A program made the position numbers and the translations under genes. A stretch of 63,467 nt of DNA, the filler included, from Craspedostauros australis (lineage: Eukaryota), in NCBI GenBank assembly GCA_030167865.1. It is 7 parts of 7 records of this genome, joined end to end, with 100 filler letters (N's around TTAATTAATTAA, not from the genome) between each part and the next. Parts side by side here need not be neighbours in the genome. Positions count along the whole stretch, not along the records: positions 1 to 28,478 come from JALAGF010004399.1; 6 more parts are not named here. One strand, written 5' to 3'. The notes under the pieces are model-generated. The model was not told the origin of the DNA and made no database searches. It saw only the letters and a program-made list of their open reading frames with translations. Of this stretch, positions 1 through 63,467 are shown piece after piece (position 1 is the first letter of the stretch; each line of letters opens with the position of its first letter).

Positions 1-2295
1 TGCACATCGCACCGCATCACAATATGATACATCATATCACTCTCCATGCAACAACAGTTTTGTGTTCACACCAACGATTCTGTGCGAGCACAAGATAGAG
101 TCACGCTCCGGAAATTCAAGAATCGCGAACAAGTCCCAAACGACGGAAGAAAAAAGAACGTTTTGGGATGAATGACCACTGCGACTCNGTTGAAGCGCCA
201 ACGAGCACCGTGGCGTCTGTGCGTTATTCACCTAATAGGTAGCTTTCCCATGAGTTTTAGCCCTCCATAACTCTTAAAAGATAACGCCTTCAAGAGGTAG
301 AAGGTGTTCAATAGAAACTTAACATTGATAGGAAGAGTATTATATGGTTGGATACCCGATCCGTGATGCGACGCCGACTTTACTGTACTATTTTGGCTCA
401 GGCGGGTCTTATGATGGTAGTCTGCATCAGGCTTTGTACCCAAATCTCCAGTTCCTCGGAAGTGTATGCTCTGCGCGCTTCTGGGACTGGCGCTCTCTGG
501 CTTCATGACGCTGTGCTCGTCCCCGGCTCGCGAAGTGCTGATGGTCTGATGATGTTCCTGATGCTACCGCCGTTGTTGGCGTTTGGTGCAGTATTTGTGT
601 GCATGCGCAGATCGGAATTGAAGGTTGTTGGGAATGGTGGTACCAGTGAATCTGATTTCTTTCAGAGAGAAGATGGGCGCGCCCCATCAGCGTGCCTACG
701 GAGTGGAGCCTCGAAGCTTCGCTACGATGTGATAGTAACTGCCATAGAGCCGCGACAGATGTGCATTCCAGTTCGCTGCCATGCTATTTGGACCGCACCT
801 TGCTCGTACTCCACGCGTACGGTAATATTCTATTATACTACACAACCACTTCACAAAAGATAGAGATGATCATGCTGAGCACAGGGACGTTGATGCCTCA
901 ATCGATGCGACAGCGCAGCGCCATTGCGGCCATCGTGGTGTGTGAGGCTCTTGTCATTGCGTCCAAGAAATGCATGTCGCTTCCAACGCAAGCCTATCTG
1001 ACGCGGCAAGAATGTCAATCGGCCTCGTGCAAGTTCGGTTTCGTGATGCGGAAGGAAGCAAGAAGACACCATATTTTTGGCGGTGGAAGTGAAATGGGTG
1101 AAGTTGGTCGTGGTTGGTATGGTTGCGACATGAATTGGCGCGTCGTATTTAACATATGATTGGACTGAATCGTGTCTTCAACGCCCTTCCGTATTCCCCG
1201 TGGTGGATGGTTTCTCCGTCAAGGGGAAAGAAAGGCAGCCAGCATCGCCGTCGTGGTTGAAGGAGGGTATGTGGCTTAGAAAAGTACAAAAAACAGAGTG
1301 ATTCTGGGCCAGACACGGACGTTGGGGTACTATCTGCCACGAGCTTGTTGGTGCAGATGAGACGCATTGTATCGCAGTGGGGTAGCGACGTACGATGATC
1401 TGCTTGCAGAGCAAGCGGAGTTCTTGAACCGTCCTGCGTGAATAATTGTTCACACTTTCGGTTGGTGTCGACCTCCGCAAGACCAGTACGCCACAACGAC
1501 AACACACCATGGCGTCACAACGATGTCACCAAGATTGCAGCATCGCGAACCTCTTTCTGCTGGCGCGCTGTCGTTTACGGTCTGGGGGAGAGCGGAAAGG
1601 GACGCAGCACGCAGGGCAAGCAGGGCACGCAGGCACGACAAGAAAAAGACAAGAACCAAGGAAGTTGAGAAGCGGAGACAAAAAGGAGGCAGAGACCAAT
1701 AGTTGGTGGCACAAAACTTCCCGTCACCGAACTTGTCGGCCTTCACACACACGGCCATCGCCGCTTCTTGCCTCCTCGCGATCACCTCTCTGGAACAGAG
1801 AAGTCGCCAGAGCACTAGTACCAGCATCGTTACGCAGGCGGGCTGCGAATCGGAGTATCATACGACTGGCAAAGAAAGAAACAACAGCACAGCACAGCAA
1901 GAGTGGCAAAGAACACACCACTCCTCGCCACAGGAGCCAGCGTCATCTTCAAGCAAAGCAAAACAGACGGCCTCCCTCTTCTCGTTGGGGTGTGCGTACA
2001 AGGCTCTCTGTCTGGCATTCCCATTTCGCGCATGCAGAAGCGAGTTTGCACGCGACTGAGTATCTGGACCCACACACTTCGTTGTTCCGGAGACTGCTTG
2101 TCGGTTCCGTTTGTGCTATTGAGGAGCTGCCTCACTCTCTCCACACAGACTCTCTCTCTTGTCACACTTTCGATCGACAGAGAAGACAACAACGCTGCCA
2201 CAACATCCAGCAGACAGGAGTTCACCACTGTTGCATTACATTCGCATTTGTATTTGCACTCGCAAAGCAACAGCCCAACCAAGAGAAAGGACGCC

Positions 2296-2784
2296 ATGAT
2301 GCTCAATCCACCAAGCCAAAGCGTATCAATGTCGATTCAGAACCACCGCGGCACAGAACAGAGGCTTCGCCCATCACGCGGCGGTACCATTGGCATTGAC
2401 AATGACAATCACAATGACGGCCGCCGCAGAGACAACAGCAAGGGCGCTCTGAAGAAGTACCTCTTTGAGAATCCGGCCATGGACACCATCGTCGATGAAG
2501 ACGGCGACTGCGAGCAAGATTGCTGCAAATCGCGGCAGATGTCCGACAGCACGGCCGCCACCACGTTGACAGAACAATCTTCCATGGGATCTACACGACC
2601 GCGACCTCGACCACGGCCATCCAACAGAAGACCCGCACAGCCACGCACGGCGGCACCCACGCGCACATCGAGCGGATCGACGGCAGCACCGAAACGAGCC
2701 AACGGCTTCATGGTCGTGCCGACCGCGTTTCAGCTGGATTCCAACGCCAAGTCCATCGCCACGAGGATCCGTCCGACGAATTGA
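2296..2784 (+). CDS. Hypothetical low-complexity protein (start and exon structure uncertain)
   Basis: 3' part of ORF 1903..2784 has coding-like composition (KGALKKYLFENPAMDTIVDEDGDCEQDCC...) and is followed by AT-richer 3'-like sequence. No recognisable domain. A possible acceptor lies near 2180. Confidence 0.35.
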   Translation: MMLNPPSQSVSMSIQNHRGTEQRLRPSRGGTIGIDNDNHNDGRRRDNSKGALKKYLFENPAMDTIVDEDGDCEQDCCKSRQMSDSTAATTLTEQSSMGSTRPRPRPRPSNRRPAQPRTAAPTRTSSGSTAAPKRANGFMVVPTAFQLDSNAKSIATRIRPTN

Positions 2785-3291
2785 TTCATTGATTGACTCA
2801 TGAATTGATTGCATGGATGTATACACGCATACATGCATGCGTGGTGTACCAATACTTGTACAATATAATACAATATCAGATTACAACAATCTAGAGAGTT
2901 ATCTACGTCTTGTGCCTTGGTGGTATCACCAGATTGTTCTTGCGAACTCGCTCCAGACTTGCTTTGGCTGTTCATTGCAGCGTTGTTTTTCGCAGTTCGT
3001 GGTGGTTGTGGGTTGCTCTGGCGCATACAGGTTAAACTAGAGAGACCGATCTGTTGCGTCGATCTCTCCCTTCCGCCGGGGAAGAATCATCTGTTTGGTG
3101 AAGTTCGAGTAGCCAATCACTTCAGCACAAACTCAAGATACTCTATTGCCACGAGCCACAGCTCAACACTCTTTTAGAACCATAGCACGTAGAGTATGCT
3201 ATGCTATGATAGATATATGTGTTTGTAAAAATGATTACTCCAGAATGGATGGGATGGCATTGCATACATACCACACAAGACACTAGAAACC

Positions 3292-4349
3292 TCAACCCAG
3301 CTCCAACTCGACATTGCCGTCCATCTGAGATACGCCTTGGATGGAGATGGGGCTTGCCGCGCTTGGCTGCGGTTGTTCCACCTCTTCCTCCTCGCTGTGC
3401 TGCTGCACAACCGGCTTCCTACGTTTGGATTGCTTCGTTATCTTTGGCTTGACTTCCTCTCTCGTGTTTGTGCGGTCATCGTACGCGTACTCTTGTTCGT
3501 ACTCCTCATTTTCGTCATAGTGTTGCTGCTGCTGCTCTTGTCGTTGTTGCTGCGCAGCACCATGGCCATAGCGATGGCCGCGATATCCCGTGCCCTTGGT
3601 GCTCTCGGGGCCGAAGATACCGTACTGCTTGCGCGACGCCAATCGTTCCTCAAAGGCGCTCGCGATGCGGCCGTCGACGATGACGACATCAAGCGCACGC
3701 GGTTTGATGTAGAGGGAGGCGATGACACAGGCCACGCACCATAGAATGCACGATGCGATGATCACGAGACCGCCCTGATCCAGAGTGCACTCGCTGTCGA
3801 AGCCCTGGTCGGAGACGAGGCTCTTGCACAGGTAGGATTGGAAGATGACGAAGGTGAGGCCGCAGAAGATGATCTCCATGCCGCACAGGACGCGCATGAC
3901 CCATATCTGGAAGCGGCCCATGCTGAAGCAGGAGAGGAAGATGATCCAGAAGATGATGGCCCAGCCCATGAGCACGGCAAGGACGGAGAAGATGCGCGCA
4001 ACCTCGAAGGGGTAATCCGAGACCTTATCCAGCACGGCCTCCGAGTATCCGGCGCAGGATCCCTCGCTCCAATCCAGATCGGCCTCGAAGGCCTTGAGCC
4101 ACGTGTAGAGACCTGCTCCGATGCGCTGTTCTGTGGGAGCCGTGTCGGCTGTCGGATCGAGGAAGATGTTGTTGAAGTCGCTGCCGCGGTCGGAGATGAA
4201 ATCGATGTAGAGGAACCGGCAGGAGCTCACGCCCCACATTGTGCTGCCCAGCGCAGCGATGCAGCTCAGCCACAACCCCAGCACGCTCCACCCGCCGTGG
4301 GGAAAGGAGCTGCGCAATGGCAACAATTGTCGTCGTACGAGGATGTCAT
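3292..4349 (-). CDS. Four-TM claudin-like membrane protein with charged C-terminal tail (apparent 1-nt frameshift near 4299-4302)
   Basis: Four hydrophobic helices with Cys-containing loops (SSCRF; GAGLYTW...C; LCKS...CTLDQGG). The ATG at 4349 gives MTSSYDDNCCHCAAPFP, which joins HGGWSVLG of the long ORF if the 4-G run has one more base. Confidence 0.7.
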
Positions 4350-4390
4350 GTTTGGAATATTGTTGATGGCAGTTGAAATTGTGGAGGCGA

Positions 4391-4439
4391 TTGATTGCAG
4401 TTGATTGCAGTTGATTGCAGTCGATTGCAATTGAAGCAG
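4391..4439. repeat. 10-bp tandem repeat (TTGATTGCAG), about 5 copies, last two degenerate
   Basis: ttgattgcag ttgattgcag ttgattgcag tcgattgcaa ttgaagcag read directly, just upstream of the claudin-like gene. Confidence 0.85.
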
Positions 4440-5939
4440 TGATTGAGAGAGTGATTGAGAGAATGGGCAACATTGTGAGCGCAGTCGATCAATAGCTCAA
4501 TAGCTCCACAGCTCATCTATCCATTTGTGCGTTGGTGCGTTGATGCGTTGTTGCGTTGGATCATCAAGCCACATGTCTTGCCAGAGGGGTGTTCTGAAAG
4601 TCAAGTGAGTAGCTGAAAGGTGTGCAATCAAGGAGAAAGAGTGCTCACACCATTCACATCATCCACATCATCCACATCACCCGCGCCATCCAAGGAAGAT
4701 ATCATCCTGGATACACGCTTGGGACGCACCAAATGCCGTAGAACTTCGCCATGGTCGGTTGCTTGTGTCGTGATGCTCCAAACAAAGCCTTCTTGCTCTG
4801 CTCTCCTATCTCCCTTCTTCTTGCTTCTTGCTTCTTGGTTCGCCGAATCTATCTCCTGTCGCGGATGCGCTGGACAATGTCGTCTGCGCAGGCGCTTGCT
4901 GCCTTGCCCACTTGGCTCTTCAAGGCCGAGAGATGGATACTGATACTGATGGAGTGCTCGAATGCAGCAATGACAATGACAATGACGGCGATGAGGATGA
5001 GGATGGAGATGATGGAGGTGGCGGCAATGGTGATAGCGGCGGCAGCAGTGGTGGTCCTCGTGTCTTTGTACTGTCTCTTGTGGCAGCGCCTTCCTTTCTC
5101 TTCCATCGAGCTGCGCCGTGTTGGGCCGTGCTGCGCTGTGTCGTGTCTGTGTTCATTTCGCTTCGTTCGCTTCGTTCGATTTGGCGTCCGACTTCCCACC
5201 GATGTTCTTCACGACTCGACCCTAATATAATCGAGGTTTGTTGGCCAATTGCATTTAAATTTATTCGGATCTCAATACGATCATTACCGCTTCCATCAAT
5301 CGTGTCACAAAATCGCTTCGTCTATCAACAATTTGGTGAGTGGCCATCGAAAGCGGACGCCCACACGCACAAAGCTGTGTGCACGAGAAGAGCGAGCGAC
5401 ATCAGATCTTCCAAGCCGATGGCGGCATCCCATCGTTTGCGGAGTTGCGGTGCCATGCCAACTCACAGCCAAAATGACGCATACCGTAGACCGCACGAAT
5501 GCAGCAGGCTCAGCTCGCACACTGCCGCACGTCCTCGGACTTGTATTGCATGCAATTCCATCACAGCACCTCATCGCAAGTGCAATACGGAAGTATGGTA
5601 TGGTATGGTATGTATGGCAATGTATTGTATTGTACTCGTATCGTCTTGTCTTGTGCTCGTCTTCATCATCTTGATGCTCCGCACGATGTGCCACCCCATG
5701 CCATAAACGATCGCATTCGATCGAGTATGCAAACAGCATGGGTGGTCGCACAGCTAACGCCGTTGGTCGGTCGGTCAACTATTAACCGATTCGGCAACCG
5801 AACCGACCAACCGGCCAGGGAAAACTGATCCTTTGTCTCTCTCTCTCTCGCGTTGCGTTGCTTTCTTCGTCAACTGCACCCGCCTTCCTTCCTTCCTGCC
5901 TCATCGCCCCTCCGTCGCCAACCACTCCAGCCGACTTCG

Positions 5940-7478
5940 TCACTCCGGTTCCGCCTCAACTTGTTTCTCCGCACGATGCGGATGCGTGGGCCGCTTCTTC
6001 GAATGCCGATTCCAGTCACCGCGCTGACGATCGAAGCGGATCAGCCCGCCGCCCAACACGAGCTGGTTGCCGGTCTCCTCCACCAGCGGGATTAGATTGC
6101 CGTCCGCATCCGTCGCCGCGACTTCCACCATGAGGGGGTCCGACAAGCCCAGCTGGTCCAGCTGGATGTCCGTCATCTGCGGCCACGCCAGCTGCTGCCG
6201 CAACTTGATGTTCACGTCCCAGCTGTGTCCGTCGCCGTGCACGTACAGGAAGGGCAACGATCGTCGCTCCCCCACCATGAAGGTTGACATGTACTCGAAG
6301 ATGGGCCGCGTGGCGGGGGACCGGTTGGCGTGGCCCAGCACGATGACGGCGCGAGGTTGCGTTGTGGTATCGTCGTCATTGAAGTACCGCGTGAACGTCG
6401 CGCGGATCCAGGCCCCCGCCTTCTCCATCATGGGCGCGTAGAAGGGATCCGTTGGTGCGATGTTCGAGAGGTTGATCGTGACGAATAGGACGCCCTCCTT
6501 GTAGAATGAGAACATGTATTCATGATCTGGATCATGCCGCATGCTCGGGAACACGGGCGTACCCAGCGCTTTGCTTTCGCCAACGGATGAGACGTCCCAA
6601 TGCGTGTAAAATTTGCCAAAGATCTGAGTGAACAGATCGAACCGTCCCTGCTTGTCCTCGCAGTCGTACCAGTCGTTGTCACCATGCAGCACGAACATGG
6701 GCAGAGGCGCCGTGCGGAGGATGCCCTCGATGAACCGATAGTACGATGGCTTGCACTGCGTGCGTTCGACGCGCTGGATGTCACCCACGTGCGCAATGAA
6801 TTCGAAAGGCGTGCTCGTGCCATTGGCAGAACGCGTCATGGAGGGAATCTGTTGCACCAGCAGCTTCTCCTCGCGGGTGGAGTACGGCGTGTCGCCGATC
6901 ACGTAGAACCCGAATCCGCCGAACGTCGGTCTGTTGGCGCTGTGAGGTGCCAAGGTCTTGTCCTTTGCGGTCGCGAGAGCCTGCGCTGGATCCGCTTTGG
7001 GTTTGGACCAGCTGGAGACGACGCTCCGACGGCTGACATTCCGCGCCCATCCAAAGCCGGCGAGGGAACTGACGAGGACGATCATGTACAAAACGTTTAC
7101 CATCACCATCCAGAACCGACGTTTGCATGCGGGTGACAGCAGCCACGCTGATAGTGTCCATGGCGATGACGACGATGGTGATGGCGATGGTTTACGGAGG
7201 GACGATGGCGATCCTGGTGGTGACGACGCACCTCGTGGTAGCGAAGGCGTCACCATGACCCTCGTCGGTGTCTCGATATCTCGCGTACGCTCCTGTCGAG
7301 GAAGGAGAGGAGACCGCGTTGTGCGAGTAGGGCTTCTTGAAATCATCTTCATGCCGCTGCTGTTGCTGGTGATGTGGTTGGTGTTGCTCTCGTTGCTGGT
7401 GATATTACTGGTGATATTGCTGCTGTTGCTCTCGTTGCTGGTGGCATCGCTGCTGTTGGATCTTTCGCGGACCTTCAT
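5940..7478 (-). CDS. Type II membrane calcineurin-like metallophosphoesterase
   Basis: Ser/Pro-rich N-terminus, one TM (FWMVMVNVLYMIVLVSSLAGFGW), then metal-binding motifs VIGDTPY, AHVGDI, LHGDNDW, VLGHA and YVHGDGH. Confidence 0.85.
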   Translation of the reverse strand: MKVRERSNSSDATSNESNSSNITSNITSNESNTNHITSNSSGMKMISRSPTRTTRSPLLPRQERTRDIETPTRVMVTPSLPRGASSPPGSPSSLRKPSPSPSSSSPWTLSAWLLSPACKRRFWMVMVNVLYMIVLVSSLAGFGWARNVSRRSVVSSWSKPKADPAQALATAKDKTLAPHSANRPTFGGFGFYVIGDTPYSTREEKLLVQQIPSMTRSANGTSTPFEFIAHVGDIQRVERTQCKPSYYRFIEGILRTAPLPMFVLHGDNDWYDCEDKQGRFDLFTQIFGKFYTHWDVSSVGESKALGTPVFPSMRHDPDHEYMFSFYKEGVLFVTINLSNIAPTDPFYAPMMEKAGAWIRATFTRYFNDDDTTTQPRAVIVLGHANRSPATRPIFEYMSTFMVGERRSLPFLYVHGDGHSWDVNIKLRQQLAWPQMTDIQLDQLGLSDPLMVEVAATDADGNLIPLVEETGNQLVLGGGLIRFDRQRGDWNRHSKKRPTHPHRAEKQVEAEPE

Positions 7479-9299
7479 TCTTTGCTGGTGGTGGCTTTGC
7501 TTTGCCTTGCCTCCGCGAGTGCTCGGTTGCTCTCTCTTGAAAGTTTGCCTCTTTGCGTTTCTCTCTTTGGCTCAGTCTTTGTCTCTTCACGCGTCGTTTG
7601 CGTGGTTGACTCCGTTTCTGTCTCGCAGTGTCGCTCTCTCTCTCTCTCTCTCTTGTACTCCTGCCAATACGCATGCATGCGAGTCCAGTGGATTTCTGTA
7701 TTCTCGAATGAATCCAACTGCTAGCTTGGGCGGCTGACCGAACAACTGATTGACTGATTGGTTTGGTGTATGGGCTTCTTTTTATAATCGCAGTGCCACC
7801 TCTGGGTGCGATGAAGCAAGCGATGGGGGGAAAGATACTTGTGGTGCAATGAGAAGTGCCATCTCATGACATGGTGATGATACGTACCTGCCATACTTCT
7901 CGTCGCTCGAGTGTTGGTGCGAGCGAAAGTCCGAGGATGAATGGATAGCGCAGTGCTCTCATCACTTGTTTGATTGATTGGTCGCATGGGCACCATGCAC
8001 GCATGAGTGTTGTACTTGCAGGTGCTTGTGCAGAGCACATGGATGTGTGTGCGCTGTACCCAACGAGAAGCATGTTGCGGAGGAGACGACGGACCCAAGC
8101 CAGTTTGGCAGTTCCAGTCATACCGTTGGCATGGGAAAGAACGATACGGATTGCTGTTTGTGTGCGCGCCACAACTTTCATTCGTTCGGATCATAAAAAG
8201 TATTCAGATACGAATATATTTGAGAAAGATACCGAACGGTTACAGAAGCCGATTCACTGCTGTAGCCGTTGTCCAGTAATTTCCGCGTGTATCAGAGCCA
8301 CGTCAAACAGCCTTGTCGAGTGAACGAAGCCGATTTGGGGAATCTGCCACATTGTGTGGTTCTTGTTTTTCGTTCGTGGCCGACCCAAAGATACCGACCA
8401 CGATCAGCACCAACGAACCAACAATGATGAAGATGGCCGCTTCCTTCACTCGCTGCGCCATGCAAGCAGCATGCAAGGATGATCAGACAGGTACACACAT
8501 GGACAGATCATCGGCATGTTGGTCTCACGGAGTTGAGGATCGAAGGAAGGGAGCAAAGATATATTCTGCGATGCTATCGTAGAGCATAATTGTCGGTTCC
8601 TGGTTCTGCGCTGATCTCATGAGATATTGGTGGATTTGGTCTTGGTGCCATTGCCATCATGTGTGCAACCTGTTATCAATACCATCGTCATATGATGGTA
8701 TAGTCCTCGGGACCATTGCTTCGATATTGGTACGTGCATGGTGTCGCTATCAATGAATGCGGACACGTGGACGCGGATACGAACATGTGCAAAGACATGA
8801 TGCGAAGGGGCTGAAGCCACGAGCAGCGCATGGGAGAAAGTTGAAGTGAGAAGGGGAGGCACCTCGCAGAATAGAGTATTATATGATTTCCTCGACAGAG
8901 ACCAGGCAGAATGTGAAATGAATCGAGGTCCTGCACCTCGTGCTACTAATCGATGGTAATTCTTGTACACGAACGAGAGAATTCTGCGGTCGTACCACAC
9001 AGAGAAGCGCGGCGAGCTTTATTTCAGAGCGGCGGATGCTTTTGCGCCATCTACGGAATGTTCGCGTGTGGCTCCTGGACTTTTGCACATTCCACCACTC
9101 CACATGGGTACTCGTGTTTTTTTTTTGCTGTATCGGGATGCACATAGTATAGTGGACGCCTTCTTGATTCACTGGCATTGTGGAGTCATGTCTCTTCCAC
9201 TCAAAAGTGTTCGTTTCATTCCCTTCGGTATTGCCAACAAGAGTCGCAGCCTTTGACGGAGGGCACACCCCAACAGGTAGCGATTGGGTAGATCTCCGC

Positions 9300-10514
9300 T
9301 TACGCCCCAGTATGGCGCCCATCCAAATGGCGGATGAATGGTGGCGCATTGGGTGGTCCGAGCAAGTGCGGTCCCCACTTGGAGCAATTCCGAGACGCAT
9401 GCCACCTCATAAGTTGTTCGGTGGGGAGGCCGAACGTGAAGTTCACACCGTGCTGATGATATCGCTCCCAGAACAAGTTGAAGACGTCGTGGTAGTACGA
9501 TACCGTTGTGAGATGATTGCTATCGATGGAGTGGTGCAAGAATGAATGGGTCATTGGCAAAAAAGGAGAGATGGAAACACAAATGAATGAAGGGAGGGAG
9601 GAAGGTACCATGAGGATGACATTGTCGTCGGATGGCATTGTTGAAGCGGGCGCAAAGCCCAAAAAATCGCAGAATACGCACAATGATAGCCACGCGATCA
9701 CTTACTTGTCAGACCATCCGGGAGTCTTGGTGAACTGCAAAACACCCACATCCTCGATGCTCGTGTCCAGGCCGAAGCATGGCCCCCTATCCGCGCCTGC
9801 CGCAACGTTGGGTCTCTTGTTGAAGCGAATGCATTCCAACGTGGTGGGGTACTTCTCCATGGCATGCACAATCTCTTTGTGCAGGACGGGCCGAATGAAC
9901 GCGAAATCGTGCTGAATGACGTACACGTACTTCGTGGTCATGCGTTCTATGGACTGCTTGATGTTGCCCGTGATCCCGAGATGGTACGGCGCCTCGACGA
10001 GGGTGACATGATCATGAATGCCGTACGTGCTGTTGAGATTGTCGATGTACTGCCGCAGCCGATCCAGATCTCCCGGCTGCTTCTCTGTCTCCGGCTTATC
10101 GATGGAGAAGAAGATCGGGGCATCGTGCGGCAGGCCAACCAGCTGGCCCAACGACTCGATCGTCTTGCTGATGATCTCCAAGGACGGATGCGTCGGGATC
10201 AGCGATGTGAGAATGAGGATGCTCGTGTCGTTGGCTGCGTCGTACTCCGCGGCCGACATGTGCAGATCTTCCAGCGGATCGAAGTACTTGGACTGGTCTG
10301 CGAAGATGGGTGCGGGACTGATGGCTGTGTACGAGTAGTTCTGGGCGGACGATTGGAACTCGGCCGCGAACTTCATGGTGTTGACCATGGACACCTCCGA
10401 GTACATGGAAAAGAAGAAGCTCACAGCGAAAGCCGCGACGAAGGCGAGGTACGTCGTTCGTCTCGACTCATTCGCTGGCGTTGTTTCCTTTTTCTCACTG
10501 CGCTTTTTCGCCAT
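9300..10514 (-). CDS. Type II membrane GT-A/GT2-like glycosyltransferase; exons 10514-9706 and 9519-9300
   Basis: N-terminal TM, ILILTSLIPTHPS..IISKTIESL and a DxD-like YVIQHDF. The intron 9705-9520 (AA|GTAAGT ... ATAG|C) joins in frame to give WSDNNHL...FIRHLDGR. Confidence 0.8.
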
Positions 10515-11299
10515 GATGCGTTGCTTCCTGTGCTGCGTTGCTTGTCGTTTGTCACAGATTGCGGATTACGAACGACGGATTGCGTGTCGTAAGAGTGCTA
10601 CTACTACTCTTCTGTACTCGACCCTACTCTCTGGAAAGAGAGTGTTCCACAACGGTGTTGCACTTGGTATTGCACTTGGCGTTGCGGATGTCTTCAAGTC
10701 AGGCTGCGTGGCAAGGATTTATGAATGGGAGCCTCTTTTCAATGGGCAGTCTGTTGCAATGCTGTGCTCTCTCTCTCTCTCTCTCTCTCTATCCGGTCTT
10801 TATGTGAGTTGTTGGTTGTTGTTGCTGTGGATGTTGTTGTGGATGGTGTTCGTGGTGACCCTTCGACAAGTATTGCGATTATGATTCCGGAGAATGTCGA
10901 CCACCACGAGGAAAGGTCAACGAAAAGGGCGCGTTTGTTGGTCGCGAAGCCGCTTCTCGATGCTGTTTTCAACGGTCAACACCTCGCCACTGGTCAGCAA
11001 GCAACAGAACAGGAAGAACACCAGGTGTTGTTCATTTCTTCAGACTACCGAAGTACCTTCAGAAACTCGAAACACTGGTGACATGTCTACGCGCGCGAGC
11101 TAGAGAAAGGTTATCGCAAAAAATTGAGAAGAGCATCGGCAGAGTATTATCGTGTCCGCAGAAAACGTTGGAAAGAGCACGCGGGTACTCGTACCATGCA
11201 TAATATAATACTATACAACACGAGCACGTTGCTACTCTTTTCAAAGGGTATATAATGCTATACAGACGTTCACCATCGCTACTATCATAATCGTAAACT

Positions 11300-13969
11300 T
11301 TAGGATTCGATGATGTAAAATGCCAACCCTTCCTGAAGTGACCCGAGATCTTCATATCCGTAGCCATAGAGGACATACACATAATCCTCTTCAGTCTGCC
11401 AAGAGCATCCATTGATGCATTCCGCGATCATACAAGTAAGCCGGGTGCATGCATTGCCGCCCAGACCTCGGGGATACTTCATCACCGAAAGGCCAAACAC
11501 GTCCCAGGCGTGCTGTGTGCCAAACGGTGTTTTGAGGGTGAAGAGTTTGCCGGTTCCGTCCACTTCATACCACAGCCCAATCGGAAGCTCGGAATCCGAG
11601 ATTGGCGCGCCGAGTGTATGATAGCATGCAGGAGGAACATCGCTATCAGGGGTCGCCGAAACCAGGAAGATGTCCCCACCCATGGTGCAATCGATGAAGT
11701 CCTCGTTCGGGATGACGTTGTCGCCCGTCACGTTGGGATCATCGGATACGACGAACACGGCGTCATTGATGTCCAGTGCGTTGACGCAGAAATCGCCAGG
11801 AACCACTCCAGTGATTGAGAAGTCGGAGACAGACAACACGAAGTCGCCTGCCTCGCCAGGCTTTCCGTGTACCAGGATGTAGTACATCTGCCCTTCTGTG
11901 GTCATCCAACGAGCTCTACTCTGCTGCGAGCTGCAGCTGTCGTCGTCGCCGACGTGGCACGTCATCAGCTGGGCGCGAGACGACAGCAGGGACTCGAGGC
12001 TGATCTCGCCGTTGCGCCAGCGGTAGTACTCGATGGGATCGTCACTGTGCGTGTCGAACTCAAAGACGGAGATCTGAGTATCCCAATCCGCGCGTCCGCA
12101 TGTGGTGACAGCGATGGCCTCGCCGTTTCCAATGACGCTGTACCATGCGCCTTGCGTGGTCTGGGCTGTGGCCGGCCCGCAGGATGGGGCGAGACTGTCG
12201 TCCATCGTGGCGTTCGTGCTGCTGAATCTTCCTGCAGCAAGTCTTCGGTTGTTCCCACGGAGAATGACCGAGCTGTCACCATCGGGTGGAATCGAGGAGG
12301 CGTCACTCGCGATCGATCCGGGAAGGAGGAGCTCGTTTCCTGTTGGATTGATTGGGCCGTACGCAAACATGGAATTCGAATTCGGCCAGACACTCAGCTC
12401 GAAGGTGTCGGGGCTTCCGCTGCCGTCGCGCAAGACTGCGATGAAGTAGTCGCGCCATGGTTCCGCAATCCAGGAGTGGTGCCGCAAGTCGCGGTCGGTT
12501 ATGATGGAAGAGATGCAAGGCATGTACAAACATTGCATGACATTGTCAGAAGATGGCGGAGCATCGAAGACGTACGCGGAGTAGCCATCCGTCACGTACG
12601 CGGTGACAGGCTGCGTCTTGTCTGATCGAAATCGATACCACAGGCCGAATCCGGACGAGATGTTGTCCGCTTCGCAGACCCGATGGAATATTTCTTCAAG
12701 TTCTCGGTTTGCAGTAGAAGCTATGACTTTGTTGTCGTTCCCAATGCCGATGGGATGCGCTGAGTTGCAGTCACGGTTGTCGCCCAGGGTCGGCGATTGG
12801 GTCGGATTCATTGATGGCGACAGTGTGGGGTTGGTTGATGTGGGCGGTGTGGGGTTGGGTGATGGCGACGGTGTGGGGTTGGTTGATACGGACGGTGAAT
12901 GGGGTGATTCGTCCGTCGAGGGAGGCGTTGTTGGAGCATCCGCGATGTTTGTGGTTCGCACACCGTTGCTACCCGACTTGTCGAATTCGCCGGTCGCTGC
13001 GAGAGCGATCACGACAATCGCAGCAATAGCAACAATGGAACAGCAAACGAATGGAAGAACCATCCGTCGACGTTTCTGCTTCTCCTCCTGCGGAGGCGTT
13101 GTGTCATCGTCTTTGTCGTGAGGACCATGTGAGACAACCTGAGCCTCGGTCGCCTCTAGCAGCATTCTCTGCCTCGTGTCAGATTCAATGCGTCTTCGTT
13201 CTTCTGGGGACACCCCGATTCGGCTGGTTCGTACTAGCTCGGCATGGACGGGCGCTGGTGTATTGTCAGCCACGGGTAACTCTGGAGCAGGGCTAGTGTC
13301 CTCTGTGGGCGGCAGGTCATCCATCTCCGCAGATTCTGACGTTCCCCGAACTGCTGTGCCATGGACTCGGAGAGCACCCGTCAGTGTGGGTGCTTCTTTA
13401 TTCAGCATAGTGTCACTTTTGGCATCGCTGTTGATGCTTGCATTGTCATTGATGCTTGCATTACCGTTGATGCTAGCATTGCTATCGGTGTTCTTATTGC
13501 CACTAATGTTCTTACCGCCATTGATGTTCTTATTGCCACTGCTGTTGCGATTGCCATCGTTGGCACCATTGCCGACACTATTGGCATTGATCTTGCGGCT
13601 GAAGATGGACTGCTGATTGCTCCTCTGGTTGATGGGAACCTGTGCTTGCAGAATAGCGAATTGATGCTTGGACGATCTCGTCGCCCGGCCTCGTCCTTGC
13701 GCTTCGCCGCCCATGGCCTGGTTCCGATCTGCCTCGTTGTCTCCGCTCTCGACTGTCGTCGTCTGGTCCGTTTCCTCATAACGGCTGAGTTCCTCAAATG
13801 CTCCGGGAACGCTTGGCGATTCTACATTTGACTGCGCATCCTTGTCAGCCTGATCGGCTACCAAGGCTGGAGCATCACTGGCGCGTTCGTTGGTGCCGCT
13901 ACGGTTCTCATCTTGGCGAGATCCTGCACCTTCCTGGTCGCCGCTGGAGGCGTCTTCCTTTGATCCCAT
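11300..13969 (-). CDS. Type II membrane surface protein with Pro/Thr stalk and three Cys-containing GxWY beta-domains
   Basis: 889-aa ORF: disordered N-terminus, PGAF and VHAELV motifs, TM (LPFVCCSIVAIAAIVVIALAA), NPTPSP-type repeats, then three repeats of C..A..I / G(L/A)WY / W....Y(Y/F/V). Confidence 0.8.
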   Translation of the reverse strand: MGSKEDASSGDQEGAGSRQDENRSGTNERASDAPALVADQADKDAQSNVESPSVPGAFEELSRYEETDQTTTVESGDNEADRNQAMGGEAQGRGRATRSSKHQFAILQAQVPINQRSNQQSIFSRKINANSVGNGANDGNRNSSGNKNINGGKNISGNKNTDSNASINGNASINDNASINSDAKSDTMLNKEAPTLTGALRVHGTAVRGTSESAEMDDLPPTEDTSPAPELPVADNTPAPVHAELVRTSRIGVSPEERRRIESDTRQRMLLEATEAQVVSHGPHDKDDDTTPPQEEKQKRRRMVLPFVCCSIVAIAAIVVIALAATGEFDKSGSNGVRTTNIADAPTTPPSTDESPHSPSVSTNPTPSPSPNPTPPTSTNPTLSPSMNPTQSPTLGDNRDCNSAHPIGIGNDNKVIASTANRELEEIFHRVCEADNISSGFGLWYRFRSDKTQPVTAYVTDGYSAYVFDAPPSSDNVMQCLYMPCISSIITDRDLRHHSWIAEPWRDYFIAVLRDGSGSPDTFELSVWPNSNSMFAYGPINPTGNELLLPGSIASDASSIPPDGDSSVILRGNNRRLAAGRFSSTNATMDDSLAPSCGPATAQTTQGAWYSVIGNGEAIAVTTCGRADWDTQISVFEFDTHSDDPIEYYRWRNGEISLESLLSSRAQLMTCHVGDDDSCSSQQSRARWMTTEGQMYYILVHGKPGEAGDFVLSVSDFSITGVVPGDFCVNALDINDAVFVVSDDPNVTGDNVIPNEDFIDCTMGGDIFLVSATPDSDVPPACYHTLGAPISDSELPIGLWYEVDGTGKLFTLKTPFGTQHAWDVFGLSVMKYPRGLGGNACTRLTCMIAECINGCSWQTEEDYVYVLYGYGYEDLGSLQEGLAFYIIES

Positions 13970-14735
13970 CGTGGACGGCAGTGATGCAAGAGAGGAATTC
14001 GATATCCGGCTGACCTGCGCTTTGCTTGGCTTCCAAGGAGCTCGCAGAGTTTGTGATCAGTTGGTGGTCCCGAGGTGAGCAAGATTGTTGCCATTCAGCC
14101 GTTCGGATGGGAGATGTTATGTTTGCTGGGCCTTGTGCGCAATGGCAGTGGCGACAGCATCGTCCCCCTCCATCTCCGCCTTCACAGCGAGAACAAGCCG
14201 GTTTGGTGGTGGCGATGCTGTTGTTGGTGAAGTTGCTTGATGGCTTGCTTCGCAGATCGCATGGCGCCTCCAGTTGTTGACACCTGCAACGAACAGAACA
14301 CACAACAAGGAATCGCTCTTGTCGAAATCTTAATCACTCCTGAAAGCAGTCACTAAAACAAGATCACGTTTGCTACATCCGGGTGCCCGCAGTCTTCAGG
14401 GAAGAAGCGAGAGGGGTGCAATCTCAAGAACTTCATACGGGTTGGGTTCAATAGCAACAGAGAAGGTATTATATTTGGTACGCGTATGGTAGAGTTATCT
14501 CTCTCTCTACTTGTACCGATCTTATTTTCTGGCAATGTTAAAGCAGAAAGGCAGTCAAGTCTCTTGTTGAAGTTTGTGGCTGGTCCCCTGCAACCAGCAC
14601 TTTGTCATGAGTATGCAACTGTGGAACAGTTGTACTCGTGGAGCGTTTGTGGAGTAGGCCCAACATGTCAGATTCTGCTGCAAGTCCTGCCACGTATAAT
14701 ACTAATCTATTACACTTACATAGAGAGGTACGACT

Positions 14736-16058
14736 CTACTCCAGAATCTCGCTCTTCCATTGCTGCAGAAGGTCGATGTTGACGCCGCTGCCACCGCAAA
14801 CCTCAATGACGATGGCCTTGCCTTTTGGAATATCCTTGAGATGCTTCTGACGCAGTGCCTCATCGTAGACAACGGCCAGCGCCGCACCGCAGGCGGGTTC
14901 CACTAACATGCGGTATTCATCCGCGAATTCCATGCAAGCACTGACTGCGCTTGCATCATCCATCGTGGCAGACTCCAAGATGCCGCCTGCTGCAACATGT
15001 GATTGCCCTCGCTCAATCACGGCTGGCGTCACGCACGTGGCTCCCAGCGACGTCGCAACCGAAGCGATGCCCGGCAGCGTGACCATGGCCAGCGCCTCTT
15101 GTTCGAGCGACGCGTCCCACGACGCCGCGAAGCTCGCAGCACCCTTGGTTTCGGCAGCGACGACGGTGACGCCGTCCTGATTCTGCGTGCGTGCGAGACC
15201 TTCCAGAACGCCGCACAGCAACCCGCCACCGCCCACGCTGACGACGATGGCACCGAGCTCCTTGCCTTCGAGATCCTCGATAATCTCATCCACCACGCTG
15301 GAATGCCCCGTCCACAGCAGCGCGTCGTCGAAGGGATTCACGTAGGCCGCGCAATCGCCATTGGCGCCCGCCGCACGTTTGCGCGCCACGGCATCGGCCG
15401 CATTCCAATTCTCGCCCTGCACCGTGACGCTGGCTCCGAGGTCCTTGAGCTTTTGCACGACGAGCGGTTTGGTGGTTTCGGGGACGATGACGTCCACCGA
15501 CAAGTCGATATCCTGCGCGAACGGTCCCGCCGCGCTTGCCGCGACCGTGGTGACGGCCAAACCCGCGTTGCCGCCGGAGCTGGAGATGAACTTGGAAACG
15601 CCCTGCGTTTGCTGCATCGATGTGCAGAGATGCGCCATGCCGCGGTCCTTGAAGCTGCCCGAGGGTTGCAGGAGATCGAGCTTGAGGTAGACTGGGTTGG
15701 ATGCCAGCTGGGAGAGCGTGGGCGAGTACACGAGGGGCGTCTTGCGGATCCAGCTGCGTGCCAATGGCGTGATGGGCGCCTCAGTCTTGCTGGATGCGAC
15801 GTTCTCAGATGTGGAGGCGGAGGCAAGCGCAGACGTGGACTTTGGCACTGGGACGGTGAACGATGGATCCCGCTGCTGAAGGTGCCTGCTGACGCGTGGA
15901 GAGGCAGGCCTGCCGGACATGAACGCCATGGAACACGCTGAGGATGCCAGCTTTGATCCATGCCGGTTGAACGGAGATCTCGCAGCGCCTGCCATGCGTG
16001 GCAGAGTGAACATCGCGGTTGTCATCATCATCATCATCATTGCTGCGGTGGCTATCAT
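14736..16058 (-). CDS. SDS: L-serine/L-threonine dehydratase (PLP fold type II) with probable organellar presequence; start uncertain (frame open to 16469)
   Basis: KTPL, YLKLDLLQPSGSFKDRG (PLP Lys), SSGGNAG, NPFDD..LWTGH, SVGGGGL, MLVEPACGAALA and EVCGGS. Confidence 0.92.
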   Translation of the reverse strand: MIATAAMMMMMMTTAMFTLPRMAGAARSPFNRHGSKLASSACSMAFMSGRPASPRVSRHLQQRDPSFTVPVPKSTSALASASTSENVASSKTEAPITPLARSWIRKTPLVYSPTLSQLASNPVYLKLDLLQPSGSFKDRGMAHLCTSMQQTQGVSKFISSSGGNAGLAVTTVAASAAGPFAQDIDLSVDVIVPETTKPLVVQKLKDLGASVTVQGENWNAADAVARKRAAGANGDCAAYVNPFDDALLWTGHSSVVDEIIEDLEGKELGAIVVSVGGGGLLCGVLEGLARTQNQDGVTVVAAETKGAASFAASWDASLEQEALAMVTLPGIASVATSLGATCVTPAVIERGQSHVAAGGILESATMDDASAVSACMEFADEYRMLVEPACGAALAVVYDEALRQKHLKDIPKGKAIVIEVCGGSGVNIDLLQQWKSEILE

Positions 16059-17219
16059 CGATGTTGCGAATGATGTCGTGAAGCGCGCTCTCGATCGAAC
16101 GGTCTTGCCGCAATTGCGATCCATGACTCTGAGATCTTTGCGTCCGATGGAATTGGATTCAGCCGTGCTCTCTGCGACGCTTGCTGCGCTGGATATGGTT
16201 TGGATCTCAAGGGAGATGGAGGCACCACGATGGACCAGTGGATTGTGCGTAGTGCTAGCTACGCCTTCTTGCGCTTCGTTCTTCAGCCGAAGATGGACTG
16301 TTGGTTTGTGGGCGTTATGAGACATGTTTGTGGGCGCTTGGAAGATCGGTGTTGGGAAACGCTGTGCGAGATTCTGGTTGGCATCACTCGTATCTTTTGT
16401 TCCGTTGCCGATTTCGTTCTCTTGTGTTGGTGGCAACCATCGAATCGTTGGACTAAGATTCTCAATCAATGGAGGACCGCTCCGAGTACTTCAAAAGGAC
16501 CAACGGAATTGTGACTGCCGACTCTTGGAATGGAAAATGGCTCGTGACTCGGAGTCATTATTCTGGGTCTTGGTAGGTCGTCGTAGATTGAGTACTGTGT
16601 CGCTCACTCTGCAAAAGGACCAGTTTTCGCTTTTGGTGTTACTTTTTCTTGTTGTTCTTGTGTTGGTGGGAGGAACCGGAGTGTTCGTTGCCAACAAGAG
16701 AGAGCGACAACAACAACAACACGAAGAGAGCGGTTCCGTTGCACGGATACCAACAAGAAGAAACGGAAACAAGAACGGTTGTGGACAAACAGAATCGAAA
16801 CAGCCATCAACCAAGAGACCGGCAGAGTTGACGGCATCACATACACACCGACAATCGTCATCAACCGAGAGAAGGGAGTTCAAGATGGTGCGTTGAGATC
16901 TTGGTTGGATGCTTGCGCGGGACGGAGATGAGCTGCCTTGTCGTGGGAAGTCAGCGGCCGAACGGGAACAAGATCGCGAAGTCTTTCTTGGAAGAAAAGC
17001 CCGCGCAGAAGCGACATCCAGCGAAGCGATAGTGTCGGGCATGATCGTGGACCATGGCGATCTCTCGGCTGAAGCGAAGACAGAGAGACGATTGGCGTGT
17101 ATCGCGCTGCTCTGCCCCGCGTTGGCTGCTTTCTGACCCGTCTCTCACATGCTTTGCCCGCCAACTGATCATCCTGTATTCTGCCCCAACGATGCCATTC
17201 GCAACAGCCGACCCGATGC

Positions 17220-18730
17220 ATGGCAGGATTGCCGCAAACGCGGGAGCTGATCGGATTGAAGGTCCCGTTCGGAGCGTGGGAACCGGACACGCTGATCACG
17301 GACACGTTCGGCAACCCCATGTTCTCCGTGCTCGATGTGCAGCACAACTCCATGGGAGCCTTCGAGGCCATCTTCGGTGACGAAAATGGTCACAAGCTGT
17401 GCTACGTCAAAAGGCGGCTCATCACCACCTACCACAAGGATGGCTGGGACTTCTGCACCTACAAGCCGAACTTTCCTGGTCAGCCAAAGTACAAGGAGCG
17501 TGACATGTACGGAAGTAAGTTGAATCGATGTATTGTACATGATGTACTCCGTGGCATTGGAATGGTGCTTCGAGTCTCAATACCCATGCCTAACATCTCT
17601 CAACCTTGCATCTCTCTCTCCCTTGCCTCCTTTTCTCTCCGCTTCTTTGTGAACCCACAATTTGTGCCGTTTGTACCTTTCGTGCATCACACATTGTACA
17701 TCACACATTGTACATCACACATTGGATACTACACTTTGCAGAGTCCATCTTCCCATTCTCCTTCCTCTCGATCCGCCCGTTGAAGTGCAGGTACCAATAT
17801 TCCGTGCACAAGGAAGATCTTGACGGCATGGAGACCGTCCTACAGGCCATGCACGGTTGGTTGGGCAGCATGACGGTGTGCTGCACGCCGATGGTCCGCT
17901 TCGGAAAGTGGCAGATCGACTTCCACCGAGAAAGCGCGGGCGACCCAGAGCTCAACATCGACCAGTCCAAGAACCTGCTTGAGGTGGAGCGCGGCAACGA
18001 CCTGCTGGCGGCGCTGTGCATCGCCTACGCATTCGACAAGGCGCTGTGCCAACCCCTCGTCACCATCATCGGATACCAGGAGAAGGAGCACATGGACGAC
18101 GACGATGATTCCTTGGATTCCATGGACCCATCGCTGCAGCCGGGCATCAACCAGGGCATGCCCGATCGGCGTGCCGTCCCCATGCAGCGTGGCATCGATC
18201 GAGGAGATGGTGGAGCTGATGGATCCATGTATAACACAGACGGAGCCTCGCTGTACGGCAGGGACGATCTGGGCAGCGCTGGATACATCACGAACGGCAA
18301 CGACGGCGACCAGAGCCAGTACGAGAACGGCAGCGCATACGGTGGCAGCGGCGAGCCGTCCGCATACCTCGAGAACGGCGACGCCAGTTTCTACGGCGAT
18401 GGACAGTCGCAGCAGCCGGACAGCTATTACAGCGACGGTCAATCCCAGCAGCCCGATAGCTACTACAGCAATGGTGACGGCTCTCAGCAACAGCCGGACA
18501 GCTACTACAGCGAGGGCGGATACTCCCAGCAGGAACCGGATAGTTATTACAGCAACGGCGATCAGTCGCAGCAGGACGGCAGCTACTACGGTGATGAGCA
18601 GAACACCGCTGCGGGCGAATCGTACTACGACCAATCCTACGCCGGCGAAGCCCAGGACAGCTACTACGGCGACGATGCCACCTACAACACCGAGGCTGAT
18701 CCCAGCCAGCCAGGTGGAGTGATGTCGTAA
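17220..18730 (+). CDS. Tubby-C/LURP-one (scramblase-like) domain protein with Tyr/Ser/Gln/Asp-rich repeat tail; exons 17220-17514 and 17742-18730
   Basis: The intron 17515-17741 (A|GTAAGT ... TTGCAG|AG) joins YG-K-SIFPFSF in frame. Predicted beta-rich domain ends in a hydrophobic helix (GNDLLAALCIAYAFD), the tubby/LURP pattern. Tail has QQPDSYYS repeats. Fold call is inference. Confidence 0.7.
17685..17724. repeat. 14-bp tandem repeat (CATCACACATTGTA), about 3 copies, intronic
   Basis: catcacacattgta catcacacattgta catcacacattg read directly. Confidence 0.85.
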
Positions 18731-19193
18731 GGAGTCCAGCTGGTGGATGGGCGTCGCCCTCGAGAGTTTGTCATTGCATATTCGCGGAGTCCGAGTACAG
18801 GTATCGCAGAGCACATATTTGTAGGTATTCCATTATTCAGTACATTACCGTCAAGTGCTCTGAAAGAAAGCGTGAGATCGATGATTGCGTGCTACGTGAA
18901 CGACTGGCTGGCTGCTTGAACACTGGAAGATGTGCAATGCGGAAGCGATCAAGGCAATGGGCGGATGCAACGCACACCTTGTTCCAATCGCTGCAAACGG
19001 ACCATAGTGGGAGTATTAAGAATAAAATGCAAAGCCGGCTAATGCTTCTTAAGCACATACTGTCCTTGTGTTGGAATCATACAATCTGAATGAAGCCCTT
19101 GTGGTTGTGAACGAAGCGGTTGTTGAGGGGATAGAGTACCGCAGTTAACATTGACATGCAGATGATCGCTTCGAGATTCTGTCATGAGACTGT

Positions 19194-19859
19194 TCACAGA
19201 ACGGTCGCCACAAGCATCCATGCAAATCCAAGGAAACTGACGCCCTCGCCGACGGCCGCGCTGCGATCAGCATCCTCACTTTCCGACTCCGCGCCCAACG
19301 ACCCATCCACATCGGTGCTCGCGATACACTCCCCCTTGCAGTTGACGCCGACGCAGCTGCCTTGCGCGACGTTGCGACAGTCGTAGGCCAACGCATTGTC
19401 CTTGCAGAAGGCGCATTTGAAGCACGTGTCCGTGTTGGGCGCATCCTCGAGCTGTCCCACACCGATGGTGCATTCGCAGTCGGCGTAATTCTGCAAGGCC
19501 GGATCGAATTGGGGGCATGCGAGGACGAGGAAGGTGTCCTGTCGCGGCGTGTTGGGGATGGTGCAGTACCGGTTGTCGGTGCCTGTCGACGTGTCGGTGT
19601 AGCAGTTAGCGGAGCTGATGGTGCTGTCCTGCAGGTTGCGGCGCAACGTGGTTGGTTCCCACGTCATGGGCTCCTCCAAGCGCAGCTTGTGCTGTGGCTG
19701 CGTCTCCTCTTGCTGCTGCACTTGCTGTTGCACTTGGTGCTGCATCTCTGCAGTTCGCAGCGGCTCATCGCCGAGTCCATTGTCGGCCAACGCGAGCGCA
19801 GGGCTCAGATGGAAGAAGAGGAGGGAGATGGTGGCGATGACGGAGATCTGTTGCTTCAT
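19194..19859 (-). CDS. Secreted, probably GPI-anchored Cys-rich protein with RxL pro-peptide motif
   Basis: Signal peptide MKQQISVIATISLLFFHLSPALALA, Gln-rich pro-region ending RRNLQ, a 12-Cys domain (CFKCAFC..AYDCRN..GSCVGVNCKGEC) and a C-terminal small-residue site plus hydrophobic tail. Confidence 0.8.
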   Translation of the reverse strand: MKQQISVIATISLLFFHLSPALALADNGLGDEPLRTAEMQHQVQQQVQQQEETQPQHKLRLEEPMTWEPTTLRRNLQDSTISSANCYTDTSTGTDNRYCTIPNTPRQDTFLVLACPQFDPALQNYADCECTIGVGQLEDAPNTDTCFKCAFCKDNALAYDCRNVAQGSCVGVNCKGECIASTDVDGSLGAESESEDADRSAAVGEGVSFLGFAWMLVATVL

Positions 19860-20655
19860 CTTCAAAGCAGTCTTCAACAAGCAGTCTTCAAACGAGTAAT
19901 GCTCGGGAGTGGTCGTGGAGTAGATCGTACTGGTATCTTGGCTGGGCTTGGAGGCTTTGTTTGATTCTTCTGGATCGTGGATTGTTGCGGAATAGAGTTA
20001 CGGATGATGTTGTACGTAGAGAGTGTTGGTGGTATGGAGTGAGCTGTGATCGTCTTACAATGATGATGATGATAATGATGATGCTCTTCTTGCTTCTGCT
20101 CCTTTCTTGTGAGGAATGGCTTTCTTGTTTGCCTTGTTCTGGTGGGTGCCGTTGTTCGTCTCTCCAATTGTCACGAAGACAGCGGTTTGGGGTGAAGAAG
20201 GCAATGCGGTTTTGTATGTGCTCACAAATTTGAGAAACCGCGATCGGCACAACGTTACCGTCAGACGTTAACAAGTGCGCGAAGACAGGAGACTAATAAT
20301 TTCGGAGCAAGAGCTGCGCCGTGCTGACACAGGCTCATTTTCATGATGCTGAAAGTGCTCAATTTCGGAGCATGAGCTGAAGAGATTGGTGAGAAGTATT
20401 CAGTTATTCACATTAATTCAGGTATGATATATGAGTTGCGTTCTTTGACGTGGTGATGTGCGCATTGAACAACAAGAAAGATCTTGTCTCGTTGTTCATT
20501 GGATAAACCACCACGCCAAGCAGACAATTCGACAATTTGGGGATTCAATCCCTCATAGGGAAACGTTCGGAGAGTGTGCATCTATTCTGGTCGTCTCTGG
20601 AGCTGATGCCGTTTCATCTCCGTGCTCGTTCCGGCGGTTAGATTTCAACGGTAAA

Positions 20656-21606
20656 TCATGCGGAGCTAGGAGCCTTGGTGAGCTTGGAGCTGTCGGACTT
20701 GACCTTTGGCATCTTCGTTTCCTTTGGCGCCTTGGTCTTGGGTGCCTTCGTCGCATCAGGGGACTTTGTGGTATCTGGTGCCTTGGTTGCGCTTGGCGCC
20801 TTGGTCATCGACGGTGACTTTGTTGCGTCTGGAGCCTTGGTTGCGCTTGGCGACTTGGTCATCGACGGTGACTTCGTTGCGTCTGGAGCCTTGGTTGCAC
20901 TTGGCGACTTGGTCATCGACGGTGACTTCGTGGCATCTGGAGCCTTGGTTGCGCTTGGTGACTTGGTCATGCTTGGCGATTTCGTGGCATCTGGTGCCTT
21001 GGTTGCACTTGGCGACTTGGTCATGCTTGGCGATTTGCTTGCCTTTGGAGCCTTGGTTGAAGCGGAGCTGGCGAGGGCGGCTGCAGCTGCGGCGGCATCA
21101 GATGGAGACTTGGTTTCCTTTGGAGATTTGGTCTTTGGTGTCTTGGTACCATCTGGCGCCTTACTCTCCTTAGGAGCCTTCGTCTTTGGAGCCTTCGTCG
21201 CGTCTGGTGCCTTTGTGGCATCTGGAGCCTTGGTTGCGCTTGGCGACTTGGTCATTGAAGGCGATTTCGTGGCATCTGGTGCCTTGGTTGCACTTGGCGA
21301 CTTGGTCATCGACGGTGATTTCGTGGCATCTGGAGCCTTGGTTGCGCTTGGCGACTTAGTCATGCCTGGTGCCTTGGTTGCACTGGGAGCCTTCGATGCA
21401 TCCGGTGACTTGGTCTTTGGCTCTTTCGTTTCCTTTGGAGACTTGGTCTTTGGTGCTTTTGTTTCCTTCGGCGACTTGGTCTTGGGTTCCTTCGTCGCGT
21501 CCGGTGCCTTGGTCATGCTTGGAGACTTGGTCTGCAGACGACGGGATTCCGCGTCGGTGGATGCCATGATGGCAAGGAAAGCAAGGACGGCGACGGAGAA
21601 CTTCAT
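20656..21606 (-). CDS. Silaffin-like secreted Lys/Thr/Ser/Pro repeat protein (316 aa)
   Basis: Signal peptide MKFSVAVLAFLAIMASTDA, then ESRRLQ, then about 46 (T/S)KxP units including about 13 KxPK tetrapeptides. No aromatic residues or Cys in the mature region. Confidence 0.85.
   Translation of the reverse strand: MKFSVAVLAFLAIMASTDAESRRLQTKSPSMTKAPDATKEPKTKSPKETKAPKTKSPKETKEPKTKSPDASKAPSATKAPGMTKSPSATKAPDATKSPSMTKSPSATKAPDATKSPSMTKSPSATKAPDATKAPDATKAPKTKAPKESKAPDGTKTPKTKSPKETKSPSDAAAAAAALASSASTKAPKASKSPSMTKSPSATKAPDATKSPSMTKSPSATKAPDATKSPSMTKSPSATKAPDATKSPSMTKSPSATKAPDATKSPSMTKAPSATKAPDTTKSPDATKAPKTKAPKETKMPKVKSDSSKLTKAPSSA
20700..21531. repeat. Coding tandem repeat: 18-bp unit with 54-bp higher-order period (TKSPSM-TKSPSA-TKAPDA)
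   Basis: Repeated gcatctggagccttggttgcgcttggcgacttggtcatcgacggtgacttcgt-like blocks. Confidence 0.9.
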
Positions 21607-22687
21607 CTTGCTGATGGATGTATGGGTTGGCTGTGTCTCGTTTCCGTTTCTATTCAAGTGCGATCAGTCTGTTGGTTGGGAGATTTTATGTCTGTTTCAC
21701 GTTGCCGTTGACGTTGATCAGATGTCGATCAAATTGTGGTGGGGATAAGATGTGAAGTTGTGTGAGACTGTGGAGAATGCGGTAGCAGTGCAATTGTGCA
21801 ACTTCGTTACGACGCAAGTTGTGTGAGTCGATTTGGTGACGAAAAGGTGAACGAGATTGTTTGCAAGCATGTGTTTTGATACCAGTGCACATCACAGGAC
21901 GAACGAAACATACGCGGATGATGATGATGATGAATGGCTCGACTCTCCGTTGCACAACACCAAACGAGTGCCGTACCTCGAGAGAGTGCTTTGTTTGATG
22001 TGCTTTGTTGGTTCTTCTTGTGTTTGTTTTCTTTGCGCGTCTGAGAACAGGGCGAATTTGTGCGATGCGTTGGCTTTCTGATGTCCGCGCGTGTGTGTGT
22101 GTTACGAGTGCGCGTGGATGGGCGAGGCCAGATATGCGAGGTTGTGGCAGCGAGAATGGCCGATCCGGCGTGCCAAATCGTGCCGCAACGGCCGACCGAG
22201 GCTTATTGTCGGCACGTGTCTGTCTCACGACACCATCATACCATAACAAGTTTTGTCGATGGCTGTCGCCAAATCTGGAGCGACAGAGAACCCGCTTTGA
22301 CTACATCGACCAAACATTTCTTTCAATCGTACATATAAAAAATCACGTAATGTGTATGTCCGTGTGTCCGTCTCTGTATTCATTTGCTTCGCCATCCAAA
22401 CGCAAACGTCGCTCCTCACAAAACCAAATCTTGTGATCTCCATCACGAGAACCTCTGTGCAAATCCATCGTTCCACGATGATCATCATCGATCGCCAAGT
22501 CGCCTCTTGACACTCTATCATTCCATTGGAGGGGCTTCTCTCGCTTCCTCCCACGCTCCTCACACATTCATGGTTGCTGCTGACTCCGATCGTGTAGATC
22601 TCGCATCCAAATCAATCAGCTGCGAGCGAAACGTGAAAATCATTACTCTACTTCACAAGCAGAGCACTTCGAGGAACGTGACGCACG

Positions 22688-24565
22688 ATGAGCGGCAGCA
22701 AGGAAGACGACGTCGTGATTGCGCAGAACGCCAAGTCGGTGGCCAACGCACCGCTGCCAGCTCCGTTGGACGACAACGATCCCAACTCCAAGCTCGGGAG
22801 CATCCTTCTGTTCTACCAGTACAAGGAGCCGGAATGGACGGACAAGGAGCACAAGCAGATGCTGAAGGACGTCATCGCCCTGGGGCGGCACTGCAAAGTC
22901 ACGGGTCGCGGCCGCGTGGCGCCGGAGGGCCTCAACTGCACGCTGTCCGGCAGACCCAATGACATTCGCAGCTTCTGCGCTGGGTTGCGCAAGTGCGATC
23001 CCTTGTTCCACAATACGGATTTCAAGATCACGGATGGCATTCCGATCGCCAAGCTGTTCAAGAGCCTCAGCATCCGCAAGACGAAGGAGCTCGTGGCGTA
23101 CGGGTTGGCAAGGGAGGACAAGGCGCCGTCGCTGGCCAAGTTCGCCGGGACGCATCTCAATGCCACGGAATATCACGATGCCATGAAGGACAAGGATACG
23201 GTCATCATCGATGTTCGCAATGCCTACGAATCGGCGATCGGCCACTTCCAGCCACCGACGGACGGAGCAGAGCTGGTGGATCCCAAGATGCGCAATTCCA
23301 TCGAATTCCCAAAGTGGTTGGCCGATGAGCGGACGCAGAAGAAGTTGCACAACAAGAAGGTGCTGATGTATTGCACAGGTGCGTTATTCTTTTCATTCCG
23401 TGAATGAGGTGGACTGTGTGCTTGCTTTATGTGGAAGAGTCCTCAAGCATGGAATATTGTACATTGGCCAGTCTGAACATTGATTGCCTTACCAAACTGA
23501 GAGGCACACTCGACTTGACAAGCAGCGTCGCCTCTTTCTAATGGATTGACTCTTATTTGTCATGTCGCATCATATACTTCGCTACTTGGACACAAAATTA
23601 CTTGGACACACAACAACTACAACAACGACGACTACAACTGGATTGATGTGGCAATCGCAGGCGGAATCCGGTGCGAACGAGCCACGGCCTTGCTCAATCA
23701 AATGTCGTCGATCAATTCCAAACAGTGCAAACCAAAGGGCGTTTACGAACTGCAGGGCGGCATCGAACGATACGTCAAGACGTACCCGCAGGGCGGATTC
23801 TGGAAAGGCAAGAACTACCTCTTCGACCGTCGAATGGAGCAGATCCCCGGCGACAAATCCGAACATCAGGCCGATGCGGAGATTGGCAAGGACTGCACGT
23901 GCGTTGTCTGCAACAAACCATGGACGAAGTACCGCGGCAAATACGCATGCTCGCGCGGTCTATGTGGCGTGCCCGTGGTCGTGTGCGATGATTGCAAGAT
24001 GACGGCGACGACCAATCCCGAGCAACTCACTTGCGTGCTGTGTCGTGATGGGTACAAGGCGCCGCAGCTCATGCCGGATCTCGTCGGGATGAAACGGAAA
24101 GCAGAGAGCCAAGCGGCGGTCATTGATGCAGACACAGATGCAGACAGCTCGTCGCGAAGCAACAAAAAGTCAAAACGGAACGCCTCCAACGAAAACAATG
24201 CCAAGGTGAACATCAAGGATCGATTGTTCCTGTCGAGGCTGCCGCTCACGGCCACAAGGACCAAAGTTGCGGAAACCTTGGGCGATGCGCGCATAAAGGC
24301 ATTGCAATGGCTGACGGATAAGAAGACTGGCGCATTCTACGGCTCCTGCATTGTTCAGGTGGAATCGGAACGCAAAGGAGAGGAGATCATTCGATCTGCG
24401 AAGAGTGGATACAGGATGGACAAGAAGAAATTCCGGATATCTTTCTGTCAACGCAGGGCCGCAAGCGACGACGGCGGCGACAATGGAGCTGAGAAATCGA
24501 AAAGCGAGAGTGCTTGGCCACCGCCTGGCCATGTGGAAAAGGAGTATCCGCCGATCGGCAAGTGA
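22688..24565 (+). CDS. TSTD2: TrhO/YceA-family (TSTD2-like) rhodanese protein with C-terminal RRM; exons 22688-23378 and 23661-24565
   Basis: ILLFYQY, GRGRVAPEGLNCTLSG and IIDVRNAYESAIGHF. The intron 23379-23660 (G|GTGCGT ... CGCAG|GC) rebuilds the hallmark YCTGGIRCE. Also YELQGGIERY, WKGKNYLFDRR, a Cys cluster, and RNP2/RNP1-like RLFLSRLP / FYGSCIVQV. Confidence 0.9.
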
Positions 24566-24840
24566 AAGCACATGCATGAGCTGTACAGCATAAGCCTCCG
24601 TAGAGAGAATACGATTATAGAGTAATGCACTCCATTCCACTCCATGTGTGTATGTCACATGCGTCCAAAGCACGATGATGTGACAGGACTGTGACAGTAC
24701 CATGATGGAATGTGGTTGTGGTTGTGGATGGACCGTCGACGATGGCGGCGAGAAATCTTGCGGCGCTCGTGGTGGCGATGAACTGAATCATAATCGGTAC
24801 CAGCCGACCCATTCGTCTGTGTGCATTGCATGGTGATGTT

Positions 24841-25572
24841 TCATTTCCGTGTTGTTATCGAACTTGGCTTGACAGACGTTGACTGCGATCCGAGCATGAC
24901 ATTCCAAGCGAATGTCCAGCAGTTGTGATTGATGAGATGCAGGTCTTTTCTGGAGTATTCCCTAGCACAGGATGCCACAGACTCTGCCAGCTCCATTGCA
25001 TCGGGGTGCGACTTGGCTATCATTGACGAGGTCGGTGACGACGATGCTGACGGTGATATTGATGGTTCTTTGCTGATCTGCACGGCTTGACTCCCCGTGC
25101 CATCTCGATAGTCGAATATCCTGATTTGGCCTGGCACGTCCTGCAGCGTGATCAGTTTCTGGAGGGTGGCGCTGGATGTTGCATTCAATGGAATGAAGTC
25201 CACCACCACAAGCTCCACTTCCCTGCGAGTGTTGCTGTCCTTGCCATGGTTACCACTCTCGTCAACAATGACGTTGGCATCCACGGCCACAACAACCTGC
25301 ACGTGCAGCGGCAGCCAGGATGGTCCACCGATGAGCGGTTTCATCTTGAGACGCAGATGCCTCGCATTCGACACGAACTTTGGCGGCAGTGAGATGGTGA
25401 ACGCCGATGCCGTCGCGATAATCGATTGCCCCTGATCAGTCCTCCATGATAGCGCCAGCAGGAGGACAGCCAGCCAAACGAATGGCTGGGCTGGACATGC
25501 CGAGTACTTCGAATTTGTCCGCATCATAGTTGTGCGTGCGTTTGGCGTCTTGTTCTTGCAGAGTGCCTGCAT
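24841..25572 (-). CDS. Putative plastid-targeted PPPDE/permuted papain-like protein
   Basis: Hydrophobic signal segment, then ATASAFT (ASAF motif). LHVQVVV, VDFIP and LHLINHNCWTFA fit a His...Cys permuted NlpC/P60 dyad pattern. Confidence 0.6.
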   Translation of the reverse strand: MQALCKNKTPNARTTMMRTNSKYSACPAQPFVWLAVLLLALSWRTDQGQSIIATASAFTISLPPKFVSNARHLRLKMKPLIGGPSWLPLHVQVVVAVDANVIVDESGNHGKDSNTRREVELVVVDFIPLNATSSATLQKLITLQDVPGQIRIFDYRDGTGSQAVQISKEPSISPSASSSPTSSMIAKSHPDAMELAESVASCAREYSRKDLHLINHNCWTFAWNVMLGSQSTSVKPSSITTRK

Positions 25573-25908
25573 CTACTCCCTATAATAAGGATACGAGTAT
25601 GTATGGTACGAATACGTACGTGCGGGGTGATCTTCTTCTGCCCTGTGGTCCGGTCTGTGTGATGCGCAATTGTCGCAAATGCCGCAGTTGCTGCGATTGG
25701 AGCGATGCAGACCTCGGTTCATCCATTTCATCCTCCTTTCCAGAAAAAGTGTCAAACAAATACGTAGCCTGATGGTACGAACCTAGAGATAGAAAGATGC
25801 CGCAAGTGTGCAGAGAGTACATGCACCACACCGCTATTCTCCCTCCCCCGACGAACGCAGCAGCATTGGCGGTATTATTGCCACGACTATGCAATACTTG
25901 TATCACGA

Positions 25909-27264
25909 TCAACTTTCCGCACGCGGTTTATCCATGGCAGCCTGAAGGATCGCCAACCAGGGATCCGCATCATCGTGTGGTTTCAGAATTCTCGCTGTGC
26001 GGTTCCCCTCCATGTTCTCATCGAATCGCACAACCGTCCACCCGAAACCGCCTTGGCTGAGTTTTTCCATACTGAACGGCATGATGTTTGTGATGCGACG
26101 GTGTGCGTGCCTCATCCAAGCAGCCAGGACCGACAAAGCAGATGAAGAACCAATTAAGATGTCGGAATGGATCATTTCAGTAAGGGCATCTGCGACGGTC
26201 GCCTTACTGTCTCGGCCCATCACAGTCATATGCTGGAGATCATTGTGGGTCAGACCGATTCGTGACGTAACTTCGGCCACCTTGCCATCCGAGTGGATCA
26301 CAAACTGAAGATCAGGTGGGTTGGACATCCGCTCGGCAGCCTGCTGAAGATTGCGAATGATTTGCTGGTACAGTTCGCCTGGCTGAATCCGCCTCCTCGC
26401 ATCTCCCAGGCGGTAATGCACGACGACGCGGATTTGATGGATCGAATTCGATCCACTATCTCGCATTGTTGTTGAATCCGGCTGTGACCTGATGCCAGGT
26501 TCTACGATCGGGCTTATGCCATTGTACCACATGTCCTCCATCCACCTGCTCTCCTCGTTGTCTTTGGCGAGCAGGCAGTACACAAAGTCCCAGCAATTGT
26601 CGGCGGTAATGACCGGGATCGGTTTGTGTTCAAAAGAGGAAGCACCATCGCACGCTTTCGTCCGTGTGTCCTCGTCGAACCAGCTGGCTCTTCTGCATCT
26701 ACCGACGCTTGGGAGTGGATCTCTGCGCTCGATTTTCATGGTGAGGTCATCGAAGAGCAATCCTCCCGTCGCCTCCACCGTGCGATGCAACCCGAAGAAT
26801 GCTTCCATCTCCCTGGGATTTGCTCCATGCTCCATCTGCGACATCGGAAGATGCACGTAGGTGAGATTCAGCATGGCGGCAGCCATCATGCACGACAGCT
26901 TGGCCTCCAGTTGATGGCCGAATCCGTCAATCCCATAAGAGCTGATCATGCACTTTGACTTGCGTTCTTGCATCGATGCCGTGCGATAGACATGATACTG
27001 CCTTGTAGCTTCATCCATCTCGATGGCAGATGTCGATGGTGACCCTGCTGGTGCTCCCGATGGAGGTTCTGTTGATTCGATGTTCATCGCCAACGTGTTG
27101 GTTGGAGATGTCAAGGTGAACATGTGCAGGTTCTGATTCTGTGACACCAGATTGTCAATGACAAGGCCGACGACCATGCCAAGCACAGCCACGCTCCTGA
27201 AAAACCTGGGTGGCTTTGGCGTTGCCGGCGCCTCATCAGAGTTGCCAATCGATGTTCGTTTCAT
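25909..27264 (-). CDS. Type II membrane GT-B fucosyltransferase-like protein (GT11/GT23-like)
   Basis: N-terminal TM, DGFGHQL, VVVHYRLGD (GDP-fucose-binding HxRxGD), FVIHSDG and SDILIGSSSALS. Confidence 0.8.
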   Translation of the reverse strand: MKRTSIGNSDEAPATPKPPRFFRSVAVLGMVVGLVIDNLVSQNQNLHMFTLTSPTNTLAMNIESTEPPSGAPAGSPSTSAIEMDEATRQYHVYRTASMQERKSKCMISSYGIDGFGHQLEAKLSCMMAAAMLNLTYVHLPMSQMEHGANPREMEAFFGLHRTVEATGGLLFDDLTMKIERRDPLPSVGRCRRASWFDEDTRTKACDGASSFEHKPIPVITADNCWDFVYCLLAKDNEESRWMEDMWYNGISPIVEPGIRSQPDSTTMRDSGSNSIHQIRVVVHYRLGDARRRIQPGELYQQIIRNLQQAAERMSNPPDLQFVIHSDGKVAEVTSRIGLTHNDLQHMTVMGRDSKATVADALTEMIHSDILIGSSSALSVLAAWMRHAHRRITNIMPFSMEKLSQGGFGWTVVRFDENMEGNRTARILKPHDDADPWLAILQAAMDKPRAES

Positions 27265-27563
27265 CTCAATGTGGTGTCGATATATCGTACGACCTGCGGA
27301 TACCGGAAAATGCGTCGCGCGATAACGCTAGTTGTAGAGTTTTGGGTCCTTGTTGCCACTGGTTTGCTTGCTTCTGGGAGAAACGGCGATTAGATATTTA
27401 GAGCTATTTCGTGTTTGCTCTCGCTGATCCGTCTTCTACGTCACAGGGAACGGATTCCACGTCATGAAACACGAGTCACAACAGAGGAAGAGACATCGTG
27501 TGGCTCTTCCTCCACAAGACAACATGATGACTGTGCGAAGCAACGATCACACACGATGCTACG

Positions 27564-28160
27564 GTGTCATCTTTGCCATCGCAGCAGCAGCAGCAGCAGC
27601 AGCAGCAGCGCAAGCAAGGGGCCAAACTGGGCCTTGTGTCGGCGACGTTGGGATTTGTCGGGACGATGTTTGGAAGAAAGGCTGCCGGTAATGATGCATC
27701 CAAGTCAGAGAAGGGTAGGGAAACTACGGATGCTCAATCGAACACCACCCCCACTGTGCTCAAAGCAGCAACGTCAACCGCAACCTCCGTCGACCAACGC
27801 AATGCCACGACGGCAGGCAGCGGAGCCACTTCAGTCAAATCCACACCCTCCACTCAACACGCCACAGCCAGCGGATGCTCGGCGGCGCCGAGCTCCGTCC
27901 GAGTCGGAGAGAACCAAGCCCGAAACAACCCTGCCATTGTGGCACTGTCCAGGAAAGAGGCGGAAGGTTCGGTATCTGTCATCCCTGCACCCACTTCGGT
28001 CAGAAAGATGCGTGGTAAGCAGGCGGTGGCGGCCTTCGGTGCAATTGCTGCCTCTCAGTCGATGCCAAAGTTCTACAACAATTCGCTTGGCAAGGAATCA
28101 CCATCCAGGATTGGACAAAGCAAGAATGCAAGCGCCGGAACCGAAAAGAGCACCATCTGA
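27564..28160 (+). other. Low-complexity ORF (polyQ, Ser/Thr/Ala-rich), possibly a degenerate or gap-broken gene
   Basis: (CAG)n tract and coding-like composition. No ATG start. The frame stays open past the TGA into an N gap. Confidence 0.25.
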
Positions 28161-28522
28161 AGCATTCACAGCAATCATGATGGTCAGACCACATCCATGG
28201 ACGTCACGGATCGCGTCTCCAACCAGCGACNNNNNNNNNNNNNNNNNNNNNNNNGAATCGCGTCGCCAACAGCCTCTGCAACAGGCATCGATCTTCCAGC
28301 GGGAGCATACGTTGCGAACCGTGTGCTTGCTCCAAATAAGCGGTAACCGGCCCAAACAGCGCGTTCCGCATCCTTGTCTTCTGGGTCCGAGGCCGACCAG
28401 CAGTCGAACGATCAACAGCAGGCCAAGAAATTGGCACGAAATGCCGAACCCCCACCTGTGACCATGACGCAAGCTACCNNNNNNNNNNNNNNNNNNNNNN
28501 NNNNNNNNNNNNNNNNNNNNNN

Positions 28523-28534
28523 TTAATTAATTAA
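28523..28534. other. Artificial contig-join linker TTAATTAATTAA within N run (also 49796-49807, 54362-54373, 56267-56278, 58112-58123, 60937-60948)
   Basis: Identical 12-mer with stops in all six frames, always embedded in N padding. Confidence 0.97.
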
Positions 28535-29387
28535 NNNNNNNNNNNNNNNNNNNNNNNNNNNNNNNNNNNNNNNNNNNNAATATGCCAGGAGATGACACAG
28601 ACAGCGACGAAATGAGGGTTGGACACAACCATGGTGCCAACTACGATGGTCTCGCATTAACTCGACAATCTCTAAGCGCATATTATCAGGGTCCGTCGGG
28701 TGTGCTTCTTTTTATTCGACCAGCACTTCATTGTGTGGTTTTATATTTCCCCCGCAGCTTCTGAGGGTGGCTGAACGACAAAAACAGAGCGTGCCGTGCC
28801 TGTGTTCGGGCTGAATCCTTTCCGGTCGGAGTAGTATTAGAGAACAAGACTGAATCTCCATCCCGCCATGTTCTCTCTCACCCGCGACGATCGCAAAAAT
28901 TTGGAGTTCTCCATTTGTGATTGATGCTCGACGAATCTGCGTCGCGGCTCAACGAATCAACGATAAAGTTGGCTACCCTGTTTTTGGCCACACAACAAAA
29001 CGCGCATGGGGCCAACAGCCAAACCACAATCGTTGTGTCTTGTGATCCAAATTGTGAGGGCCAAGCCGCCGTTATTCGTCAGTCGATGATGGCATGAACA
29101 TCTCGTGATCAGCATCTTTGCACGATCCACGGGGGTGCCGTCTCTTCCGGCGAAGCAGATTCAGAGGTTTCATGTTGCCTTCGCTTTGCGCATCTTGGAG
29201 TGGAGCGGTCTACTGCTATTCTATATAGTATTCTTGAAGACCCTACTCTAGTCTGCTGCAGAGATAGTATTATATGTTCGTACTCGTACTGCGGTGTTGT
29301 CCTATGTTATGCCATGTTATGCCGTGCCATACCGTAAGATGCAAATGCCAACAACACTCTCTTGCATCTGTCCGTCGCTGCACTATG

Positions 29388-32300
29388 TTAAATGCGCTGC
29401 TGAGAATGCTTGGTGATCTGCTTGCGCAGCACCATGACTCCGCTTCCGACCAAGCCGATGAAACCGAGCGCCCGGAGACTAGGGATCCCGGTGCACACGA
29501 AGGTTGGGATCAGCGTCAGCGGCATGAAGATACTGAACTGGTTGGATGGCACGTCCTGCTCCTTCCACAGCCGCGACAAAACGAGGAACAGGGAGGGCAG
29601 CGCTGCGGCAAGACCGCCCAGATGAACGAGCGGGGTGAAGATGTTGTCGCATGTCCAAATGCCGCTCGCGGCGAGCTTGGTGGAGACGTCCGTTGCGGCG
29701 CTGTAGCTGATGCTCCTCTCGGCGAGCTCCGCCAGCATCCAGGCTTCTGACTTGTGATCGAACAAATTGGCGAACATGGTCTTGTGGATGGAGGCCGTGC
29801 GTCCATCGATCAGCCCTCTGAGCAGGATTACGTACAGCGATGCGATGAACAGCACGAGGCACGTTGCGATCACCGGCGGGGCGAGACGGTTGGAGTCGTT
29901 CAGTGCATCGATTGTGAATCCGATCGTCTGAACCTGAGGTTTGGATTTGTTGGACACCCGCTGCACCGTGCGTCTGCGATCGTTCGATACTTCGCCTTCC
30001 AAGGCCAGAAGCATCGGCGCAACCAGAAAGGTTCCCAGAATGGACACCGGAATGCCAAGAATTGTCGTGACGTCGAAGTTGTCGTCCAAGCCAGCGACGC
30101 CGTATCCACCGTACAGGACGGTAATGGCGAGCAGCCAGGCCATGGCCGCATTGAGGTTGCCGAGTTTTCTGGAGGCACGGTCGCGTCCTGGCCTGGCTCT
30201 CAGCGCACAGGCGATGGACAACGCCGAGATGGAGGCCACCGTGAGGAAGGTGGACATCCAACCACCGACGCCGAACATCGGCTCCTCCAGGCTCCTCACG
30301 AGGAGGTGCGGCGCCGAGACGACGAAGGTGAAGACCACCAAAATGGCAACCCAGATCTTCGACACCTGATCCACCTCGTCGAAGTTCTCCAGTTCCAAGA
30401 AGTAGGACAGGACCGCCACGACGGTCGCAAAGAAGGAGACTGCCATGGAACCGAATCCGGTGGCGATCAGGATGGGCAGCGATGCCTGGCTCATGCCCTG
30501 CATCGTCACGAACCACGAAACTCCAGATCCGAACATCATGCTGAACATCATCATGCGGAAGAGCATCATGTTGTCCTTCTTGCCGGTGGGCGATCGACGT
30601 TCGCGAAGCTCCAACGGCCCCGTGACGGCCAGCAACGTGGCCAGGGACGCTACGAGGATGCCCCAACCTCCCGTGCGGCTTGTGCCGTCGGAAGACAGCT
30701 TCGAACCAACGCTGGAAATGGATGCGTACGGGTTGGACACGCCATTCTCCAACGTGCCGCGGATCCATTCGGGCACTGACGGTGCCGACAGCGCAATTCC
30801 AACTCCCATGGCCAACATCACCATCGAAACTCGCTTCCAGGTCTCCGCTCCTCCGTCGGGCAGATAATGCGACAGCATGGAAAGTAATGCGATGCCCCAC
30901 AACGCCAGCGCGAACCCAATCAGCTCGCTGAATGGAGGCGCGACGCTGTAGTACGCTCCACCACCGTAGTGCTTGGAGAATGCCATGATGAGAGGCGTGA
31001 GCACGTAAGGGACTGTCGCCATCAGCGTGATCGGCATAATAACGAGACTGTACAAGTAAATGAACTTCCTTGCCTTGGTCGGTACCTCCACGTCCGCCAC
31101 CATGTTCGATGTTCTGCGCCTGCGTCCCGTGCTCGTCTTCATGTAGATCGGCGATAGGATTGCGCGTGGTGCGAACATGACGATGAGCATGATCGTGGTG
31201 ACCATGGCGCGGAAGAACAGCTGCGTTGCCTTGCGCTCCTGTCTCTTTCGACTGCGGATGCCGCCGTCCAGTTCGCTTGCGTCAGTGATGACCGCCACGG
31301 CCTTGCCGATGGCCAATGCCGCAAGGCACATGGAGGCTTTCGATGAGGCGATCTTTTGCCTGTAGTAGAAGAATGCGATCGCGAACAACAGCAGACTGGT
31401 GATCATCGCCGTGGCGTGATCGTACAGATAGCCCTCGTCTTGCCACGCATCGGACCCGCTGACGTCCATGTCCTGACCGACGAGTTCCTTGGACGGCACA
31501 GGATGCTTCAGCAAGGTGAGCTCCAATATCGTGAGCAGCAGGGCGTAGACGCAGGCGAGGATGCCGTTGGCATCTAGACGCTTGAGGATGGAGGCGCCTG
31601 GCCCACCTGCCGGTCGCACAGCGAGGCCCGTGACCAAACCGATGAGGACCGATGCCGCCACGAATGTCATACCGAATCGGACGAGAGGCACGCGCACGCT
31701 GAATGGCATAGCCAAGGCGACGGTTTCGTTGATGACGGCGAATCGGTAATTGAACACGACCACGCCGGACGCATGCACCACGAAGAGGAAGATGCTGAGG
31801 TATCGCAGCATGCGTGTTGCCATCCACACCGACAGACCCAGCGAGGACAGGATGGGCAGCGGCGTCAGTCCCCACGGCATTCCAAATGCCTTGCCGAACA
31901 GCAGCCCCCCGCTGGCGATGCAAAGCTGGATGAGATCCTCCTGATACTCGCCGAACAACGGTTCGTTGGTGACGTTCGAGACTCTGCCCGTCATCCATAC
32001 AGCGAAGTAAACTGCCAGCGTGGCCGCCGTGAGGTACATGGAGACGACCGTCGTGGAGGCCAGGTCGTGACCGTTGAATTGATACGCCACCGTGTGACAC
32101 AATGGAATGAGGTACCGTTGCTGCAACGCCCAGGAACCAAGCAACGAGACGCCCATGGGAATGAGAGCGCCGCGCAACGTGGTGCCCTGCGGGAACAGGT
32201 TGTTGCGCTTCATGACGTACGGCGAATCGAGCTTCTTGCGCACCGTCGATGTCTGTGCTGCGCTTGTTTCATCGTTGGTCTCGGCGGAGCTGTCAACTTC

Positions 32301-34001
32301 GAAACTCATGACGTGCGTGGATAAGATGATCAAGCTGAAGTGGAGCATGTAGGGGACCGTCCAGACCAATACGACGTCGTAGATATCATCCATGGATGCG
32401 TTGCGGCTGAGGATGCGATGGCGGAACATGAGGATGTGCACAAGTCCTGGCACAAGCAGCAGGAGCATGGAATGGATGCGCGCTACCGTTGCCGTGATAC
32501 AGTATTGGACGGAATTTGCTGATTGCGTTCTCGATCCATGCAGCTTCGAGTTGGGGCTGTTGCCGTAGGACGGTTTGGCGGATGAGTTGTTGTTGGCAAG
32601 CTCGAATGAAGTTTCCGATGTTCCGAGAAGGTACATTCCAATCGCGAGGAAGGCCGCGAATAAGTGCGGTGCGAACGTTGCCACTCTGTCCAATCCCCAG
32701 TACTCGGAGAGCAAACGAACGACATGGAACGTCCCTATACAAGCCACAAGGGGTGGTAGCGCGGAATGCAAGGACCGTTCCATCCCAATGGCCACGGAAG
32801 GAACATCCTTGTGCAACCATTCGAATTGGAGTGTTCCCCAGCATGCCTGTGTTGAATTTTGCGCCGGGCGCACACAGATGAAACGATACAGTTGGAATGG
32901 AAGAGAGGGGTAGAGATGAGCGTGTTGGTGTGCCGCAGTTGAGAACGAAACAGAACAAGCACAGAAGCATGACAGCAATGCAATGCAATCCAATTCAGTG
33001 GACGTAATTCAGCACAACCAAATGGCACGCACCATGCAACAGAAGAACATGCCCTCGACGGCCAACTTGAGCAGCTGCAGGATCATCTCGGAACCGCTGG
33101 CATCCGCGTCGTCGACCTGCAACAAATTCCCGAATCCGCTGAGCATGGTGAGAAAGAGCGCCGAGATCCAAATGGCCACGACGAGGGCATCGCGAAAGTC
33201 GCTCAAATCCAAGGCGTAGAGGATGAGGGCGTCGATCATGATGAGCTGCAGGACGAGGGGCGATTCGTGCCACCAGAGGATGGAGACGAAGGTCGGCAGG
33301 AGCAGGAGCAGGGCGAGGGCATTGTGGTCGTATGTTTGCTTCGCGCCGGCCTTGATTCTGCTGGGCGCGGCCGATGGTGCCTGTTTGACGGGCGTGGCGT
33401 AGCTGCTTGGAGGCAGGACGTAGGGTGAGGAGTAGGACACCACGCCCGGTCCGGAATGTACGTTGGTGTGATCGGCGCCTGCGGTGGCGTACGATGCACC
33501 CGCATAGTACGATGATGCTCCCGGCAATGCTTGCGAAGTCGCAAAGCCAGATCCGTTGGAGTACGATCCTGCTGCTGTGGATGCAGACGTGGAAGATGCA
33601 GCCGCTGATGCTGCATCAGGCGTTCTTCTGTGCGTCATTCCTGTGGTGGCGGCTGGGGTGGCTGGCATTGGAGGAAGGGACGTCGACGTTGGCGCAGCTG
33701 GTTTGGGTGGTATGACTGTTGGCGCTGCTGCTGGCGTGTTTGGTTGTGCGTAGCCATAGTACGCAGACGTCGCCGTAGGTCTTGCTGGTGCTACTGCTGT
33801 TGCTGTTGGCTGCGCCTGTGACTGCAGATGAGACGGTTGCTGCGAATGCTGGTGCTGAGGCTGACTCTGATACCCGTATGGACTTTGCGCTGGAGGCTGA
33901 GGCCTTGGAGGCGGGGTTGGCGGTGGCTTCGGTCGACCATACTGCTGCTGCTGTTGCTGTGGCGGCGGCCGTGGTGGTGGTGGAGGTTGAGATGACGACA
34001 T
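29388..34001 (-). CDS. NEF1: NO EXINE FORMATION 1-like polytopic membrane protein; exons 34001-33033 and 32846-29388
   Basis: Pro/Gln-rich N-terminus then more than 20 TM segments. The intron 33032-32847 (ATG|GTGCGT ... ACAG|GCA) gives FFCCM-ACWGTLQFEWLHKDVPSVAIGMERSLHSALP, matching the plant NEF1 segment as I recall it (CWxxLQFxWL..E.P......ER.L). Confidence 0.8.
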
Positions 34002-35033
34002 GCTGAGATCTTTTGCAGATTCACAAGCTTCTGAATGCAATGCGAGATCTGAAATGTGGCGCTCTTCCTGTCTTTGCTCTGTGCTCTCCGGTCACTGCTG
34101 TTTGCTCAGTCCTTCGTCAGCAATCGTTCAGTCATGGAGACGTGGATGTTGCGATGTCCGTTGGTGGAAGGAGAACTGTGTCGAATCATGCAACACAAGA
34201 CTTTGTATGTCTCTCTCTCTCTTGCTTTGCATGGGTATAGAGTCGATGTGGTGGGAATGAATCCTTTCCGCATCGGCAGCGCGCACCATTGCTCGTACTC
34301 GTGCCTGTCTGTCCTCTTGTCTTCGCCATTGTCGTGTCCTCCGCAGCCGCACGCTTTGCCGCCGAAGATCTTCTTGTCTCTCCTCCTTTCTCGTGGTTGT
34401 TTCCGTTGGACTTGGTTGTGTAGTCGATCTAGTCAATTGTTGTTGTCGTTAAAAACCGTTATCATCTGACACACCAATTGCGCTCTGTCCCAAACAGTGA
34501 CTCTTTTGTGCGTTGGGAAACTCGCAAGGTTGTGCGGCTTCTTCGGCAGGCGACTTTCCGCGCTGTGGGTGTAGTCGTCGCGTGTTCCTGTGTTGCCTTG
34601 GCTGCCTCCAACACGCCAGGTCGTGAAAAGAGAGACGAACGGAGGCAAGGGATTCCATGACCGCTCTGTCTCTCTCTCTCTCTCTCTGCCTCCTCGGACC
34701 ATCCAAAAGCCCATACCAAACATCATCCTGACTCTGCGGCGTGCGGGTATTCTCCAAATCTCGCTGTCGTCATCAATCCAGCATTGGTTCCGACTTCCAG
34801 TCAACATCAACAAGACATCGGTTACCCTCTACAAGAACAAACAAGCAAGAACAACAAGCAAGAGGGAAAGAGAACAAATAAATCCCAATCACATCTCCGT
34901 TGCCAACCCAAGCCATCGTTGTCTTCCACCCTGCTTCTTCGAACACGCCAACAAGAGAGCAAGAGCATCTCACAAGGCAAGCACAACAGCACATACACGT
35001 ACGACTAGGAATACCGATAGCCACAGCATCAAG

Positions 35034-35669
35034 ATGGGAGTCCGATTTGATGACAGCAGAAATGAAGTGAGGCTGTATGACCTTTGCGAACCAGAAGAGC
35101 GGCGAGGGACGAGGAAGCCCGTCCGCACAAAGCGCAAGAGTGAGTCTCGTTCCTTCATCGTCATGTTCTTTGTTGTCTCTCTCTCTCTCTCTCTCTTGAC
35201 AGAGTGGAGTTGGGCGTCTTTGAGTAGAAGACCTGTTCCTGAATGAACGAATCAATGAATGCCTGTACGTCCAGTTGCTTGTTCCCATCATCTTTCTCAC
35301 CTCATTTCACCTTTCTCACTCCGCTCATTCATTCGCTCATCTCCCTTGATTGCGTCTCTCATCCATTCACCAATCAACCAAACCATGGATCAACCAACGC
35401 GAGCAGAACGCCAACTGCAACAGTACCGACAGTTCATGATGATGCAATCGCGCAGAGAGGCCATGTTCATCGATTTGTTCCGCAAAGTCTGCTTCGTCCT
35501 CTTCATCGAATTCTGCATGGCCTACCTGCTGCTTCCTGGACTAAGATTCGAGATGCAGCGTGTCTTCGTCCATGCCACATCCGCCATTTACAAGGATTAT
35601 CAGCAGCTGGTGCACAATGCGACGCAGACGATCGTGCGATTTCAGCGGCCGACGTCGGCGGAGCTGTAG
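35034..35669 (+). CDS. Small single-TM hypothetical protein with N-terminal VRF motif; exons 35034-35139 and 35407-35669
   Basis: MGVRFDDSRNEVRLYDL... The intron 35140-35406 (A|GTGAGT ... GCAG|AA) is phase-compatible with RQLQQYRQF...VCFVLFIEFCMAYLLLP. Confidence 0.6.
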
Positions 35670-36027
35670 TACGGAGCATCCGATGATGGCACGGTTCATT
35701 GTCACAACGATGGTGAGTGGATGTGGAATCCATCTCACCCAACGAACGATCGAACGAACGAACAGGAGGCCCTGCTGCAGTAGTCCCATAGAATCCTGCC
35801 GGCGTGGCAGCAAATGCCATACCCGCAACTGCGCACATCCAATTCGAACGCACCAAGCATAGAGCAGCAACAACAAATCAAACATTTTAAACCATAGAGT
35901 CAAGCACAATCCAACCCAAACATACTGACTGGCTCACAGAGTATTGCATCAAATGTATCAAACTAGAGAGTCGAGTTGAGTGTATTTCTATGTAGTGCGG
36001 ATATGAATTATCCCAAAGCCCCCACAT

Positions 36028-38922
36028 CTACGCCGGCGGAACCACGCGACGAACTACCGATGCTGATATGCCCATCAACATGGAGGAGTCGTTCTGTCGA
36101 TCCCGTTTGCAAGCAAACAACTTCGTTTCCGTAACACCGGTTGGACCATCGTCACTATCGCTGTCGCTGTCACCACCGCACAACCTGCGATACTCCTCGA
36201 CGGCACGGATCGTCGCGTCGACGTCCAGGTTGCCGACGCCAGCGTTGCGCAGGATGCTGCGCCGGATGGACGAGGAGAGGAACAGATCGCGGCTGTGCGC
36301 GACGCGGTAGTCCTGGCGGTAGCTCTCGTACCTGTCCAGGTCTATGGGCGGGATCTGGATGAAGTTCCAGTCCAGCGCGATGGGCGGGCCGTATGTCACG
36401 GAAGGGTGGTCGCCCAATGTTTGTTGGTACAGTCGGATTTGGACAGAGGAAAAGGAAACGGAGGTTTGGGCAAGGTGGGGCGTGGTGGTGTCAGGGCAAG
36501 TCGCAGGTCCCGGTGCGACTGCAGACTCCGGCTCCGATGCATCCACGGATGCGGATGTTGAGTCAGGTGCTTGAGAAGTCCGGACGTTCTTTGGCGCAAT
36601 CACGGAAGTGTCAAGTGATTTCAGATCGATGGACGCCAATCGTTTGTACGGCGATGGCGGGTTGGCATTCTCCGGTTCTGATGACTGCGATTGTGGCTGT
36701 GACGATGGCACCAAAGTCCGCAGAGGCGTTACGATGGTGGAGATGTGATGGGGTTCATCGTCGGTGTCGTTGATCGGCTTGATGCGATCCGGGGTTGTAA
36801 TGCGTGGATCGTATTGAAGGTAGTCGGAAGGGTGAGTGTTTTCGTCGTAGCCATGATCAATCGGTGCATCCATCACATCTGCATCTACAAGTGCATCATC
36901 GTTGTTGTTGCTGTCATCGCTGTGGTCTTCATCTTGGTAAACCATCGGGTCGTTGATCTCGTGGAGAGCAAGATTGGTTGCCACTCCGTCATACCCGTCC
37001 TCGCTTGTGCTGTCATCGTCACAGGAGCCGTCGCCGTTGCTGCTGCTGATCTCCGGCATGTCTTGATGTTCGGTGATGTTGTCAGTGATGAAGTGAGTCC
37101 AGTCTTCATGATCATACTCATGGCTAGGGTCATCGCCGTCAGACTCGTGCGCAGGCACATCCTGGGCTTCGTCTTGGAGCTCTGGCAGATGATCCGACAT
37201 GTCCATCATCATCTGAAGGAAGGATTCCTCGGACGTGACGGAAACTGTCAAACTTGCTGTCGATGTGGATTGGTTGATGCTGTTGGCATCGAAAAGGCGC
37301 GATACCGACGGGTCCTTTGCGTTGGGTTGGAACTCGGTGGTTTCTGTTGTTTCGGCCGGAAGGGGTGTCGTGGATCCATCACCGATCTCTTCCTCCGGCT
37401 CCGCTTCCTGTTCTCGTTCCTGGTGTTGCTGCCCCATCTCTTCCTCCTGTTGTTGCATCTGAACTTCTTCTACTTCGTCTTCGAGCGCCTCTTCCAATGC
37501 CTCATCTAGTGCTTGTTCTAGTGCCTCTTCCAGTGCCTGCTGGATACCTTCCTCCTCCTCGAGTTCCTCCGGTTCGTGCTGTTGTTGTTCCTGTTGCTCT
37601 GGATGTTGCTGTTCTGGTTCCAAGTTCGACCCCATGTCTTCTTGCAACGCTGTTTGCGACGCCACATCCGTCTTTGACTCGGACGTCCCCACGTCTTTTG
37701 AATCCTTTGTGACGTCTGCCTTCATCTCGACGACGCCGTCAAGTTCCTCGGCCTGCTTCTCTTCACCCGATGTCCCATCCTGCGCTGCAGGATTCGCATC
37801 ATTCGATGCGCGTTCGGAGGCATGAAAGAAGGCCGACAGCGAGACGGTGGGCTGCCTCTGTTTGGAGTGGAACCGCTTCTGCAACCTCGTCTCGGTCTCA
37901 CGTCGCTTCCTCATCTTCTCCCTCAAGGTCTGCAAAGAGGTGCTGACCTCGCTGTTGCTCCCCACGCTCTCGAGCGTCAAGGACGTGTCTTCGAGCGACG
38001 GCTGGTGCCTGCTGTGCTGTTCGTCTTGGAGGTCCTTCTCGAGCGTCTTGACGTGCTGCTGATAGCGTTTGACCTCCTTGTCTCGCATCCAGAGCTCCGT
38101 CTGCAGGTGGCGCAGCTGCTGCTTGTGGTCCTGCAGCTGGTGGCGGTGGTTGCGTTTGAGCGTCGTCATGGTGGACCGGAACTGCGTGATGAGCTCGGCC
38201 ATGGAGTGCGCTGAGATGGTGGTTATGGATGCGGATGGCGACGATGGTGTCTCTTGGGCTGGACAACCATCTGATCCCTCCTTGTGTTCGTCCATGAGAG
38301 AATCGCAGTCACTATCATCAGCATTGACAGCACTGTTGATGACGCTGGCGTTGATCCGGCTGACATGCTCCAGTTCACACTGAAGGGATCGCATCATGTC
38401 GAACTGTTCTCGTTTCATCATGCGGAGTTGCTGCCGCAGCTCCTTCAGATTGCTATCGTTGTTGCTGCTCGTCCTGATCTGAAGCCGAGTGTGAGGTAGT
38501 GTGTGAGCTGCGTCCGCGCCAGCATTGTCGCTGGTCTTTGGTGGTTCGTGCGCATCAGCCGCATCAAGTCCGACGTAATCGTGGATGTCCTTGGATGTCT
38601 CTGGATACTCGCAAGTGTCCGTATGGTCGCTGATGTCCGTGTCCATGGTGGCTTTGGTTGCATGGGAAGAAGCAGACGATGATGAACTCATTCCTTCCTG
38701 TTGCTGTGGTTGTTGCGTTTGGATCTGCTGTTCCGTCTCCGTCTTTATCCCCATGCTGGATCGGACAGGTGATGGTGACGACAGCTTGAGCTCCATCTCG
38801 TGAGTGGATGACAACGTTGTGGAAAACGAGAGATTCATGGCATCACTGATCTGTCTCCTGCTCTCTTCGACCTGATCACAGCCTTCGCAATCATCGGCAG
38901 TTGCTGCCTGTGTCCTCATCAT
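36028..38922 (-). CDS. Large acidic/coiled-coil protein with C-terminal VSF..V.IR.Y...LGDHP...GPP..LDW domain
   Basis: About 965-aa uninterrupted ORF with heptad-rich and Glu/Asp-rich regions. The C-terminal motif [32 protein letters not shown]...YESYR...RRSIL belongs to a family common in diatoms. Confidence 0.8.
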
Positions 38923-39171
38923 CTCGGCTCGTTCCAATCCTGTTTTGTTGGGAGCTGATGGTTGCTGATCGCCCCAACGATACCTTTGTGACCCTCTGCT
39001 TGCGGATGGCAGAACTCACTATCCGAACGCAGTGATGACTCGACGAAGGTCTCGGTTCCGCCCACAACTGTGATGTGTGGTGGTGTTCTATGATATGATG
39101 TGATGTGCTGTCAGATTCTTTTGTCGACTGGTCAATTGACACTCGGATGTGGCAGATTCGTTGTGTGGATG

Positions 39172-39210
39172 TTGAGTGGATGCTGACTTGAGTGGATGCT
39201 GACTTGAGTG
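39172..39210. repeat. 16-bp tandem repeat (TTGAGTGGATGCTGAC), about 2.5 copies
   Basis: ttgagtggatgctgac ttgagtggatgctgac ttgagtg read directly. Confidence 0.8.
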
Positions 39211-40710
39211 ATGACCAGAGAGTCAAGGTCAAAGTCAAGCCAGAAGTTGAACGTGGAAGGCTGGACTACTTGGCACTGTGGGTGTTGAACGAGGAGTGAT
39301 GGGATGAGCTCTGCCGTCCTCGGCTGCTGTTCCGTCAAGAAGAGAACACCGTCGTCAGTGGATGGCAGGTTCCGTTTCTCCCTTCTTGGTTGCTGTTCTC
39401 TGTGTGTGATTGGCTGTGCCTTTTGGTGTGCTCTCTCCCTCTCTCTGCTATGCTTTGCGGGAGGAAGCGGCTCTTCTTTCGTCTCCTCCTCTTTGTGTGG
39501 AGGCTCTGTTGTCGCTTGTCGACTCCTGCCGTCTCCTGTGTTGTCTGTTGTGCGGCCTTTGGCTTGCCTCGCTCACTGTGTTGTGCGTCTTACTGTGCGA
39601 TTACTCTCTGGTTGGCTCAGCTCGGCCCAATTCGCAAGCACACCGCCTCTGTTTCTCACGCCAGCACTTTGGCGCGATGCTGTAAGACGCGCGCACTTCA
39701 CTCCCTCAGTTTTGTTTTTGTCTCTGTGCTGGTCGTTGATGGCGCGGTTCTCTGTCGCCACTTCGTCAGAACGGGGGAGTTGGTCGTGAGGAAACCGTCC
39801 AGTGATGGTTCCTTCGCCACCTCGATGACCTTTGTGCTTCACGAGCCTCCGTGAAGTGAATAAAGACGTCGCAATACACGTTTCGCACGTATCACAAAAT
39901 TTGGGTTGACATAATTGGGACATGCCTCACGACACAGTCGTAAATACACGCATGTGCGGGCTACGCACGCACTACATGCAATCCCGTCCCCACAATTTGA
40001 AAAACTGAGGCGATAGAGGGGTTCGAGTGGCCCCAGAACTTGGGTACTGGGACACGCCGGGCTGTCCGAATTCCAGGGGGAGCCCCGCTATTGAAACTTG
40101 TCTGGACGCAATGGAGACAGCCACTTTCGTGGGGATTTAGGTCTTTGCAATGCCCATGTGACGTCACGACTCGCCTTCTTCCTTCCCTTTTTCCCGCACT
40201 GTTTCGTCAAACTGTTTGTTTCCTCATGGTACCAACATGGTTGTTCGCATTTTTGCCCAATCTGAACCAAAATGATTGATTCGATTGTCCAGATCTCTCT
40301 CTTTTTGCATCTCTTGTACGCGAATCATCGCATGATTCTTGTCTCTTCTTGTTTCTTTCTGTCAAAACAATGCACACTGTTAAAAATAAGGACGATAATG
40401 CCAAAACTTGAGTACTTTGATCTGTGGTCTATTCGCGTTGTTGGCAANGAGGAGGAGCGTTGGTTTCTTGTGTGGCAATCCATGCTCAACTCTCAACACA
40501 ACTCATTCAGAAACTCGTTGACAACACTGCCAATTGACACTATCTCCTCCCTCCCTTCCTTCCAAGTCAACTTCATCTGCAGAGCAAGTATGTAGCTCAT
40601 GTGGAAGTGGGATCGAGAGTGGAAGAAGCATATCACGCCAAGAACCCAAGCCATGCCAACAAACAATCCCCAACAACAAATAGACTCCAACACAACAGTC
40701 TCCCACCCTC

Positions 40711-40728
40711 TCATACTCAGCCATGCCA
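40711..40728. repeat. Target-site duplication, left copy (TCATACTCAGCCATGCCA)
   Basis: Exact 18-bp match to 49318-49335. Immediately abuts the ATAATAATAA tail. Confidence 0.93.
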
Positions 40729-40831
40729 ATAATAATAACTCAGAGATTACGTTACGTGCCACTACGGGCTTTACCCTCGCCTAGGCGGGCCCCGCTAGGA
40801 CCCGCTGTCGAGCGAGCTGTCGAAATCGCGG

Positions 40832-43800
40832 TTAAGGCCGGGTAAGCCACGCGGCCATGAGCGAGCGTTCCTGTTGCATGGACTGCTGTCGCTGCCTGGC
40901 CCGTGCGTCCCGCCTGACCTTTTTCGCCAGTTCGATCCACTGTTTGACCTGCTGTTGAGAGCCAGTGTCTGCCACCACTCCTCGCTGAAGTATCCGCGCT
41001 TCGCGCAGTGTGAGGTCGGGGGGTTGAAAGGAGCGGAGTCGCCTCGCGAATTCCCGCGTGCGCGCTGCCTCGGAGCCTGGCTCTTCATGCTTTTTGTAGT
41101 TCCTCGCGGTCCAGACTGACCAGGGAATCTTCCAGATGCGGCGTATCACGTCCGCTGCCCAAGCCTCCGCCGTGCGGTGCTTCGACAAGTTGTCTTTCAT
41201 CCAGGCTTCCTGCTGCATCTTCCAGTCGACATGTAAGAACCCCTGCAGCAGCGGGAGCCACCCCACTGCTCGCTGCGGTCCTGCCGGCTTAATCTTCCTC
41301 CTCCACCTGCTCATGCCTTGGCGCATGCCTCCCACCACACGGGGGCACGTGCCGACTGCGACCATGTAGTCCAGCAACTCCGTTACTGACTCTTCCCACG
41401 CTTCTTCATACTCACCACAAGTAAGAAGATGCGTCACTGTTTCCTCTTGTCGGCAGCTCGGGCACTCGGAGCTCTCCTGCTGCCCTGCCTGCTTCATCTT
41501 GCGCCCTACCGCCATGAACCCGGTCGAGAGCTTGGTCACAAACTTGACGCTGTCACGGGCCGCAGAGGACTTGCGCGCCTTGGAGTACGACGCCCAGTCC
41601 ACCTGGGAAAGGACTTCGCTACTCCACCCGTGCTTGGCCTGCCAATATTCGTTGATATCCTGCTGCTGCGCCACTGACTCCATTTCGACGGAGTCGAGGT
41701 GGGAGTAAGGTTGGCCGGACCAGCCGACCCGCCACACATCGGCGGACATAGTCCACTTGTCGATAGCCGGGAGTCGGGAGGCCGTGTTCCAATGTCGCTT
41801 CGCTGCTGCGTCAGCACGGATGTTGAGCCTCGCCCAGATGTCAAGCGACGACGTGGAGTCGTCCTGGTGGCCTTTCACCCACTTCCACTTCAGAGAGCAC
41901 TGAATGATGCTCTTAACATGCTCGATCTCCGCGAGCAGGTCCCAGTCCCTCTGCGTAGGCTGGGGACTACCGTCCCTAGCTTGGATGAGTGCCTGCTTCC
42001 CGTCGAGAGCCAGAGTGACCGATGGAATGGTCACCTCGTGCTCAAGCCAGAAGATATGGATGAGAGAGGCCAAAATGCCCATGAGCTTGCTGCGGTAGGA
42101 GCTCTGCATCTTTGGGACTCCGGGCACTGTAGCCAAGACCATCACCGATTTCTCGGATTGGGTGTCGTAGATAATCGAGGCGGATGTGCCACACCCAGCT
42201 TTGAAAGATCCATCGCTCACCGCTATCAGAGTGCCGTTGACGGACGCCCGGTGGGCATCATGGCAAGTAAGATCGCCCTGTGTGCTCTGAATATACGGAA
42301 ACCGCTCGGGCTCGTGGAAAGGGATATCATCGTAGGGCAGTTGGTCGCCTGTGCTACCTTCCCACGTCACGTGAGCGTCCCGCCGGGTGACTGAGACACG
42401 CACAACGTCGTCGGGCACCGGGATTGAGACCGCCACCGGATGATACCGGACTCGCCGAGTCTTCCGTTGGCCTCGCATCCGGCGATAGGCGATGGTTGAA
42501 GACGTGCGGATCTCGAAGATTGTGTTGGTGGGTTGGTGCTGCCACCATCTCAACTGATGTTCGTCGATGTGCCACGGCCCCAAGGGTTGCGCAAGAGCCC
42601 TGCCTGCCCGAACCAGTCGGTTGCAGAACTGTCGCCACTCGGCCCACCAACTGGCCGGCAACCGCGATGGGAGCTGGGTCCAAGATGCACGCAGTGTGGA
42701 CGACTCGAGGCCGTGCCACGCTTCGGGAGTGATTTCGGAACCGCACGCCGAAGCGATGTCGGAGACAAACACTGCCCCCAACATCTGGCGGCACATGTTG
42801 ATGCGCCGGAAGCGCTGCCCATGATAACCGAGGCTCAAAGCAATTTCGGTGAGGGTTCGATCGCCCTCGCGCTGGGGCACGAATGCCGGAGTGCGCTCCT
42901 GGACGTGAAACCCTGCTTCCTGCAGATGCCCCCAAAGGTTGGAGATCCAGCATGGAGTGACGGCGTCCTGAAGAAGATGGTGGGGTTGGTCGAACAGAGA
43001 GCCCGAAACCCCTACTTCGTCCTTGACCGCCGCAATCGAAAGTTCGATCATCCTTCCTGTCGGGGAGGAGGCATGCACTTCCTGAAACATGGCCTGTATC
43101 TGTCGCACCACTTGACGCCGCCATGGGTGCGGGATACCAAGACCTCCGCCTGAAACCGGAGCGTACAGCACCGTCCTAGGGAAGGTGCGCATCAGCCCCA
43201 TTTTTGGCAGCGCCGCTTGCAGGGCCGGGGCCATGATGTGCCGCCACTGCTCCTGAGTGAGCTGCGTGGCAGCCATTACGTACTCCACGGACTTCATGAA
43301 ACGCAAGACCAAGGCTGTTCTGGCCTCGCTCGGAGTGATGTTCGCCACTCGAATCCTTTCGGCAAACGCCTCGGACTTCTGGCGTAGGGTCGTCACCTGG
43401 ACCGTGTTGTCCCCGTTGAGCGATATGGCCACGCCCAGTGTTTCGACCGGGTCGGTGTGACACTTGCGCGGAATGATCGACGCGCTGCCGCCTTTGTTGG
43501 AGATGTGGATCTGGCGCGTAGTGTGCGAATCTGCTGCCCACCATTGCCCCGCCTCGAAGGAGAATTGGATCGCCCACCATGCCGACTTGCTGGGCACGAT
43601 GGCCCCGCCAGTAGCCGCCAACAGGCCGTTCCAATCTTCGATCATGTTCTGAAAGCCTCCGAATCCGCCTGAAGCCGTTTCGCCCGCCGAGATACGGATG
43701 AGGTCGGTATCGTCGACGAAAGCCGACCCCAGGATTTTCACTGAGGACCGGCTCAAGGGGCCGCGGAGGGTGGACTCGTGTCCTCGTGCCTGCATGGCCC

Positions 43801-46265
43801 GGAACATCACGGAGCTGATCACTGCCCAGATTGCAGGACCAGCCCCGTTTCCTTGCCCGATGCCGTGCATGATGCATTCGTGGTCTTTCTTGTAGCTGGC
43901 AACCGACACTCTGTGCGCCGTGCTGACATAGTGCTCTGCCTTCTGCAGGGTGCCAAACATGCTGCGCACCGCACTCGGGTTGGCGCCTGCCGCCATCATC
44001 GCCGCTGCCGCAAAGTTTGGCACGATCCTGTCGTAGCAGGACTTGGCGTCGTTCGAACAGAAGAAAACTGGAGCTTTTTTCTGGTACGCGATGTCGAGCG
44101 AAAGTCGTTTGTTGAGAGCCGCAACTATCGCCGACATCCCCTTTCGGCTGCCGAATTGATACTCCGACAACCATCCAGCGGATTCCGCTGTGGCCATCAT
44201 GTCGCGGCCTAGGCGTTTGTTGTTGAGGTTGAATTGGGCGTCCATGAGTTGGATCGTCCGCATCTTTTCAATGTTGTACACCTGCGCCTTTTTCAAAATC
44301 TGTACGTCCGTGATCCTTCGCCACTCCTTCGGGGATACTGCGCACTGGTAGGGAATCTCCCGCAGCTGCATGTCCACGGCAGCGAGTGAGGCGTTTTGGG
44401 AGGCTGCCTTGTAATGGCCGAAGTGTGGGTTGGCTGGCTCGGAACTGACTCTTTCTGTTTGCTTCTTCCATGCCTCCACGTGATCGTCCACCGAAAGCAG
44501 ATCCGGGGGGGGAGGAGATGGGGTGCAGCGCATTCAGGAGCGCTGTCAGCATCTCGTCGGTGCCTTCTGGAGGGGGAGGGTCGCTGTGTAGCACTTGGTG
44601 CGATGTCTCTGCGGACCAGATCTTGTTCAGGTAGCCTCGTCCTGGCCGTGTCAGACACGGCATGGCCTTGGCCTGGGAGAATCTCTGTCGATTTTCTCTG
44701 ATACAGGCTTCCGCGATTTGCCCTGGTTTGGTACACTCATGCGTGGTGCCGCTCGAGTCCGTGTAGAGGACCTTCGTCGTGAGGGAGTTTTCAGCACCGA
44801 GCACCCTTCGTAGCCTCCTGGCTTCCGCTCGTTGCGCTTCCCTGTTTTGGAGCTGTCGCAGCGCGCTGTCCGCTTCCAGCTGCCCCTGTTGTTGTTTGGC
44901 CTGGGCGAGTTCGACGAGGTACGCTTGTCGAAGCTCCCTGTGACTTGCCTTCAGCTCGTAGTACTTTTTGTACGCTTGCGATCTTTGCGAGTACGCCTCG
45001 TCCAGAGACTCGGTCGGTGAGAGGCCTGTCTGCTGTCGAAGCCGCTTGCGCAAGGAGGAACTGACCCGGACCTTGTTCAGTGCCTTGACCTCCATGCTCC
45101 AAAAACGGATATTAAGGCGGGCGTGCTGCACCGCTGGGGACCATTCTATGGCGCCCATCCGGAGGTGTCGGCATTCCTTCTCCGCCTTTCGTTTGATCTC
45201 GTTGGTTTGGGATGTCAGGCGGTCCAGTTTGGACAGTTGGGAGTCGTTCAATTCCCACCCTTGGTTCTTCGCCGCGTCGGCGAGCGCTTGCGCCCGCCGC
45301 ATGATTCCATGTCTGGAATATTCGGCCAGGAGTGCGTCGTTGTACCGTTGCACCACTTTAGGGTGCTGAACTTGGAGCCTCCTGGGCTGCCGCGAAGGGA
45401 TGGGCTGCGTTCCGTGTCCAAGGATCTCGTGGAAGTCCAGGTCCAGCCAGATCGCTCTGTGGTCGGATGGGATGGCCTCCCCAAAATTGTAGTACCTGCC
45501 GTCCACGATGTGTACTCCAGAAGAGACAAACATCGCGTCGATAGGGGTACCCTTTTGGTTGCGCTGCTGGGTGGCAGTGCGGGCTTCCTCTCCCATGTAT
45601 GACCAGAGGGCGTTAGGCAAACCGAGGTCTGACATGGCTTGTGCGGTGGGACCGTCGATCGTGTCGTCGTTGACGTCCACTCCGATCACCAGTACCTCTC
45701 CTGCCTCTTTCCATCGCTGAATGTCTTTTTCCAGGTCGACTTGCCAGGCGTGGATGGGGTCGATCGCTCTCCTCATTGACTGGAGAGCTCGAACCTGCTG
45801 CGACCACACTGTCTGGTCGCCCTGGTCTGATTTGCAGGGCCTGTAAGCGGCCACGACGCGTAGTCGTTTCCCTTGCTTCCCTTCGAACGCGAGTGAAGAC
45901 CATCTGCCCATGCCTGACGAGTCGGACTCCCGCCCGTAGACGCGGTGGGACAGCTCTTTGAAGGCTGCCACCGCGGAGCCGCCGTATTGACGTGGCTCTC
46001 GGTGCTGCTCGTGGATGTTGTGGGCGAAGATGGATTTTTCTTTCCTCAGGGGGCCTGGTAGGCGCTCTTTCCATTGGTCGGTGGCGTAAACGTTGTCCCA
46101 GCGAATGTTAGTTTCTGCCATTGCTATGACGTCGACTTCCTCCTGGTGCACGAAGTCGAAGATGGCTGTGTTCTTCTCCTGGTACTTTTTGAGGGGGATT
46201 TGGGCCACGTTTTGAAAGGCGATCCGGACAGTGTCCTTACGTTTGGGCTTCTGCGGGTATTGCAT
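40832..46265 (-). CDS. LINE ORF2 polyprotein (APE endonuclease, reverse transcriptase, RNase H, zinc knuckle), split by a frameshift at 44505-44512
   Basis: APE: VRIAFQNV, IAMAETN, IGVDVN, IDAMF, SDHRAI. RT: QFGSRKG, NDAKSCYDRI, GIGQGNGAGPAIW, AFVDDTDL, TLGV. RNase H: AVSDGSF, LDGKQAL, WVKGHQD, LNIRADAAAK. Knuckle: CPSCRQEETVTHLLTC. Confidence 0.93.
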
Positions 46266-46943
46266 CTTGCCGTACCGGGACGAGGATAGGACCGCTGTGG
46301 CTGTGGGGTGTGGTGAATGTGTGTGGGTGCCTCGTCTGCGGGTGCGCCGCCGCTGCTGTCGGTTTGTGAGCGTCGACGGATTGGTGGTGTTTGTTTGTGT
46401 GGTGGTCGCTGTGGTAGGTGCGTGTGATGGTGATGTCGGGTTGGCTTCCCGTTGGGTGAGGAGTAGATGGATGTTGCGGGGTTGTTGTCTGCTTCTTACT
46501 TGGATGTGACTTGTCTGTGACGCTGTCGGGCGTCGCTTTGGGCTTGTTGCGTGATACGCTGGATCGGGATGTGGTCCCTGTCGCTGCTATGTTCGCGATG
46601 GTGCGGCTGGTTGGGTAGCCTGGTCGTCGTGTTGGGTTGATTGATTGGTGTGTTCGTTCTCGTAGTCGTTGTTTTTGGTGTCTTGTGATGTCGTCGTTGT
46701 GAGTTAGTGCTTATTGTTGGTATATGTTCCGTTGTTGTTGCTTTCGTTATTGTGTGTACTGGTGTCGTGCTCGACGTTGTCGTGGGAGTGGGCTGCTTGG
46801 TCGTTGTTTTGGTCGCTTTAATGCGGCTCTCTCGTGGATATTCCTGGCGATGCCGTCGCTGTATCGTTCTTCGTGTGCTGTTTCTCTTTTTTTTTTTTGA
46901 GAGAGAGGGTTCCGAGGCCTCTGGGTGGAAGTGAGCTGGGCTC

Positions 46944-49217
46944 CTATTCTGAGGAGTCCATGGCGTCTTTGCTGCCTGCTTGAGATCCTTCGGGAAGCGG
47001 GGATAGTGCCGCTGAGGGGAAGACAATCGTGCCGTCCGTGGTGGTGGCCGGCATTTCGACGTCATGAAGCGCAGTTGGGTCCGTCGCGAACTGATGTGGG
47101 CGTGCTGCCTTGGTGCGCGTCGTCATGGACATCGCATGGCCTGCGAATTCCACCTGCTGGTGCAATGAGATGTCGGCGAAGGTAGCGAGCGTATTGGATC
47201 CCACGGTGTGATTGTCGCCCGTCTGATTCTTTGGGATGTTGTCCAAGTCGATTTCGATTTTCAGAAGAGGGATGCGTTTGGCACGACCTTCGTCATCGAC
47301 GGCTCCTTTCCAGCCCATGTCCTCTGCCATGACGGAGTCCATCGCCTCCATGTCTGCGTGGAGGATGCTTTGGGCGATCTCCGTGTAGTCATCCACCTCG
47401 TCCTCATCGATACCTGTGACAAAGCCTGTGGCCCAGTCTTCGGTGAAGTTGTCTGTATCCGCCCAGCCTGACGGGGTGAACCAATGATGGCAGTTGCCAC
47501 CCAGCAGCTTGAGACACAAGAACGGGAGTTTGGAAATCACCTCTTGAGCCTCGACTTGGCGATCCTCGTGGTATACGAAGTTGGTCCGGAAAGGGTCTGC
47601 TCTGTCGGTGTCGACTGACACGAAGAGGGCATACTCGGGGTTTGCGAACGACCGGAAGTTCATGATCACCTCTCGGAGAGATACGAGGTACACTGACATG
47701 GGGACATCGAGTTCCTGTACCGATTCAACGCCTTGTGTGAGCATCTTTGCCTCAAAGCGGTGCTGCGCTTTTGCCATGTACTCCAGGCCCAGGAGCTTTT
47801 TTGGGGACGGGACGAATCGTGGGTCGAGAGCGTCTGGCATGAATCGGAGCTGTTTGCCCAAGACTAGGCTTGCGCCTTTCTCGTTGAAGATGCGTTTCAT
47901 CGCCGAGCGACACTCTTTTGCTTTAGAGTGCCCGCACATTACGTGGGCTGCCCGTTGCCTGTCTTTGAATTCCTTCCTTTTTACTTGCCGCCCCGATCGA
48001 AGACGGATCTCCTTCAGCCTGATTTCGATCTCCATCACCCCTTTCACCTTGCTATGGCCGCCAAGCACTTCTGCTAGGTCCTTGTTGTTCGTGGTGCTGT
48101 GGCTTCCGAAGAGCCAGCCAGCTGAGACGATGGTTTTCTCCTGGATGGCTGACGGCTTCATGTGGATGCCTTCGTCGATCAGGGTGCCGTCGTCATTAAA
48201 CGAGTCGAAATCCTTTTTGTGCGCCAAGAGGACACGGGTGAAGATTGTGTTGCCAGTCCTCGCATAGAGGTTCTCGACGAACAGCTTGACTGTTTCTCGG
48301 GACTCCCATTTTCCGTCTCGCTTCGTCCAGGGCCGTGTTGTTCCGTGGTGCCAGGACATGAATTTGGCGTTGGCGTCGTTTTGGAAGATGAAGTCCACCA
48401 TGATGTTGAGGCTATCAATTGCTTGCGCCGGCGCGGTCTTTGATCCATCCCGAGGGGCAGGAAGTCGCAGGTCGACGAAGGTTCTGTGGAAATCGGACAG
48501 AGCGTTGTTGACGGAGTTCCTTGTTTTTTCTGTTGCTTCCCTGCGCAGGTACAGCGTCTCCTTCGTTTTCTGCTTCTTCTTTTGTGCCGGGTTGGGGGAG
48601 ATCGTTTTCTCTCCTTCCAAGTTGTCGATGTCAATCTGTTTGTCTTTCATGAACACCAAGCGTGCCGCGATCCAACCGGCCGATTCGTGAGTCTCGCGTA
48701 ACTGGCCGCTGTCCCACATGGACGTGAACAGGTTGTCCGTCTTGATGAGGCGCAGGTAGAGGTTGATGGTCCTCGTGTTGAACTCTGGCTCCAGCTTGTG
48801 GAGGATGGCCTTTTCGAAGATGTCCGTCCATTGCGCTGCTTTCACGAGGGGTGGATTGCCCGCCAGTCCTTTGACGAACTTTGTGGCGTCGTGGACGGTG
48901 TCGCCTTCCCCGAAGAGAGTGACGAAGGGTTGGACCAGCCGTGTCGCGAAGTTGCGCTCCTTGAGCATTTTGCGCCATTGTTGTTCCAACGCATGGCTCC
49001 ACAGCCACCCTTCTCTTTTTTTCACACTGGTGTTCCTCGCGGTAGGTGTGGCCACTTCGGTCACTTCCTCGTCCTCGGCGACCTGCGTGTCGTACGGAGC
49101 TGCGGTTTGAACAGGTGGGAGCGAGGTCCTTGCCGGAGGCTTGCCTGGCGGTGGCGGTGGGATTGGGGCCATGTCGTCGACTTTGTGGCTACGGTCACTT
49201 CGTTTGTGTTTCGCCAT
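46944..49217 (-). CDS. LINE ORF1 protein (757 aa)
   Basis: Intact ORF starting 100 nt inside the element's 5' end, co-oriented with and upstream of ORF2. Basic core with an acidic C-terminal region. Confidence 0.85.
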   Translation of the reverse strand: MAKHKRSDRSHKVDDMAPIPPPPPGKPPARTSLPPVQTAAPYDTQVAEDEEVTEVATPTARNTSVKKREGWLWSHALEQQWRKMLKERNFATRLVQPFVTLFGEGDTVHDATKFVKGLAGNPPLVKAAQWTDIFEKAILHKLEPEFNTRTINLYLRLIKTDNLFTSMWDSGQLRETHESAGWIAARLVFMKDKQIDIDNLEGEKTISPNPAQKKKQKTKETLYLRREATEKTRNSVNNALSDFHRTFVDLRLPAPRDGSKTAPAQAIDSLNIMVDFIFQNDANAKFMSWHHGTTRPWTKRDGKWESRETVKLFVENLYARTGNTIFTRVLLAHKKDFDSFNDDGTLIDEGIHMKPSAIQEKTIVSAGWLFGSHSTTNNKDLAEVLGGHSKVKGVMEIEIRLKEIRLRSGRQVKRKEFKDRQRAAHVMCGHSKAKECRSAMKRIFNEKGASLVLGKQLRFMPDALDPRFVPSPKKLLGLEYMAKAQHRFEAKMLTQGVESVQELDVPMSVYLVSLREVIMNFRSFANPEYALFVSVDTDRADPFRTNFVYHEDRQVEAQEVISKLPFLCLKLLGGNCHHWFTPSGWADTDNFTEDWATGFVTGIDEDEVDDYTEIAQSILHADMEAMDSVMAEDMGWKGAVDDEGRAKRIPLLKIEIDLDNIPKNQTGDNHTVGSNTLATFADISLHQQVEFAGHAMSMTTRTKAARPHQFATDPTALHDVEMPATTTDGTIVFPSAALSPLPEGSQAGSKDAMDSSE

Positions 49218-49317
49218 TGTCGGCTTTCCACGCCCAGTACTGGTTTAACGTGTTCTACGTGGGAATTTTTGTACCAGTTCTACGTACGTCTTCGACAGTG
49301 GAAGGGTCACGAGACTG

Positions 49318-49335
49318 TCATACTCAGCCATGCCA
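49318..49335. repeat. Target-site duplication, right copy
   Basis: tcatactcagccatgcca, identical to 40711-40728. Confidence 0.93.
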
Positions 49336-49851
49336 GACTTGGCATTCAACAAACACCCATCCATCTATCCATCCCTGCCACGCCACGCCATGCCAATGTG
49401 CCTCTAGAGATAGATAGTATCGACACCTGGGAGATGCTCCATCCTGTCTCATATCACACCAAACAAAGACTGTCCCAGCTGTAGTGGACAACCTGATGGG
49501 ATCCATCACACATTTCCTCACTGTAGCAAAGCAACAGAGTTGTCATTCATTGCAGAACCTCCTATCTGTCGCAGATGTGCGGTGCACCAAGTCATGGGCT
49601 TGGCATGCTATGCTTATGTCACTGATCGTTTCAGCAATGACACCATCATCCTTTGCAACAATTTAATTGGGCATGCATGGTGTATACATTGTTCCTTTGC
49701 TCTGTCTTCACCATCTCATCAGACCACACATTGCCAATGCAAAAACAGCAGNNNNNNNNNNNNNNNNNNNNNNNNNNNNNNNNNNNNNNNNNNNNTTAAT
49801 TAATTAANNNNNNNNNNNNNNNNNNNNNNNNNNNNNNNNNNNNNNNNNNNN

Positions 49852-51827
49852 GCGTAAGTCAAGGAGCAAAGGTACTGCGCCCATCTCAACCACGATGGAA
49901 TGAGATCAGTGGCCACGAAGAATCCTGCGAACAGCATCTGCGGGACGAAGAGCATGGGCAGCAGTTCCGTTGCCGTCTTCGGATCTTCCACCGCTGCTCC
50001 CAACGCAACGGCCAGCGCGGCGGACACCATGGCCAAGGCGTAGTTGATGAGGAGGAACCATCCGAAGCTCATCTGGAAGTCGATCATGTAGAAGGTGATG
50101 ATGGACAGGCAGAAGATCTGGCCCAAGGTCAGGACGGCCTCGACTGTGAGACGGGACAGGAAATAGGCGAAGATGTTGTAATGGTTGGTGGAGTATTCGC
50201 GCAGGAAGACTGGGCGTTGGGAAGGGAACTGGAGCAGCGCATCGTCAGCCGTGCCAAACATGGCCATGAGCAGGACGACGATGAGGGCGCCCCAACGACT
50301 TTGCACGTTTGTTTGCTTGGAAGGATCCTCCGCGCCGACATCCCAGAAGATGACGCCGATGAGGATGCCCAGAAAGATGGTGAGACCGTATCGTGTTCCC
50401 ACAGCTCCGACGTCGCGCTTCAGGTTGATGAACTCGCGACCGAACAGAAGGCGGAGCTGCGTGAGGATGCCGACCTGGCGCGCATCGAACTTGTCATCGT
50501 CCATTCCGGTGGAATGATTGGTGATACCAAGGGCGTCGCGGCCAGTCTCATTGAGTCCATCCAACGGCGGTGCCATGTCGCGCTCGTCGGTGGGGAAGAA
50601 TCCATCCTTCTCCAGCTGCTTGATGTCCTTGGCCTGGGCCACCGCCATGATGTGGTCGGACACGTTGTAGTACTGCGGGACTGGGCTGTTGCGTTCCGCG
50701 AAGTGCTGTGGGATTGCATCAACGGCTCCCTGGTACATGACGCGCCCCTTGTTCATGAGGATGAGGTGGTCGAAAGAGTTGAATATCTCGCTGGATGGCT
50801 GGTGGATGGTAAAGAGGACACTGGCGCCAGCGTTGGCGACCTTCTTCAGCACCTGGCACAGCTGGACGGCAGAGAAGCTGTCCAATCCAGATGTCGGCTC
50901 GTCCAAGAAGACAAGAGCTGGCTTGGTGACCAGCTCCACTCCCACGGATGTTCGCTTGCGCTGTCCGCCGCTGATGCCCTTGATGAGCGGTCCTCCGACG
51001 ATGGTGTCGGCGCAATCCATCAAACCGAGCTCGGCGAGCATGCGGGTGGTCAGCATCTCGATTTCCTCGTCGGTGGTGGATCGTGGAAGACGCAGCTTGG
51101 CGGAGAAGCGGATGGCCTCGCGTGGAGTCGATGTGACTGGGAGGGAATCATCCTGCGCCACGAAGGCGATCTGCTGACGTACGTTGATATCGGTAGGGTC
51201 GACGGTGTAGTTGTTGAGACGGACGTCAGCATCGATGGTGATCGCGCCTCCAGTGGCGGCTCTTCCGGCCAGGATGTTGAGGAGGGACGTCTTGCCGGCT
51301 CCACTGTTGGTCGTTGGGGTGATAGATGTGAATGGATAGATGTGGGTGGATAGATGTGAATGGATAGAGTGGAATGGGTGGAGGTTGAGAAATGTGCTTC
51401 GGTATGTTGATGCAGATTACGCGGTCAGTACAGCGTGGAATTACACGATTGCAAACATCCCAACAGAGCAACGATATCAATGCAATCGATTCATCAGAAA
51501 CCCGCTTTTCATACAATCGTACCTTGGTCCCATGATGGCTGTGGTTTGCTTGACTGGGACTTCTCCCCACACCTTCTCGAGAAGCATGCGATCGTCCTTG
51601 CCATCCTTGCCTGCCAAGGTCATGTCGACATTGGTCCATGTGAGCGTCTTGCCGTCACGTTCCGCGAATGGATCACCGCGAATGGACATCGCAGACGCGG
51701 TGGTTTGGGCATCGTTGGAGTTGTCATGAGATAGCTTGTGGTTTGTGGCGTCGTCATTCACGCCAATTTCAACGTCCTGCATGGTTGCAGCGTCGGTGTC
51801 GATGTTGATGTCGTTGATGGTTGTCAT
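49852..51827 (-). CDS. ABCG (White-family) half transporter, 3' end lost in gap; exons 51827-51523 and 51303-49852
   Basis: The intron 51522-51304 (AG|GTACGA ... CAACAG|T) rebuilds Walker A GPSGAGKTS. Signature ISGGQRKR, Walker B VFLDEPTSGLD, TIHQPS, then an ABC2 TM domain (RPVFLRE, LFAGFF..IPSWLRWAQY). Confidence 0.95.
51320..51372. repeat. 14-bp degenerate tandem repeat (GGATAGATGTG(AAT/GGT)), about 4 copies, in the ABCG intron
   Basis: gatagatgtgaatg gatagatgtgggtg gatagatgtgaatg gatagagtgg read directly. Confidence 0.75.
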
Positions 51828-54417
51828 GTTGATTGAATGGTACGAGGATTGATTATGTCGTTGCTGTTCTTGGTTTGTATGCGGTGGTGGCTGCGTTCGT
51901 TAGTGTTGTTGCTGTTGTTGTTTATGACGGTAGGAATGATGAAGGTGACGATGACGTTGTTGTTTTGGATGAGTTGGTTTTATGAGAGGCTGTTGGTTTG
52001 CTGTTCCTTGCGATTTGATTTTGTGAGGAGAGTTGGGAGATCTCCGATGCGTCCGCGATCTTTCCGCTTTTTCCCCTTGTTTGATTTTTGTTGTCGTCCG
52101 TTTCTGGAATTCGCAGGATCAGCATCATCGATGTTCTGCGACGAGATCAAATGACACAAGAAGGTGTTCCTGATTGTTCCAACAACACCGGTGTGGAGAA
52201 CCTGCTTTCGCCTCCATATCGATGAGGTGGAACGAAGGATCTTTCTGGAATCATGATGTGTCCACAGCACATGCTCGCAGACGTACATATGAGTAGCTCG
52301 TACACTGGAGCGAACAGAGAATGCCAATGGAGACCATGTTCCAGCAACCCGGAGGCACAGATCGAGTCAAGAGAGAGCGAGAGGGAGAGTAATAACACAT
52401 CGAACACTCCAACTACCCTCGTCTTGGTAGTATTCAAATGAGTCGTGTAGTATTCGTGTACCACAGGACGAATACTGATGCAGTCACGAGACTCTTCGTG
52501 TGTGATGAATCGTAATGTCTTGATATCTGCAATTGCCGCAACTCTCATGTGGGATCGCTTTCTCGTCTCACAGACTGACTTGCGATTCAGATATATTGAT
52601 TCCTCAATTCCACACCATCTTGTTGACACCTTGCAATTCAGATATATTGGTTCATCCAATAGATCTGAATAAGAGGTCCTCAATTGCACAGCTTCAGAAT
52701 TATGGCAGTACTGGTCATCGTGGACCTGAACGTGCCATCTGATCTTGTCTTCACCTCTGTGCTTGCAAACATGCATTTCCTCCCACATGTGAATGCAACA
52801 GTGCAAGGCATCATTTTCAGCAGTATTGCTGTGTGAAACTTGTGCAATCTCATTTCATCATCATCATCATCTTGCATTGCACTCTTCATGCTCACAATTC
52901 TGACTTCAACAGATCAGAATTGGGCCAGCTTTCATTAACTTAATCACCTACTTGAGCACACACACACAATACCAACCATCTACATACTTCATTTTTGGAT
53001 CTGATCAGTCTCTATTTGAAGTAAGTACCCTGTATTGTATTCTGTTCTATCAGAGAGAAGAGAACATGGTGAAGGTGTTCCAACTTTACTCGCCTGGAAT
53101 AGAAATCCTACACAGCGCCCCATGACAGAATAGTGCCTGCTTGTAGCGACGAGGAAGAGGCGAAGATTCCAGAGTTCTGTGGAGAGGATCAGAGCGGGAG
53201 ATCTGCTTGCATGTAGAGTACGTACACGTATCCAAAGTATCTCGGTGAGCTTGGATGTCTGCTTTGGTTGATCCCAATCTTCCTTTTCTCTTTTCTGCGG
53301 CCACTTGCTAGCTTGGAATGAGATAGAGTAGTATCCCATTGAGTACGTTCGTGAGATGGAACATATTTGTGGGCAATCATCTGAGGATCATTGTGGTAAA
53401 GTAGAGTACCTGCTTGATTGCATCACGAATTCGTCTTGCTAACTTCGGAATAGTCGTTATTGACTGGTTGGATTGAACCGTCGTCTGTGTGCACGATTGG
53501 AGCGCTTCACAATCGATACAAAACTGTAGAATGTTGTAAACTACTCTAACTTTCAATTTCGCTTTTCAGATCGGAATCGCCCAAGACGTTAGTTTGCGTG
53601 TTTTACATCCAACACGCATTTGCACTCGCGATCACGCGTTGTCGCGCGTTGATGCTGACGAACAACGACCAAGGAAAGCGTCCATTCGCTCGGAGCGGAG
53701 ATCCGTGAAGTACAAACACACTTTACGAGTACTACGGGCTGTGCATGCCGCAGGGAGAAAATCGCATTCCGGACAGCGCATGAAGGACAACGTTGAAGAG
53801 CGAAATAGATGGAATGTTTGGTTCGAAGGCGAGTGGGTCAGTCTGGACTAAAGGCGCGAGCCCCATCGACAAGAAGGAAATATCAGGACAGGACAAGCCA
53901 TGTCAAATGTGACATTGCAATAGTCGTATCAAAATGTCATGCGAAGCATCCACTCGGATTTCAGTGCACAATAAAAATTTGCATGGCCATAAATGTCTCG
54001 CTGCAGACAGACCGACACTTGAGACAGAGCGGCTGGCATAGCCCTAACCCAAGACCACTATCGACGCAGACATGAACATCAATGGGACTGGGTTGGCATG
54101 TCTTCACGAGGCGCTGTGTGCTTTTGTCTCCCAGCGTTGTTGTTGTTGTTGGGCTACCCACGCTCACGCTGGAGCTTGCTCGTGAAAGATGCGCTGCCAA
54201 TGTTTGCTTGTGGTTGTCTCTCTCGACCTGTCTATCTTCACCTTCATCACAACCTTCACATAAATTCCAAACTCCAACAAATTCGAGTCCAAAACCAACT
54301 CAACAAGACCAAGCGAANNNNNNNNNNNNNNNNNNNNNNNNNNNNNNNNNNNNNNNNNNNNTTAATTAATTAANNNNNNNNNNNNNNNNNNNNNNNNNNN
54401 NNNNNNNNNNNNNNNNN

Positions 54418-56222
54418 GCATGATGGGATGCATCTGCACTCCCGTGATGAATCCGTTGGATGTGGGGAAGACTCGGTCGAATACGATCTTCATTCCGGAT
54501 CTGTTGATGATGTCCATCAGAATGCCATTGTTACCAAGCTGGTAACCGTTGTACAGAGCCTTGTTCGTAGAGAAAAGGTTCACCGCCATTTTCGGTGTGT
54601 ACTTCACNNNNNNNNNNNNNNNNNNNNNNNNNNNNNNNNNNNNNNNNNNNNNNNNNNNNNNNNNNNNNNNNNNNNNNNNNNNNNNNNNNNNNGTGCTGTC
54701 TCCCACTTGGACGAAGGACTTGATGTGCCGCACGTTGAAGAGAGCGGCGTCCGAGTTGACGATGTGACACGAAGCTCCGCTGTCAGCGAGCCAGGTGTCC
54801 TTGTTGACCTTGTCCTTATGCTTGGTGCTCAGCTCGTGGAGCTGCTCCACTGCTGCCGCAGCTATCTCGTCGTCGAAGCTGCCGTCGTCGTCTTCGTGGA
54901 CTCCATCTTCGTTGTATGGATGATGATGGTCTCTGTCATCCATGTCGTCGGGCAGTTGCGCGTAGTCCGATGGAATGGTGCTGTTTCGATGTGATCCTGT
55001 GACAGGATCGTATGGGTGGACGCGTGGTCGTTCGCGTNAGAGTACGCGCATACATCCTCCAAGGATGTAATGAAGATCTGTCTCTGGGATCGTCTCTGTC
55101 TCGGCTGCTTCCAGTATGCGATTGATCACAACCGGGTTGGCGAGAATCTCTTCGATTGATCTGAAGTTCGCGGATAGGATGGATCCCATCATGTTTACCC
55201 ATATTGGTCTCAGCACTCCTTGTGCAACTCCTGGGAACAGGCTCACTCCTGCTTCCATCACTGCATCGAAGATGAGTTGCTTCTGGATCACCAGTGCTGT
55301 CTCTGTTGCATATGGGACGGTGTCATGGCGATGGAGGTAGTTGGACCTGTTGGGATCCTCGATTGGTGGGAAGTCGATATTCCCTGGGTAGACGACACGC
55401 TCGTTTGGATTGAAGCTGTCGTCTGGATGATTGCCGTCCTCGGATTCGTCGCTGTCATCCTCGTCGAAGATGCCCGATCTGTTGTTCCCCGCTGCTGGAG
55501 GAGGCGGCGCTGCGCCGCGGTTTGCATCATTCTGTCCTCTGTTGATGAAGGTTCCCGTTCTCTCGTATCTCCCTACTTGCGGAGGAGGCACCTCGTCGCG
55601 GTTCACCTCGTCGTCTTCATCTGCGCCGTCCTCGTCGGCGTCGTCGTCGTCATCGCTCATGGCCTCTTCGATGTCGCTATCGTTGGCCTCGTCGTCCATC
55701 TCAACTTCGTCGCCGTATGAACCGATCAGGTCATGCGCGTTGAAGCAGCACTCGTAGCTCACTTCGCGTCTTGGATCCACCTTGTGGATGATTGGCTCCT
55801 CGCTGAGCCACTCCGGGATGATCTCATCGTCCACCACTTCGTCGTCACTCCCGACGTACTCAAAGTTATCGAAGAAGGAGTCTTCAATGTAGTCGTCGGA
55901 CACCAACATGCAGAGCGGCATGTCCTTTGCCGAGAGTACCATCTCGTGCCCGCTCTTGTCGTGTCCTTGTGTTGCTGTATTGGCCTGCTCGTCGGCCTTC
56001 TTCTTCTCGTTGAACTTCTTCTTTCGGCACTCCGCCTCACGATGTCCGAAGATGCCACAGTAGTTGCACTTGCCCTTGAAGCCGCTTCCCTTGTTGCGCG
56101 TTCCGTTCATTTTGTTGTTGTTGTTGTTGTTTTTCTTGTTGTTGTTCGATTTCTTGCGTTCTGGGCAATCGGCGGATCTATGGCCATACACGCCACAGTT
56201 GTGACAAGTACCCTTGAAGTTA
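54418..56222 (-). mobile_element. Ty1/copia LTR retrotransposon fragment: gag zinc knuckles to aspartic protease
   Basis: Two CCHC knuckles (CHNCGVYGHRSADC, CNYCGIFGHREAEC), protease WLADSGASCHI and VKYTPKMAVNLFS. Bounded by gaps. Confidence 0.9.
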
Positions 56223-56322
56223 NNNNNNNNNNNNNNNNNNNNNNNNNNNNNNNNNNNNNNNNNNNNTTAATTAATTAANNNNNNNNNNNNNNNNNNNNNN
56301 NNNNNNNNNNNNNNNNNNNNNN

Positions 56323-58067
56323 ATCTATGAGTTGCGGTTGTGTGAGTGTGATGGTGTCATCAGTACGTTGGATGTGAACGCCCAGATACTCATTCATGTT
56401 GCCTTCATCGGTTAGTGTGAACCGTGCCTTGAGGCACTCGATGATGTCATCGATCTTGTGTTTGCGTGGGCCAATGATGATGGTGTCATCAACGTACAGC
56501 AGAATGGATGTGTTGTCCTTGTAGAGAAGGCATTCATCGACTTGGCTTTGCTGGAATCCATGCTGCATCAGGCTGTCAACCACATGCCGATGCCATACCA
56601 ATGCTGCCTGCTTGGTGCCAGACAAATTCTTCTTGAGTTGGAGAACGTGAGACCTGTTGTCTCCGTCCACATTGCACCCCTGAGGTGTTTGCATGAAGAT
56701 GTCACATTCCACATCCGCTTGTGGGAACGCCAGAACGAAGTCAATTTGAAGAGTGTTCCAGTGCTGTTTGATGGCCATGGTGAGGAATATCTGGATGGTG
56801 GACCATTGCACAACAGGTGCGAATGTTTCCCAGTAGTTGACACCATGTTGTTGCTCTCCTCCATGCACGCATAGCCGTGCTTTCCACTTGTAGATTTCGC
56901 CGGTTGCAAGTCTGCGTTTGCGTTTGAATGACCAGACGGCTTTCAGGATCTTGTGCCCTTTTGGCACATGATTGCGTTGGACGACCTCTCAATGCTGTCT
57001 GGATTGGTGGTCTTCGATTTCCTTGTGCATTGCCCTGATGAATTTGTCGCGGTGAGGCTGCTTCTGCATTTTCCCCCAGTACATAGTGTCATCGTCTGCA
57101 AGTGTTGCTGCGAATGACATGGGGTGCAGATCGCCCGAGTTCATGTTGAGGACGTCAGATGCGTGGAAGAATTGAGCAGTGTATGTGTGGTAGGATTGGA
57201 GTTGGAGTGTAGGCTGGTTGGTCTCTGCACATTCTGTTGCGGATGGAGCGGATCGTGATGCGTTCTGTGTGGCGATGGCGTAGCTCCCTCTGAAGGTGAG
57301 CTTGCTGGTTGTCTTGGAACACTGTGCCTTGGAAGGCTGGACCTCGGAAGGTTGTGCAACTTGTGCTGCATGTCAAGCTGGAATGGCTTGGCGTCAGGTG
57401 CAGTGTGTGTGGTCCCTGGAGGACACGTGCTTGCGGAAAGCTGGTGCTGAACAGCACGTGTGATGCATTTGGAGCGCATCTGCTGCGACGGCTTGGCTGG
57501 TTCGTCGATGTGTGTGAGACGCTGCCACTGTGATGCGCCAGGACGCATTAGTGGGTTGGTCTTGACCGTTTGGAACCTGTCATCGAAGTTCAGATGGAAC
57601 TGTGGCTATATGTACCCTGTGTCGATCTTGAGAACGATAGGTACGCAGCTCGCATGTTCAGCTGACATGCCAAGGAATATGGCAACGTTGGCTCGGCTGC
57701 TCCACTTGGGAACCTGGGATCCCTGTTGCAGTGCGGCCTTGAGGATGTATACAGGGCATCCAAATGTGTGAAAGTGTTGCATTGAGGGTCAGATCTTGAT
57801 CTGCGCGAATCGCTGGAGTGGCAATATACCTCCCTCTCGAGCAGCATTCCTTTGGATCTTGGAGGTGTAGTGCGGAGTATACGGCCATAGAGACGGATGA
57901 ATGGCATCAGGACAATGGTGCTGCGCAAGCAAGAGTATCGAGCAAGTGGACTCTTGGAGGTTGCAGATGCGTCGCTCGGCAACGCCATTCTGATGGTGAG
58001 CATTGACTCCACAGAATGTGATGGTTTGATTGGCTGCTGCGACAGCCGTGCGGAACAGCTGCTCAGC
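56323..58067 (-). mobile_element. Degenerate Ty1/copia (CoDi-type) integrase-RT fragment
   Basis: Integrase FCGVNAHHQNGVAERRI and HFHTFGCPVY. RT AVWSFKRKR, KWKARLCVHGG, WETFAPVV, QIDFVLAFPQA, LYVDD, EYLGV. In-frame stops at 57606-57608 and 56989-56991. Confidence 0.92.
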
Positions 58068-58168
58068 NNNNNNNNNNNNNNNNNNNNNNNNNNNNNNNNN
58101 NNNNNNNNNNNTTAATTAATTAANNNNNNNNNNNNNNNNNNNNNNNNNNNNNNNNNNNNNNNNNNNNA

Positions 58169-59458
58169 ACCAGCTCCCTCATCTTGGCTCACATCGCCAC
58201 CACCGCCACCGCTGATGATGGTGCCGCCAACCTCCGCGTCCCAGCCAACAAAGAAGAAAAGGTCGCCGGAAACAGCAAGCTCTCCTGGACTTACTACGGA
58301 AACAATGAGAGAAAGATCGAGGAGGTCACCGGCGTCACCAAGAAGCTCCGCCGCCTCAAGGATGACNNCAAGCCACCCGTTTCTTCCGACCCCAAGTCTG
58401 ACAAGGCCAACGGCATGAAGAACAAGAAGGCCAAGGACAGCGACATGACCCCTGCCACCTTCCTGAGCACGCTCGGAACACCAAGCACCGCCGCCGGAGT
58501 TGCTCTCCTCGCTGTCATCAAGAAAGAGGCCGACCTCCTCGAGATCTTCGCCAGCCAGGCCAGCACCGCCGCCGGTGTCGCCCTCTTCAACGACATCAGC
58601 GGAAAGACCGGCGTCCTCGAGGCATTCACTGCCGGAGCCGCTGCTGACGGAGATATGTTCACCGGAACCGCCGCCGAAGCCGCTGCCTGGTGCGGCAAAG
58701 CAGGACGCACCTGCTGCACTGGAACCGACGCTTGCTCTTGGGTGGGCATCGCCTCCATCGCATCCAACAGCTGCGTCGGCAAGGAGGCTTGCAAAAGCAT
58801 CGAGACCCAGTCCATCATCTTCCAGGGATCCTGCATCAGCGGCACCGGGGCCAACGATGACAAAGCATGCGCATACTTCAACTTCAACTCCGGATCCAAG
58901 AAGGCCTCTATTGTGGCCCCAGGATCCTGCACGGGAGACATGTCGTGCTACGCCTTCGCCCAGCAGGCCAACGGTGATGCCATCATCGGAGCAGGTTCCT
59001 GCAAGGGAACCCTCGGCTGCGCCGCCATGGGTGCTGGACCAGCATCCTACGCCAACATCACACCAGACCAGGGCAACGGCACCACCGACAACAAGCGTGT
59101 CTCCGACACCATCGTCGGGGCCAAATCCTGCACCAACAACTTCTCGTGTTCGTACGTCAACTCCCACGTCAGTAACACTTACACGACCCCATACACCCCA
59201 TACAACCAGTTCGAGGGATCCACCATGATTGGCGATGGCACCTGCGTTCCAGCCAGCTCTTGCCGATACTTGGGATACCAGTACTACTGGAGCGCCGACA
59301 TCAACCTCTCCGATGGCGTGTGCAACGACATGCCTGTTGCCAAATACACCGGATGCAGCTACTGCTACTACGACAAAACGGCCGCCAACACTTGCACGCC
59401 TCTCACTGCCGTTCTCACCATCCCTTCCGGCAGCTCCTGCCCAGCCTGCGCCTCTTAA
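58169..59458 (+). CDS. Secreted Cys-rich repeat protein (IGxGSCxxxxxC repeats), 5' end lost in gap
   Basis: Tail of a signal peptide (TSSLILAHIATTATA-DD), NLR and RRL motifs, Lys-rich linker, then about 7 repeats of (I/V)xxx(S/T)CxxxxxC. Strong C-ending codon bias. Confidence 0.8.
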   Translation, partial: TSSLILAHIATTATADDGAANLRVPANKEEKVAGNSKLSWTYYGNNERKIEEVTGVTKKLRRLKDDXKPPVSSDPKSDKANGMKNKKAKDSDMTPATFLSTLGTPSTAAGVALLAVIKKEADLLEIFASQASTAAGVALFNDISGKTGVLEAFTAGAAADGDMFTGTAAEAAAWCGKAGRTCCTGTDACSWVGIASIASNSCVGKEACKSIETQSIIFQGSCISGTGANDDKACAYFNFNSGSKKASIVAPGSCTGDMSCYAFAQQANGDAIIGAGSCKGTLGCAAMGAGPASYANITPDQGNGTTDNKRVSDTIVGAKSCTNNFSCSYVNSHVSNTYTTPYTPYNQFEGSTMIGDGTCVPASSCRYLGYQYYWSADINLSDGVCNDMPVAKYTGCSYCYYDKTAANTCTPLTAVLTIPSGSSCPACAS

Positions 59459-60312
59459 GCGGCTTGTCTGCTCAGCGGCAGCGGCACCAAGGGAACGACC
59501 CACTTCTCTGACCGGATCAGCTCCACGCCAAACCCAAGTCTTGAAGGGCTTGAGCCAACGACGGATGATGATCTCATCATCGTCTCCAAATGGTGCCTTC
59601 CGCCCAACTGAAATATGCAAAGCACAATTACCTGCAAAGCAGCACCAAAGGCAGATGATGAGAAAGCACAGCAAGCATCTGCAAAAGTAGTGAACGTGCC
59701 AACCCAAAGAACGTCAGCAATCACATTCCCAGGACGAGAAATCGATGCACTCCCACATTTTGACCAACTTCTCACAGCCCCAACAGGCGACGTCCACAGT
59801 ACCAAAATATTATCACACATGTCTGAGTAGAAACATCAAATTACCACACACAAAAACGCCCTTCTGATGTTTGCTTACTTGTGTGCCGTATCGGGTCCAC
59901 CTCCGCCTCTGCGACGAGGTGCGATTTTCGCCACGAGTACGATCGTTGCACCATACGCATGATGCTGATATGCCAAACAGAGATACATGTGAAACCGTTG
60001 AATTGGCGTTGCGGTGTGAACACAGGTGTCAACTAATCAGGAAGTAGCAGTAGCGTATTTGAGCGTACATGTTGCACTCAGTAAGAATCATAATCTGCGT
60101 TCTTACGCTTTTACAACTCATTTTGGGTTTCATGCATGTAATGACTTGATGCCATGCGCTGGTACGATTGTTGTTGAAAGCCTCTGTTGGGAATCGAGGG
60201 TAAGACTTTGTCGGAATACCCATGATTGCCGCACCTCCCAACATTATTTGTCACAACATTGAATATTATTCGTCACATGTTCGGAGACTATTCATCACAC
60301 CTTTGAATACCG

Positions 60313-60892
60313 TGTCATTATGACGATGACTAAGGACAGGGACGTGATTGATACCTGTACTACCGCGAGGAGGGTAGTCTGTCCTCTGGTAACATAAAGA
60401 CAACACCTACGGCGGGTCAGGAGGTCCCAATACCAAACCAACCAAGGCAACCATGCAGACAACGACGTCGATCAGAACAGCAGGTCAATGGGCAAGTGAC
60501 GCACCCCCTTCAGAGGACAGCACGCGCCCCTCCTGCGGACAAGAACATCCGAAGGTTTGGAACATCACCAAGGATGACACCAATCGTGAGACGATGGTGT
60601 CATGAGATCAACAACGGAAACATATGACAGGCAAGTACTCAGGACTGCAGATTCCTACCATGCGAACGTAGACAGCTACAAAGATGCAGAGGCAAACAAC
60701 AAAGATGCCAAGATAAGGATGCAAGAACAGAGCATGATGAATGCAGAGAGAAGCACCTAGGAACACAAGGACACCCCGTGTCGCCACTGCAGTAGACAAC
60801 TGCCATGAAATCGAAATTGGAAGAGAAAGTGAGATTGAGCTCACAGTTCTAAAACGGTACAGTTTCTAACAGCAGATTAAATTACAGTACTA
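60313..60892 (+). mobile_element. Possible LTR (5' part) of a copia element
   Basis: Begins TGTCA at a composition change, A-rich and non-coding, runs into the gap before a copia polyprotein. No second copy is visible, and adjacency crosses a linker. Confidence 0.35.
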
Positions 60893-60992
60893 NNNNNNNN
60901 NNNNNNNNNNNNNNNNNNNNNNNNNNNNNNNNNNNNTTAATTAATTAANNNNNNNNNNNNNNNNNNNNNNNNNNNNNNNNNNNNNNNNNNNN

Positions 60993-63467
60993 ACCACCAT
61001 GGAGTTCGATACCCTCGTTGAGCTCGTCCGTTCGTACGCTGTCCAACTCGATGGCCACGACGCCAACAAGCCAAAGACGCCGCGCCAGGTCAACAACACC
61101 GACCAGCGCAAGCAAAGCGGGAAGGATAAGGACGACGGACCCAATCTCTGGAAGCACAACAAGGACTACAGCAAGGAGACGCGAGAACGGCTGCCGCGAG
61201 AGGAGTTCCAGAAGCTGTCGGATAAGCAACGCAGCGACTTCCTCCAAGCCCGGCGAGCCAAGTCTGGACGTGGTAAGAAGGACAAGCCTAGGCGTTCCGC
61301 CAACAACACCAATCGCAGTGGATCCACATCCAACCAGAACGACCAACAGGACACCCAGACCAACGACCAAGGTAGTAACAATAACAAATCTAGTTCTACC
61401 GGTGGCACAGCAATCAACCGTATGCTATCCAGTGCCATGTCTAGCGCGTCCGGGAGCCCGCCGGCTACCCTCGTCATTGACGGTCGCACCTACACCCTGT
61501 CTCACACGAACGTATCGTACAAGTTCAACAACGCGAACGTGACTGTGNNNNNNNNNNNNNNNNNNNNNNNNNNNNNNNNNNNNNNNNNNNNNNNNNNNNN
61601 NNNNNNNNNNNNNNNNNNNNNNNNNNNNNNNNNNNNNNNNNNNNNNNNNNNNNCAGAGATCAAGGATCTGGCGCTGGTCACGGCCACCGCTGTCATCCAG
61701 ACCACCTCAGGACCGGTGATCGGTTGGTTCCATCAGTATGCCAACTACGGGAAAGGACGCACCATCCATTCTGCCAATCAACTCGCAGCGTTTGGGTTGG
61801 ATGTCAATGAGCGACCCAAGAACCTCCCTGGCGGTCGGCAGACCATCGTCACGCCAGACGGATTCATCATCCCGCTCACCGTGCGTCAAGGCCTCGCATA
61901 CATGGANATGCACAAGCCAACTCANGCAGAGCTAGACGATCTGCCACACGTGTTCTTCACTTCCGACCAAGAGTGGGACCCATCTGTCCTGGACGGGGAG
62001 GCTGATCTGGACGACATTCCCGCAACCGAACGCGGCGAAGACGGAGACATCGACATCACCATCTCCAAGTGCGTTCAGTACGTTCAATCCGCTGCAACGC
62101 TCGGGGATGGGGAGAAGGCAACCAAGGCCGGGCCACGCAGCATCGTGGGTAAAGCGCCCAATTTCCATGCGCTACGGCCATACTTCGGGTGGATTCCAGC
62201 AGACCGCGTGCGTGACACTCTTGCATGTACTACCCAGTGGTACCGCATGTCTGAGCGTTATCCCATGCGTAAACACTATAAATCTAGATTCCCCGCAGCC
62301 AATGTCAGTCGACTACACGATGTTGTTTCCATGGACACGTTGTTCTCTGACACGCCTGCTCATCATGATGGNNNNNNNNNNNNNNNNNNNNNNNNNNNNN
62401 NNNNNNNNNNNNNNNNNNNNNNNNNNNNNNNNNNNNNNNNNNNNNNNNNNNNNNNNNNNTCCCATGTTCCCCATGTTGTCCAGGACTTCATTCGGGAGCA
62501 TGGTGCCATGGACGTGTTGATGTCCGACAACGCCACGGCGCAGATTGGAGGCCAGATGAAGGACATCCTCCGGCAGTACTGCATTGCAGGCCACCAGTCC
62601 GAACCACACCACCAACATCAGAATCCTGTCGAGCGACGCATCCAGGATATCAAGCGCACCACCAACGGCATCATGGACCGAACTGGCACCCCTGCCAGGT
62701 TCTGGCTCNTCTGCACCTTGTACGTCGTGGGACTGCTCAACCACCTGTCACAGTCCACNGCCGGTCACATCACACCCATCCAAGCCGCCACTGGCCAACG
62801 TCCCGACGTGAGCAAGTACCTCAGCTTCCACTGGTGGGAGCCGGTGTACTACAAGGTTGGGAATGCTGCCTTCCCTGGCACCACGCAAGAACGACGTGGA
62901 CGCTGGGCTGGACCGTGCGAGCACAAGGGTGACGAACTGACGTTCTGGGTACTGGATGACGCGACACAACGGCTGTTGCCACGCTCGAGCATCCGACGTG
63001 TGTCTGATGACGCGCGGAACCTTCGGGCAGACTACCCCCTGCCTGATTCTGGGGAGGATGGTAACGTGGGTGACGAAGCTAGCGAAACCGAAAGTCCAGA
63101 AGATTTGGACAGTGACAGCACACCTAAAGCTAGACAACCCGTNGTGCATGCACTATCTGACCTGGTAGCCACATCACATGGAGAATCAGATCCAGGTGTA
63201 GTCAAAGTCCCCAAGTTCAGTCCTGATGAGCTGCTCGGATTGACCTTCCTCCATCAACAGGATGGCCTCAAGTGGAGGGCTCGCGTAATCCGCAAGATCA
63301 AGGACGGAGACGCAGCCAACCATGACAACATCAAGATGCTCATCGCATACGGCGATGACGACACCGAAGAACTCATTGCGTATACGGATCTAGCTGACAT
63401 CATCGAACAGCAGCACGAACAGGAGATCGGCGACGGGGAGATGTGCGTTTTCAAAGCCATCACCGGT
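60993..63467 (+). mobile_element. Ty1/copia CoDi-I-like gag-pol fragment (gag end, protease region, integrase), running off the window
   Basis: My own translation (absent from the ORF track): RLPREEFQKLSDKQR; HQYANYGKGRTIHSANQL..GGRQTIVTPDGFIIPL; LPHVFFTSDQEWDPSVLD; RPYFGW; MRKHYKSRFPAANV..MDTLFSD; LMSDNA; SEPHHQHQNPVERRIQDIK; FHWWEPVYY. Confidence 0.9.

Follow-up and report, generated by a model that had tools for sequence, protein, structure and literature searches.

The gene and its surroundings

The window, that is the whole stretch of 63,467 nucleotides (filler included) analysed here from the diatom Craspedostauros australis (GCA_030167865.1), holds on its minus strand a complete single-exon frame, whose product (P0001) is a protein of about 29 kDa with a pI of about 10.2 and a net charge of about +40. 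The frame, its non-repeat parts and the public contigs that overlap it are as follows:

20656..21606, minus strand: coding frame of P0001, complete, single exon, 316 codons and a TGA stop
21550..21606, minus strand: signal-peptide-like N-terminus MKFSVAVLAFLAIMASTDA, residues 1-19, from hydrophobicity and the modelled helix (heuristic)
21535..21543, minus strand: RRL, residues 22-24, the sole RXL of the protein (motif search)
20659..20697, minus strand: non-repeat C-terminal tail SDSSKLTKAPSSA, without a hydrophobic end
20419-20857, 20995-21244, 21328-21440 and 21448-21739, no strand assigned: contigs of the public run X1, colinear within 20419..21739, with 0 other letters and 0 gaps

The way in which the repeat copies differ provides the evidence of coding. 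Five copies of an 18-aa unit are identical as protein and differ from one another at 1-10 of 54 nt (mean 6.0); because bases vary to this extent between protein-identical copies, the comparison shows that the minus-strand frame is coding and constrained. Variable sites in the three commonest hexapeptides fall at the third codon position in 13 of 15 cases, with switches between TCN and AGC serine codons at 2 of 15, and in the eight units that start with [TS]KSPSM the codon pairs that differ comprise 160 synonymous versus 52 non-synonymous ones; read in the antisense frame, the same inter-copy differences alter residues. P0001 is a real intron-less diatom gene, and it is highly improbable that the stretch is non-coding, with a frame open merely because a 54-nt minisatellite is free of stops, or with its true product on the opposite strand (20969..21748, plus strand): several frames do stay open in repeats (the antisense one for 259 codons), the exact protein is without a database record and the stretch occurs in no run recorded as RNA, but the predominantly synonymous variation of the minus frame becomes residue-changing in the antisense one, and the minus frame has a unique signal-peptide-like start and a unique tail, neither of which the antisense product possesses.

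X1 is a run of unrecorded kind, which may be DNA or the source sample of the window assembly; one of its contigs spans the stop codon of P0001 and another the start codon. Between 17000 and 25000 its cover is missing at 17000-17800 and 21806-24183, gaps that were not used as evidence. Two other public runs, X2 and X3, gave no contigs here, and none of the RNA runs on record lists the P0001 stretch. Exact look-up of P0001 in a collection of 15 billion proteins found no entry; the neighbouring protein P0016 is present there (JGI/IMG and mmetsp sources), and among five ORFs of the window looked up in the same collection only 19197-19859 was found. P0016 belongs to no family, has five relatives without names at 45-50% identity, and gives no functional context for P0001. 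A PLP enzyme encoded nearby has only diatom proteins among its named best matches, at 52-57% identity.

Termini and processing

An ER signal peptide is indicated by heuristic, from a hydrophobic core (15-aa Kyte-Doolittle maximum of 2.19 at residues 3-17), small residues T and A at positions -3 and -1 of the presumed cleavage site, and a helix at residues 5-23, the only long one in the model. ESRRLQ follows directly after MKFSVAVLAFLAIMASTDA, and RRL lies three residues past the presumed cleavage site and one residue ahead of the first repeat unit; the original prediction of a signal peptide followed by RRLQ agrees with this hydrophobic start and with RRL at 22-24. RXL is a processing motif of diatom wall proteins, described after the signal peptide in Sil1p, frustulins, cingulins and silacidins in the accessible text of one source (PMC4557024), and a putative cleavage site of this type occurs once in P0001. 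With this single RXL, the chain would therefore not be cut to small silaffin-type peptides. The C-terminal tail does not end in a hydrophobic stretch (Kyte-Doolittle -0.66 over the last 15 residues), and therefore carries no GPI or TM signal.

Two further readings were rejected. Diatom plastid presequences have an aromatic residue right after the cleavage site, and the presumed site of P0001 is followed by Glu; the repeats, which we take to resemble histone H1 or neurofilament KSP, were not read in that sense because of the signal peptide.

Repeat architecture

Between RRL and the tail, the protein is organized in blocks:

21100..21531, minus strand: N-terminal repeat half, residues 26-169
21415..21495, minus strand: Lys-dense block 1, residues 38-64, TKEPK-TKSPKE-TKAPK-TKSPKE-TKEPK, with the sole match to the pentalysine expression
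21199..21396, minus strand: hexapeptide and 18-aa array of the N-terminal half, residues 71-136, period 54
21115..21198, minus strand: Lys-dense block 2, residues 137-164
21058..21099, minus strand: Ala-rich hinge DAAAAAAALASSAS, residues 170-183
20752..21039, minus strand: 18-aa higher-order array of the C-terminal half, residues 190-285, TKSPSM-TKSPSA-TKAPDA, period 54, 90% matches
20698..20751, minus strand: Lys-dense block 3, residues 286-303

About 46 (T/S)KxP units had been predicted, and a regular-expression count of [TS]K.P gives exactly 46, whereas 2000 shuffles of residues 26-316 average 3.15 and never exceed 10. DNA periods are 54, 18, 33 and 15; the protein units are of 6 and 5 residues, and the commonest are TKAPDA (9 copies), TKSPSM (7), TKSPSA (7), TKSPKE (3) and TKAPK (3), with Thr at the first position in 42/46. 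The 18-aa unit TKSPSMTKSPSATKAPDA is present in five exact and two near copies, and Tandem Repeats Finder reports a period of 54 with 89-91% matches at 20762-21059 and 21215-21363. The block architecture of the original prediction could be given coordinates throughout, i.e., three KxPK blocks, two arrays of the 18-aa repeat and the Ala stretch between them, this hinge not being hydrophobic enough to cross a membrane (Kyte-Doolittle 0.89). Repeat units make up 87% of P0001, the highest share among 150 database matches and two further tabulated proteins, the next-highest in the same set being 54, 48 and 45%.

Composition and silaffin screens

P0001 is composed of 19.6% K, 16.8% S, 14.6% T, 14.6% P and 18.0% A, with 0.6% Gly and neither Trp nor Tyr in its 316 residues. 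Structure prediction from the single sequence yields a mean pLDDT of 44.6, no residue at or above 70 and no fold, and the protein is predicted to be intrinsically disordered, strongly cationic and secreted.

Several compositional screens have been used to find silaffin-like proteins, and they do not return the same answer here. The screen of Scheffel et al. 2011, as described in the accessible text of PMC3478156, requires an ER signal peptide with at least 18% Ser and at least 10% Lys per 100 aa, values that P0001 reaches in 91 of its 217 windows. The stricter screen of Brembu et al. 2017 looks for KXXK (X = S or G) recurring at intervals of 1-6 residues (PMC5501833, in the part available), and P0001 has 0 K[SG][SG]K, because each of its KxxK contains Pro, Glu or Thr: its 20 K..K, a number that compares with 12.5 +/- 2.8 in shuffles, comprise KAPK (6), KETK (4), KSPK (3), KEPK (2) and five motifs seen once each. 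Under the pentalysine criterion of Poulsen et al. 2013, given in the accessible parts of two sources as K..K..K.{1,2}K..K or five non-consecutive Lys in 12-14 residues (10.1101/2021.09.18.460806, PMC5501833), one match to the expression occurs at residues 47-58, together with 14 five-Lys windows. However, five Lys within 14 aa are found in 2000/2000 shuffles and the expression in 306/2000, so that these lysine-cluster criteria are mostly a by-product of 20% Lys. According to the available portion of the same preprint, this expression occurs in 29% of silica-associated proteins versus 1.5% of the background, and longer flank-specific motifs (e.g., SKA.K, GKS.K) are enriched more than 20-fold (10.1101/2021.09.18.460806); KAPK (6 copies) and KSPK (3 copies) contain the KA.K and KS.K cores of those motifs. 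The silaffin-composition screens used are loose.

Relatives and look-alikes

Pfam gave nothing above cut-off for P0001, with only PF05403 at 14.9 bits against a cut-off of 45.8, and the ESM Atlas gave no usable match. A word-indexed homologue search returned 14 matches at E <= 1e-3 among 8000 scored, all of them low-complexity stretches. A HMMER scan of 1.84 billion representatives returned 489 matches at E <= 1e-3, 51 at <= 1e-10 and 1 at <= 1e-30, of which those examined are compositional, such as a rotifer EGF protein and bacterial linkers. On these searches, P0001 appears to be without a true homologue, and hence without a relative of known cell location. The PDB match 9e5c_0q, a LIM-domain protein (E 4.1e-12), was likewise rejected as kin, its likeness being compositional. 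A search of paper texts for the repeat-unit strings gave no diatom paper among the 20 listed of 43 matches.

The layout of a signal peptide followed by RXL and TK[AS]P repeats is shared by 4 of 150 database look-alikes (P0150, P0166, P0204 and P0257/P0285, from short ENA contigs), in which a hydrophobic N-terminus is followed by RXL, and units of the TK[AS]PK[AG] type start within a few residues. Unlike P0001, they are 100-170 aa long, with simpler units and without an 18-aa higher-order repeat, and P0257/P0285 has a hydrophobic C-terminal tail of the GPI-signal kind. Their likeness to P0001 may be convergent.

A silaffin-like protein of the cell wall?

The reading that we tentatively put first, at a little less than an even chance, is that P0001, once processed, acts in the diatom cell wall as a disordered polycation, resembling silaffins in composition and likely action but without homology to them. 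A signal peptide would bring the chain into the ER, and a diatom RXL endoprotease would cleave after RRL, so that the mature chain starts with the first TKSP unit or close beside it. The Lys of the KxPK clusters, the Ser/Thr and possibly the Pro would then be modified in the secretory pathway as in silaffins, giving methyl- or aminopropyl-Lys, phospho-Ser/Thr and hydroxy-Pro, and the lysine clusters would take the protein to the silica deposition vesicle or to the wall as it forms, where an extended chain with one Pro per 5-6 residues would display a regular row of amines able to bind silica or acidic wall polymers, and to promote or pattern silica deposition. TpSil1 is, according to the accessible text of PMC5501833, one of several silaffin-like proteins in which Pro/Ser/Thr repeats co-occur with KXXK motifs. 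By analogy, a repeat peptide of sorghum Siliplant1, rich in Pro, Lys and Glu, is described in the available part of the source as precipitating silica via its Lys amines even when unmodified (10.1101/518332).

Among the closest known systems are the silaffin-like proteins of Thalassiosira pseudonana (SFLPs), as delimited by the screen of Scheffel et al. 2011, which in the accessible descriptions (PMC3478156, PMC5501833) share with P0001 an ER signal peptide, RXL, Ser/Lys windows, tandem repeats and K..K clusters with Pro-Ser/Thr repeats alongside, as well as a lack of homology to other proteins. In contrast to them, P0001 has exactly one Pro per unit, placed inside KxxK, no motif of the KSSK or KSGK type, Thr-first units (42/46), a single RXL and 18% Ala. 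Silaffins proper (Cylindrotheca fusiformis Sil1p and tpSil1-4) are also polycationic, Lys/Ser-rich repetitive precursors with a pentalysine-type cluster and, in the text available, a signal peptide immediately followed by RXL (PMC4557024), but RXL ends every repeat of Sil1p and occurs once in all in P0001. Cingulins, in the same accessible text (PMC4557024), also combine a signal peptide and RXL with Lys/Ser-rich repeats that contain KXXK, and alternate KXXK regions with Trp- or Tyr-rich ones; P0001 is not cingulin-like, because it has no Trp or Tyr. Sorghum Siliplant1 (KKPXPXKPKPXPKPXPXPX), from the part of the source available, is secreted, basic and disordered, with Pro/Lys/Glu-rich repeats and RXL (10.1101/518332), and the TKEPKTKSPKETKAPK blocks of P0001 are of its P,K,E-rich repeat composition; it is a plant protein with His/Asp-rich and Pro/Thr/Tyr-rich domains, and a relation in sequence is not expected. 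Silaffins are defined biochemically, by a tight hold on biosilica from which ammonium fluoride or HF releases them, by polyamine or methyl groups on Lys, and by phosphorylation of hydroxy-amino acids, whereas P0001 is known here from its sequence.

Surface glycoprotein or general polycation?

Could the same chain belong to the cell surface and not to silica? P0001 would then be an O-glycosylated, hydroxyproline-containing protein of the mucin/HRGP/AGP type, located at the cell surface, in mucilage or in the extracellular polymer matrix: the isolated Pro of Ser-Pro and Ala-Pro would be hydroxylated, these Pro and the Ser/Thr would bear glycans, and the stiff extended core, not embedded in silica, would bind acidic polysaccharides through its Lys. 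We consider this somewhat unlikely, but composition is on its side. The AGP-type thresholds of Finding-AGP, which are based on land plants (signal peptide, PAST above 50%, glycomodule index of at least 0.15; PMC5266747, accessible text), are exceeded by P0001, with a PAST of 63.9%, 62 AG-type glycomodules and an index of 0.20; all 46 Pro are non-contiguous (no Pro-Pro), and 43 of the 46 are preceded by Ala, Ser or Thr. P0001 thus fits a sugar-coated cell-surface protein equally well, and since silaffin-like and AGP-type thresholds are both passed, a silica template and a glycosylated matrix protein cannot be told apart by composition. The silaffin-like label of the original prediction holds in an operational sense, through the Ser/Lys screen, RXL and one pentalysine match, and is limited by the S/G form of the KXXK screen, by the dependence of the lysine-cluster criteria on 20% Lys and by the AGP thresholds, which are passed equally. 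The GPI-signal-like hydrophobic tail of the look-alike P0257/P0285 also points to the surface, but P0001 has no C-terminal hydrophobic signal and so departs, as regards the GPI anchor, from the classical AGP, whose hydroxyproline bears arabinogalactan.

Diatom precedents for such a surface protein exist, in the portions of the literature available: PTS repeats mark the glycosylated adhesive proteins of diatoms, whose adhesive material is rich in dihydroxyproline (10.1101/2023.03.06.531300), and the structure of a glycofibril has been determined that consists of a linear peptide of Pro-Ser/Thr repeats, with similar repeats in diatoms (PMC11725842). The PTS-rich adhesive-trail proteins of raphid diatoms and the TLP-4 glycofibril cores are, as described there, secreted and disordered like P0001, with periodic Pro beside Ser/Thr and expected O-glycosylation, but they are very large, Gly-rich, equipped with CAA, GDPH or Cys-rich domains, or have a period of 4. 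P0001, in contrast, has 316 aa with 20% Lys and 0.6% Gly, units of 6 or 5 residues instead of the long tetrapeptide run (PT/Sxx or T/SPxx) of the TLP-4 type, and no CAA, GDPH, Cys-rich or other Pfam domain; its P+T+S+G amounts to 46.5%, where the trail type has about 70% (69-78% in the trail proteins of the available text). The trail-protein preprint has, in its accessible text, 0 mentions of lysine (10.1101/2023.03.06.531300). Both halves of the alternative first proposed, a biosilica template or an adhesive/mucilage protein, are plausible; the known adhesive-trail type fits poorly. The surface and silaffin-like readings are not mutually exclusive: tpSil1H contains dihydroxyproline, as reported in the accessible part of PMC5501833.

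It is less probable still, and on the whole unlikely, that P0001 is a secreted low-complexity polycation of another role, for instance as a spacer or brush, in partnership with acidic wall proteins or in defence, in which TK[AS]PK, a common diatom linker, makes up the whole protein. Stretches of TK[SA]PK do occur as linkers or tails on folded domains in P0011 (a trypsin domain, with Pseudo-nitzschia as source name), P0007, P0002, P0169 and P0140, the last of which (from Dactyliosolen fragilissimus) has TKSPS/TKSPDY repeats ahead of a hydrophobic segment resembling a membrane span, and bacterial matches bear linkers of the TKAPDATGTPEA type. However, with 87% of its length in repeat units, P0001 would be a linker that joins nothing and must have some function in itself; the order of its blocks and the constraint on its sequence also favour a specific role.

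Significance for diatom silica

Species-specific, disordered proteins rich in Lys and Ser are believed to guide the patterning of diatom silica, and few of them have been localised or tested. On its sequence features, P0001 is a reasonable candidate for a silica-shell (silaffin-like) protein, not yet a discovery; to our knowledge, every diatom genome holds many such silaffin-like candidates. It is nonetheless an unusually clean case, being small, intron-less and 87% of one unit type, with two contrasting block types (Lys-dense KxPK and Ser/Asp hexapeptide arrays), and synthetic-peptide and tagging experiments are therefore easy to design and to interpret. That silaffin-like and AGP-like composition screens pick the same sequence calls for caution with genome-wide candidate lists.

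A bolder proposal, which we regard as distinctly improbable, is that P0001, P0150, P0166, P0204 and P0257 form an unrecognised recurrent class of diatom wall proteins, each an RXL-primed, strictly Pro-periodic lysine comb. Successive Lys of P0001 are spaced by 6 residues in 31/61 gaps and by 3 residues in 20/61, and a polyproline-II conformation (3 residues per turn) would align Lys and unit position 5 (Ser, Asp or Lys) along a single side of a rod. If such a comb exists, a one-sided row of amines and phosphorylatable hydroxyls would template silica or zip acidic polymers together, and Lys-dense blocks alternating with Ser/Asp ones would give the rod a pattern on the nanometre scale along its length.

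Architecture of the repeat protein

The 316-residue repeat protein P0001 is encoded by a single frame:

20656..21606, minus strand: P0001 coding frame, single ORF of 316 codons, stop TGA

Its N-terminus reads MKFSVAVLAFLAIMASTDA-ESRRLQ, and repeats run from there to the end. It holds exactly 46 [TS]K.P motifs (2000 shuffles of residues 26-316: mean 3.15, maximum 10), and a 54-nt period with about 90% matches was detected in both halves by Tandem Repeats Finder, so that the original description of units, blocks, an 18-residue repeat and an Ala hinge proves accurate. The commonest units are TKAPDA (9), TKSPSM (7), TKSPSA (7), TKSPKE (3) and TKAPK (3). Coding TKxPK(E) as K, ..PSM as m, ..PSA as a, ..PDA as d, and any other hexapeptide unit of the same form as x, the block string is md-KKKKK-daxadmadmadd-KKxKK-[Ala hinge]-K-madmadmadmadmaxd-KK-tail. 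The protein contains 62 K, 57 A, 53 S, 46 T, 46 P, 16 D, 12 M and 8 E, with C, H, N, W and Y absent. After RRLQ it amounts to about 29.3 kDa with a pI of 10.2, residues 20-316 bear a net charge of +40, and 31 of its Lys-Lys gaps have a spacing of 6 and 20 a spacing of 3. A single-sequence structure prediction (mean pLDDT 44.6) gives no fold, except for the signal helix and three hinge residues.

Silaffin-type features

A Scheffel-type screen looks for a signal peptide with at least 18% Ser and at least 10% Lys per 100 residues (PMC3478156), a composition found in 91 of 217 windows of P0001. Its only RXL lies directly after the signal peptide, as in Sil1p and other diatom wall proteins (PMC4557024). 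The pentalysine motif K..K..K.{1,2}K..K, found in 29% of silica-associated proteins vs 1.5% of background (preprint 10.1101/2021.09.18.460806), occurs once (aa 47-58); it also occurs in 306 of 2000 shuffles, and five Lys within 14 residues occur in all 2000. K..K itself is moderately enriched (20 vs 12.5 +/- 2.8 in shuffles), and KAPK (6) and KSPK (3) include the cores KA.K and KS.K; the longer motifs with specific flanks that are built on these cores (SKA.K, GKS.K and similar) are enriched more than 20-fold according to the same preprint. Under a stricter screen for KXXK where X is S or G (PMC5501833), P0001 fails with 0 motifs. The silaffin-like label originally proposed is partly supported: the Scheffel screen, the RXL and one pentalysine match speak for it, and the stricter screen limits it. 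TpSil1 and a further 13 proteins of the silaffin-like or KXXK kind have Pro-Ser/Thr repeats (PMC5501833), so that Pro periodicity beside Lys clusters has precedent. Membership of the cingulins was rejected, as Trp and Tyr are lacking.

We tentatively favor a wall or silica-associated polycation, a reading that is quite possible. A serious, if somewhat doubtful, rival is a glycosylated matrix protein. P0001 falls within the limits set for arabinogalactan proteins of plants (PMC5266747), with PAST at 63.9% and a glycomodule index of 0.20, a fit as good as that to the silaffin-type screen; none of the 46 Pro adjoins another Pro, and in 43 cases the preceding residue is Ser, Ala or Thr. However, no GPI-type C-terminal end was found in P0001, and the match to known diatom trail proteins is poor. 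Those proteins are huge, with P+T+S+G of 69-78%, and include CAA, GDPH or Cys-rich domains (preprint 10.1101/2023.03.06.531300); in P0001, which has no domain, P+T+S+G is 46.5%, with Gly at 0.6% and Lys at 20%. The repeat period is six or five in P0001 but four in the solved TLP-4 glycofibril (PMC11725842). An adhesive or mucilage protein, the original alternative to a biosilica template, fits the AGP-type thresholds well and the known trail-protein type less well. The silaffin-like and glycoprotein readings are not mutually exclusive, because tpSil1H itself contains dihydroxyproline (PMC5501833).

Database look-alikes

The searches made (Pfam, ESM Atlas, PDB, word-indexed and HMMER) suggest that P0001 has no true relatives among the sequences they covered. 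Pfam gave a single sub-threshold, compositional match, the PDB sequence search one compositional match, and the Atlas nothing; the exact sequence is absent from a 15-billion-protein collection. The word-indexed search returned 14 weak matches and a full HMMER scan 489 at E <= 1e-3, those inspected among the matches listed being low-complexity stretches in unrelated proteins, such as bacterial TKAPDATGTPEA-type linkers or a rotifer EGF protein. The match of a Pseudo-nitzschia trypsin lies in its TKSPK/TKAPK tail, and that of a Dactyliosolen fragilissimus protein in TKSPS/TKSPDY repeats that precede a hydrophobic segment resembling a membrane span. Among 150 listed matches and two from the word-indexed search, P0001 has the largest share of its length in units (87%, then 54, 48 and 45%). 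Four of the 150 (P0150, P0166, P0204, P0257), all from short ENA contigs, have a similar layout, with a hydrophobic N-terminus, an RXL (RML, RAL, RIL, RRL) and TK[AS]P units within a few residues; this likeness may be convergent.

TK[AS]PK[AG]-type repeats after a hydrophobic N-terminus and an RXL were seen in these small ENA proteins (with P0285 beside P0257) and also in P0248, P0255, P0002 and P0169. P0166 has additional RAL and RIL motifs between and after its repeat blocks, and a hydrophobic tail ends P0257/P0285.

Genomic neighborhood

11300..13969, minus strand: long ORF without Pfam family
14739-16325, minus strand: PLP-dependent enzyme, named best matches in diatoms
19194..19859, minus strand: P0016, adjoining P0001 downstream on the same strand, 221 aa, secreted-looking
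22688..23407, plus strand: open frame with UPF0176_N match
23702..24565, plus strand: adjacent open frame with Rhodanese_C match
29388..32783, minus strand: long ORF without Pfam family
36028..38922, minus strand: long ORF without Pfam family
40832..44533, minus strand: long ORF without Pfam family

By our own judgement of ORFs of at least 80 aa with a hydrophobic N-terminus, only P0001 and P0016 are convincing secreted proteins in the window; for P0001, a secreted role other than that of a wall polycation or a matrix glycoprotein is unlikely. P0016 is Cys-rich, carries RRNL near residue 73 and ends in a hydrophobic segment. Its layout resembles the one described for SiMat7-like proteins, with a signal peptide, an RXL and a hydrophobic stretch at the C-terminus (PMC5501833). 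JGI/IMG and mmetsp sources contain the identical P0016 sequence, and its relatives number only five, none named, at 45-50% identity. The PLP-dependent enzyme has its best named matches in Thalassiosira, Nitzschia inconspicua, Mayamaea, Fistulifera and Amphora at 52-57% identity, indicating a diatom host without close kin among the named matches of that search. The two plus-strand frames probably belong to one rhodanese-type gene, with an intron or a change of frame between them. No Pfam family was found at E <= 1e-5 in the four long ORFs (889-1233 codons); in all, 15 of the 20 neighboring ORFs scanned lacked one. GC content is 46-60% in 2-kb windows (average about 53%). Several short runs of N, 841 in all, are spread over the window (at 188, 28231-28578, 40448, 49752-49851, 54318-54692 and elsewhere); some are exactly 44 bases long. 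They represent gaps of the assembly or masked sequence, and P0001 and its immediate surroundings are free of them.

Coding status

Several frames are open across the locus because the repeat lacks stop codons, so that openness alone proves nothing: on the opposite strand, 20969..21748 (+) is open for 259 codons, with GDLV/ASGALVALGD repeats mirroring the array. Among five protein-identical 18-residue units, any two differ by 1-10 bases out of 54 (6.0 on average). The three commonest hexapeptides have 15 variable DNA sites, of which 13 are third codon positions and the other two a TCN/AGC serine codon switch at one unit position, and the eight units starting [TS]KSPSM give 160 synonymous vs 52 non-synonymous codon pairs. 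Judged from this synonymous bias, the minus-strand frame is translated and its peptide sequence constrained. The copy differences alter residues of the antisense frame (IDGD, IEGD, MLGD), which was rejected as spurious on that ground. Contigs of a public run of unrecorded type (X1) match 20419-20857, 20995-21244, 21328-21440 and 21448-21739 without differences or gaps and span both start and stop codons; this cover fits an intron-less gene but does not prove transcription, X1 possibly not being independent of the assembly. That the locus is not a gene is very improbable.

A possible route to the cell wall

The coding frame of P0001 is under constraint and its N-terminus is of the secretion type; the chain carries a single RXL, is extremely regular and strongly positively charged, and has no predicted fold. 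As a wall or silica-associated polycation, it would be imported into the ER and cleaved at the RXL, exposing the first repeat, and would then undergo silaffin-type modification; its Lys clusters would carry it to the forming wall, where the regular row of amines could bind silica or acidic polymers. If the chain took up a polyproline-II helix, the Lys spacings of 6 and 3 would line the Lys residues up along a single side. A functional precedent for the proposed silica action is Siliplant1 of sorghum, whose unmodified Pro/Lys/Glu-rich repeat peptide precipitates silica via Lys amines (preprint 10.1101/518332).

Silaffin-like candidates defined by composition are many in every diatom genome. P0001 is a sound new candidate of this loosely defined kind, and so far stands apart from other such diatom candidates only by its unusual regularity and its few RXL-then-repeat look-alikes.
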